From: Ranitomeya imitator
Lineage: Eukaryota
NCBI RefSeq assembly: GCF_032444005.1
Contig: NC_091283.1
Coordinates: 834,334,001-834,398,000, forward strand
DNA length: 64,000 nucleotides
Direction: 5' to 3'
Under the pieces are notes generated by a model, which saw nothing but the letters and a program-made list of their open reading frames with translations, ran no database searches and was not told where the DNA came from. A program made the position numbers and the translations under genes. This document shows positions 1 through 64,000 of the stretch, piece after piece. Position 1 is the stretch's first letter. Every line of letters starts with the position of its first letter.

Positions 1-223
1 CTCTCTCATTATTCTGGCATGTGGCAAATATTAATAATTATGATTATACTAATTGACCTAAAACGGGAAAGGTTTATTCTGATTTCATGTCAGATATTGA
101 GAAAAACCTGCAGATGTGTCTTTATATAGTGGATGGAAACTTCTGGCTTCAGCTGTACATGTCAGCAGCTGCATAATTCCACAATTCCAGGAGTGAGGGT
201 CCGTCTCACAAGCTACAATCTAA

Positions 224-937
224 AGGTACCGTCACACTAAGCGACGCTGCAGAGATACCGACAACGATCTGGATCGCTGCAGCGTCGCTGTTTGGTCGCT
301 GGAGAGCTGTCACACAGACAGCTCTCCAGCGACCAACGATCCCGAGGTCCCCGGTAACCAGGGTAAACATCGGGTTACTAAGCGCAGGGCCGCGCTTAGT
401 AACCCGATGTTTACCCTGGTTACCATCGTTAAAGTAAAAAAAACAACCACTACATACTTACCTACCGCTGTCTGTCCCCGGCGCTCTGCTTCTCTGCTCT
501 GGCTGTGAGCGCCGGGCAGCCGGAAAGCAGAGCGGTGACGTCACCGCTCTGCTTTCTGGCCGCTGTGCTCACAGCCAGAGCAGAGAAGCAGAGCGCCGGG
601 GACAGACAGCGGTAGGTAAGTATGTAGTGGTTGTTTTTTTTACTTTAACGATGGTAACCAGGGTAAACATCGGGTTACTAAGCGCGGCCCTGCGCTTAGT
701 AACCCGATGTTTACCCTGGTTACCAGCGAAGACATCGCTGAATCGGCGTCACACACGCCGATTCAGCGATGTCTGCGGGAGATCCAGCGACGAAACAAAG
801 TTCTGGACTTTCTTCCCCGACCAGCGATATCACAGCAGGGGCCTGATCGCTGCTGCGTGTCACACTGGACGATATCGCTAGCCAGGACGCTGCAACGTCA
901 CGGATCGCTAGCGATATCGTCTAGTGTGACGGTACCT
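224..937. mobile_element. PIF/Harbinger-type MITE with nested internal palindromes
   Basis: TIRs AGGTACCGTCACACTA / TAGTGTGACGGTACCT; TAA target duplication at 221-223 and 938-940; internal inverted arms about 353-724. Confidence 0.85.
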
Positions 938-1172
938 TAAGGAAAGAGGGGGCACACAACAGGTAAAAACTGCCTGTAATGTGCGTCCAGCCATCAGTAT
1001 AATACATGGGGGTCATATAGAAAGGGGGAGATCCGTCACCAGCCAGAGAGAGAGTGCTGCTGAGCAAGGGGGAAGACAAATATTCTGACGGTCTCTTTCC
1101 TTCCTCCATACTGTGATTGGCTGTCTCTCTCTCTCCTCCCTCCATCTTGTGACTGGCTGTCTCTCCTCCCTC

Positions 1173-2390
1173 TGTAACACCCCAGGGTCCTGGTTGTTAC
1201 AGTGGCATTGCTTTCCTGGGGAGAGTGATGTCACGCTTGGAAGATCTTCTTTATCAGGTAAACCACAAGCATACAACATGTTCACACTCCAGGCCAGAAG
1301 GGGGAGCTCTGATCCAGTTTATAGGTGGCTCCCCTATACATATATTCTGGTCTGGAGGGAAAGGAAGTCAGTGAGTCAGAGATTGCCAGAGAGGAGCTTG
1401 TCATGGAACATCAGCTTAGGCGGGGCTGGCAAGAAAGGAGTGTAGCTGAGCAGACGTGGGAGTCTGCATCTTCTGGCAGAGAGAGAAGAGAGCAGTCAGA
1501 GGGACTGGAGGGGCCGTGTAGCCACGAACGTGCTGCAGCTCCTGGACAGAGATAACTGAGAAGGAAAAACAGTGTGTAGCGAGCGAGCAGGAGAGCGAAG
1601 CACAGGAGAGTAACCATTGGGGAGGACAGCTGCGACTGGGCTACCTCCCTGGCAGAGCACAGACACTGGTAGCCGGAAGACCGAGGTTGTGAGAGACTCC
1701 AAGAGTTACAGCAGAAACCGGCAGGACAGCTGAATTACATTTCACCTGTCCACCCTAATACACAGGAGACACAGTGGCGCATAGAGCCCGGGTCGTGATA
1801 GAGACCCTGTAAAATAGCTCGAGACACCTATTATACGGGTTTGTGTCCCACCTTTAAGGAGGACAGAGAGAACTGTGAGGACCTTGATAGAAGCCACAGG
1901 CAGCAAGGGACTACTGCACCACCGCGCTATGAGGAAGGCTTCTAACTCCACCTGGTAAAGGGGACTCTGAATTTGCTTCCAAGCCGGCAGGACCGTGCCT
2001 GCCCTGTGATCTGGTGCCCTGGACTGTGGTTGCCTGAAGTCTTCAGTAAACCAGGTAAAGAGACTGCAAACCTGTGTCCTCCGTTATTTACTGCACCACT
2101 CACGATCATCTTCTATACACCGGGAGCCCTGGGGATACACTTCACCTGTGGGAAGTTATACCAGCTAGCTGCCATAACATCACCCCAACAGACCCCTTTA
2201 AGCGGCGTCGGTCCCCTCTGACCGAATACCACAGGTGGCATCACGAATACAAACTTTATTCAAAACCCCTTTAAAGACTATCCCTTTTACTTGGGCACCC
2301 AGGGCCACGGACCGGGTCGCAGCCACCGTGATATCCCCCTTAAGTACCGGACCCGGTACCGAGTACCCCACGGTCCAGGCGGGCATCCCA
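1173..2390 (+). mobile_element. Solo LTR-like element inserted in the 30-nt minisatellite
   Basis: TG...CA termini; related sequence in opposite orientation at 45331-45936 (shares GACCGAA.ACCACAGGTGGCATCACGAA); no clean TSD. Confidence 0.6.
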
Positions 2391-2392
2391 AC

Positions 2393-5280
2393 TTCATCTT
2401 GTGACTGGCTGTCTCTCCTCCCTCCATCTTGTGACTGGCTGTCTCTCTCCTCCCTCCATCTTGTGACTGGCTGTCTCTCCTCCCTCCATACTGTGACTGG
2501 CTTTCTCTCTCCTCCCTCCATGTTGTGATTGGCTGTCTCTCTCTTCCTTCCATACTGTGACTGGCTGTCTCTCCTCTATGCTGTGACTGGCTGTCTCTCC
2601 TCTCTCCATACTGTGACTGGCTGTCTCCTCCCTCCATGCTGTGGTTGGCTGTCTCTCCGCCCTCCATGCTGTGACTGGCTGTCTCTCCTCTCTCCATACT
2701 GTGACTGGCTGTCTCTCCATACTGTGACTGGCTGTCTCTGCCCTTCATGCTGTGACTGGCTGTCTCTCCGCCCTCCATGCTGTGACTGGCTGTCTCTCCT
2801 CTCTCCATACTGTGACTGGCTGTCTCTCCATACTGTGACTGGCTGTCTCTCTGCCCTTCATGCTGTGACTGGCTGTCTCTCCTCCCTCCATGCTGTGACT
2901 GGCTGTCTCTCCGCCCTCCATGCTGTGACTGGCTGTCTCTGCCCTCCATGCTGTGACTGGCTGTCTCTGCCCTCCATGCTGTGACTGGCTGTCTCTGCCC
3001 TCCATGCTGTGACTGGCTGTCTCTCCGCCCTCCATGCTGTGACTGGCTGTCTCTCCGCCCTCCATGCTGTGACTGGCTGTCTCTCCTCCCTCCATGCTGT
3101 GACTGGCTGCCTCTCCTCCCTCCATACTGTGACTGGCTGTCTCTCTGCCCTCCATTCTGTGACTGGCTGTGTCTCCTCTCTCCATGCTGTGACTGGCTGT
3201 CTCTCCTCCCTCCATACTGTGACTGGCTGTCTCTCCCCCCTCCATACTGTGACTGGCTGTCTCTCTCTCCTCCCTCTATGTTGTACCTGGCTGTCTCTCC
3301 TCCCTCCATGCTGTGACTGTCTCTCTCCTCCCTCCATGCTGTGACTGTCTCTCTCTCTCTCCATGCAATGACTGGCTCTCTCCCTCCATCTTGTGACTGT
3401 CTCTCTCTCTCTCCTCCCTTCATGCTGTGACTGTCTCTCCCTCTCTCCATGCTATGACTGGCTCTCTCCCTCCATCTTGTGACTTGCTGTCTCTCTTCTC
3501 CCTCCATGCTGTGACTGTCTCTCTCCTCCCTCCATGCAATTCAATTCAAATGAGCTTTATTGGCAGGACGAAGTACATGTTAGCATTGCCAAAGCATATG
3601 GTAAAAATAGGGGGATACTGTATGACTGGCTGTCGCTCCGCCCTCCATACTGTGACTGGCTGTCTCCTCCCTCTATGTTGTGACTGGCTGTCTCTCCTCC
3701 CTCTATGTTGTGACTGGCTGTCTCTCCTCCCTCCATGCTGTGACTGTCTCTCTCCGCCCTCCATACTGTGACTGGCTGTCTCCTCCCTCTATGTTGTGAC
3801 TGGCTGTCTCTCTCTCTCCTCCCTCCATGCTGTGTCTGGCTGTCTCTCTCCTCCCTCCATGCTGTGACTGGCTGTCTCTCTCCTCCCTCCATGCTGTGAC
3901 TGGCTGTCTCTCCTCCCTCCATGCTGTGACTGGCTGTCTCTCCTCCCTCTATGTTGTGACTGGCTGTCTCTCCTCCCTCCATGCTGTGACTGTCTCTCTC
4001 CGCCCTCCATGCTGTGATTGGCTGCCTCTCCTCCCTCTATGTTGTGACTGGCTGTCTCTCTCTCTCCTCCCTCCATGCTGTGTCTGGCTGTCTCTCTCCT
4101 CCCTCCATGCTGTGACTGGCTGTCTCTCTCCTCCCTCCATGCTGTGACTGGCTGTCTCTCCTCCCTCCATGCTGTGACTGGCTGTCTCTCCTCCCTCTAT
4201 GTTGTGACTGGCTGTCTCTCCTCCCTCCATGCTGTGACTGTCTCTCTCCGCCCTCCATACTGTGACTGGCTGTCTCCTCCCTCTATGTTGTGACTGGCTG
4301 TCTCTCTCTCTCCTCCCTCCATGCTGTGTCTGGCTGTCTCTCTCCTCCCTCCATGCTGTGACTGGCTGTCTCTCTCCTCCCTCCATGCTGTGACTGGCTG
4401 TCTCTCCTCCCTCCATGCTGTGACTGGCTGTCTCTCCTCCCTCCATGCTGTGACTGTCTCTCTCCTCCCTCCATGCTGTGACTGTCTCTCTCCGCCCTCC
4501 ATACTGTGACTGGCTGTCTCCTCCCTCTATGTTGTGACTGGCTGTCTCTCTCCTCCCTCCATGCTGTGACTGGCTGTCTCTCTCCTCCCTCCATGCTGTG
4601 ACTGGCTGTCTCTCTCCTCCCTCCATGCTGTGACTGGCTGTCTCTCTCTCTCCTCCCTCCATGCTGTGTCTGGCTGTCTCTCTCCTCCCTCCATGCTGTG
4701 ACTGGCTGTCTCTCCTCCCTCCATGCTGTGACTGTCTCTCTCCGCCCTCCATACTGTGACTGGCTGTCTCCTCCCTCTATGTTGTGACTGGCTGTCTCTC
4801 TCTCCTCCCTCCATGCTGTGTCTGGCTGTCTCTCTCCTCCCTCCATGCTGTGACTGGCTGTCTCTCTCCTCCCTCCATGCTGTGACTGGCTGTCTCTCTC
4901 TCTCCTCCCTCCATGCTGTGACTGGCTGTCTCTCTCTCTCCTCCCTGCATGTTGTGACTGGCTGTCTCTCTCCTCCCTCCATGCTGTGATTGGCTGCCTC
5001 TCCTCCCTCCATGCTGTGACTGGCTGTCTCTCTCTCCTCCCTCCATGCTTGCTGTGACTGGCTGCCTCTCTTTCTTTCTCTCTCCTCCATCTTGTGACTG
5101 GCTGTCTCTCTCTTCCATCTTGTGACTGGCTGCCTCTTTTTCTTTCTCTCTCCTCCATCTTGTGACTGGCTGTCTCTCTCCTCCATCTTGTGACTGGCTG
5201 CCTCTCTTTCTTTCTCTCTCCTCCATCTTGTGACTGGCTGTCTCTCTCTCCTCCCTCCATGCTGTGACTGTCTCTCTCCT
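2393..5280. repeat. ~30-nt minisatellite (CATGCTGTGACTGGCTGTCTCTCCTCCCTC)n with a variable CT tract
   Basis: Direct inspection; about three more units at 1093-1172, upstream of the LTR. Confidence 0.95.
3537..3596 (-). mobile_element. LINE 3' tail fragment with (TTGAA)n end
   Basis: Minus strand reads ...GCCAATAAAGCTCATTTGAATTGAATTG and interrupts the minisatellite. Confidence 0.5.
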
Positions 5281-5334
5281 CCCCTGATCTCTGTACTATT
5301 AACTCTCTCTCCTCCCCTTGAACTCTGTCCGCAG

Positions 5335-5441
5335 GAAGAGACATCCGGGACCAGAGAGACAGATACATGGCAGCGAGAGTCTCCCTCCTGAAATAGAGGG
5401 CTGTGCAGGGGAAGGAGCGCTGCAGACGGAGGTGACACAGG
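5335..5441 (+). other. PEX5: Candidate PEX5 5'-UTR exon
   Basis: TTAAC branch-like motif, pyrimidine tract and CAG at 5332-5334; donor G|GTAAGG at 5442; a 71-nt intron would join it to the ATG exon acceptor. Confidence 0.45.
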
Positions 5442-5521
5442 GTAAGGTTATGGGGGAGACAGTTGTGCCTGGTGGGGCCGGTGTTTCACATGTTGCTGCC
5501 TCCATTTTGCAGACCGTCACC

Positions 5522-5659
5522 ATGGCGATGCGCGGACTGGTGGACACGGAGTGTGGGGGGGCAAATCCCCTAATGAAGCTGACGGGTCACTTCACCCAGG
5601 ACAAGGGTCTGCGGCAGGAAGGATTGCCCAGCGTGGCCTGGCCCCCGGGAGCCATCGCC
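5522..5659 (+). CDS. PEX5: PEX5 coding exon 1
   Basis: [34 protein letters not shown]...; acceptor AG at 5511-5512, donor GTAAGT at 5660. Confidence 0.95.
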
Positions 5660-8600
5660 GTAAGTGACTCGGTGCAAATACCGTCCTCAGGGAGAACTAC
5701 AAACCCCAGCACAGCAATAGAACATTGATCATAATAATAATAATCTTTATTTCTATAGCGCCAACATATTCCGCAGCGCTTTACAGTTTAACAGTTATCA
5801 TCGCTGGTTTCTTACAAGGATTCCTTAACGTTCAATTCTTGGCCGTTTTCAAGACCTCTGCTTGCTGGCAGTAAGATGTATCATTCATGTTTACGACTAG
5901 AAGCGGCTCCTACGTCTCACAGCTGAGCATTCGTTTCATTTGTGAGAAGTTTTGCCCTCCGAATGTAAACAGAAGGGTCCAATTCACCTGCAGCAAGCAG
6001 AGGTCTTAACATCAGTGAGAAGGAGACATGTTAAGCGGGAGATTCAGGTCTCGAAGCTGTGCTGCTCGCAGCAACCAATCACAGTGCAGCTTTCATTTAT
6101 TAAAAGCAGAATATGAAATGAAAGCTGCTCTCTGATTGGTTGCTATGGGTAACAAAGATGGCTTCATCAATCTCCCTCAGAGCTTTTCAGAAAGTGATTA
6201 TTCCGGATTTCCTGACGCCTTTAATTTTTTTTTGTGTCTTTTCTTGCAGATCTCAAAGCCTCTGGGAGAAGCCACAGAAGATGAGGTGAGCGCACCGCCG
6301 TTCAGCAGCACAGAGGGAATAAGCGCAGCCTTACTGCCTAGATTCTAGTGTTCTCTGTTATCAGGCTCTTTAACCCATTCCCGACATCAGCTGTATATCC
6401 AATGTCGGGGGTCCATTACTCAGCTGGCGCCTGCAACAGAGGGTAGCAATGGGGGCTGGTGCTGATCGCTGCTTTTTAACCCCTTAAATTGTAAATCCTT
6501 GAGAGCGACCTGTAGGGGGCGCCATCCCGGTGGTGTGCAGGCCTTATGGGAGACCGTCACTTCTGTCACCTACATCAGGACTGACGGATCAGGAAGCGAT
6601 CAACAATTGTTTTCAATGTTAAAATGTAATTTTTTTATTTTTATTTTTGCCAAAAAACAAAAAAGTTTGGACTTCCCTCCTACTTCCAATATGAAAGTAA
6701 AGAAAAATAAAAATAAACCTTTTTGGTTTTGCCGCTTCTATAACAGTCTGAAATATACAATTCACTATCCCAATGTGGCAAATGCCGTAAAAGCAAAAAA
6801 AAAATTACTTTTTTTTTTTTTTTTTTTTGGATGCCGCATTTACAAAAAAAAAAAAAAACGCAATAAAAAGTGAGCAAAACATTGTACGTACCTCCAAGAT
6901 GGCACCAATAAAAAGCGTCAGCTCAGCTCAGGGGACAATAAAAAAAACCATTAGCGAAATTGTGATTTTTATTTGTTTTTTTTATATCAGTACATTATAT
7001 GGCAAAGTGAACAGAACAGCGATGTGGATGGAAAAATAAAAAATGTTATGGCTCTATGGAAGGGGGGGGGAGGGCAAAAAATGAAAATGGATGATGGCGG
7101 CAGGATTGCAGCCGTTATTGTGCCTTTCTCTGTAATCCCGCTCTCCTTGCCGCCAGCTGGTGTCGGAGTTCCTGCAGTCCCGCGCGCCCTCCCTGCATAC
7201 TCGCGCTCCGCACACATTTAAGATGGACGGCCTCTTGGCGGAGATGCAGCAAATCGAGCAAAGCAGTTTCCGCCCCGAGCCGCTCAGAGGTAAGAACCAT
7301 CTCCGTCCTTCCATGTTCTTCTTCTTGGCATACTTTCTGTATCAGTTCCTCGCTTGCTGTCAGTGAGTGGAAGCCTTAGGGTATGTGCACACGCTGTGGA
7401 TTTTGCTGTGGATCCGCAGCGGATTTGACGCTGCGGATCCGCAGCAGTTTTCCCTAAGTTTACAGTACCATGTAAACCTATGGGAAAAAAAAACGCTGTG
7501 CGCATAAATCTGCGCGAAAAACGCTGCGGATTATTTTCCGCAGCATGTCCATTCTTTGTGCGGATTCTGCAGCAGTTTTACAACTGCACCAATAGGAAAA
7601 TGCAGTTGAAAATCCACAGTGGAATCCGCAGAAGAAACCGCAATAAAATCTGCAATGAAAACCGCAGTGGTTTTGCACTGCGGATTTTCTAAATCCGCTG
7701 CGGATAAATCCGCAGCAAAATCCGCAGCGTGGGCACATACCCTTAGTGCCCAGTGGCAAAAAAACAAACCCTTTTCCGATCATTGCCGACTGACATTGTA
7801 CCGAGCCGTGCAGCTGTCTGATCGGCAAGCTGTCCCTCCATACTTCCTCTCTTCCCTTGTTGTTCTGTAGCTCCTGGTGTCGCAGATCTCGCTCTCTCTG
7901 AACGCTGGACGGATGAGTTTCTTGAGCAAGAACCAGCGGTAGAGGAAGAAGACTGGAGCCGCGAGTTCATCGATCAGGCGGGTAAGGAATCTTCTCACTC
8001 TGGTGTCATGTGATCAGTGGTGTCCACCCTGTCAGGAAGCCAGCCGCGCTGCCCCCGTAATGGAGCCGGCCATCCTCAGTGCCCCCGTAATGGAGCCGGC
8101 CATCCTCGGTGCCTCTGTAATGGAGCCGGCCATCCTCGGTGCCTCTGTAATGGAGCCGGCCATCCTCGGTGCCTCTGTAATGGAGCCGGCCATCCTCGGT
8201 GCCTCTGTAATGGAGCCGGCCATCCTCGGTGCCTCCTGTAATGGAGCTGGCCATCCTCGGTGCCCCCCGTAATGGAGCTGGCCATCCTCAGTGCCCCCCG
8301 TAATGGGGCCGGCCATCCTCGGTGCCCTCTGTAATGGAGCCGGCCATCCTCGGTGCCTCCGTTACGGAATCAGCCATCCTCGGTGCCCCCATTATGGAGC
8401 TCGCCATCCTTGTGTCCCCATAATGGAGCCGGCCATCCTCGGTGCCCCCTGTAATGGAGCCGGCCATCCTCGGTGCCCCCTGTAATGGAGCCGGCCATCC
8501 TCGGTTCCCCCGTAACGGAGCCGGCCTTCCTCGGTGCCCCCCCTGTAATGGAGCTGGCCTTCCTCGGTGCCCCCCGTAATGCAGCCGGCCATCCTCGGTG

Positions 8601-11600
8601 CCTCCATTATGGAGAAGGCCATCCTTGTGCCCCCGTAATGGAGCCGGCCATCCTCGGTGCCCCCCGAAATGGAGCCGGCCATCCTCGGTGCCCCTTGTAA
8701 TGGAGCCGGCCATCCTCTGTGCCCCTTAAAGGAGCTGGCCTTCCTCGGTGCCCCCCGTTATGGAGCTGGCCATCCTCGGTGCCTCTGTTATGGAGCCGGC
8801 CATCCTCGGTGCCCCCCGTAATGGAGCCGGCCATCCTCGGTGCCCCCCGTAATGGAGCCGGCCATCCTCGGTGCCCCCCGTAATGGAGCCGGCCATCCTC
8901 GGTGCCCCCCGTAATGGAGCCGGCCATCCTCGGTGCCCCCCGTAATGGAGCCGGCCATCCTCGGTGCCCCCCGTAATGGAGCCGGCCATCCTCGGTGCCC
9001 CCCGTAATGGAGCCGGCCATCCTCGGTGCCCCCCGTAATGGAGCCGGCCACCCTCGGTGCCCCCCGTAATGGAGCCGGCCATCCTCGGTGCCCCCCGTAA
9101 TGGAGCCGGCCATCCTCGGTGCCCCCCGTAATGGAGCCGGCCATCCTCGGTGCCCCCCGTAATGGAGCCGGCCATCCTCGGTGCCCCCCGTAATGGAGCC
9201 GGCCATCCTCGGTGCCCCCCGTAATGGAGCCGGCCATCCTCGGTGCCCCCCGTAATGGAGCCGGCCATCCTCGGTGCCCCCCGTAATGGAGCCGGCCATC
9301 CTCGATGCCCCCCGTAATGGAGCCGGCCATCCTCGGTGCCCCCGTTACGGAGCTGGCCATCCTTGGTGCCCCCCTTAATGGAGCCGGCCATCCTCGGTGC
9401 TCCCCGTAATGGAGCCGGCCATCCTCAGTGCCTCTATTATGGAGCCGGTCATCCTTGGTACCTCTGTAATGGAGCCGGCCATCCTCGGTACCCCCCGTTA
9501 TGGAGCCGGCCATCCTTGGTACCCCCCGTTATGGAGCCGGCCATCCTCGGTGCCTCTGTTATGGAGCCGGCCATCCTCGGTGCCTCTGTTATGGAGCCGG
9601 CCATCCTCGGTGCCTCTGTTACGGAACCGGCCATCCCCGGTGCCTCTGTTACGGAGCCGGCCATCCTCGGTGCCTCTGTTATGGAACCGGCCATCCTCGG
9701 TGCCCCCGTTATGGAGCCGACCATCCTCTGTGCCCTCCGTTATGGAGCCGGCCATCCTCGGTGCCTCTGTTATGGAGCCGGCCATCCTCGGTGCCTCTGT
9801 TACGGAATCGGGCATGTTCGGTGCCCCCCATAACGGAGCCCACTTGCAAGTGATAATAGTGGAAATTTCATCAATATTCTTCTCTCTTACAAGACCCCCA
9901 CTCATCGCCGTCTCGCTGGGCAGAAGAATACCTCCAGCAATCAGAGGAGAAACTGTGGTTGGGAGAGAGCGAGGGAGTGATGGCGGAGAAATGGTGAGAA
10001 GCTGTCACAATGGTGAAGGGGCTTTGTGTTATTGGAGGGAGGTGGGACCCCTAATCCTCTACCACTGCCAGTCCCAGATAACCCACTGTACCATGTGAAT
10101 GGCCAGAAGGCATCATGTGACTGGTGGAGGGGGGCAGCCGCCTTCAGGGTAGTAGTAAAGTTGTCTGGGTTCTCATCTCCCCTCTAGAACAATGACTCCC
10201 ATCATTGTATGGATTCCTCTGTCTGCATTTTAATACATAATCCTTTCTTCCCCTCTTACAGGACGGAGGAGTACCAGCCTGACGATAACCTGCAGAAAGA
10301 AGCAAAATCTCTTGTTTCTAAAGTCAATGACCCTAAACTAGTTAACAGCCAGGTACAGGGAGGGCGGGTCAGGACGGGCTGTAGGTTGTAAATATGGTAT
10401 TAATCAATTTCATGACGATTTTTCTGACCATAATGTTCTCTCTCATTCCACGGCTCTTGAAGAAATATTTTTTTTCTGATACAGAGCTCCAAACCCCCTG
10501 CATAGATACAGCAATGATAAAATTATGCCTGCAGTCACCACTAGGGGGAGCTCGCTGCGTTCATTCAATAGTCAGCTCTGGAGCTCCCCCCAGTGGTGGC
10601 TACGGAGAATCTGCCATGGGCAAAACTATTCAATTTACGTGCAGATATAGGGTTAATCTGCAAGTAAATAGCATTAATATGAGCTTCCTCTATAATACTG
10701 GGGTCCATCAGGTGTAAGCTGTGCCCCCCATATTCGGCTCATAGCATGCCCCCCACTCCTCCACTGCCTTGTATCTGCATGTGTCAATGTCACTGTCTCC
10801 ATCTCTCTTTCTCTATCAGTTCTTACAATTTGTGAGGAAGATAGGAGACGGGGAGGTGTCTCTCTCGCAGACTCCAGGCGCTCCCTCCCAGACGGTCTCG
10901 CAGGCAGAGCAGTGGTCAGAACAGTTTATACAAGAGCAGGTAGTGACCCGCACCGAGGGGCGAGGATAGTGAGATCTGCCGTCCTTTTGTGCCTACATCA
11001 CCCTTAAAGGGATTATCCTATATTTTTTTTTTTTATTTATCAACTTTCCCATATAGTTTTTTTTTTTCACCTTTTTCAAAATTTCTGCTTGTTGTCAGTG
11101 AATAGAAATTCTCAAAACTTCCATAGATCTCATGCAGCTGTGCATTCGTTACAGTTGTACCCAGTCCTAGACTGATGAAACTGTAACAAAAACCCTCAGT
11201 TGCGAGAAGTAATAATGCAGCATGGCTGTTTAGTTTCTGAATGATTTTATTCACTGACAGCAAGCAGAAAAGGTGAAAATGGCATGAGAAAAGTGCAGCA
11301 CTTTATCTACGTAGAAATGGAAATCCTTTACTATCTTCACATTAATGGTCTGCAACCTTGGCCCCTCCAGCTGTGGGGGAAGGGGGACTACAACTCTCAG
11401 TCTCCAGCTGTAAAGATGTGCCAGAGGATGTAAGGGCATGCTGAGAGTTGTAGTGTCTCATAAGCTGACCATGATTTACTGGACCTGCATATAAAACAGG
11501 TTCTGTCTTTCCAGCTGACATTGATCGGCGTCTCGCTCACCGGATCCAATCTTCTGGTTCCCTTCTGCCGCTTGGGATGTCTGTATGCCACACTGTCCCC

Positions 11601-14600
11601 TTAGCTTACATTCCTTGGGTACGCCCTCGTCTATTTCTGACCTTATTATCTTCTCCGCAGGCCGTGTCTGAACAGTGGGTCGATCAGTTTACCCCCTTGG
11701 AGAAAGAGTTCGAGTCTGCCAAGGCCGCAGTGGAGGTAAAACAACACAAAATAAAATGCTTGCAGCAGCACAGAGTGTTTCAGGTAGAAAGAGACGGGGT
11801 AATGTTACTTCTCAGATTTTGCACAGCATTCCCTGGGAGATGTAGTTTTGCAGAGTCATAGGGTGATATTTTTTTCTGGGCAGGACTCGTTAGTGTTTGG
11901 GTTTAGTTTTACCTTCACTCTCTGATCTTTTCTCTGATTAGGCTGATGTGGATTTCTGGGACAAGTTGCAAGAAGAATGGGAGGAGATGGCCAAGAGGGA
12001 CGCAGAGGCGCATCCGTGGCTATCAGATTTCCAAGATTTATCTGCCAAGTCTTACGACAAGGTAAGACATTGATGAAAGCTGAGCTCCAAATCCTCAGCG
12101 CAGACATAGATACATGATAAAAGTTGTTTACCTGCGGCCACCACTAGAGGGAGCTCACCGCATACTGTGTGTACACTGGATTCAATAATAACACAGGGTG
12201 CGGAGAGCTCCCCCTGGTGGTGGCTGCAGGGATTCATGTTCATCATGTAACTCCCCGTGCAGGGGATTTGGAGCTCTGCGTCAGAATTACTCCAGTAACT
12301 ATACGCAATGAATCGGCACGTCTCGGCTTGTCTTCCACTAGGGCTACGCGTTTGAAGATGACAATCCATTCTCCGAGGAGGCGCAGCCATTTCAGGAGGG
12401 TCTAAAACGCCTCCGGGAAGGAGACCTCCCCAGCGCAGTGCGACTTTTTGAGATCGCTGTACAGAGAGACCCCAAACACATGGAGGTAAGAGGACGATCA
12501 GGGGGGTCAATACATGCTCCTGGCGTTGTGAGACAGCGGCTGCCCTCTCTGCTCTCCTTCCACAGCAGCTGAACCAGGTAGCCCAGGATGAACAGAGCAG
12601 TAACTTCCAGGGTGTTCTGCAGTCCATGGGGCCTCCTGGTGTACTTGCTTTTTAGTGCAGACTGAAAATGCTCTGCAAACATTAGATTAATCCCTGCTGT
12701 TCACTCATTAACAGCCGGTGAGACCAAAGTCCCGAGGACGTGACGACACATCTCCCCGGCGTGATGCATGGCTGGAGGCCATGATGGTGCAAAATCTGTG
12801 ATCGGCCCATGCACAACTATGTCCCATTATTAATATTGGTGTCTTATGGCTGGGACCGTTACCCCCTGTAGCTATGCTCCTGCCTGCTGACTGTTGCCTT
12901 CAGGCACACTGTGAGGATCCTGTCTGTGCAGGATCCAGGGAGGGACCGGTGTAGGATCCGTGCCGTCACTTAACCCCTTGTATCTTCCAGGGCTGGCAAT
13001 ACCTGGGCACGACTCAGGCCGAAAATGAGCAGGAGCTGGCGGCTATCAGCGCCCTCCGCAGGTGAGGTCCCGTCTCCTCCTGCGCTCTTCTCGCGCCAGC
13101 CTACATGTCTCCTCTACCTTGTGATCTTTATTCTCAGGTGCCTGGAGCTGAAGCCGGACAATCTGAGCGCCCTGATGGCGCTGGCGGTTAGTTTTACCAA
13201 CGAATGCCTCCAGCAGCAGGCCTGCGAGACCCTGCGGGAGTGGCTGCGGCACAACCCCAGATACAGCCACCTGGTGAAGGCGGAGGGCGACGCCGCGGAA
13301 GCTTCCAGAAAGAAATCCCTGGGGACGTTACTGTCCGAGTGAGTGACGACTGTCATCTGTATGTGAAGTTATAGGTTTATGGCGTAAATGGGGGTCAAAG
13401 TGCATCCGAGTTCTTGTCACTCAGTCCCACAGTTGGTTTAACAAGTGTTCGATTTCCCTGCAGTGCCCCCCAAAGGAGATATTGAGTATTACACAGATCT
13501 TACTAAAATCTTTAGGCTTTTTTTATTTTGTGTAATGCTTGGATGTGTTGTTCTTATCAAAAGTTCTCGCTTGCTGTCAGTGAATGGAAACCTCTCCGAG
13601 GGCGAAAAACCTTGGTTATTCTCTATATTTCACGTTATGACTTCTCCTGCTGATGGGTGGGCGTCAGACTGCCAGGACCTCCACTAATCCAGGGAACGTG
13701 GCTCTGAAAGTCTATAGAGCTGCCAACCACAACTGGCTAAAGCCACCGGACATTTCAGAGCCCTGTTCTCGGGGTCAGTGAATGACTCTGCAGGATAGGG
13801 GATAACATGCAACCCTTTATCACACGTCCTGCTGATAATCGGAGGTCCGAGCGATCCCAACAGGGCTCTGAAATGCCTCCTCACTGTCATCTGCCATCTT
13901 TGGTAGTCCCATAGACAATGGGGTGTTTCATAGACCCATTTTCCGGGTCAGTGGGGGTCCCAGTGGTCAAATGTTTATGATCAGCAAGTTATCATATCGC
14001 CACTCCTGAGTGGATTGTCTAAAACACCTGTAACAAACCCTCAGCTGTGACAAGTATTAGGTTAGGGCGGGCTAATAGAGACACTGGTCCAGTAGCCTTG
14101 GACTTAGGACCCCTTCCCCGGCTCATCTTCTGATTAGCAGGCGTGACGTTATGCTGCCTCCTATTCAGAAGGGGCACACGGGCTGCCGGCAGGTTGGGAA
14201 AGGTTCTCTGGGCTCTGGCCTTGTGGCCGCTGGCGCGGCGTCCGTCCTGGGAATCTCTCATTTTCAGTCCATAGATGTAAACAAGAATATTCCCATTTGC
14301 TGCCAGCAAGCAGAGGTTATGCAAAATATACAATAAAGTTGGAAAATGTTGTAAAATGATGAATCCGCGACCGGTCGGTGGAACGATCACGTCTGTTCTT
14401 GCTTTTGGCTTTCAGCTCCTTGTTCTCCGAGGTTCGGGAGTTGTTCCTCACCGCCGTCCGCATGGACCCCAATCAGGTGGATCCCGACGTTCAGTGTGGT
14501 CTTGGGGTCCTCTTCAACCTGAGCGGGGAGTATCAGAAAGCCGTCGACTGCTTCACGGCCGCGCTGAGCCAGAGACCGGACGTGAGTAGTGATTGGGCAC

Positions 14601-15748
14601 GAGTGCGAGCTCTGTGGGCGAGCAGTGGGGTAGTGATCCCTGGCAGCCAATCGGGTCGCTGCTTCTATTTTCTGGGATTAGTTTTCCATAGGGGATTACT
14701 CCACATTTCCATACCACGGCCTGGTGATTGTTGGGGGTCCGGCCTCTGGCTGCTCCACCGATTCCCCAGAACGGAGGGGCCGCAGGGTTAGTAAAGTCTT
14801 TTTCGGCTTTCCTTGCTTCCATTTCATGGCTCCTGGTCGGAAGTGACGCTGGGGTTATTTGCTATACATCTAATACTTCTCACAGCTGAGTGTTTGTTAC
14901 TCTTGCATCCGGTCTCTTCTGCGATCTAATCCTTCATGGTAACAAACTGGAGGATTTGTGCTGGAGATGCAATTGTAACAAACCCTCATCTGTGAGAAGC
15001 GCTGTGGTTTTAGGGTCTCTGCTGTCCCCCTAGCTGCGTGTTAATGCCGAGTTGTCTCCTGCAGGACTACTTACTGTGGAATAAGCTGGGAGCCACTCTG
15101 GCCAATGGCAACGACAGCGAGGCTGCGGTGGAGGCGTACCGACGGGCCCTGCAGCTGCAGCCGGGCTTCATACGCTCCCGATACAACCTGGGCATCGCCT
15201 GCATCAATCTGGGGGCGCACAGGTGAGGGAGAACATCCAATCAAATGTACGAATGCAATGCACAAAAAAAGAAAAAAAATAATCTCATAAAATGTCCACA
15301 GCTCCGATGCAGAAGAATGTGTCTGATCCTCCACTCTGTGCTGGAGGAGGAGGCAACAACACAGGAGTTGTTTGTAGTCTGTAACCATGGAGACACACCA
15401 GTCCGCATGAGCGCTGTGGATATAAAACTATTTTATTAAGTTGCTTCGTTAAAAAAAAAAATTAATAATTATTCAACAACATTAAGACAATAAGTTTCAG
15501 GAGTCCACAGAGGCCTCTACTAATTAATATTGTTGGTTTGCAGGGAGGCTGTGGAGCATTTCATAGAGGCCCTGAGCATGCAGCAGCAGAGCGGAGGCCA
15601 CGGAGGAGCCATGTCTGACAATATCTGGAGCACCCTGCGGATGGCGCTGTCCATGTTAGGACAGAGTAGCTTGTACTCGGCAGCGGATGCCCGTGATCTG
15701 GCCACTTTACAGGCAGCGTTTCCTCCTCCCTCCGCGCCTGCGCAATGA
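5522..15748 (+). CDS. PEX5: Peroxisomal targeting signal 1 receptor PEX5 (long isoform), whole spliced CDS
   Basis: join(5522-5659,6250-6285,7157-7289,7871-7981,9894-9993,10262-10352,10820-10939,11661-11735,11942-12061,12342-12485,12991-13061,13138-13338,14416-14581,15065-15222,15544-15748) = 1869 nt = 622 aa + stop. All introns are GT-AG with consistent phases. Has N-terminal Cys11, an LVxEF motif, seven WxxxF/Y motifs and C-terminal TPRs. Confidence 0.97.
5731..5790 (-). mobile_element. L2-type retroposon 3' end
   Basis: Minus strand TGTAAAGCGCTGCGGAATATGTTGGCGCTATAGAAATAAAG(ATT)n; stem-loop plus short tandem tail. Confidence 0.7.
6250..6285 (+). CDS. PEX5: PEX5 coding exon 2
   Basis: [12 protein letters not shown]; ttgcag| ... 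|GTGAG. Confidence 0.9.
7157..7289 (+). CDS. PEX5: PEX5 coding exon 3
   Basis: [11 protein letters not shown]...[20 protein letters not shown]; donor GTAAGA. Confidence 0.95.
7379..7742. mobile_element. PIF/Harbinger-type MITE (PEX5 intron 3)
   Basis: TIRs GGGTATGTGCACACGCTG / CAGCGTGGGCACATACCC; TTA duplication at 7376-7378 and 7743-7745; internal (AATCCGCAG/CTGCGGATT) motifs. Confidence 0.85.
7871..7981 (+). CDS. PEX5: PEX5 coding exon 4
   Basis: [17 protein letters not shown]...WSREF; two WxxxF motifs. Confidence 0.93.
8051..9840. repeat. 30/31-nt GC-rich minisatellite (GTAATGGAGCCGGCCATCCTCGGTGCCCCCC)n in PEX5 intron 4
   Basis: About 58 units; homogeneous 31-mers in the centre, 30-mer variants at the flanks. 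Confidence 0.97.
9894..9993 (+). CDS. PEX5: PEX5 coding exon 5
   Basis: [25 protein letters not shown]...; donor GTGAGA. Confidence 0.93.
10262..10352 (+). CDS. PEX5: PEX5 coding exon 6
   Basis: [31 protein letters not shown]. Confidence 0.93.
10529..10605. mobile_element. Small hairpin MITE (CCACTAGGGGGAGCTC family)
   Basis: Inverted arms CACCACTAGGGGGAGCTC / GAGCTCCCCCCAGTGGTG; a second copy at 12132-12229. Confidence 0.6.
10820..10939 (+). CDS. PEX5: PEX5 coding exon 7 (PEX7-binding, long-isoform exon)
   Basis: [15 protein letters not shown]...[12 protein letters not shown]; 120 nt, phase 0/0. Confidence 0.92.
11661..11735 (+). CDS. PEX5: PEX5 coding exon 8
   Basis: [25 protein letters not shown]. 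Confidence 0.92.
11942..12061 (+). CDS. PEX5: PEX5 coding exon 9
   Basis: [30 protein letters not shown]...YDK. Confidence 0.95.
12132..12229. mobile_element. Small hairpin MITE, second copy
   Basis: CTGCGGCCACCACTAGAGGGAGCTC / GAGCTCCCCCTGGTGGTGGCTGCAG. Confidence 0.6.
12342..12485 (+). CDS. PEX5: PEX5 coding exon 10 (TPR1)
   Basis: [10 protein letters not shown]...[30 protein letters not shown]. Confidence 0.95.
12991..13061 (+). CDS. PEX5: PEX5 coding exon 11
   Basis: [24 protein letters not shown]. Confidence 0.95.
13138..13338 (+). CDS. PEX5: PEX5 coding exon 12
   Basis: [22 protein letters not shown]...LGTLLSD; follows a 76-nt intron. Confidence 0.95.
14416..14581 (+). CDS. PEX5: PEX5 coding exon 13
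   Basis: [10 protein letters not shown]...[34 protein letters not shown]. Confidence 0.95.
15065..15222 (+). CDS. PEX5: PEX5 coding exon 14
   Basis: [53 protein letters not shown]. Confidence 0.96.
15544..15748 (+). CDS. PEX5: PEX5 last coding exon
   Basis: [10 protein letters not shown]...[19 protein letters not shown]...AADARDL...; TGA stop at 15746-15748. Confidence 0.95.
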
Positions 15749-17296
15749 CCGCAGTATGACCGGTTGCTGTGCGAGTGCATGCTCGCAGGTGTCAGCCAAT
15801 GTACCGGGAAAACGGAACCCAGAACGATGCACTAAACTGCCGCAGACCCAGACGGAGCCACGGATCACCCCCATCGTGTAGTGGCCGGACCTGGCTTGAT
15901 CTTTCACTCCATTGGCTGGTACAGGGATGAAGGGACAAAGCTGATTTTTTTTATTTTTTTTTCCTAATTAACATTGATTTTTATTTAATTACCCTGTGTA
16001 TCGGGAGAGGGACGCTACAGGCGTTACCCTTCGTCCCCCCGATGCTGATGAGACATTATAACTAGCGACGTATCATTATTATCTTATGTCTCTAGTATTT
16101 GTGTTCCTGGAGAAAACGTCCAGCATGTGAGAACCGATCCTGGGCCGTGAGAACAACGCTGCAGCCTTCTGACACATTGGGCCCGATTCATCCTTTGTGG
16201 GGGGTTTATTCTCATGGTACTAATAGAATCTTTTTTTTTTTTTGCCAAATTCTTCAGATTGGCGCAGATGGTTCATGAATTCTGCGGAAAATGTTTTTTT
16301 TTTTTGGGAGGGTGCAGAAAGTCTCACATTTCACTAAAAGTTTGCAAAAATAATAAAATATCATTTCAGACATACATAGAAATCACTCAGGAAGGATGAA
16401 AATTTGCGCAAAAATTTGGAAACGTTAAAAATTTTTATTTCACAAATTGGGCAAAAATGTCCATAAAAAAACAAAAAAAAACTAGACTTTAGAAAAACAC
16501 AAACAATAGACGCTTTTGCAATAATGAATCAGACCCGATGCATTTCCGTTCTCTACACTGTCGAGGTCCCTGCTTGCGGTCAGTGAATGGGAACGTTTTT
16601 TGTTTGTAATTGGAGGATTAAAAATTGGTCCTAAGGACGTCCAGCAAAGGTGAAGCGGGTCAGACGCAGCTGCGATGTGGTTGGTGCAGTCTGCAGTAGC
16701 CGGGTGGCTTGATGCTGTAAGATCGTGCAGCCGTAAAGTGATTTATTTGCCAAAAAGTGTGGCCATTATGTATAAAAAAAACAACCAAACCCCACGTGGC
16801 CGTATCGCTGCACACGGTCGGATGGGATGAGCCCTGGGTCACTTGCACATGATTAAGACGTGTTTCTTGCCTCTGAACAGCTTACAATTCACTGACAGCA
16901 AGCAGAAATCATGTAAAAGGTGAGAAACGGAGTAAAAAGGTCTCATTAAAGGGATTCTCCGGAACCAATCGCTTGTGCAGCCGGAGGCGCTGCAATGACG
17001 CACTGTGAAATCCGCAGTTGTCTGGTAAGCGGCTGAGAATTCAACGTGCGCGGCCCTTTTTGCCTCTCTGGCCATCCTCTTTTGAGCAGATATCATGCCA
17101 TGCTGAGAGTTGTAGTACTGGAACATGTGAGCAGTCACGGGTTTATGTTGTCGCTTAGATCCTCCCTTTATTATAAGTACATGACTGAGGATGCAGATAG
17201 ATGAATGACTGCTCCGGAGCACTTAATGTGACTGTGGTGTTGTGTTTTGGTCTCGTGTCTCGCTGCATTTACTACATATCTATTCAATGGCTGCAG

Positions 17297-17723
17297 TCTG
17301 AAGTAGCAGGGACCGGGGCTATAAGACCAGCGCCCCCCGTCTGTCGGTGATGGTAATGTTACTTCTAGCGTAGTCACTATTTATATTCAGTCTTATTGTC
17401 GTCCGTGCTCCAATATTACAGAAATGTCTTGGAGGAGACGACGTGTGGAAGGTCTAGTGTTACCGTACGGACCGTAGTAGTCCATGTAGAGTGTGATGGT
17501 GGCACAGCTCTGAAGTAGCAGGGACCGGGGCTATAAGACCAGCGCCCCCCGTCTGTCGGTGATGGTACTGTTACTTGTAGCGTAGTCACTATTTATATTC
17601 AGTCTTATTGTCGTCCGTGCTCCAATATTACAGAAATGTCTTGGAGGAGATGACGTGTGGAAGGTCTAGTGTTATCGTCCGGACCGTAGTAGTCCATGTA
17701 GAGTGTGATGGTGGCGCAGCTCT
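17297..17723. repeat. Two-copy 212-bp tandem duplication between PEX5 and NECAP1
   Basis: TCTGAAGTAGCAGGGACC... starts at 17297 and 17509; the copies are nearly identical. Confidence 0.9.
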
Positions 17724-19970
17724 TATAGAGAAATGCATAGACGAGCCGCCACCAGGTGCAAAAGTAACCGCAGGACCTGCCGCCAGCATGATCAACCTTC
17801 TAACATGACAGCAGTGGGAGCGGTTTGGGAAAATGGCAAATGTCTCATCTGGGAGAAGAGTCCATGGTCAGAGGGCACGTGGGCGGCGGGTTGCACTGTC
17901 CTCAGCTGACCATGGACAGCTCATCCCTTTTATTACATAATGCTGAAACAGACAAAAGCATGTAGACCGGGGTCCAGTATTAGAAATACAGCGCCCCACT
18001 GGCTCACGGGCTGTGTCTGCTCCTCCATGGATGTAATAAGTACTGAGATGCAATACCACACACAACCTGTGGACTGGTGTGGCGCTGTATTTGGAAGAAT
18101 ATGACCCCTTTCGCCTATCCATGTGGCCCGAGTATGAACAGTGATGCACAGACCGGCCTCATAAGAAAATATGAAGCGTCAAGTTCAGGTCAGGAGCCCC
18201 CCAGCCCGTCCGAGCTTTGGGTTAGTCCAACCTAAGCCACTGTTATGCAATTGTGTTCATCCCCCTGTAATGGCAATGACCCTCTGTGGTGCGGAGGCGA
18301 CAGGCGCTCGCTGATCACGGATGGTAGGTGGGCGCATTGTGGGGTGGAACAAGCCGTAATCATGGCGTCCTGCTGGAGGAGCGGAGCGCAGACGCCGCTT
18401 TATTTCACAATTATGTATACATTTGTAATAATATAATATAGATTATGTGGAAACCTGAAACGCTGCAGACGATCTTTATTGTGTTAAGAATTTCCGTATG
18501 GGTGAATGGAGCGAGCAGGCGGGCTCTGGGCTCCGCACATATCCGGCAGATCCCGTAGATAGAAGAGGGACAACCCCTTAATAGTCTGACGAGATCCTAA
18601 CATGAGACTTGTATAATAATATTTATCATTTTATGGCGGATTATCGTGATTTCTGGACCCCTCCCTGCCAGACGAAGGCTCTGGCTCCGCAGCGACGCAC
18701 TGTGATCTCACGTCTAACCATTCCTTTGGCGTCTCAAGTGGTACGAGACTCAGGCGCCGTAGACTTCAATGCGACTCACCTACAATTTGGACATTTTTTA
18801 CAGCACAATCACAGTTCTAAGAGAAATTGCATAGAAGTTGTGTGTCGCACATCTTTTCTCAGAATTGACGTCCTGCAACACTTGCTGCCTTGTAGCTCTA
18901 GACTTTTACTGAAATTATAACTAAAAAATTAAAGACTCAATTTTTTTTTCTATATCGTTAATGTCTCTGCTTGTTGTTGGTATGCTGTCAGCACTATACG
19001 CGCTGGAACTTCCTTCACCTCACTTCCCAGCATGCATTTCTCCTACCAATGTCTTGCAATAAAACCCACCTGTCTATTGTGCCTGGATGCAGCGTGACAG
19101 ACCGCAGCGGGAAGGCAAAGCCCGGTCTCTACTGCTGGAGACAGATTACACCTGACAACAGGCAGATAGCAAAAAAAGGGAAATACCTGGTGGCCGGCGC
19201 TTTTGGGAACTCTATTAAATGAGATCAAGTCATGTAAAAATCCAGATACCAAATAAGCACTGATGACGACGGTGAAAATAAGGAGACGTGAAAACACGGC
19301 CCTGAAGTGTCCATACATTAAATTTATTTTATATACACTTTGTTCTTCCAGAATGATCACTATATAATAAATATGTTTCATGATTACAAGACAAGATACA
19401 CGAGTCCATCTACCCCCCTCCCACATCTACCCTGCAGCAGGACATGATACGAGCAAATACCCCATACGAGAGCCCCCCAAAAAACGACAGGAAATCATAT
19501 CCTAGTAATGCTGCACCCCGGGCGCCAGATCTGCTGAATGCAAAGTCTCCCCCAGCCGAGGATGGATCCACAGCGGCCCGGAGGGCAGAAGCTAACTTGG
19601 AAAGTAATAACTAAAAAAAGTAATGAAGCAGCTCTGGTCCAGGGTGGGCGCTGGGGCCGGGTGGGCATCTTGGCGCCAGTGCACAATACCCTGCATGTAC
19701 GTGTGGAATGATTACAGTGAGGAACCAGTAGTTTGGGGGGTAGACGGCAAAACAATGACATGGAAACGGGGCGCAGGCAGGGATGGGGGGACAGGGCAGA
19801 AAAGGAAGAAAATGAGATGCACAATACGATGCCCCCTGGGAGACCCGCACAGCCCATATGATGAGGAGACGTCACAATGATGCGCGGCACGGAGCAGCGG
19901 AGCTTCTGGCGGCGGACATGGGACTGGCAGTTCTCCAGGGGAGAGAAAGGAAGAGATCCAGGTGCGGCCA

Positions 19971-20019
19971 TCAGAACTGAACCCAGCTAGAAGACTGCGG
20001 AGCTTGAGAGGACAGACTG
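19971..20019 (-). CDS. NECAP1: NECAP1 exon 8 (last coding)
   Basis: (S)[15 protein letters not shown]-stop; pyrimidine tract followed by CAGCAG acceptor. Confidence 0.93.
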
Positions 20020-23000
20020 CTGGACAGAAGAGAGTGCAAGCAGGTGAAGCCTCAGTCATACATCGCACGGGCTGGAAGAACTGCAAGTCTCAGCATGCTG
20101 GAGTGGCCCCACCACCATCGATAATGCCCCGAGTGGAGCACAGAAGCCACGAGAGCAAGGTCAAGTTCAGAGTTGGTGGCAGCGAGACAGAAGAGGGCGC
20201 AACCCGGCCAAAGAGAAGAGGACAAACCGCTGCAGGGTTCTTGCCTTTATGTTAAAAAAAATCTTACTTTTCTGTAGACAGTTTTATTAAGATCACAATA
20301 TTATCCTGGGATTTTTGTGAATGAGAAATATCTATATTTATTTATTACAGAGCAACCACCAAGTGTGAACTTCACCCAAGATGACGCAGAGCCCAAATTC
20401 CCTGAACACCAGCACTTATTCCTATATACTCCAGAGCTGCAATCACTATTCTGCTGGTGCAGTCTCTGTGTACATACATTACTGATCCTGAGTTACATTC
20501 TGTATTATACCCCAGAGCTGCACTCACTATTCTGCTGGTGCAGTCACTGTGTACATATATTACATTACTGATCCTGAGTTACATCCTGTATTATACTCCA
20601 GAGCTGCACTCACTATTCTGCTGGTGCAGTCACTGTGTACATACATTACATTACTGATCCTGAGTTACATCCTGTATTATCCTCCAGAGCTGCACTCACT
20701 ATTCTGCTGGTGCAGTCACTGTGTACATACATTACATTACTGATCCTGAGTTACATCCTGTATTATACCCCAGAGCTGCACTCACTATTCTGCTGGTGCA
20801 GTCACTGTGTACATGCATTACATTACTGATCCTGAGTTACATCCTGTATTATACTCCAGAGCTGCACTCACTATTCTGCTGGTGCAGTCTCTGTGTACAT
20901 ACATTACATTACTGATCCTGAGTTACATCCTGTATTATACCCCAGAGCTGCACTCACTATTCTGCTGGTGCATTCACTGTGTACATACATTACATTACTG
21001 ATCCTGAGTTACATCCTGTATTATACTCCAGAGCTGCACTCACCATTCTGCTGGTGCAGTCACTGTGTACATACATTACATTACTGATCCTGAGTTACAT
21101 CCTGTATTATACTCCAGAGCTGCACTCACTATTCTGCTGGGGCAGTCACTGTGTACATACATTACATTACTGATCCTGAGTTACATCCTGTATTATACTC
21201 CAGAGCTGCACTCACTATTCTGCTGGTGCAGTCACTGTGTAACAAAAGGGGAGAAGCCAGCGCTGCTTGTGGTCAGAACGCAATACAAAAAGTGCAAATG
21301 CACATATTAATCTCTGACTGTATATCAAAATGAGACATTTAGCTAACAATTGATCAATTCTTTGAGCCACCCCACCACGTCACGGCATTCTCTTGGGGCA
21401 GTCCTGCTCTACGATTTTTATATTCGCTGTGCCATTACGGCCTCCTTAATATGTTAGGAGAAAGACCACGTTAGTCCCACTCTACGTTTTTTTTGTTTTA
21501 TGCTTGGACCTGGTTGACCGTTATTGTTGCATACCCTTTCTGGCGCCAAGGGAGTGATTCGGAAAAGCTACAGGTACGGTTTGCATTCTATATGTTCCCG
21601 CTTTTAACACATGTAGGAGGCCGTAATGGCACAGTGAATAAAACAAAAAAAACGTAGAGTGGGACTAACGTGGTCTTTCTCCTAACATATTAAGGAGGCC
21701 GTAATGGCACAGCGAATATAAAAATCGTAGAGCAGGACTGCCCCAAGAGAATGCCGTGACGTGGTGGGGTGGCTCAAAGAACTGATCAATTGTTTGCTAA
21801 ATGTCTTATTTTGATATACAGTCAGAGATTAATATGTGCATTTGCACTTTTTGTATTGCGTTCTGACCACATGCAGCGCTGGCTTCTCTCCTTTTGCAGT
21901 CACTGAGTACACACATTACATTACTGATCCCGAGTTACATCCTGTATTATACTCCAGAGCTGCACTCACTATTCTTCTGGTGTAGTCACTGTGTACATAC
22001 ATTACATTACTGATCCTGAGTAACATCCTGTATTATACTCTGGAGCTGTACTCACTATTCTGCTGGTGCAGTCACTGTGTACATACATTACATTACTGAT
22101 CCTGAGTTACCTCCTGTATTATACCCCAGAGCTGCACTCACTATTCTGCTGGTGCAGTCACTGTGTACATACATTACATTACTGATCCTGAGTTACATCC
22201 TGTATTATACCCCAGAGCTGCACTCACTATTCTAATGGTGCAGTCACTGTGTACATAAATTACATTACTGATCCTGAGTTACATCCTGTATTATACTCCA
22301 GAGCTGCACTCACTATTCTGCTGGTGCAGTCACTGTGTACATACATTACATTACTGATCCTGAGTTACATCCTGTATTATACTCCAGAGCTGCACTCACT
22401 ATTCTGCTGGTGCAGTCACTGTGTACATACATTACATTACTGATCCTGAGTTACATCCTGTATTATACTCCAGAGCTGCACTCACTATTCTGCTGGTGCA
22501 GTCACTGTGTACATACATTACTGATCCTGAGTTACCTCCTGTATTATACTCTGGAGCTGTACTCACTATTCTGCTGGTGCAGTCACTGTGTACATACATT
22601 ACATTACTGATCCTGAGTTACATCCTGTATTATACTCTGGAGCTGTACTCACTATTCTGCTGGTGCAGTCACTGTGTACATACATTACATTACTGATCCT
22701 GAGTTACATCCTGTATTATACTCCAGAGCTGCACTCACTATTCTGCTGGTGCAGTCACTGTGTACATACATTACGTTACTTATTCTCACCTGCTGGCAGT
22801 ATTAAAATCACCCCACAGGTCAGCGGAGGCAGGGGCAGCTTTAGGAGGTGGCAGCGGGGATCCCAAATCTAGCAGAATGTCTGGGGGAAAGAGATAAAAA
22901 AAAGTAATATTTAAATTCACCCCAATTAGCAATTTAATCATTTATGTCCACTAGGGGCGCTGCTTTGGAGGGTTACAGTTGCTGACAGGTTACAGCTGAA

Positions 23001-26000
23001 CACTGGGAATCAGCTTGTTGTTAGGTAACCATTCCTTAAAACAAGAAGGGTAAAGGACCCCTGACATATTTTCCAGTTTATAGCCCCTGCCCTTTTGGCT
23101 TTAGGATCCAATTTGCCAAAGAAGAGTGATTAAGTTTATGAGATGATATTTGTCTGGTGGGCGACCGGCGCACGTACCTGGGCCGGTGGGCGACCGGCGC
23201 ACGTACCTGGGCCGGTGGGCGACCGGCGCACGTACCTGGGCCGGTGGGCGACCGACGCACGTACCTGAGCCGGTGGGCGATCGTCGCACGTACCTGAGCT
23301 GGTGGGCAACGGGCGCACGTACCTGGGCTGGTGGGAAACGGGCGCACGTACCTGGGCTGGTGGGCGTGTTACTGGGGGGAGGAGTAACATGATTCGATAT
23401 TGGAGTCGTCAAGGTGGCAGTTGGTGTTGGGATCTTTCCACCAGGAGGAGGAGGAAGCAGAGCGATGCCCCCAGTGCCTGCATTCCCCCGGGGCTTACAG
23501 GAGCCATCTTTCTTCTTTATGTTCTGCTAAAAACACAAAAAAAAAAAAAAAGAGGTTTAAGAAATTGCAAGCATTTTTTTAAAGGAGTTTTGTAAAAACA
23601 GGAAACTATGCGCTCATCCTCTTATTAAAAATCATAGCGGGATTCCTAATTCTATAGTTTACCTCTTGTAGCCTTGGCTACCGGCCACTTCAGCAGTCTT
23701 ATCAGCGATGGCCGTCTCCTAGGCAAGGAGTGCAGCACTTACAAGCCCAGCTACTCTAAAGCTCATCCCAGCTTGAGGGTCCCTGTGCTCCACCAATTCC
23801 GTAGAGATAATGCAGCTTCTTTTTAAAGCTTGGGGGGAGCGTACCACTCAGACCACTGAAATAGGGAGCACAGTGCCCCCCACTGGCAACCAGGAAGTCA
23901 GGAGGACGGAGAGGGGCGCGTTGCCAAAGAAATAGGATGAGAACAAATTGACCCCACATAGGACCCCAAAGCGGAGCGGACATGACGCACATACCCCGAT
24001 GTTCAGCTTGATTGTCTGGCCTTCTTTAAATCCTAAATCCAGCTTGGGTTGATTGTCCTGCCCTTGAGGTTCTTTGGAGAAATCAGATTCCTGCTTCACC
24101 CACCTGTGAGAAGGAAAATGGCAGTATGACTTAGTTTCCTGACATTTTGTCACATTTCTATCAGTTCCTAGTGACAACTATTGCGGCGACCATTCCCCAT
24201 GTGGGGTGGTCCCAGAAAGCTCCCATATTACTTGGGTGTAAATCTGCCCAGTTCTGCAGGGACTCCTATAAGGACAGCGCAGCGCTGTCCCCTGTGGTGG
24301 CGGCCATACTGGTTGTCAGCTAGACAGGAAATGACAGGATCTGATGTTATTAGAGGGGTATTTCCGCCTGTAGGGTGATAGAACGTCACCACGTCACTAT
24401 AAATGGGGTCCGATCTCTGGGACCCCCAGCCAAGTGATGGAACAGGAGCAATGAGGGGGTCACACTGTATACTGCAAGTCTCCTTGTAGGTTTATATTCC
24501 TTACAAGTTGCAGGATTTTTACCAAAGAGTCAAATCTTATACAGGAAATTTTACTGCAAAAAAGAAAAAAAAAGACAAACAAATCCTGTTGTGGCATTAG
24601 AGGGGCACGGACTCGCGCTCACTTGAAGTGATCCTGTAAGGATACATTGAAGTCGAAAGCGTCCCCCCGATCTGCAAACCCGATGCCGATGAAGGCGCTT
24701 CTTCCTGGGGGAGAGAAGTAATGATGAGATGGAGGGAGACGCCGAGATGTGCGGACCCCGGGCTGCCCGTTACCCCACCCGTATGTATATCTGCAGTGCA
24801 CCCCATGGGGGGGGACGATTCCCAGAATTATCCATGAGGGAGGTTATTCCTGCCGTGATGTCATGGCTGCGGTGTGACACATGATGTTGTTAGGAGGCGG
24901 CGTGCAGGGCTTCTGTCCGGTGGCCATGGACTACTGAGGAGGCCGCTGGATCAGGGTCCTGCAAATTGACTCGCTCATCACCAGAATTAACCCTTTAAGG
25001 ACAAGTCCATATTTTTGCATAAGGGGCATGCTTCGTTTTATCTCCCCCATCTTGTACTCCAAATTGGGAAATTCTATTTCTACCAGGATGACATTTGTCC
25101 TGAAAGGGTTAAAGGGAGATCATCTGACAGAGAAGAGATTCTATTCCATCGGGGAGCCTCCTTCCTGACGCTTCCTCCACATCAGCACTTATCACTCACC
25201 GTTTCCGTCCTGAATCCTGATCACAAAGTAACGGCTGGAATCCGTCACCGTCTCCACCGCGATCCCGGGAAACTGATCCACCGGAGCCTGAGCAAAGAGC
25301 TCCCCTGGAGAGAGACGCGAGGTGTGAGGCAGATGGGGCCTCGCTGCAGGGACCGGCTATGACATGAATGGCCGCTCTGTAGGGATCAGTGTAGACCCCA
25401 TAGCGGCCCCCCGTGTGCTCAGCACAGACTGCAAGACCCGACAACGTCACCGAGGCTTGTGCATCCCTCCATCTCCACTAAGAGAAGAAGTCAGTGACCA
25501 GACAGATATCTGGGGTGTCAGCGTCCCACGCCCGCACTGTTACCCCCGACACGTCCATGTCATACCCCGCTCTGTATAATGAGGGGCGACAGCTCTCTAA
25601 TAGGCTCAATTCTTCACCATTTCCAAGATGTCTGATTGATGTCACTCAATAATCCCTCCCCGAAAAAAGGAGGCGACGGGGCAGAGAGGGAGGAGAATAG
25701 AAAGCGGGCGCAGAGGGAGGGATAAGATGACAGGAGGTGTAATGGGGGGGTGAGATGACGGGAGGTGTAGTGGGGGGGTGAGATGACGGGAGGTGTAGTG
25801 GGGGGGTGAGATGACGGGAGGTGTAGTGGGGGGGTGAGATGACGGGAGGTGTAGTGGGGGGGTGAGATGACGGGAGGTGTAGTGGGGGGGTGAGATGACA
25901 GGAGGTGTAGTGGGGGGTGAGATGATGGGAGGTGTAGTGGGGGGGGTGAGATGATGGGAGGTGTAGTGGGGGGGGGGGGTGAGATGATGGGAGGTGTAGT

Positions 26001-29000
26001 GGGGGGTGAGATGATGGGAGGTGTAGTGGGGGGTGAGATGATGGGAGGTGTAGTGGGGGGGGTGAGATGATGGGAGGTGTAGTGGGGGGGGTGAGATGAT
26101 GGGAGGTGCAGTGGGGGGGGGGTGAGATGATGGGAGGTGTAGTGGGGGGTGAGATGATGGGAGGTGTAGTGGGGGGTGAGATGATGGGAGGTGTAGTGGG
26201 GGGTGAGATGATGGGAGGTGTAGTGGGGGGGTGAGATGACGGGATGTGTAGTGGGGGGGGTGAGATGACGGGAGGTGTAGTGGGGGGTGAGATGACGGGA
26301 GGTGTAGTGGGGGGGGTGAGATGATGGGAGGTGTAGTGGGGGGGGTGAGATGATGGGAGGTGTAGTGGGGGGGGGGTGAGATGATGGGAGGTGGGGGGGG
26401 GGGGTGAGATGATGGGAGGTGCAGTGGGGGGTGAGATGATGGGAGGTGTAGTGGGGGGTGAGATGATGGGAGGTGTAGTGGGGGGTGAGATGATGGGAGG
26501 TGTAGTGGGGGGTGAGATGATGGGAGGTGTAGTGGGGGGGTGAGATGATGGGAGGTGTAGTGGGGGGGTGAGATGATGGGAGGTGTAGTGGGGGGGTGAG
26601 ATGATGGGAGGTGTAGTGGGGGGGTGAGATGATGGGAGGTGTAGTGGGGGGTGAGATGATGGGAGGTGTAGTGGGGGGTGAGATGATGGGAGGTGTAGTG
26701 GGGGGTGAGATGATGGGAGGTGTAGTGGGGGGGTGAGATGATGGGAGGTGTAGTGGGGGGGTGAGATGATGGGAGGTGTAGTGGGGGGGTGAGATGATGG
26801 GAGGTGTAGTGGGGGGGTGAGATGATGGGAGGTGTAGTGGGGGGGTGAGATGATGGGAGGTGTAGTGGGGGGGGGTGAGATGATGGGAGGTGCAGTGGGG
26901 GGTGAGATGATGGGAGGTGTAGTGGGGGGTGAGATGATGGGAGGTGTAGTGGGGGGTGAGATGATGGGAGGTGTAGTGGGGGGTGAGATGATGGGAGGTG
27001 TAGTGGGGGGTGAGATGATGGGAGGTGCAGTGGGGGGTGAGATGATGGGAGGTGTAGTGGGGGGTGAGATGATGGGAGGTGTAGTGGGGGGTGAGATGAT
27101 GGGAGGTGTAGTGGGGGGTGAGATGATGGGAGGTGTAGTGGGGGGTGAGATGATGGGAGGTGTAGTGGGGGGTGAGATGATGGGAGGTGTAGTGGGGGGT
27201 GAGATGATGGGAGGTGTAGTGGGGGGTGAGATGATGGGAGGTGCAGTGGGGGGTGAGATGATGGGAGGTGTAGTGGGGGGTGAGATGATGGGAGGTGTAG
27301 TGGGGGGTGAGATGATGGGAGGTGTAGTGGGGGGTGAGATGATGGGAGGTGCAGTGGGGGGTGAGATGATGGGAGGTGCAGTGGGGGGTGAGATGATGGG
27401 AGGTGCAGTGGGGGGTGAGATGACGGGAGGTGTAGTGGGGGGTGAGATGATGGGAGGTGCAGTGGGGGGGGGGGGTGAGATGATGGGAGGTGTAGTGGGG
27501 GGTGAGATGATGGGAGGTGTAGTGGGGGGGGTGAGATGACGGGAGGTGTAGTGGGGGGGGTGAGATGATGGGAGGTGTAGTGGGGGGTGAGATGATGGGA
27601 GGTGTAGTGGGGGGGGTGAGATGACGGGAGGTGTAGTGGGGGGTGAGATGATGGGAGGTGTAGTGGGGGGTGAGATGATGGGAGGTGCAGTGGGGGGGGG
27701 GGGGTGAGATGATGGGAGGTGTAGTGGGGGGTGAGATGATGGGAGGTGTAGTGGGGGGGGTGAGATGACGGGAGGTGTAGTGGGGGGGGTGAGATGATGG
27801 GAGGTGTAGTGGGGGGTGAGATGATGGGAGGTGTAGTGGGGGGTGAGATGATGGGAGGTGTAGTGGGGGGGGTGAGATGACGGGAGGTGTAGTGGGGGGT
27901 GAGATGATGGGAGGTGTAGTGGGGGGTGAGATGATGGGAGGTGTAGTGGGGGGTGAGATGATGGGAGGTGTAGTGGGGGGGGGGGGTGAGATGATGGGAG
28001 GTGCAGTGGGGGGTGAGATGATGGGAGGTGTAGTGGGGGGTGAGATGATGGGAGGTGCAGTGGGGGGTGAGATGATGGGAGGTGCAGTGGGGGGTGAGAT
28101 GATGGGAGGTGTAGTGGGGGGTGAGATGATGGGAGGTGTAGTGGGGGGTGAGATGATGGGAGGTGTAGTGGGGGGTGAGATGATGGGAGGTGTAGTGGGG
28201 GGTGAGATGATGGGAGGTGTAGTGGGGGGTGAGATGATGGGAGGTGTAGTGGGGGGTGAGATGATGGGAGGTGTAGTGGGGGGTGAGATGATGGGAGGTG
28301 TAGTGGGGGGTGAGATGATGGGAGGTGTAGTGGGGGGTGAGATGATGGGAGGTGTAGTGGGGGGTGAGATGATGGGAGGTGTAGTGGGGGGTGAGATGAT
28401 GGGAGGTGTAGTGGGGGGTGAGATGATGGGAGGTGTAGTGGGGGGTGAGATGATGGGAGGTGTAGTGGGGGGTGAGATGATGGGAGGTGTAGTGGGGGGT
28501 GAGATGACGGGAGGTGTAGTGGGGGGGTGAGATGATGGGAGGTGTAGTGGGGGGTGAGATGACGGGAGGTGTAGTGGGGGGGGGTGAGATGATGGGAGGT
28601 GTAGTGGGGGGTGAGATGATGGGAGGTGTAGTGGGGGGGGTGAGATGATGGGAGGTGTAGTGGGGGGGTGAGATGACGGGAGGTGTAGTGGGGGGGGGTG
28701 AGATGATGGGAGGTGTAGTGGGGGGGTGAGATGACGGGAGGTGTAGTGGGGGGGGTGAGATGACGGGAGGTGTAGTGGGGGGTGAGATGATGGGAGGTGT
28801 AGTGGGGGGGTGAGATGACGGGAGGTGTAGTGGGGGGGGGTGAGATGATGGGAGGTGTAGTGGGGGGGTGAGATGACGGGAGGTGTAGTCGGGGTTGTCG
28901 GTACCTGACACCTTGTCCTCCAGTTTGATGAAGGCCACTTTCCCCTTGGAGGTCAGCCGCATCCTCCCTGTCCAGTCCGGCTGATCCAGCTTCCAGTCCG

Positions 29001-29171
29001 AGGCCCTGAGGACACACCGTGCAGTCAGGACTATGGTGACCCAGCGCCCTGTCCACACTGCTGCTCCGCCTCTCACCTGTAGCCCCGGTTGGACGCTCTC
29101 GGCGGGATCCGGTATACGCTGATCTCAGGCTTCACACACAGCACGGACTCGTACTCAGCCTCCGCCGCCAT
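19971..29171 (-). CDS. NECAP1: Adaptin ear-binding coat-associated protein 1 (NECAP1), whole spliced CDS
   Basis: complement join(29171-29077,29005-28905,25304-25200,24704-24623,24103-23995,23523-23352,22880-22790,20019-19971) = 804 nt = 267 aa + stop. Starts [46 protein letters not shown] (PHear domain) and ends in the WVQF AP-2 binding motif. NECAP1 rather than NECAP2 by sequence and by adjacency to C3AR1. Confidence 0.95.
20422..22777. repeat. 86-bp tandem repeat (possibly Xstir-like) in NECAP1 intron 7
   Basis: Unit TGATCCTGAGTTACATCCTGTATTATACTCCAGAGCTGCACTCACTATTCTGCTGGTGCAGTCACTGTGTACATACATTACATTAC; interrupted at 21242-21895. The Xstir label rests on unit length only. Confidence 0.9.
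21244..21895. mobile_element. Foldback insertion with ~258-bp inverted arms
   Basis: Arms 21244-21501 and 21638-21895; 14-bp flanking duplication GCAGTCACTG(T/A)GTA. Confidence 0.85.
22790..22880 (-). CDS. NECAP1: NECAP1 exon 7
   Basis: [30 protein letters not shown]. Confidence 0.93.
23157..23365 (-). repeat. 29-nt minisatellite, each unit containing CAG|GTACGT
   Basis: GTACCT (plus strand) at 23174, 23203, 23232, 23261, 23290, 23319 and 23348. Confidence 0.95.
23352..23523 (-). CDS. NECAP1: NECAP1 exon 6
   Basis: NIKKKDG...[11 protein letters not shown]...[16 protein letters not shown]; TAGCAG tandem acceptor (alternative start 23526); the donor is the first of seven repeated copies. Confidence 0.88.
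23995..24103 (-). CDS. NECAP1: NECAP1 exon 5
   Basis: [36 protein letters not shown]. Confidence 0.95.
24623..24704 (-). CDS. NECAP1: NECAP1 exon 4
   Basis: [28 protein letters not shown]. Confidence 0.96.
24991..25108. mobile_element. piggyBac-type mini-MITE in NECAP1 intron 3
   Basis: TTAA-CCCTTTAAGGACAA ... TTGTCCTGAAAGGG-TTAA (13/14 TIR match, TTAA TSD). Confidence 0.75.
25200..25304 (-). CDS. NECAP1: NECAP1 exon 3
   Basis: [35 protein letters not shown]. Confidence 0.95.
25727..28890. repeat. 27-nt G-rich minisatellite (GAGATGATGGGAGGTGTAGTGGGGGGT)n in NECAP1 intron 2
   Basis: About 115 units with a variable G tract; fills about 3.2 kb of a 3.6-kb intron. Confidence 0.97.
28905..29005 (-). 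CDS. NECAP1: NECAP1 exon 2
   Basis: [34 protein letters not shown](G); follows a 71-nt intron 1. Confidence 0.95.
29077..29171 (-). CDS. NECAP1: NECAP1 exon 1
   Basis: [31 protein letters not shown](R); donor GTGAGA. Confidence 0.95.
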
Positions 29172-29320
29172 CTTTACCGAACCTACCTACCAGCTGACAG
29201 CCCGACTTCCGTCGTCACCATGGAGACAGCATCCGGCCGCCATCTTCACCGTCACCTGAGACACGTGACAACAGACGCCGCATTCCAGCTCTACAGGTGA
29301 CGTCATGTGCAGTACCGACA
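29172..29320 (-). promoter_or_regulatory. NECAP1 CpG-rich housekeeping-type promoter
   Basis: YY1-type AAGATGGCGG at the ATG and at 29235-29246; ETS CGGAAGT at 29205-29211; full CRE TGACGTCA at 29298-29305; locally high CpG. Confidence 0.6.
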
Positions 29321-30728
29321 TGCGGACTGTGAGTGTCGCTGTCGGACTCCTGGCGATCTGTGTCTCTGTTATTGCTCGGTTTCGCCTCAGCTACAGTGTA
29401 AATGCCGTGATGCGACAGCGACGCCCACAGGCCGTAGACAGAACTGACGAGGTGCAATCTTCACCCGCTCCCGTATATCGGCTGTGAAGATGCAGAAAAA
29501 GCAAACAAGGCGTCCAGCCGTGACAGAAAACGTCACCAACGTGTTCACACCGCGTACAAGGTTCCAGGGACAGTAAAAATATCGCATCAAGGCAAAACTG
29601 ACCCGTTTCAGACATAGAACTGTCGTTATACATGGGACGGCCTGGGATTTTCTATGTCTGAAAAGCCCCATTTTGCCTTGGTGCAATATTTTAATGCCCC
29701 TGGAACCTATTTAGCTGTTACTAATAAAGTGGTAAAGTTTTATTTTCACTCGGCTCGACACCTTCGTCTTCTTCATAGAGGGCCCTGTGTCGGATGCGTC
29801 CTCACTTAGTCATCAAACACTACAAGTCCCAGCATGTACAAACACACCATGGTCTGCTGGGGAGAGATGAGAGTCCGCAAACAAAAAAAATGTTTGAAAT
29901 AAAACGTTCTAATTTTTCTGACCATTTAAACAAAATATTAATAAATGTCTGTAAAAGTCTGAACGTCTCCATTCACTGAGAGCAAGCAGAGGTCCTGAAG
30001 ATGAAGCATTGAGGCCAGACATTTATTAGAGAATTGCATCTCTGACATTTGTATGTTTTTCCATTTCGGCGTTCACCGCGTCAGATAAATACGATGTTAT
30101 ATTAGTTTTTTCGAGGGGTTAAACCCGCGATCGTTCTACAATACACAGAGATCCGGTAATAACGCAGCGGATTGTGAACTCACCCATCTCCAACGGATCC
30201 GAGCCACAGGCCTCATAGGTGCACAAACATGGCGGACGCGGGGCCCTCCAGTAGCCCCCTGGCTTCCATGACAATGCCATCAGCACATCACAATCATGGC
30301 AGGTTGGAAAGGACCGCGTCCCCCATTATTAAACTCCTAATTGTCGCAGGCGCGATTGACAGTATTTACATTTGTACTTATTTATGGGGCTGGTTTGGGG
30401 GTCTGTTTTTAGAGTGTCTAGGGTTGTATTTATTTAAGGGGTCTGTTCTGGAGTCTTTTTTAGCGTGTCTAGCCTCTGTTTTTGGAGGCTCTTGGTTCAT
30501 GTATGACCTATGCTTTTAAAGGCTGTGTATTTGCAGGAGGATTTGGGTTTGCAGTTTTTAGGGGGTCGGTGTTTGGAGTCTGAGCTAGTATTTGTTTACG
30601 GAGTTTGATGTCACTATTTGTTTTTTTTTAGTGGGGTTGGGGTCTATGTTTATAGGGTCAGGATTTCTATATTTTAGGGGGTCTGTTCTGGGGTAAAAAA
30701 TATTTTTTAAATAAAATATATATATAAG

Positions 30729-31368
30729 TGTCACAGGGTTACCGCGACAGTGTGGACCAGAAGACCACAGCGTCTGATTGCTCCTACTCCGGCGCTGAGA
30801 AGAAGCACTTCTCCTTCATTTTAAATGTGTTTATTTCTTCTGGCAGAACAGGGGTTAATCGGCCATATTGGAAATCCCTGTGCTCGGTTAGCCACTCCCT
30901 TCCCCTTTATAATCTGGGCTCTGTTACAAATCCTTGTCAGAGTTAGCATTTGCTGCATGGCTAATGGAGGGAGAGGAGTTCATATGAGAAGGAGAGTTGA
31001 AGGAGTTATTAGTGACTGTTGATTGGTTTGTATGTGTGGTAACTCCCTATCCTTCTCTATTTAGTTTTTTTCCCCTACCTTCACACTCCGGTGCATTCCT
31101 CTGTTATATGTGAGTGAATGTTTTGTATTCCTGGAGTGTTTTGTTGACCCTTGTCTGTGTTGCCTTGTTTGTTGGGTTGGTGTACTACAGTGCACAGTAG
31201 CGCCCCTCTTCCCTGGGTGGGGGAAGGGAACAGACGTAGGCCTGTTGTAGGAGATAAGGCAAGGGCAGAGGCGCCTGCATCTCCACCTTCAGAAGTATCC
31301 CGGGGAGCAGGGCGCCTCCTAGTGTTAGGGCCAGGGAAGGAGTCCCAGGTCACCCGACAGCTGTGACA
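30729..31368. mobile_element. Solo LTR (640 bp)
   Basis: TGTCACAG...CTGTGACA termini; perfect 5-bp TSD ATAAG at 30724-30728 and 31369-31373. Confidence 0.9.
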
Positions 31369-32224
31369 ATAAGTTTATACTCCCGCATCCCCTTTTCCAA
31401 GTACGTTAACAGAATATAAAAAAAAGGAAAAAACAAAGAAACATTTGTTACGCAACTGTCCCTACTGATATTAGAGTATCTATCAGTTATGGTGAATGTA
31501 AAATTCAGTAAAAAAAAATTGAAATGGCGGAATTGTTGTTTTATGGACATTTCGACCTCCCCAAAAAAATGGTATTAAAAGATCAGAAAGTTTTATGGAT
31601 ACCAAAATGGTGACCACAAAAACGATGGCTTTACTGGAAAATACAAGACAGGACGTAAAATGAAAAAGTGATCGCCCTGAGAAGGTGAGGAGGAAAAGAT
31701 GAAATAGAAAAGGAGGGAACCCTGCCTGGGCCTAGGCCGCCCCACAATCAGTGTCACCACCAAGACTTTCCAAAATTTCCTAATACAATTCTGTCATGTA
31801 CGGCCAATGCCGCGAGGTGAAAAGGGACCAGAACTGTAAGAAGGTCGGTGCTGAGATGAGACGCTGCTGCTGCTTCCCGTTTTTCCCCAGAGATTTATCT
31901 CTGAATCAGCAGTTTCTGCATTTGCATTAAATGTATTTTTAGATTTTGGCCTAAAATGTCGAAGAAAAGCAGAAGTTTAATGCGAGTTCTGGTTTGTCAC
32001 ATGGCGGCCGCTTCCCACACAGCGGCTTTCAGCGGCTCCAATAATGGATAGGATCTGCCACTGCATGGAAAAGACACAGAAAGCGAGAGTCTGGGCAGGA
32101 AGCTGCCGCCATTCAAAGAAGCCGACCTGAAGATTTGTCTGCGGCTGATTAAGCAGAATCTCAGGCTATCGGCTCCATATTGTGTGCAGGATCCTCTACA
32201 GACCCCAGATCAGACACCTACAAC

Positions 32225-35200
32225 AACAAATACAAGCCCAGAACCCCCAAATATAGACCCCGCAACCAGCCCCTATAAACAAATACCAAACCCAGACCCC
32301 CCAAATATAGACCCTGCAACCAGCCACTATAAACTAATACCAAACCCAGACCCTCCAAATATATACAACACAACCAGCCCCTATAAACAAATACAAAACC
32401 CAGACCCTCCAAAAATAGACCCTGCAACCAGCCACTATAAGAAAATACAAAACCCAGACCCTCCAAATATATACAACACAACCAGCCCCTATAAACAAAT
32501 ACAAACCCAGAACCTCCAAATATATACAACGCAACCAGCCCCTATAAACAAATACAAACCCAGAACCTCCAAATATAGACCCCACAACCAGCCCCTGTAA
32601 ACAAATGTAAAACCCAGACCCTCCAAATATATACAACGCAACCAGCCCCTATAAACAAATACAAAACCCAGAACCCCCAAATATAGACCCCGCAACCAGC
32701 CCCTATAAACAAATACAAACACAGAACCTCCAAATATATACAACACAACCAGCCCCTGTAAACAAATACAAAACCCAGACCCTTCAAATATAGACCCCGC
32801 AACCAGCCCCTATAAACATATACAAGCCCAGACCCTCCAAATATAGACCCCGCAACCAGCCCCTAAAAACAAATACAAGCCCAGACCCTCCAAATATATA
32901 CAACACAACCAGCCCCTATAAACAAATACAAAACCCAGACCCTTCAAATATAGACCCCACAACCAGCCCCTATAAACAAATACAAAACCCAGACCCTCCA
33001 AATATAGACCCCACAACCAGCCCCTGTAAACAAATGTAAAACCCAGACCCTCCAAATATATACAACACAACCAGCCCCTATAAACAAATACAAAACCCAG
33101 ACCCTTCAAATATATACAACACAACCAGCCCCTATAAACAAATACAAAACCCAGACCCTTCAAATATAGACCCCACAACCAGGCCCTATAAACAAATACA
33201 AAACCCAGACCCTCCAAATATAGACCCCACAACCAGCCCCTGTAAACAAATGTAAAACCCAGACCCTCCAAATATATACAACACAACCAGCCCCTATAAA
33301 CAAATACAAAACCCAGACCCTTCAAATATATACAACACAACCAGCCCCTATAAACAAATACAAAACCCAGACCCTCCAAATATAGACCCTGCAACCAGCC
33401 CCTATAAACAAATACAAAACCCAGACCCTCCAAATATATACAACACAACCAGCCCCTGTAAACAAATACAAAACCCAGACCCTTCAAATATATACAACAC
33501 AACCAGCCCCTATAAACAAATACAAAACCCAGACCCTTCAAATATAGACCCCACAACCAGCCCCTATAAACAAATACAAAACCCAGACCCTCCAAATATA
33601 GACCCTGCAACCAGCCCCTATAAACAAATACAAAACCCAGACCCTCCAAATATATACAACACAACCAGCCCCTGTAAACAAATACAAAACCCAGACCCTT
33701 CAAATATATACAACACAACCAGCCCCTATAAACAAATACAAAACCCAGACCCTTCAAATATAGACCCCACAACCAGCCCCTATAAACAAATACAAAACCC
33801 AGACCCTCCAAATATAGACCCTGCAACCAGCCCCTATAAACAAATACAAAACCCAGACCCTCCAAATATATACAACACAACCAACCCCTGTAAACAAATA
33901 CAAAACCCAGACCCTTCAAATATAGACCCCGCAACCAGCCCCTATAAATAAATACAAGCCCAGACCCTCCAAATATATACAACACAACCAGCCCCTATAA
34001 ACAAATACAAAACCCAGACCCTTCAAATATAGACCCCACAACCAGCCCCTATAAACAAATACAAAACCCAGACCCTTCAAATATATACAACACAACCAGC
34101 CCCTATAAACAAATACAAAATCCAGACCCTTCAAATATAGACCCCACAACCAGCCCCTATAAACAAATACAAAACCCAGACCCTCCAAATATAGACCCTG
34201 CAACCAGCCCCTATAAACAAATACAAAACCCAGACCCTCCAAATATATACAACACAACCAGCCCCTATAAACAAATACAAAACCCAGACCCTTCAAATAT
34301 ATACAACACAACCAGCCCCTATAAACAAATACAAAACCCAGACCCTTCAAATATAGACCCCACAACCAGCCCCTATAAACAAATACAAAACCCAGACCCT
34401 CCAAATATAGACCCTGCAACCAGCCCCTATAAACAAATACAAAACCCAGACCCTCCAAATATATACAACACAACCAGCTCCTGTAAACAAATACAAAACC
34501 CAGACCCTCCAAATATATACAACACAACCAGCCCCTGTAAACAAATACAAAACCCAGACCCTCCAAATATATACAACACAACCAGCCCCTGTAAACAAAT
34601 ACAAAACCCAGACCCTCCAAATATATACAACACAACCAGCCCCTATAAACAAATACAAAACCCAGACCCTTCAAATATAGACCCCACAACCAGCCCCTAT
34701 AAACAAATACAAAACCCAGACCCTCCAAATATAGACCCCACAACCAGCCCCTGTAAACAAATGTAAAACCCAGACCCTCCAAATATATACAACACAACCA
34801 GCCCCTATAAACAAATACAAAACCCAGACCCTTCAAATATATACAACACAACCAGCCCCTATAAACAAATACAAAATCCAGACCCTTCAAATATAGACCC
34901 CACAACCAGCCCCTATAAACAAATACAAAACCCAGACCCTCCAAATATAGACCCTGCAACCAGCCCCTATAAACAAATACAAAACCCAGACCCTCCAAAT
35001 ATATACAACACAACCAGCCCCTATAAACAAATACAAAACCCAGACCCTTCAAATATATACAACACAACCAGCCCCTATAAACAAATACAAAACCCAGACC
35101 CTTCAAATATAGACCCCACAACCAGCCCCTATAAACAAATACAAAACCCAGACCCTCCAAATATAGACCCTGCAACCAGCCCCTATAAACAAATACAAAA

Positions 35201-37290
35201 CCCAGACCCTCCAAATATATACAACACAACCAACCCCTGTAAACAAATACAAAACCCAGACCTCCAAATATATACAACATAACCAGCCCCTGTAAACAAA
35301 TACAAAACCCAGACCCTCCAAATATATACAACACAACCAGCCCCTGTAAACAAATACAAAACCCAGACCCTTCAAATATAGACCCCACAACCAGCCCCTA
35401 TAAACAAATACAAAACCCAGACCCTTCAAATATAGACCCTGCAACCAGCCCCTATAAACAAATACAAAACCCAGACCCTCCAAATATATACAACACAACC
35501 AGCCCCTGTAAACAAATACAAAACCCAGACCCTTCAAATATAGACCCCACAACCAGCCCCTATAAACAAATACAAAACCCAGACCCTCCAAATATAGACC
35601 CTGCAACCAGCCCCTATAAACAAATACAAAACCCAGACCCTCAAAATATATACAACACAACCAGAGCCCCTATAAACAAATACAAAACCCAGACCCTCAA
35701 AATATATACAACACAACCAGCCCCTGTAAACAAATACAAAACCCAGACCCTCAAAATATATACAACACAACCAGCCCCTGTAAACAAATACAAAACCCAG
35801 ACCCTTCAAATATAGACCCGGCAACAAGCCCCTATAAATAAATACAAAACCCAGACCCTCCAAATATAGCCCCCACATCCAGCCCCTATAAACAAATACA
35901 AACCGAGACCCTCCAAATATATACAACACAACCAGCCCCTATAAACAAATACAAAACCCAGACCCTCCAAATATAGACCCTGCAACCAGCCCCTATAAAC
36001 AAATACAAACCGAGACCCTCCAAATATATACAACACAACCAGCCCCTGTAAACAAATACAAAACCCAGACCCTCCACATATATACAACACAACCAGCCCC
36101 TGTAAACAAATACAAACCGAGACCCTCCAAATATAGACCCCACAACCAGCCCCTATAAACAAATACAAAACCCAGACCCTTCAAATATAGACCCGGCAAC
36201 AAGCCCCTATAAATAAATACAAAACCCAGACCCTCCAAATATAGACCCTGCAACCAGCCCCTATAAACAAATACAAAACCCAGACCCTCCAAATATATAC
36301 AACACAACCAACCCCTGTAAACAAATACAAAACCCAGACCCTTCAAATATATACAACACAACCAGCCCCTGTAAACAAATACAAAACCCAGACCCTTCAA
36401 ATATAGACCCCACAACCAGCCCCTGTAAAAAAATACAAAACCCAGACCCTCCAAATATAGACCCTGCAACCAGCCCCTATAAACAAATACAAAACCCAGA
36501 CCCTCCAAATATATACAACACAACCAACCCCTGTAAACAAATACAAAACCCAGACCCTTCAAATATAGACCCCACAACCAGCCCCTGTAAACAAATACAA
36601 AACCCAGACCCTTCAAATATAGACCCCACAACCAGCCCCTGTAAACAAATACAAAACCCAGACCCTTCAAATATAGACCCCACAACCAGCCCCTATAAAC
36701 AAATACAAAACCCAGACCCTTCAAATATAGACCCGGCAACAAGCCCCTATAAATAAATACAAAACCCAGACCCTCCAAATATAGCCCCCACATCCAGCCC
36801 CTATAAACAAATACAAACCGAGACCCTCCAAATATAGACCCCACAACCAGCCTCTGTAAACAAATACAAACCCAGACTGCAGACCAGACCCCTTAGACAC
36901 ATACTAACCCAGACCACTCCCCTAAACAAATACTAACCCAGACCCTCCAAATACAGATCCCAGACCACTCCCCTTAACAAATACAGACCCCTAAACAAAT
37001 ACTAACCCAGACCCTCCAAATACAGACCCCAGAACAACCCCTCTAAACAAATATAAACCCAAATCCTTCTCCAAACACGGACCCTTTAAATACATAACTT
37101 AGATCAACCCCCTTAGTAAATAAAAACCCAAACCCTTCAAACACAGACCCCACCCTAAATAAAGACTCCAGGACAGACCCCTATACAAAGAGTAACCCAG
37201 ACCAGACCCTTCAAGGAATGCAAACCCAAACCAGCCCCTTTAATAAGAGCAAACCCAGATCCTCCAAGAACAGACCCAGATCATATAGAA
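32225..37290. repeat. 54-nt AC-rich minisatellite (CAGCCCCTATAAACAAATACAAAACCCAGACCCTCCAAATATA[TACAACAC/GACCCCAC]AAC)n
   Basis: Homogeneous to about 36870 (about 86 units, several alternating variants), degenerate to about 37290. Confidence 0.95.
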
Positions 37291-37546
37291 ACACAGATGT
37301 GTTACTCTACAAGCTCTTCTATCTAACAGGTGTCTGCTAAGGAGGGCTGGATGGCAGAAAGCCGCCCCCCTGGGACCCCCATACAATACTGATGATAGTG
37401 ACTGAGGTTTCATAGAGGACAAAACTAAATCTGGTAATGAAATAAATGTAAAAACTCATCCAAAAATATATTCCGATCTCACGTGAGACATTCGGATCCG
37501 CAGCTTTTATCACGAAAATTGTCATAATCAAGATGTCACATAGGAA

Positions 37547-37691
37547 GGAAGTGATGACTCACGAAGAGAAAGGACGGCGACGTCTTCACCGGACAGCGAA
37601 GGCTCCAGACCACAGTCATCATCGTAAGCGAGGCGAGGGCGACTGTTATCAGAGGGACAGAATATACCAGCGCCACCGGATTCACTATCAG
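37547..37691 (+). promoter_or_regulatory. ETS + AP-1 composite site and candidate non-coding first exon of C3AR1
   Basis: GGAAGT (37547-37552) lies 2 nt from TGACTCA (37555-37561); a strong donor CAG|GTAAGA follows at 37692 and could splice to the acceptor ending at 39664. Confidence 0.55.
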
Positions 37692-38674
37692 GTAAGAATA
37701 TACTGAATATTAGTACGGAGCCATGTGTACAGAAATCGCTTTCCATTAATTGTTCTATTATTATTATTTTCTACATTTTTTAAAAACAATTTTATTTAAT
37801 GTTTTTTTTTCTTTTGTGTTTTAAACTATGAATCCTAATGGAAAATTAAATATTTCAAATTGTGGAAACTTTTTATTATTTATTAGAATTTTTTTCCATG
37901 ATGTTTTAGCGATGATGGAATCATAAAAGCCGGCCCAGTAAAAGCTTTTCTTTTTTTGCGCCCATTTTACAGTCGCACATTTCACATATTTATGTTAGTT
38001 CTGGGCATCCGGAAGGAATTTTTTCGTTCATAATATGAGTGAAAATTATAGAAAAGCAGAGATAATATATTAGCAAGAACAGTTCTTTAAACAAAAAAAA
38101 GGGTGACTAAGCCAGGAGCTAGAGCGATGGGGCTCTAACAGGTAAGGCTCAGTTCCCACGATGAGTATTAGGTAGGTTTTTGATGTAGATTTTCGGCTCC
38201 CGTAGGTTACTTGCATTTTTTGGAAAATACGCAGCGTAAAAGAAAAAATCACCAAAAAAAACTCATCGTGGGAATGTAGCTCAACAGGTCTTGGATAACT
38301 CCTCGAAAAACTGCCCCTGGGAGCTGCACTGGATTGACTTGTTCCTGTTACTTTTAGTAAGCCAGTCCCTAGAGATAACAAAAAGAGGTCTTCAGATGAA
38401 GCCAAGCTTCCAAAATCGCACCCCCTTTTTAGCACACAGCTCGCTATATGCAGATGCATTTTTTCAGTACCCATTGGGCTTCCATTGTGCGTATAAATAC
38501 ACCTCCAAACACTAATACACCGGCACATGGAAACTGTTATACTTCCACTACATGAACAGTAAAGAAGCCTGCCTCATCAGAACATAAAAGGATTCTTTAC
38601 GGTAACAGCTGTAATGGAATGCTCCTTCCATTCCCAGGATACTTTGGATTGAAAGTTATTTCAATTAATTCATA

Positions 38675-38835
38675 ATTATTATTATTATTTATTATTATAG
38701 CGCCATTTATTCCATGGCGCTTTACATGTGAGGAGGGGTATACATAATAAAAACAAGTACAATAATCTGAAACAATACAAGTCATAACTGGTACAGGAGG
38801 AGAGAGGACCCTGCCCGCGAGGGCTCACAATCTAC
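38675..38835 (-). mobile_element. L2-type short retroposon
   Basis: GTAGATTGTGAGCCC...TGTAAAGCGCCATGGAATAAATGGCGCT...(AAT)n; three mismatches to the copy at 44643-44803. Confidence 0.8.
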
Positions 38836-39673
38836 CATGATTCAATATATAGTAATATATAGTAATTCTGCTCATTAATCATTATTCTGTTACATTCATC
38901 ATGTGGGGGGAACCAGGCAGCGACCAGTCAATTCTTCTGCAGCGCCACCACGGGTTGAAAAAAATATATATATTTTTAATTCTGTCTTAATTTAATAATG
39001 ACAAAGCGCTGGATATTTTTTGGGGGGTTTTGTTGAGAAGGCAGAGGAGGTTTATTGCCACTTCTGTCTTCTCTTTCATTAACTACATCGTGATCAATGC
39101 CAGGAGGAGAAGCATCAGCATCACCGCTGCTTCCATGGGACCTAACGAACACATGATAGTGGGGGTCTCTGCTGGCAAAAACCTACACATAATACAGGTT
39201 AGGTGTCCGCACGACCGTAATAACCTGGAGAATTCGTTCCACGGCTTTTTTGTGTGAAACATGAAGAGTAAGGAATATAAAATAAAAAAAATGGATAAAT
39301 GACACAGTAACTTATATGTAGAAGAGTGCTAAAAACATTACAATTCCAGCCTCATACTGCCCTGTCACTGAAAAAAATAAAAATGTTAAGGCTGCTGAAA
39401 AGCAGAGAGGCAAAAACTTAAAAAGGAAAAAAAATCATTAATTAGGGGCTTAGAATTTTCATGTACGATAATTTTTTATGTAGATATGACATTATACTGC
39501 AGTTTTCATATTTACCAGTAGATGTCAGTATTCCTGTCCAGCAAATCATGAAGATCTCGATTTACAGCTGCTGCAAAGATTGTTGCTCATTGCCTCTTTA
39601 TAATAGTGAAAAAACAAACAGATAATTAAATTAATTAAACCACAAAACCTTTATATTTTTACAGATAGCCGGG

Positions 39674-40762
39674 ATGTTCAATGGAAGTGATGAGAATATT
39701 GATTTTCCACACTCTCACACCCAGGAGGCTACTTTCACCACGGTGTTTTTTGTGGTCACCTTTCTGGTGGGTGTCCCCGGTAATATCCTGGTGCTTTGGG
39801 TCACTGGTTGGAAGATGAAGAAGACTGTGAACACCGTATGGTTCTTGAATCTCGCCGTCGCCGACATCGCGTGCTGCCTGTCCCTTCCGTTTTCCACCGT
39901 CCAATTATATTACCAGGAATGGTTGTTTGGCGCTGCACTCTGTAAGATAATCCCGGCCATGGTCGTTCTTAACATGTTCGCCAGTGTCTTCACCTTGGTG
40001 GCCATCAGCGTTGACCGTTGCATCCAGGTAGTCCTGCCAGTGTGGGCCCAGAATCACCGCAGCCTGCGAATGGCTTGGCTCATCTGCCTGGTTATTTGGG
40101 CCTTATCCTTCATGATGTCGTTACCCGCCTTTCTCTACAGACACATCTCTACAGACCACAACGTCACAGTATGTGAGCATCAGTTCGGTGGCCATGATGA
40201 CGTCAGTGATTATGATGGCAGCTTTGATTTGGATTACGAGGACCTTTTGAGCTTTAATGATTCTGACGCTCCTTTCATGGGTCTTAATGACCACCACTTG
40301 GGTATACAACACCAAGTCTCCAACCACGAAGTCACTATCACTGTCCTTCGAACGTTGTTTGGGTTCCTGTTCCCGCTCTTGATCATCGTTGCCTGTTACA
40401 TTCGCCTCACCCTTAAAGTACAAAACAGCAGATACCTCAAGGTGGGCAGAAAAACCACCAAGGTGGTGTACGGTATCATCATAGCCTTCTGCCTGACCTG
40501 GGCTCCCTACCACATTATCGGCATGGTCATGTTGTACGTCCAAAACCAAATAGTCAATAAACTCAATCACGTCTCGGTGGCCTTGGCTTTCTCCAACAGC
40601 TGCATCAACCCAATACTCTACGTCTTCATGGGCAAAGACTTCAAGACCAAGATGAGTCAGTCCTTACGGCAGCTCATGGAAAGCGCCTTCAGTGAAGAAA
40701 TGACCAAAACCACTGAACATAGCCAGACTAAAAGCTCTGTCCAAAACAGTATGACCGTCTAA
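39674..40762 (+). CDS. C3AR1: C3a anaphylatoxin chemotactic receptor (class A GPCR)
   Basis: 362-aa 7TM ORF with GN, WFLNLAVAD, DRC and NPILY motifs, an enlarged acidic ECL2, and C-terminal ESAFSEEMT...TV resembling the mammalian C3aR tail. Splice acceptor ttttacag ends at 39664, just before the ATG. Head-to-head with NECAP1, as in mammals. Confidence 0.9.
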   Translation: MFNGSDENIDFPHSHTQEATFTTVFFVVTFLVGVPGNILVLWVTGWKMKKTVNTVWFLNLAVADIACCLSLPFSTVQLYYQEWLFGAALCKIIPAMVVLNMFASVFTLVAISVDRCIQVVLPVWAQNHRSLRMAWLICLVIWALSFMMSLPAFLYRHISTDHNVTVCEHQFGGHDDVSDYDGSFDLDYEDLLSFNDSDAPFMGLNDHHLGIQHQVSNHEVTITVLRTLFGFLFPLLIIVACYIRLTLKVQNSRYLKVGRKTTKVVYGIIIAFCLTWAPYHIIGMVMLYVQNQIVNKLNHVSVALAFSNSCINPILYVFMGKDFKTKMSQSLRQLMESAFSEEMTKTTEHSQTKSSVQNSMTV

Positions 40763-41168
40763 GAATACAGGGCAGGGAGACATTCATAGGTGGAGGAGTT
40801 GACCTGATGGGGTTCCATGTAAGACCTGGCTCAAGAACCCTTCAAGGATAAGGGTGTCTGCTTGCTGTTCTTACAGACAAGAAGGATGGTGTGACTTTCA
40901 GGCTTGTTCCTATCTGTTTTTTTGTAAAGTCGCTGTTCTTTGGAAGCTTTTTTGAGAAAGAGAACAGGACTTATCTGAAGCCTTCTTGTCCAAGGGTCCC
41001 ATGTCTTGGGCACCTTGACCTTGGAAGGAGTCTCATCTGAAGATGTTGAAAAGAACCACAATGATGCTACCTGGGTCCAATGTGGCTGGCTAACTTCAAG
41101 TACTGTGCAGGGTTTAACCCAACAGAGGAAGTGGCCACCTAACGTCCTATGCTTTATTGATATCTTAA

Positions 41169-41475
41169 AGGGGTTGTCCAGAATTTCTAATTTGAAGACC
41201 TATCCTTTGGATCAGTGAAGATCTAACATCCCCACTGATCAATTGTTAGCAGATTTCATGGTGGAACCGGAAAGTGCAGCTCAATACAATGTGTAAAGGT
41301 CATTTTCGGGGACTGAAATTTATGTGATCTGAGCTGGACTTTATTTGCTTCTGGTTGTTGTGGGGTCTGCAAATGGCTGATTAGTTTAGACTCCGGGTTT
41401 CGGACCTCCATTTATCTGATATTGTTGATCCATTCAAAAATTACATTATCAATGTCCAAGTCCGGGACATCCCCT
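41169..41475. mobile_element. T2/Kolobok-type MITE
   Basis: TTAA-AGGGGTTGTCC ... GGACATCCCCT-TTAA. Confidence 0.8.
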
Positions 41476-42048
41476 TTAATTGAATCTTAAGCTTACATGT
41501 CCTGTTATTAAGTGCCATTGATCCTACTAAAGGTCTAAATACCACTACAAACACAATCAGACATTGCAGAGTAACAAACTAATTACTAGACCAAAGAGAA
41601 GGATTGAGGACTCTCAAGAGCTAACAATCTAAAAAGACAAAGGAAATAGGGGCGACATAAAAAGTAAAATGTGCTTGTGTTGTACAGAACGTCATTATAC
41701 TACATAAGGTAGTCCATGTAAGGCTGTAGCTGCCGATCACCAGCCAATATCTGAGTATATAAAGATATGATAAGTCTATGAGGATGGAAGCTGTATGGGG
41801 GAAAAGTGTTAAATGAAGGGATGAAGTTCAGAGGAATAACTGTGATGAAAAGACAAGTCACTTTATGAACAGTATTGAACAACCTAAAAAAAATTGTGTT
41901 TTCAGGGCAAACCTCAGTGGGAAAATCAATATCATAACCTTGTAGTTATGATACCTTTTATTGGCTAATAAAAATAAAATAAATTATGGTATAAAACAAG
42001 CTGTCAAGACTTCCTAAGTCTCATCTTCAGGCATGGTATCCTAAAACT

Positions 42049-42708
42049 GGGGGGGAGAAAAAACTCCAAAAGATAGCCAAAGTCCAACGCCCCCTGGACG
42101 AAGTCGGGGCCCCCTGACGAAGGTTTCCCGAAACGCGCGTTGGGGCGGGCGCTGGGATCCCCTACCTGCCTGCATTTGCTGACACTGCCTGGGTGATGTA
42201 TTTTATTTCTTTGGTGTGCCGTATGTTATTTTGACTATACCTGAGCATACATCCAGCTTCCACTTTGTGGAGCTGGGATGATATACATCTATTTGTTAAC
42301 CGTGTATGACACCTGTCTAGTTTACATCTCATAGAGGCTGCCTTGTATATATACTTTTTCTGCCCGGTAATGTTCATTATGACATTGTTTTATATACTTT
42401 AAAGGCATTTGTGGGCTCCCAGTGCCTTTGCTTTTTATCGTCTGGTGATTACGTGTTGCTGTCACCATCTTCATGCCGCATATAATAAAGCATTTTTATG
42501 GACTTTGGCTATCTTTTGGAGTTTTTTCTCCCCCCCTGTTATGTGTTTTGTTTGATAGCTAGTCTATCATTATTCTTGATATCCATGGCAAAGGAATTTT
42601 TTCGGACAAGTATTTACTGATATATATTATTTAATACTTTTACAATTGTCCCAAACCATGTTCTACAACTTGCCGCCTTATGTCGCCTTCCTAGTTATTT
42701 ACTTATTT
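42049..42708 (+). mobile_element. Penelope-like retroelement fragment (partial inverted pseudo-LTR)
   Basis: 16-bp TSD ATGGTATCCTAAAACT (42033-42048, 42709-42724); ~37-bp inverted repeat 42049-42086 / 42499-42536; contains a hammerhead motif. Confidence 0.75.
42109..42146 (+). ncRNA. Minimal type I hammerhead ribozyme motif
   Basis: GCCCC-CUGACGA-aGGtttcCC-GAAA-C-gcgc-GUU-GGGGC: core, 5-bp stem I, 2-bp stem II, palindromic stem III ACGCGCGT. Confidence 0.65.
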
Positions 42709-42870
42709 ATGGTATCCTAAAACTGTAGATTTTGGAAATTAGCTGGATTTTCCTGGGTAATGCATTTTAGAAAACTTGTGCAACACAAAAGAAATCTGGA
42801 TACCGGTGGAAATATTTGGATTATGGAGAATGTTTGTCTTAGGACAGGATGTTAATAAGTTGGAAAGCTG

Positions 42871-44505
42871 GGGTAGAGTGGTATACAGAGATGAGGAGGA
42901 AACGTAGGGCAGTGCAGCACTGTAGAGGGGATGGGTAGGGTGGTAGAAAGAGATGAGGAGATGTAGGGCAGTGAAGCACTGTGGAGGAGATGGGTAGGTT
43001 GGTAGAGAAAGAAGAGGAGATGTAGGTGGGTGGTGCAGCACTGAGGAGAGGACAGGTAGGGTTGGTAGACAGAGATGAGGAGATGTAGGGCGGTGCAGCA
43101 CTGTGGAGAGGAGGGTAGGGTGTTAGATAAGGAGGAGATGTAGGGCGGTGCAGCACTGTGGAGAGACCAGGTAGGGTGATAGACAGATGAGGAGGAGATG
43201 TAGGGCTGTGCAGCACTGTGGAGAGGACGGGTAGGGTGGTAGACAGATGAGGAGGAGATGTAGGGCTGTGCAGCACTGTGGAGAGGACAGGTAAGGTGCT
43301 AGAGATGAAGAGGAGATGTAGGGTGGTGCACCACTGTGGAGAGGACGGGTAGGGTGGTAGACAGATGAGGAGGAGATGTAGGGTGGTGCAGGACTGTGGA
43401 GAGGACAGGTAGGGCGGTAGCCAGATAAGGAGGAGATGTAGGACGGTGCAGCACTGTGGAGAGGATGGGTAGGGTGGTAGACAGATAAGGAGGAGATGTA
43501 GGGTGGTGCAGCACTGTGGAGAGGACAGGTAGGGTGGTAGACGGATGAGGAGGAGATGTAGGGGGGTGCAGCACTGTGGAGAGGACGAGTATTGTGGTAG
43601 ACAGACGAGGAGGAGATGTAGGGGGTGCAGCACTGTGGAGAGGACGGGTAAGGTGTTAGAGATGAGGAGGAGATGTAGGGTGGTGCAGCACTGTGGAGAG
43701 GATGGGTAAGGTGTTAGAGATGAGGAGGAGATGTAGGGCGGTGCAGCACTGTGGAGAGATCGGGTAAGGTGTTAGAGATGAGGAGGAGGAGATGTAGGGT
43801 GGTACAGCACTGTGGAGAGGACGGGTAAGGTGTTAGAGATGAGGAGGAGATGTAGGGTGGTACAGCACTGTGGAGAGGACGGGTAAGGTGTTAGAGATGA
43901 GGAGGAGATGTAGGGCGGTGCAGCACTGTGGAGAGAACGGGTAAGGTGTTAGAGATGAGGAGGAGGAGATGTAGGGTTGTACAGCACTGTGGAGAGGACG
44001 GGTAAGGTGTTAGAGATGAGGAGGAGATGTAGGGTGGTACAGCACTGTGGAGAGAACGGGTAAGGTGTTAGAGATGAGGAGGAGGAGATGTAGGGTGGTA
44101 CAGCACTGTGGAGAGAACGGGTAAGGTGTTAGAGATGAGGAGGAGATGTAGGGTGGTACAGCACTGTGGAGAGAACGGGTAAGGTGTTAGAGATGAGGAG
44201 GAGGAGATGTAGGGTGGTACAGCACTGTGGAGAGAACGGGTAAGGTGTTAGAGATGAGGAGGAGATGTAGGGTGGTACAGCACTGTGGAGAGGACGGGTA
44301 AGGTGTTAGAGATGAGGAGGAGATGTAGGGCGGTGCAGCACTGTGGAGAGGACGGGTAAGGTGTTAGAGATGAGGAGGAGATGTAGGTGGTGCAGCACTG
44401 TGGAGAGAACGGGTATTGTGGTAGACAGACGAGGAGGAGATGTAGGGCGGTGCAGCACTGTGGAGAGGACGGGTAGGGTGGTAGACAGATGAGCAGATGT
44501 AGGAC
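42871..44505. repeat. 58-61-nt minisatellite, probably derived from L2 ORF2
   Basis: About 28 units of GATGAGGAGGAGATGTAGGGTGGTGCAGCACTGTGGAGAGGACGGGTAGGGTGGTAGACA; the minus strand encodes LHSAAPPYISSSSVYHPTRP. Confidence 0.9.
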
Positions 44506-44642
44506 AGTGGATGGTGACATAGCGGCATAGTAATCCAGCGAGGACAGAACAGAACAGAGAGAGGTGAGTAACGATGTACAACAGCCATACAGCGCAGAAA
44601 TAAAACAATCCACAGAGCACCAATATGTTATAGTCCCATCTT

Positions 44643-44803
44643 GTAGATTGTGAGCCCTCGCGGGCAGGGTCCTCACTCCTCCTGTACCAGTTATGACTTG
44701 TATTGTTTAAGATTATTGTACTTGTTTTTATTATGTATACCCCTCCTCACATGTAAAGCGCCATGGAATAAATGGCGCTATAACAATAAATAATAATAAT
44801 AAT
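44643..44803 (+). mobile_element. L2-type short retroposon
   Basis: Stem-loop AGCGCCAT-GGAATAA-ATGGCGCT and (AAT)n tail. Confidence 0.8.
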
Positions 44804-45330
44804 ATCCTGTGGACATGTTTGTATTAATACCACCTATAGGAACCACATAATCTCCCATGGGTCATAATAGAAGCCTAAGAGGTTGGCACAGAAGTCACTT
44901 ACTGATATACAGACCAGGGAATGCTGGGACTTGTAGTGTTCCAGCAGCTGTGGACCCACTGGCTGAAGACCTTTATTTATAGACCATAGATAGGACTGGC
45001 TACACAATGGTGCCTCGGATTCATCATTCAGTGCATTTAGTTCCCCATTTGTTTCTGATATTTGCCCATTATGACAGAAAGTGTCACCCAGCGGACCCCC
45101 GGCCAGGACATGGGGCAGCAGCTTCCTCTTTTGCAGTTTTGCTTAACTTTGAATAAATGACTTCTTATTTTTCCTTTCTAATTTTTGAGGGCTTTCCATT
45201 ATGAGTAAGTGTGTGAAAGTGGATCCTATCCTTATCGGCAATGACTCGGGTTCATAAATAGGATGAAGGGGTTAAATTGTGCCTATTTTGACAGTAATGC
45301 TGCCTTTTTTGTATGTTTTTTACAGACGCA

Positions 45331-45936
45331 TGGAGCGCCCCCAGACACAGGGCCACGCGTTTCGGTACCGGGCCTCTCTGGATCGGTTCTGAGGCTGTCA
45401 CGGTGGCTAGACCCGGTCCGCGACCCTGCTAAGGGGCGTCCAATAAAGGTGGTACAGTCTGTCTGGGATTCGTGATGCCACCTGTGGTGTTCGGTCAGGG
45501 TGACCGACGCTGCTATGGGGTCCACTGGGGTGGTGGAATGGCAGCTGGATGGTATACCTTCCCATAGGTGAAGTATGTCCCCAGGGCTTCCCAGTAAGGT
45601 GGATGGTGATGGTGTGAGGCGCAGTCAATAACGAGGACACAGGGTTGCAGTCTCTTTACCTTTTACTGAAGGCTTCAGTACACTCAGTCCAGAGCATGTT
45701 CAACCGGGCTATCAGAGACCGGCCGGTCCGATGGGCACATCCAGAGTTTCCCTCGCAGATGGAAATCGTTGCCTACCACTAGCGCCTGTGTGTTGTAGTC
45801 CTATCCTGCTGAGCATTCGGAATAGTCCTCACAACTGCTGCTCTCGTTCGTTCTCTACAGCTTTCTCTCTCTCGTTCTTTGGTTCCAGATGTTACTAGTT
45901 TCTAATGTCCCCCAGGTATGTTATGGCTAGGACGCC
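45331..45936 (-). mobile_element. Truncated LTR related to 1173-2390
   Basis: Reverse-complement similarity over about 600 bp; minus-strand end GGGGCGCTCCA; interrupted by the next LTR. Confidence 0.6.
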
Positions 45937-46730
45937 TGTTGTGAATTCTACTCCTGGGCTCCCTCCGGTGGTTGTAAGTGGCACTTTTGTGAGTTCTGCT
46001 CTTGGGCTCCCTCTTGTGGTTTCAAGTGGTAGGCTGCTCCTTGGAGTTAGCTGTTGTCAGCTGCCTCCACTTATCGTCTCCTCTCTCGCCTATTTTAGCA
46101 TGGCTGTTCCTTCAGCTAGTGCCACTTGTAAATGGTTCCTGGTTGGATTCACATCTCTTTGGAGTTCCCTGTTATCCTGACCAGTTCAGCAAAGCTAAGT
46201 TTTTGCTTACTTTTTCTGTCCATAGTTTGTGGACTTATCCATTCTGTGCTTTCTTTGTTTGTCCAGCATTATCAGTTTGAATTATTTTCTGTCTTGCTGG
46301 AAGCTCTGGGAAGCAGAGTGACCCTCCACACCTTTAGTCAGGTGTGGAGATTTTTTGTTTACTCTGCGTGGATTTTTGTAGTGTTTTATACTGACCGCAC
46401 AGTGTTCCATCCTGTCCTATCTATCAAGCTAGACTGGCCTCCTGTGCTCATCCTGGTTTCATTCTGTGTATGTCTTTTTCCTCTCCACTCACAGTCATTA
46501 TTTGTGGGGGGCTATCTATCCTTTGGGGATTTTCTCTGAGGCAAGATAGTTTTCCTGTTTCTGTCTTCAGGGGTAGTTAGCTCTTAGGCTGTGACGAGAT
46601 GCCTAGGGAGAGTTAGGAGCATTCCACGGCTGCTTCTAGTGTTGTGTTGAGCTTAGGGTCTGCGGTCAGTACAGTTACCACTTCCCTCAGAGCTCGTTCC
46701 ATGTTGCTCCTAGACCGCCGCATCATAACA
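45937..46730. mobile_element. LTR-like element (TGTTGTGAAT...CATAACA)
   Basis: TG/CA termini with short inverted ends; 40-bp duplication at 46681-46720 / 46731-46770; no clean TSD. Confidence 0.55.
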
Positions 46731-47014
46731 CTTCCCTCAGAGCTCATTCCATGTTGCTCCTAGACCGCCGCTGTAGGGATTCGGACAGAAATCCGAGAGT
46801 GGACCCTCTGGGTCGTGACTCTAGAGCCCCCGGGGTCGAGCGGACCAGATGGAATCACCCCCTATACAGGGAGTGTTAGGAGCAGGACTTCGGGGGAATG
46901 GAGACACAACAGCTAGAGCCAAAGGGACGACCCAAGAGAAAGAAGGAGACCACAGAGCTATAGAAATGGCGGGGAACAATAGGAAAACAGGACTTAACTG
47001 ATTATGACAGGAAC

Positions 47015-47358
47015 ACGAGACGATGCAGGACACGGCAGGAACTTAGGACTGGGCAGGACACGGCAGGAACACAGGACTTGGCAGGATACGGCAGGAACAC
47101 GGAACTTGGCAGGACACAGCAGGAACACGGAACTTGGCAGGACACAGCAGGAACACGGAACTTGGCAGGACACAGCAGGAACACGGAACTTGGCAGGACA
47201 CAGCAGGAACACGGAACTTGGCAGGACACAGCAGGAACACGGAACTTGGCAGGACACAGCAGGAACACGGAACTTGGCAGGACACAGCAGGAACACGGAA
47301 CTTAGCAGGACACAGCAGGAACACGGAACTAGGCAGGACACAGCAGGAACACAGGACT
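47015..47358. repeat. 28-nt repeat (GCAGGACACAGCAGGAACACGGAACTTG)n
   Basis: About 12 units, probably within an LTR-derived segment. Confidence 0.9.
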
Positions 47359-47440
47359 AGGCAAAGAGAGAACTAAGCAGGGAAAAGATACAAATACTGG
47401 GGAGCCTAGGGCATAGGGACACTGACGGCAGACAGTGCAC

Positions 47441-47999
47441 CTACACTCTAATCTCTATACCATACACTCTATACCCTACACTCTATAACATACATTCTAC
47501 ACCCTACAATCTATACCATACACTCTATACCCTACACTCTACACTCTATACCATACACTCTATACCCTACACTCTACACTTTATACCCTACACTCTATAC
47601 CCTACACTCTATAACCTACACTCTATACCCTACACGCTATACCCTACACACTATACCCTACACTCTATACCCTACACTATATACCCTACACTCTACACCC
47701 TACACTCTATACCCTACACCCTATACCCTACACTCTATACCCTAATCTCTACACCCTACACTCTATACCCTATACTCTATACCCTACACTCTATACCCTA
47801 CACTCTACACTCTATACCCTACACTCTATACCCTACACTCTATACCATACACTCTATACCATACACTTTATCCCCTACACTCTATACCATACACTCTACA
47901 CTCTATACCCTACACTCTATACCCTACACTCTGCACTCTATACCCTACGCTCTATAACCTACACTCTACACTCTATACCCTACACTCTACACTCTATAC
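47441..47999 (+). repeat. 14-bp satellite, C-rich orientation (CCCTACACTCTATA)n
   Basis: Direct inspection. Confidence 0.95.
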
Positions 48000-48000
48000 T

Positions 48001-49296
48001 AAACATATCACACTTTTCATCATAGTGCTTTTACCAATGCATAAAATGCATGGAGAAGTCATTTCGAATGACTGGTCCTCAGTGTTGTGAGAACGATGAC
48101 TGGTTAAAATTTTTGGTGGTTTCTTGTTCAGTCCATAGGCCTACATCATGTGGCAAACCGGTGAGCATGTGGCTCTATTAGTATAGGAGATACCTGAAAA
48201 CATATCACACTTTTCATCATAGTGCTTTTACCAATGCATAAAATGCATGGAGAAGTCATTTCGAATGACTGGTTCTCAGTGTTGTGAGAACGATGACTGG
48301 TTAAAATTTTTGGTGGTTTCTTGTTCAGTCCATAGGCCTACATCATGTGGCAAACCGGTGAGCATGTGGCTCTATTAGTATAGGAGATACCTGAAAACAT
48401 ATCACACTTTTCATCATAGTGCTTTTACCAATGCATAAAATGCATGGAGAAGTCATTTCGAATGACTGGTCCTCAGTGTTGTGAGAACGATGACTGGTTA
48501 AAATTTTTGGTGGTTTCTTGTTCAGTCCATAGGCCTACATCATGTGGCAAACCGGTGAGCATGTGGCTCTATTAGTATAGGAGATACCTGAAAACATATC
48601 ACACTTTTCATCATAGTGCTTTTACCAATGCATAAAATGCATGGAGAAGTCATTTCGAATGACTGGTCCTCAGTGTTGTGAGAACGATGACTGGTTAAAA
48701 TTTTTGGTGGTTTCTTGTTCAGTCCATAGGCCTACATCATGTGGCAAACCGGTGAGCATGTGGCTCTATTAGTATAGGAGATACCTGAAAACATATCACA
48801 CTTTTCATCGTAGTGCTTTTACCAATGCATAAAATGCATGGAGAAGTCATTTCGAATGACTGGTCCTCAGTGTTGTGAGAACGATGACTGGTTAAAATTT
48901 TTGGTGGTTTCTTGTTCAGTCCATAGGCCTACATCATGTGGCAAACCGGTGAGCATGTGGCTCTATTAGTATAGGAGATACCTGAAAACATATCACACTT
49001 TTCATCATAGTGCTTTTACCAATGCATAAAATGCATGGAGAAGTCATTTCGAATGACTGGTCCTCAGTGTTGTGAGAACGATGACTGGTTAAAATTTTTG
49101 GTGGTTTCTTGTTCAGTCCATAGGCCTACATCATGTGGCAAACCGGTGAGCATGTGGCTCTATTAGTATAGGAGATACCTGAAAACATATCACACTTTTC
49201 ATCATAGTGCTTTTACCAATGCATAAAATGCATGGAGAAGTCATTTCGAATGACTGGTCCTCAGTGTTGTGAGAACGATGACTGGTTAAAATTTTT
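48001..49296. repeat. 197-bp tandem satellite, about 6.6 near-identical copies
   Basis: AAACATATC at 48001, 48198, 48395, 48592, 48789, 48986 and 49183. Confidence 0.97.
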
Positions 49297-49299
49297 ATA

Positions 49300-52200
49300 T
49301 ATAGTATATAGGGTATAGAGTGTAGGGTATAGTGTGTAGGGTATAGCGTGTAGGGTATAGAGTGTAGGTTATAGAGTGTAGGGTATAGAGTGTAGGGTAT
49401 AAAGTGTAGAGTGTAGGGTATAGAGTGTATGGTATAGAGTGTAGAGTGTAGGGTATAGAGTGTATGGTATAGATTGTAGGGTGTAGAATGTATGTTATAG
49501 AGTGTAGGGTATAGAGTGTATGGTATAGAGATTAGAGTGTAGGGTATAGAGTGTAGGGTATAGAGTGTAGGGAATAGAGTGTAGAGTGTAGGGTATATAG
49601 TGTATGGTATAGAGTGTAGGGTGTAGAGTGTAGGGTATAGAGTGTAGGGTATAGAGTGTAGGGTATAGAGTGTAGAGTGTAGGGTATAGAGTGTATGGTA
49701 TAGAGTGTAGGGTATAGAGTGTAGGGTATAGAGTGTAGAGTATAGAGTGTAGGGTATAGAGTGTAGAGTGTAGCGTATAGAGTGTAGGGTATAGAGTGTA
49801 GGGTATAGAGTGTAGGGTATAGTGTGTATGGTATAGAGTTTAGGGTATAGAGTGTATGGTATAGAGCGTAGGGTATAAAGTGTAGAGTGTAGGGTATAGA
49901 GTGTAGTGTATAGAGTGTAGATTGTAGGGTATAGAGTGTAGGGTATATAGTGTAGAGTGTATGGTATAGAGTGTAGGGTATAGAGTGTATGGTATAGAGT
50001 GTATGGTATAGCGTGTAGGGTATGGAGTGTAAGGTATAGAGTGTAGAGTGTAGGGTATAGAGTGTAGGGTATAGAGTGTAGAGTGTATGGTATAGAGTGC
50101 AGGGGATAGAGTGTAGAGTGTGAGGTATAGAGTGTAGGGTATAGAGTGTATGGTATAGAGTGTATGGTATAGATTGTAGGGTATAGAGTGTAGGGTGTAG
50201 AGTGTAGAGTGTAGGGTATAGAGTGTAGAGTGTAGGGTATAGAGTGTAGGGTATAGAGTGTAGAATGTATGGTATAGAGTGCAGGGGATAGAGTGTAGAG
50301 TGTGAGGTATAGAGTGTAGGGTATAGAGTGTATGGTATAGAGTGTATGGTATAGATTGTAGGGTATAGAGTGTAGGGTATAGACTGTAGAGTGTAGGGTA
50401 TAGAGTGTAGAGTGTAGGGTATAGAGTGTAGGGTATAGAGTGTAGAGTGTATGGTATAGAGTGCAGGGGATAGAGTGTAGAGTGTGAGGTATAGAGTGTA
50501 GGGTATAGAGTGTATGGTATAGAGTGTATGGTATAGATTGTAGGGTATAGAGTGTAGGGTATAGGCTGTAGAGTGTAGGGTATAGAGTGTAGAGTGTAGG
50601 GTTTAGAGTGTAGGGTATAGAGTGTAGGGTATAGCGTGTAGAGTGTAGGGGAAAAAAAGGGTAGGGTATAGAGTGTATGGTATAGAGTGTATGGTATAGA
50701 TTGTAGGGTATAGAGTGTAGGGTATAGAGTGTAGAGTGTAGGGGATAGAGTGTAGAGTGTGAGGTATAGAGTGTAGGGTATAGAGTGTATGGTAAGGAGT
50801 GTATGGTATAGATTGTAGGGTATAGAGTGTAGGGTATAGAGTGTAGAGTGTAGGGTATAAAGTGTAGAGTGTAGGGTATAGAGTGTAGAGTGTAGGGTAT
50901 AGAATGTAGGGTATAGAGTGTAGAGTGTATGGTATAGAGTGCAGGGGATAGAGTGTAGAGTGTGAGGTATAGAGTGTAGGGTATAGAGTGTATGGTATAG
51001 AGTGTATGGTATAGATTGTAGGGTATGGAGTGTAGGGTATAGAGTGTAGATTGTAGGGTATAGAGTGTAGAGTGTAGGGTATAGAGTGTAGGGTATAGAG
51101 TGTTGAGTGTAGGGTATAGAGGGTAGGGTATAGAGTGTATGGTATAGAGAGTATGGTATAGATTGTAGGGTATAGAGTGTAGGGTATAGAGTGTAGAGTG
51201 TAGGGTATAGAGTGTAGAGTGTATGGTATAGAGTGCAGGGGATAGAGTGTAGAGTGTGAGGTATAGAGTGTAGGGTATAGAGTGTATGGTATAGAGTGTA
51301 GGGTATAGAGTGTAGGGTATAGAGTGTAGGGTATAGAGTGTAGGGTGTAGAGTGTATGGTATAGAGTGTATGGTATAGATTGTAGGGTATAGAGTGTAGG
51401 GTATAGAGTGTAGAGTGTAGGGTATAGAGTGTAGAGTGTAGGGTATAGAGTGTAGGGTATAGAGTGTAGGGTTTAGAGTGTAGGGTATAGAGTGTAGAGT
51501 GTATGGTATAGAGTGCAGGGGATAGAGTGTAGAGTGTGAGGTATAGAGTGTAGGGTATAGAGTGTATGGTATAGAGTGTATGGTATAGATTGTAGGGCAT
51601 AGAGTGTAGGGTATAGAGTGTAGAGTGTAGGGTATAGAGTGTAGAGTGTAGGGTATAGAGTGTAGGGTATAGAGTGTATGGTATAGAGTGTATGGTATAG
51701 ATTGTAGGGTATAGAGTGTAGGGTATAGAGTGTAGAGTGTAGGGTATAGAGTGTAGAGTGTAGGTTATAGAGTGTAGGGTATAGAGTGCAGAGTGTAGGG
51801 TATAGAGTGTAGGGTATAGAGTGTAGAGTGTATGGTATAGAGTGTAGGGGATAAAGTGTATGGTATAGAGTGTATGGTATAGAGTGTAGGGTATAGAGTG
51901 TAGGGTATAGAGTGTAGAGTGTGAGGTATAGAGTGTAGGGTATAGAGTGTATGGTATAGAGTGTATGGTATAGATTGTAGGGTATAGAGTGTAGGGTATA
52001 GAGTGTAGATTGTAGGGTATAGAGTGCAGAGTGTAGGGTATAGAGTGTAGGGTATAGAGTGTAGGGTATAGAGTGTAGAGTGTAGGGTATAGAGGGTAGG
52101 GTATAGAGTGTATGGTATAGAGTGTATGGTATAGATTGTAGGGTATAGAGTGTAGGGTATAGAGTGTAGAGTGTATGGTGTAGAGTGTAGAGTGTATGGT

Positions 52201-55200
52201 ATAGAGTGCAGGGGATAGAGTGTAGAGTGTGAGGTATAGAGTGTAGGGTATAGAGTGTAGGGTATAGAGTGTAGGGTATAGAGTGTAGGGTATAGAGTGT
52301 AGGGTGTAGAGTGTATGGTATAGAGTGTATGGTATAGATTGTAGGGTATAGAGTGTAGGGTATAGAGTGTAGAGTGTAGGGTATAGAGTGTAGAGTGTAG
52401 GGTATAGAGTGTAGGGTATAGAGTGTAGAGTGTGAGGTGTAGAGTGTAGGTTATAGAGTGTAGAGTGTATGGTATAGAGTGCAGGGGATAGAGTGTAGAG
52501 TGTGAGGTATAGAGTGTAGGGTATAGAGTGTATGGTATAGAGTGTATGGTATAGATTGTAGGGCATAGAGTGTAGGGTATAGAGTGTAGAGTGTAGGGTA
52601 TAGAGTGTAGAGTGTAGGGTATAGAGTGTAGGGTATAGAGTGTATGGTATAGAGTGTATGGTATAGATTGTAGGGTATAGAGTGTAGGGTATAGAGTGTA
52701 GAGTGTAGGGTATAGAGTGTAGAGTGTAGGGTATAGATTGCAGAGTGTAGGGTATAGAGTGTAGGGTATAGAGTGTAGAGTGTATGGTATAGAGTCTAGG
52801 GGATAAAGTGTATGGTATAGAGTGTATGGTATAGAGTGTAGGGTATAGAGTGTAGGGTATAGAGTGTAGAGTGTAGGGTATAGAGTGTAGGGTATAGAGT
52901 GTAGGGTATAGAGTGTAGAGTGTAGAGATTAGGGTATAGAGTGTAGGGTATAGGGTGTAGGGTATAGAGTGTAGGGTGTAGAGTGTAGGGTATATAGTGT
53001 AGGGTATAGAGTGTAGGGTATAGAGTGTAGGGTATAGCGTGTAGGGTATAGAGTGTAGGTTATAGAGTGTAGGGTATAGAGTGTAGGGTATAAAGTGTAG
53101 AGTGTAGGGTATAGAGTGTATGGTATAGAGTGTAGAGTGTAGGGTATAGAGTGTATGGTATAGATTGTAGGGTGTAGAATGTATGTTATAGAGTGTAGGG
53201 TATAGAGTGTATGGTATAGAGATTAGAGTGTATGGTATAGAGTGTAGGGTATAGAGTGTAGGGTATAAAGTGTAGGGTGTAGAGTGTATGGTATAGAGTG
53301 TAGGGTATAGTGTGTAGAGTGTAGGGTATAGAGTGTAGAGTATAAAGTGTAGGGTATAGAGTGTATGTTGTAGAGTGTAGAGTATAGAGTGTAGAGTTTA
53401 GGGTATAGAGTGTAGAGTGTAGGGTATAGAGTGTAGGGTATAGAGTGTAGGGTATTGAGTGTAGGGTATAGAGTGTAGAGTGTAGGGTATAGAGTGTATG
53501 GTATAGAGTGTAGGGTATAGAGTGTAGGGTATAGAGTGTAGAGTATAAGGTGTAGGGTATAGAGTGTAGAGTGTAGCGTATAGAGTGTAGGGTATAGAGT
53601 GTAGGGTATAGAGTGTAGGGTATAGTGTGTATGGTATAGAGTTTAGGGTATAGAGTGTATGGTATAGAGCGTAGGGTATAGAGTGTAGAGTGTAGGGTAT
53701 AGAGTGTAGTGTATAGAGTGTAGATTGTAGGGTATAGAGTTTAGGGTATATAGTGTAGAGTGTATGGTATAGAGTGTAGGGTATAGAGTGTATGGTATAG
53801 AGTGTATGGTATAGCGTGTAGGGTATGGAGTGTAAGGTATAGAGTGTAGAGTGTAGGGTATAGAGTGTAGGGTATAGAGTGTAGAGTGCATGGTAATAGA
53901 GTGCAGGGGATAGAGTGTAGAGTGTGAGGTATAGAGTGTAGGGTATAGAGTGTATGGTATAGAGTGTATGGTATAGATTGTAGGGTATAGAGTGTAGGGT
54001 ATAGAGTGTAGAGTGTAGGGTATAGAGTGTAGAGTGTAGGGTTTAGAGTGTAGGGTATAGAGTGTAGGGTATAGAGTGTAGAGTGTAGGGTATAGAGGGT
54101 AGGGTATAGAGTGTATGGTATAGAGTGTATGGTATAGATTGTAGGGTATAGAGTGTAGGGTATAGAGTGTAGACTGTAGGGGATAGAGTGTAGAGTGTGA
54201 GGTATAGAGTGTAGGGTATAGAGTGTATGGTAAGGAGTGTATGGTATAGATTGTAGGGTATAGAGTGTAGGGTATAGAGTGTAGAGTGTAGGGTATAAAG
54301 TTTAGAGTGTAGGGTATAGAGTGTAGGGTATAGAGTGTAGAGTGTAGGGTATAGAATGTAGGGTATAGAGTGTAGAGTGTATGGTATAGAGTGCAGGGGA
54401 TAGAGTGTAGAGTGTGAGGTATAGAGTGTAGGGTATAGAGTGTATGGTATAGAGTGTATGGTATAGATTGTAGGGTATAGAGTGTAGGGTATAGAGTGTA
54501 GATTGTAGGGTATAGAGTGTAGAGTGTAGGGTATAGAGTGTAGGGTATAGAGTGTAGAGTGTAGGGTATAGAGGGTAGGGTATAGAGTGTATGGTATAGA
54601 GTGTATGGTATAGATTGTAGGGTATAGAGTGTAGGGTATAGAGTGTAGAGTGTAGGGTATAGAGTGTAGAGTGTATGGTATAGAGTGCAGGGGATAGAGT
54701 GTAGAGTGTGAGGTATAGAGTGTAGGGTATAGAGTGTATGGTATAGAGTGTAGGGTATAGAGTGTAGGGTATAGAGTGTAGGGTATAGAGTGTAGGGTAT
54801 AGAGTGTAGAGTGTAGGGTATAGAGTGTAGAGTGTATGGTATAGAGTGCAGGGTATAGAGTGTAGAGTGTGAGGTATAGAGTGTAGGGTATAGAGTGTAT
54901 GGTATAGAGTGTAGGGTATAGAGTGTAGGGTATAGAGTGTAGGGTATAGAGTGTAGGGTGTAGAGTGTATGGTATAGAGTGTATGGTATAGATTGTAGGG
55001 TATAGAGTGTAGAGTGTAGGGTATAGAGTGTAGAGTGTAGGGTATAGAGTGTAGGGTATAGAGTGTAGGGTGTAGAGTGTAGGGTATAGAGTGTAGAGTG
55101 TATGGTATAGAGTGCAGGGGATAGAGTGTAGAGGGTGAGGTATAGAGTGTAGGGTATAGAGTGTATAGTATAGAGTGTATGGTATAGATTGTAGGGCATA

Positions 55201-58200
55201 GAGTGTAGGGTATAGAGTGTAGAGTGTAGGGTATAGAGTGTAGAGTGTAGGGTATAGAGTGTAGGGTATAGAGTGTATGGTATAGAGTGTATGGTATAGA
55301 TTGTAGGGTATAGAGTGTAGGGTATAGAGTGTAGCGTGTAGGGTATAGAGTGTAGGTTATAGAGTGTAGGGTATAGAGTGCAGAGTGTAGGGTATAGAGT
55401 GTAGGGTATAGAGTGTAGAGTGTATGGTATAGAGTGTAGGGGATAAAGTGTATGGTATAGAGTGTATGGTATAGAGTGTAGGGTATAGAGTGTAGGGTAT
55501 AGAGTGTAGAGTGTAGGGTATAGAGTGTAGGTTATAGAGTGTAGGGTATAGAGTGTAGGGTGTAGAGATTAGGGTATAGAGTGTAGGGTATAGGGTGTAG
55601 GGTATAGAGTGTAGGGTGTAGAGTGTAGGGTATATAGTGTAGGGTATAGAGTGTAGGGTATAGCGTGTAGGGTATAGAGTGTAGGTTATAGAGTGTAGGG
55701 TATAGAGTGTAGGGTATAAAGTGTAGAGTGTAGGGTATAGAGTGTATGGTATAGAGTGTAGAGTGTAGGGTATAGAGTGTATGGTATAGATTGTAGGGTG
55801 TAGAATGTATGTTATAGAGTGTAGGGTATAGAGTGTATGGTATAGAGATTAGAGTGTAGGGTATAGAGTGTAGGGTGTAGAGTGTATGGTATAGAGTGTA
55901 GGGTATAGTGTGTAGGGTATAGAGTGTAGGGTATAGAGTGTAGGGTATAGAGTGTATGTTGTAGAGTGTAGAGTATAGAGTGTAGAGTTTAGGGTATAGA
56001 GTGTAGAGTGTAGGGTATAGAGTGTAGGGTATAGAGTGTAGGGTATTGAGTGTAGGGTATAGAGTGTAGAGTGTAGGGTATAGAATGTATGGTATAGAGT
56101 GTAGGGTATAGAGTGTAGGGTATAGAGTGTAGAGTGTAGGGTATAGAGTGTAGGGTATAGAGTGTAGGGTATAGAGTGTAGGGTGTAGAGATTAGGGTAT
56201 AGAGTGTAGGGTATAGCGTGTAGGGTATAGAGTGTAGGTTATAGAGTGTAGGGTATAGAGTGTAGGGTATAAAGTGTAGAGTGTAGGGTATAGAGTGTAT
56301 GGTATAGAGTGTAGAGTGTAGGGTATAGAGTGTATGGTATAGATTGTAGGGTGTAGAATGTATGTTATAGAGTGTAGGGTATAGAGTGTATGGTATAGAG
56401 ATTAGAGTGTAGGGTATAGAGTGTAGGGTATAGAGTGTATGGTATAGAGATTAGAGTGTAGGGTATAGAGTCTAGGGTATAGAGTGTAGAGTGTAGGGTA
56501 TAGAGTGTATGGTATAGAGTGTAGGGTATAGAGTGTAGGGTATAGAGTGTAGGGTGTAGAGTGTATGGTATAGAGTGTAGGGTATAGTGTGTAGAGTGTA
56601 GGGTATAGAGTGTAGGGTATAGAGTGTAGGGTATAGAGTGTATGTTGTAGAGTGTAGAGTATAGAGTGTAGAGTTTAGGGTATAGAGTGTAGAGTGTAGG
56701 GTATAGAGTGTAGGGTAAAGAGTGTAGGGTATTGAGTGTAGGGTATAGAGTGTAGAGTGTAGGGTATAGAATGTATGGTATAGAGTGTAGGGTATAGAGT
56801 GTAGGGTATAGAGTGTAGAGTATAGAGTGTAGGGTATAGAGTGTAGAGTGTAGCGTATAGAGTGTAGGGTATAGAGTGTAGGGTATAGTGTGTATGGTAT
56901 AGAGTTTAGGGTATAGAGTGTATGGTATAGAGCGTAGGGTATAGAGTGTAGAGTGTAGGGTATAGAGTGTAGGGTATAGAGTGTAGATTGTAGGGTATAG
57001 AGTGTAGGTTATATAGTGTAGAGTGTATGGTATAGAGTGTAGGGTATAGAGTGTATGGTATAGAGTGTATGGTATAGCGTGTAGGGTATGGAGTGTAAGG
57101 TATAGAGTGTAGAGTGTAGGGTATAGTGTGTAGGGTATAGAGTGTAGGGTATAGAGTGTAGGGTATAGAGTGTAGGGTGTAGAGTGTAGAGTATAGAGTG
57201 TAGGGTATAGAGTGTAGGGTATAGAGTGTAGAGTATAGAGTGTAGGGTATAGCCTGTAGAGTATAGAGTGTAGGGTATAGAGTATAGAGTGTAGGGTATA
57301 GAGTGTAGGGTATAGAGTGTAGGGTATAGAGTGTAGAGTGTAGGGTATAGAGTGTAGAGTATAGAGTGTAGGGTATAGAGTGTAGGGTATAAAGTGTAGA
57401 GTGTAGGGTATAGAGTGTAGGGTATAGAGTGTAGGCTATAGAGTGTAGAATATAGAGTGTAGAGTGTAGGCTGTACAGTGTAGGGTACAGAGTGTAAGTT
57501 ATAGAGTGTAGGGTATAGAGTGTATGTTATAGAGTGTAGGGTATAGAGTGTAGAGTGTAGGGTATAGAGTGTAGGGTATAGAGTGTAGGGTATAGAGTGT
57601 ATGGTATAGAGTGTAGGGTATAGAGTGTAGGGTATAGATTGTAGGGTATAGAGTGTAGAGTGTAGGGTATAGAGTGTAGAGTATAGAGTGTAGAGTGTAG
57701 GGTGTACAGTGTAGGGTACAGAGTGTAAGTTATAGAGTGTAGGGTATAGAGTGTATGTTATAGAGTGTAGGGTATAGAGTGTAGAGTGTAGGGTATAGAG
57801 TGTAGGGTATAGAGTGTATGGTATAGAGTGTAGGGTATAGAGTGTAGGGTATAGATTGTAGGGTATAGAGTGTAGAGTGTAGGGTATAGAGTGTAGGGTA
57901 TAGAGTGTATGGTATAGAGTGTAGAGTGTAGGGTATAGAGTGTATAGTGTAGGGCATAGAGTGTAGGGTATAGAGTAAAGGGTATAGAGTGTATGGTATA
58001 GAGTGTAGGGTATAGAGTGTAGGGTATAGAGTGTAGGGTATAAAGTGTAGAGTGTAGGGTATAGAGTGTAGGGTATAGAGTGTACGGTATAGAGTGTAGA
58101 GTGTAGGGTGTAGACTGTAGGATATAGAGTGTAAGGTATAGAGTGTAGGGTATAGAGTGTATGTTATAGAGTGTAGGGTATAGAGTGTAGAGTGTAGGGT

Positions 58201-59995
58201 ATAGAGTGTAGGGTATAGAGTGTAGGGTATAGATTGTATGGTATAGAGTGTAGGGTATAGAGTGTAGGGTATAGAGTGTAGGGTATAGATTGTAGGGTAT
58301 AGAGTGTAGAGTGTAGGGTATAGAGTGTAGAGTATAGAGTGTATGGTATAGAGTGTAGAGTGTAGGGTATAGAGTGTATAGTGTAGGTTATAGAGTGTAG
58401 GGTATAGAGTAAAGGGTATAGAGTGTATGGTATAGAGTGTAGGGAATAGAGTGTAGAGTGTAGGGTATATAGTGTATGGTATAGAGTGTAGGGTATAGAG
58501 TGTAGAGTGTAGGGTATATAGTGTAGGGTATAGAGTGTAGGGTATAGAGTGTAGGGCATAGAGTGTAGGGTATAGAGTGTAGAGTGTAGGGTATATAGTG
58601 TAGGGTATAGAGTGTAGGGTATAGAGTGTAGGGTATAGAGTGTAGAGTGTAGGGATTAGAGTGTAGGGTATAGAATGTAGGGTATAGAGTGTAGAGTGTA
58701 GGGTATAGAGTGTAGGGTATAGAGTGTAGGCTATAGAGTGTAGGGTATAGAGTGTAAAGTGTAGAGTGTAAGGTATAGAGTGTAGAGTGTAGGGTATAGA
58801 GTGTAGGGTATAGAGTGTATGGAATAGAGTGTAGGGTATAGAATGTAGAGTGTAGGGTATAGAGTGTAGGGTATAGAGCGTAGGGTGTAGGGTATAGAGT
58901 GTAAGGTATAGAGTGTAGGGTATAGAGTGTAGAGTGTAGGGTATAGAGTGTATGGTATAGAGTGTAGGGTGTAGAGTGTAGGGTATAGAGTGTAGAGTGT
59001 AGGGTATAGAATGTAGGGTATAGAGTGTATGGTATACAGTGTAGAGTGTAGGGTATAGAGTGTATAGTGTAGGGTATAGAGTGTCGGGTATAGAGTGTAG
59101 GGTATAGAGCGTATGGTACAGAGTGTAGGGTATAGAGTGTAGAGTGTAGGGTATAGAGTGGAGGGTATGGAGTGTAGGGTATAGAGTGTAGGGTATAGAG
59201 TTTAGGGTATAGAGTGTAGGGTATAGAGTGTAGAGTGTAGGGTATAGAGTGCAGGGTATAGAGTGTAGGGTATAGAGTGTAGAGTATAGAGTGTAAGGTA
59301 TAGAGTGTAGGGTATAGAGTGTAGAGTGTAGGGTATAGAGTGTAGGGTATAGAGTGTAGGGTATAGAGTGTAGAGTGTAGGGTATAGAGTGTATGGTATA
59401 GAGTGTAGGGTATAGAGTGTAGAGTGTAGGGTATAGAGTGTAGGGTATAGAGTGTAGGGTATAGAGTGTAGAGTGTAGGGTATAGATTGTAGGGTATAGA
59501 GTGTAGGGTATAGAGTGTAGGGTATAGAATGTAGGGTTTAGAGTGTAGGGTATAGAGTGTAGGGTATAGAGTGTACAGTGTAGGGTATAGAGTGTAGGGT
59601 ATGGATTGTATGGTATAGAGTGTAGAGTATAGAGTGTAGGGTATAGAGTTTAGAGTGTACTGATTACAGTGTAGGGTATAGAGTGTAGGGTATAGAATGT
59701 ATGGAATAGAGTGTAGGGTATAGAGTATAGAGTGTAGGGTATAGAGTGTAGGGTATAGAGCGTAGGGTGTAGGGTATAGAGTGCAGGGTATAGAGTGTAG
59801 AGTGTAGAGTGTAGGGTATAGAGTGTAGAGTGTAGGGTATAGAGTGTAGGGTATAGAGTGCATGGAATAGAGTGTAGAGTGTAGGGTATAGAGTGTAGGG
59901 TATAGAGTGTATGGTATAGAGTGTAGGGAATAGAGTGTATGGTATAGAGTGTACTGATTACAGTGTAGGGTATAGAGTGTAGGGTATAGAATGTA
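49300..59995 (-). repeat. 14-bp satellite, G-rich on the plus strand (TATAGAGTGTAGGG)n, with 7-bp sub-period and kb-scale higher-order blocks
   Basis: Variant markers recur, e.g. AGCGTAGGG near 49865, 53668 and 56931. Confidence 0.97.
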
Positions 59996-62900
59996 TACAC
60001 CCTACAATCTATACCATACACTCTATACCCTACACTCTACACTCTATACCATACACTCTATACCCTACACTCTACACTTTATACCCTACACTCTATACCC
60101 TACACTCTATAACCTACACTCTATACCCTACACGCTATACCCTACACTCTATACCCTACACTATATACCCTACACTCTACACCCTACACTCTATACCCTA
60201 CACCCTATACCCTACACTCTATACCCTAATCTCTACACCCTACACTCTATACCCTACACTCTATAACCTACACTCTATACCCTACACTCTACACTCTATA
60301 CCCTACACTCTATACCCTACACTCTATACCATACACTCTATACCATACACTTTATCCCCTACACTCTATACCATACACTCTACACTCTATACCCTACACT
60401 CTATACCCTACACTCTGCACTCTATACCCTACACTCTATAACCTACACTCTATACCCGATTGTGAGCCCCATCGGGGACAGTGATGATAATGTGTGCAAA
60501 CTGTAAAGCGCTGCGGAATATGTTAGCGCTATATAAAAATAAAGATTATTTTATTATTTTTTTACACGCTACACTCTATACCCTACACTCTATACCCTAC
60601 AATCTATACCATACACTCTATACCATACACTCTATACCCTACACTCTATACCCTACACTCTACACTCTATACCCTACACTCTACACTCTATACCCTACAC
60701 TCTATGCCCTACAATCTATACCATACACTCTATACCATACACTCTATACCCTACACTCTATACCTCACCCTCTACACTCTATCCCCTGCACTCTATACCA
60801 TACACTCTACACTCTATACCCTACACTCTACACCCTACACTCTACACTCTATACCCTACACTCTATACCCTACACTCTACACTCTATACCCTACACTCTA
60901 CACTCTATACCCTACACTCTATACCCTACAATCTATACCATACACTCTATACCATACACTCTACACCCTACACTCTATACCCTACACTCTATACCCTACA
61001 CTCTATACCCTACACTCTATACCATACACTCTATACCCTACACTCTATACCTCACACTCTACACTCTATCCCCTGCACTCTATACCATACACTCTACACT
61101 CTATACCCTACACTCTACACTCTATACCCTACACTCTATACCCTACACTCTATACCCTACACTCTATACCATACACTCTATACCCTACACTCTATACCTC
61201 ACACTCTACACTCTATCCCCTGCACTCTATACCATACACTCTACACTCTATACCCTACACTCTACACTCTATACCCTACACTCTATACCCTACAATCTAT
61301 ACCATACACTCTATACCATACACTCTATACCCTACCCTCTATACCCTACACTCTACACTCTATACCCTACACTCTATACCCTACACTCTACACTCTATAC
61401 CCTACAATCTACACTCTATACCCTACACTCTATACCCTACAATCTATACCATACACTCTATACCATACACTCTATACCCTACACTCTATACCTCACACTC
61501 TACACTCTATCCCCTGCACTCTATACCATACACTCTACACTCTATACCCTACATTCTATACCCTACACTCTATACCCTACACTCTAAACTTTATACCCTA
61601 CACTCTACACTCTATACCCTACACTCTATACCCTACAATCTATACCATACACTCCTTACCATACACTCTATACCCTACACTCTATACCTCACACTCTACA
61701 CTCTATCCCCTACAGTCTACACTCTATACCCTACACTCTATACCCTACAATCTATACCATACACTCTATACCCTACCCTCTATACCCTACACCCTACAAT
61801 CTATACCATACACTCTATACCATACACTCTATACCCTACACTCTATACCTCACACTCTACACTCTATCCCCTGCACTCTATTACCATGCACTCTACACTC
61901 TATACCCTACACTCTATACCCTACACTCTACACTCTATACCTTACACTCCATACCCTACACGCTATACCATACACTCTATACCATACACTCTATACCCTA
62001 CACTCTATACCATACACTCTACACTATATACCCTACACTCTATACCCTACAATCTACACTCTATACACTACACTCTATACCCTACACTCTACACTCTATA
62101 CCCTACGCTCTATACCATACACTCTATACCCTAAACTCTATACCATACACACTATACCCTACACTCTATACCCTACACTCTATACCCTACACTCTATACG
62201 CTACACTCTATACCCTACACCTTATACTCTACACTCTATACCCTACACTCTATACCCTACACTCTATACCATACACTCTATACCCTACACTCTACACTCT
62301 ATACCTTACACTCAATACCCTACACTCTATACCCTACACTCTATACCCTACACTCTACACTCTATACCCTAAACTCTACACTCTATACTCTACACTCTAC
62401 AACATACACTCTATACCCTACACTTTATACTCTACACTCTATACCCTACACTCTACACACTATACCCTACACTCTATACCATACACTCTACACCCTACAC
62501 TCTATACCCTACACTCTATACCCTACACTCTATACCATACACTCTAATCTCTATACCATACACTCTATACCCTACACTCTATAACATACATTCTACACCC
62601 TACAATCTATACCATACACTCTATACCCTACACTCTACACTCTATACCATACACTCTATACCCTACACTCTACACTTTATACCCTACACTCTATACCCTA
62701 CACTCTATAACCTACACTCTATACCCTACACGCTATACCCTACACTCTATACCCTACACTCTATACCCTACACTATATACCCTACACTCTACACCCTACA
62801 CTCTATACCCTACACCCTATACCCTACACTCTATACCCTACACTCTAAACTTTATACCCTACACTCTACACTCTATACCCTACAATCTATACCATACACT

Positions 62901-64000
62901 CCTTACCATACACTCTATACCCTACACTCTATACCTCACACTCTACACTCTATCCCCTACAGTCTACACTCTATACCCTACACTCTATACCCTACAATCT
63001 ATACCATACACTCTATACCATACACTCTATACCCTACCCTCTATACCCTACACCCTACAATCTATACCATACACTCTATACCATACACTCTATACCCTAC
63101 ACTCTATACCTCACACTCTACACTCTATCCCCTGCACTCTATTACCATGCACTCTACACTCTATACCCTACACTCTATACCCTACACTCTACACTCTATA
63201 CCTTACACTCCATACCCTACACGCTATACCATACACTCTATACCATACACTCTATACCCTACACTCTATACCATACACTCTACACTATATACCCTACACT
63301 CTATACCCTACAATCTACACTCTATACACTACACTCTATACCCTACACTCTACACTCTATACCCTACGCTCTATACCATACACTCTATACCCTAAACTCT
63401 ATACCATACACACTATACCCTACACTCTATACCCTACACTCTATACCCTACACTCTATACGCTACACTCTACACTCTATACCCTACACCTTATACTCTAC
63501 ACTCTATACCCTACACTCTATACCCTACACTCTATACCATACACTCTATACCCTACACTCTACACTCTATACCTTACACTCAATACCCTACACTCTATAC
63601 CCTACACTCTATACCCTACACTCTACACTCTATACCCTAAACTCTACACTCTATACTCTACACTCTACAACATACACTCTATACCCTACACTTTATACTC
63701 TACACTCTATACCCTACACTCTACACACTATACCCTACACTCTATACCATACACTCTACACCCTACACTCTATACCCTACACTCTATACCCTACACTCTA
63801 TACCATACACTCTAATCTCTATACCATACACTCTATACCCTACACTCTCTAACATACATTCTACACCCTACAATCTATACCATACACTCTATACCCTACA
63901 CTCTACACTCTATACCATACACTCTATACCCTACACTCTACACTTTATACCCTACACTCTATACCCTACACTCTATAACCTACACTCTATACCCTACACG
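59996..64000 (+). repeat. 14-bp satellite, C-rich orientation (runs off the window)
   Basis: Strand switch at TGTATACA 59992-59999. Confidence 0.97.
60458..60563 (+). mobile_element. L2-type short retroposon inserted in satellite
   Basis: GATTGTGAGCCCC...TGTAAAGCGCTGCGGAATATGTTAGCGCTATATAAAAATAAAG(ATT)n. Confidence 0.75.

What the first reader, a model, noticed from the sequence alone, without database searches (positions are those of the whole stretch)
23157..23365. NECAP1 exon 6 splice donor multiplied seven times by a 29-nt minisatellite
Seen: the repeat unit spans the exon/intron junction, so the minus strand carries seven donors identical from -3 to +6 (CAG|GTACGT). They give exon ends at 23352, 23323, 23294, 23265, 23236, 23207 and 23178. 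The reading frame stays open through the array. Donors 4 and 7 are in frame (+29 and +58 aa, starting [14 protein letters not shown]...); the other four alternative donors frameshift and would lose the C-terminal WVQF. Established: the NECAP C-terminal WxxF motif binds the AP-2 alpha ear. Inference: VNTR copy number could set the ratio of productive, extended and truncated or NMD isoforms, i.e. a repeat-encoded splicing rheostat.
Basis: partly seen in the sequence, partly recalled or inferred. Interest (0 to 1): 0.78.

Follow-up and report, generated by a model that had tools for sequence, protein, structure and literature searches.

The report
Splice-donor minisatellite in frog NECAP1 intron
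A 29-base repeat that grew out of the exon 6/intron 6 boundary of the NECAP1 gene of the mimic poison frog really does place seven identical splice-donor signals in a row, but the transcripts I could see use only the first one, as in the known human cases (F7, IFI6, CBS).

Summary
Window 23156-23366 holds a 29-nt tandem repeat (7.3 copies) whose first unit spans the exon 6/intron 6 junction of NECAP1 on the minus strand. This gives seven CAG|GTACGT donors exactly 29 nt apart. Donors 4 and 7 are in frame (+29 and +58 aa). Donors 2, 3, 5 and 6 shift the frame and hit a stop in exon 7.

The window is Ranitomeya imitator. The array is real and variable:
- a second R. imitator assembly has 24 copies;
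- R. variabilis has about 25 copies of a 28-nt version;
- Dendrobates tinctorius, Phyllobates terribilis and Engystomops pustulosus have a single donor.

The "splicing rheostat" reading gets no support:
- the only junction seen is first donor 23352 to acceptor 22880, in a spliced cDNA contig;
- every gene model I could see joins ...TPTSP to DILLDL;
- no database protein carries array-encoded peptide.

Contigs cannot exclude rare isoforms.

The kind is already described. Minisatellites whose first monomer spans an exon/intron border are known in human F7, IFI6, CBS, LMNB2 and PDGFA. In F7 only the most upstream donor is used (PMC1557585). This is therefore a new member of a known kind.

This scan has already noted six other donor-derived minisatellites elsewhere in the same genome.

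The parts
23156..23366 (-). 29-nt minisatellite, 7.3 copies. The first unit is the last 14 nt of exon 6 plus the first 15 nt of intron 6.
   Evidence: TRF; unit register; unit not found elsewhere in the window
23352..23526 (-). NECAP1 exon 6 (175 nt, or 172 nt from the downstream CAG of a TAG|CAG tandem acceptor). It encodes (Q)[57 protein letters not shown].
   Evidence: tblastn; cDNA contig X1 record 1 covers 23352-23524
23346..23354 (-). Authentic donor 1, CAG|GTACGT (positions -3 to +6). It is the only donor seen joined to exon 7.
   Evidence: Joint 22880<->23352, skips 471 nt, GT..AG on the minus strand, depth 34. The orthologous donor in four other frogs lies at the same exon position.
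23172..23325 (-). Six pseudo-donors (donors 2-7), each CAG|GTACGT. If used, the exon would end at 23323, 23294, 23265, 23236, 23207 or 23178.
   Evidence: predicted products; no joint from any of them in four runs
22881..23351 (-). Intron 6 as spliced (471 nt). The 3' 297 nt are conserved in Ranitomeya and partly in Dendrobates and Phyllobates.
22790..22880 (-). NECAP1 exon 7 (91 nt), (D)[29 protein letters not shown].
23995..24103 (-). NECAP1 exon 5 ([36 protein letters not shown]).
   Evidence: cDNA contig joins 23995 to exon 6
19971..20019 (-). Coding part of exon 8 (tandem CAG|CAG acceptor), ending ...SSWVQF and a stop.

Best explanation
This is a lineage-specific, GC- and CpG-rich minisatellite that arose in the genus Ranitomeya by tandem duplication of a 28-29-nt segment spanning the NECAP1 exon 6 donor. 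It lengthens and shortens by slippage or unequal exchange among its identical 3' units. Functionally it lies inside intron 6. The splicing machinery takes the most upstream of the identical 5' splice sites, through 5'-to-3' oriented selection or exon definition. The six (elsewhere 23-24) downstream copies are then removed with the intron as silent pseudo-donors. Such an array is tolerated because first-site selection makes the extra donors nearly harmless.

Shown here: the repeat, its copy-number difference between two assemblies, its restriction to Ranitomeya among the species sampled, and use of donor 1 in the transcripts and gene models seen.

Inferred: that the pseudo-donors are silent or nearly so, and the mechanism by which the first site is chosen.
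For: - Structure and exact 29-nt register.
- Species: the window's exon 6 peptide is identical to R. imitator NECAP1 isoform X4. The gene has a PHear domain, PF07933, E 2e-60, and matches PDB NECAP1 and NECAP2 chains.
- Second R. imitator assembly (L002): 24.3 copies. The first four variant units are shared and the excess lies in the homogeneous 3' units.
- R. variabilis (L005): 25.4 copies of a 28-nt unit; donor 1 is GTACGT and the repeats are GTGCGT.
- D. tinctorius, P. terribilis and E. pustulosus: a single donor and no repeat.
- A separate sequencing run (X2) has a contig lying inside the array and carrying the variant seen in L002.
- Transcripts: a spliced contig (which must be cDNA, since it lacks introns 5 and 6) joins 23995|23524...23352|22880 at depth 34.
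- Gene models: R. imitator X4 and the model of the second assembly, R. variabilis X1-X3, D. tinctorius X1-X3 and P. terribilis X1, X2, X4 and X5 are 257-268 aa. All read TPTSP-DILLDL. They differ mainly by one Q and one S, at the places where the window has tandem NAGNAG acceptors.
- No protein of 77-465 aa in 5.8 billion clusters carries array peptide.
- Predicted RNA accessibility does not distinguish donor 1 from the others, as was also found for F7.
- Precedent: in F7 IVS7, with 5-9 identical donors, only the most upstream is used. [quoted passage not shown]
Against: - The transcript evidence is thin: one contig in one run. Contigs drop rare variants, and 31-mer contigs handle 29-nt repeats badly.
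- Frameshifted products of donors 2 and 5 (and perhaps 3 and 6) would be degraded by nonsense-mediated decay, so they would be under-represented even if made.
- In two of the known human cases (IFI6, CBS) the two nearest pseudo-sites are used as well.
- The donors here match the consensus at 8 of 9 positions, better than F7's 6 of 9.
- I did not see R. imitator isoforms X1-X3. I infer they are the other NAGNAG combinations.
Confidence: 0.75

Rival explanations
1. Low-level constitutive use of the nearest pseudo-donors, as in IFI6 and CBS. Donors 2 and 3 (and perhaps 4) would be used in a minority of transcripts, giving mostly degraded frameshifted mRNAs and a rare +29-aa isoform, regardless of copy number.
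For: [quoted passage not shown] Donor 2 is identical to donor 1 from -13 to +15. Donors match the consensus at 8 of 9 positions. Stops lie 79 or 51 nt before the last junction, so decay could hide these products.
Against: No such joint appears in four runs. No gene model or database protein carries array peptide.
Confidence: 0.2
2. One reading: array length (7 versus 24 or more units) shifts the share of productive, extended (+29 or +58 aa) and degraded NECAP1 mRNA, so NECAP1 dosage is tuned by copy number.
For: Copy number does vary strongly within the species. A CBS 31-bp repeat at an exon/intron border has been reported to be associated with reduced enzyme activity (Lievers 2001, known to me only from its title in the reference list of PMC1557585).
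Against: Only donor 1 was seen in use. R. variabilis, with about 25 donors, has a longest recorded product of 268 aa. In F7 the downstream sites do not compete at all, so adding more of them should change nothing. The variation lies at the 3' end of the array, furthest from the site in use.
Confidence: 0.06
3. Assembly artefact: the genome has one donor and the array was created or miscounted by the assembler.
For: Identical 29-nt units are the kind of sequence that assemblers collapse or expand, so the exact counts of 7 and 24 each rest on one assembly.
Against: The array is present in two independent R. imitator assemblies, in R. variabilis, and in a contig of a separate sequencing run that spans about 4.5 units.
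Confidence: 0.02
4. The array has a function of its own in the intron. It could be a cluster of U1 snRNP binding sites that strengthens definition of exon 6 or suppresses premature polyadenylation, or an intragenic CpG-rich island.
For: There are 7-25 strong U1-complementary sites, and each unit contains several CpG dinucleotides. An array has been kept at this place in two Ranitomeya species.
Against: The array is absent in Dendrobates, Phyllobates and Engystomops, whose exon 6 is spliced the same way. Copy number is unconstrained (7 versus 24). The units are homogenised within each species, which is typical of neutral minisatellite turnover.
Confidence: 0.05

Closest known systems
Human F7 intron 7 37-bp VNTR (Borensztajn et al. 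2006, PLoS Genet, PMC1557585)
   Same: The first monomer spans the exon/intron boundary. The authentic donor is followed by identical pseudo-donors. Copy number is polymorphic (5-9). Only the most upstream donor is used. RNA structure does not explain the choice.
   Different: Different gene and a frog rather than a human. The unit is 29 nt with 14 exonic nt (F7: 37 nt with 4 exonic nt). The copy range seen is wider (7-24) and the donors match the consensus better (8/9 versus 6/9). Silence of the pseudo-sites was shown by mutagenesis in F7; here it is only inferred from one cDNA contig and gene models.
Human IFI6 (6-16) intron 2 minisatellite (Turri et al. 1995, as cited in PMC1557585)
   Same: A minisatellite supplies many tandem donors (the authentic one plus 25).
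   Different: In IFI6 the two nearest pseudo-sites are constitutively used. No such use was seen here.
Human CBS exon 13/intron 13 31-bp VNTR (Yang et al. 2000; Lievers et al. 2001, as cited in PMC1557585)
   Same: Similar unit length (31 versus 29 nt). It lies at an exon/intron border and is polymorphic (15-20 copies). It is the nearest published analogue of a copy-number effect.
   Different: In CBS two pseudo-sites are reported to be used and an association with enzyme activity has been claimed. Neither is shown for NECAP1.
Human LMNB2 (100-bp) and PDGFA (81-bp) junction-reiterating repeats (as cited in PMC1557585)
   Same: The exon/intron junction is reiterated and only the authentic donor is used.
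   Different: The units are much longer.

Membership tests
Donor-reiterating minisatellite (F7 IVS7 type) | Tandem array whose first monomer spans an exon/intron boundary | tested here: met
   The unit is 14 nt of exon 6 plus 15 nt of intron 6. The exon part is homologous to the exon end of four other frogs.
Donor-reiterating minisatellite (F7 IVS7 type) | [quoted passage not shown] | tested here: met
   Seven CAG|GTACGT sites, 29 nt apart.
Donor-reiterating minisatellite (F7 IVS7 type) | Copy number is polymorphic | tested here: met
   7.3 copies in the window against 24.3 in assembly GCA_958301615.1 of the same species. Each count rests on one assembly.
Donor-reiterating minisatellite (F7 IVS7 type) | Only the most upstream donor (or the first few) is used | tested here: inconclusive
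   The only junction seen is 23352|22880, and all gene models use it. Contigs cannot exclude minor use of the pseudo-donors.
NECAP1 (adaptin ear-binding coat-associated protein 1) | N-terminal PHear domain (Pfam PF07933) | tested here: met
   P0081, whose exons match the window, hits PF07933 with E 2e-60 and PDB 1tqz NECAP1 with E 5e-82.
NECAP1 (adaptin ear-binding coat-associated protein 1) | C-terminal WVQF motif and orthology to annotated NECAP1 | tested here: met
   WVQF followed by a stop at 19985-19971. Best hits are annotated NECAP1 of dendrobatid frogs.
Coding VNTR (repeat translated as part of the protein) | Repeat period is a multiple of 3 and repeat peptide is present in the protein | tested here: not met
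   The period is 29 nt (28 in R. variabilis). No database protein carries array peptide. The array ORF has no Pfam match.
Regulated tandem alternative 5' splice sites | Two or more of the tandem donors are seen joined to the downstream exon | tested here: not met
   One joint only in four runs. This is limited by contig-level data.

The most novel reading that the evidence does not exclude
Array length matters after all. Long alleles (24 or more donors) would divert a measurable share of NECAP1 pre-mRNA to pseudo-donors, producing degraded or extended isoforms. NECAP1 dosage would then vary between R. imitator individuals or colour morphs with repeat length. More broadly, the several donor-derived minisatellites noted in this genome could reflect a mutational process that targets 5' splice sites rather than chance seeding in a repeat-rich genome.
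Probability: 0.08. Interest if true: 0.55.

Novelty: new member of a known kind. Interest (0 to 1): 0.3.

Why it matters
The case adds a non-mammalian, highly variable example (7 to about 25 identical, strong donors) to the small set of natural arrangements used to ask how the spliceosome chooses among identical 5' splice sites. The F7 work was done in mammalian cells. A frog gene with stronger donors and a wider copy range is a natural test of whether "first site wins" is general in vertebrates. If other notes of this scan hold, R. imitator carries many such arrays and would be a convenient genome for a systematic test. For NECAP1 biology itself, the most likely answer is that nothing changes.

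Tried and rejected
- Structural masking of the pseudo-donors. The local unpaired probability of each 9-mer donor is equally low for donor 1 and all the others in three arrays, so I rejected this as an explanation.
- Difference in donor strength. Donors 1-7 are identical in the window. In the other alleles donor 1 differs by one base, with a similar U1 duplex energy. This is no explanation either.
- A dispersed repeat family or transposon as the source of the array. The unit occurs nowhere else in the window and its 5' half is the conserved exon end. Rejected.
- Exhaustive HMMER search with the 141-aa read-through ORF. It returned only NECAP-like hits to the exon 6 part and low-complexity noise. 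Two hits to the array part (P0009, P0015) are translations of unrelated repeats. P0015 lies on a 1.7-kb ENA metagenome contig of unknown origin, which I did not pursue.
- R. imitator isoforms X1-X3 could not be displayed, and the RefSeq gene record could not be fetched through isoform X4.
- The IFI6 paper (PMC306954) is not held. It is cited only through PMC1557585.
- Runs X2, X15 and X9 gave no exon contigs. A filter removes human-like conserved exons, so they say nothing about donor choice.

Full report
**1. The observation**

On the minus strand, the end of an exon and the start of the next intron are repeated head to tail. Tandem Repeats Finder gives 23156-23366, period 29, 7.3 copies, 92% matches. 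A script finds GTACGT seven times at exact 29-nt spacing, each preceded by CAG. The possible exon ends are 23352, 23323, 23294, 23265, 23236, 23207 and 23178. Donors 1 and 2 share every base from -13 to +15.

The consensus unit has no chance matches in shuffled sequence and occurs nowhere else in the window.

The exon 6 frame is open through the array. This needs only that the GC-rich unit lacks TAA, TAG and TGA, so it is not evidence of coding.

I spliced each donor to exon 7 and exon 8 in silico:
- Donors 4 and 7 are in frame (+29 and +58 aa).
- Donors 2 and 5 stop in exon 7, 79 nt before the last junction.
- Donors 3 and 6 stop in exon 7, 51 nt before the last junction.
- Donors 2, 3, 5 and 6 all lose the C-terminal WVQF.

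**2. The gene and the species**

Motif scans and tblastn place eight coding exons of a NECAP1 gene on the minus strand, between about 29171 and 19971. The array follows exon 6. The product has the PHear domain (PF07933, E 2e-60). It matches solved NECAP1 and NECAP2 chains.

The closest proteins are NECAP1 of dendrobatid poison frogs. The exon 6 peptide is identical to Ranitomeya imitator isoform X4, XP_069610294.1. The window is therefore R. imitator.

**3. Is the array real, and how old is it?**

I fetched the NECAP1 locus from five other assemblies.

| Assembly | Locus | Array | Donors |
|---|---|---|---|
| R. imitator, window | - | 29 nt, 7.3 copies | 7 x CAG\|GTACGT |
| R. imitator, GCA_958301615.1 | L002 | 29 nt, 24.3 copies | donor 1 CAG\|GTATGT, then 23 x CAG\|GTACGT |
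| R. variabilis | L005 | 28 nt, 25.4 copies | donor 1 GTACGT, then 24 x GTGCGT |
| D. tinctorius | L003 | none | single |
| P. terribilis | L004 | none | single, plus one degenerate copy reading GC instead of GT |
| E. pustulosus | L001 | none | single |

- In L002, intron 6 is 965 nt against 471 nt in the window. The first four variant units are shared, and the excess lies in the homogeneous 3' units.
- In all Ranitomeya alleles the array sits directly between the donor and a conserved 3' part of the intron.
- One run (X2) yields a contig lying within the array that carries a variant also seen in L002.

So the array is not an assembly artefact. It arose in or before the genus Ranitomeya, is homogenised within each species, and varies greatly in length.

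**4. Which donor is used?**

- Of four runs laid on 22790-24180, one (X1) gave a 296-nt contig at depth 34. It joins 24024..23995 to 23524..23352 and then to 22880..22790.
- Because this contig lacks introns 5 and 6, it is cDNA, and it uses donor 1.
- No joint from donors 2-7 appeared.
- The other runs gave only intronic pieces. Their exon contigs may have been removed by the tool's filter, so they say nothing on donor choice.

Gene models agree:
- Those seen are R. imitator X4 and the model of the second assembly, R. variabilis X1-X3, D. tinctorius X1-X3 and P. terribilis X1, X2, X4 and X5.
- They are 257-268 aa and all read TPTSP-DILLDL across this junction.
- They differ mainly by one Q and one S, at the places where the window has tandem NAGNAG acceptors before exons 6 and 8. 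P. terribilis X5 also has a different C-terminus.
- For R. variabilis the collection records only a gene's longest product. The 268-aa isoform is on record and the 267-aa one is not.

Searches of 5.8 billion protein clusters found nothing that covers the array-encoded peptide. I used the read-through ORF and full-length frog NECAP1 as queries, covering lengths of 77-465 aa.

Limits of this evidence:
- Contigs show presence, not absence.
- 31-mer contigs cope badly with 29-nt repeats.
- Frameshifted products would be partly removed by nonsense-mediated decay.
- I did not see R. imitator X1-X3.

**5. Mechanism**

Nothing in the sequence distinguishes donor 1 from the others:
- the sites are identical;
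- their U1 duplex energies are the same;
- the predicted unpaired probability is equally low for all donors in all three arrays.

Position is what differs. This is the situation analysed experimentally for human F7. The first 37-bp monomer of its intron 7 VNTR spans the exon 7 boundary, giving five to nine identical donors. Only the most upstream is used. The pseudo-sites are functional when the upstream ones are destroyed, and pseudo-sites raised to a consensus value of 91 still do not compete. The authors conclude that selection is oriented 5' to 3' (PMC1557585).

That paper lists further junction-reiterating minisatellites:
- IFI6 (authentic donor plus 25 pseudo-sites; the two nearest are also used);
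- CBS (31-bp unit, 15-20 copies; two pseudo-sites are used);
- LMNB2 and PDGFA (authentic site only).

My best explanation (confidence 0.75) is that the NECAP1 array is an intronic minisatellite whose extra donors are silent or nearly so, because the first site is taken.

The main rival (0.2) is IFI6/CBS-like minor use of donors 2-3. The copy-number rheostat (0.06) is least compatible with the precedent. The variation lies at the far end of the array, and downstream sites do not compete in F7.

**6. Context**

More than half of this window (about 33 of 64 kb) consists of tandem arrays. The published R. imitator assembly is about 50% repeats (bioRxiv 10.1101/706671).

Two other NECAP1 introns carry arrays that begin about 10 nt after their donors.

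The scan's notebook lists six more donor-derived minisatellites elsewhere in this genome: EMC1, LRRC36, AK7, BSPRY and two at an "exon 9". I have not checked these. I found the F7 precedent by literature search before I saw those notes.

In a genome this rich in minisatellites, some arrays will be seeded at exon/intron borders. They will be tolerated if first-site selection makes them harmless. Whether they are commoner than chance is an open, testable question.

**7. Verdict**

- The gene and exon naming are right.
- The repeat is real and strongly polymorphic.
- The functional reading is unsupported and, by precedent, unlikely.
- The kind is already described, so this is a new member of a known kind, of modest interest (0.3).
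- Its value is mainly as a natural test case for 5' splice-site choice outside mammals.

Noticed in passing
window 23524-23529 and 20017-20022 (minus strand): Tandem NAGNAG acceptors lie before exon 6 (TAG|CAG) and exon 8 (CAG|CAG). They match the plus/minus Q and plus/minus S differences among the 266-268-aa NECAP1 isoforms annotated in dendrobatid frogs. The X1 cDNA contig appears to use the upstream exon 6 acceptor.
   Followed up: partly
window 25725-28894: NECAP1 intron 2 is almost filled by a 27-nt minisatellite (114 copies), C-rich on the transcribed strand, that starts about 11 nt after the exon 2 donor. It has 70 copies in the second R. imitator assembly, 31 (28-nt unit) in R. variabilis and about 200 in D. 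tinctorius. P. terribilis has a 29-nt array of about 12 copies at the corresponding place.
   Followed up: partly
window 21895-22780 and 20425-21241: Two arrays of an 86-nt unit lie in intron 7. The first begins 10 nt after the exon 7 donor. The same element forms arrays at the orthologous place in P. terribilis (41 copies) and at several places in the E. pustulosus locus, so it is an old dispersed frog repeat.
   Followed up: partly
window 23415: T>G on the plus strand in the X1 cDNA contig changes Thr to Pro in exon 6 (TATL to TAPL). The same allele is in the second R. imitator assembly's protein (CAJ0932503.1). This is a missense polymorphism in the disordered linker.
   Followed up: partly
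window 49307-63999: About 14.7 kb of a 14-nt satellite (TAGGGTATAGAGTG) switches to its reverse complement at about 59997. This gives a GC skew of +0.97 and then -0.97.
   Followed up: no
window 2400-5282, 8052-9840, 32225-36877, 42887-44503, 47025-49296: Further large minisatellites have periods of 30, 31, 54, 58, 28, 14 and 197 nt. Together with the arrays above, about 33 kb of the 64-kb window (52%) is tandem repeat.
   Followed up: no
L004 6118-6180 (P. terribilis intron 6): Directly after the single donor there is one degenerate second copy of the junction (CCCAG followed by GCACGC) with GC in place of GT. It could be a decayed duplicate or the seed state of the Ranitomeya array.
   Followed up: partly
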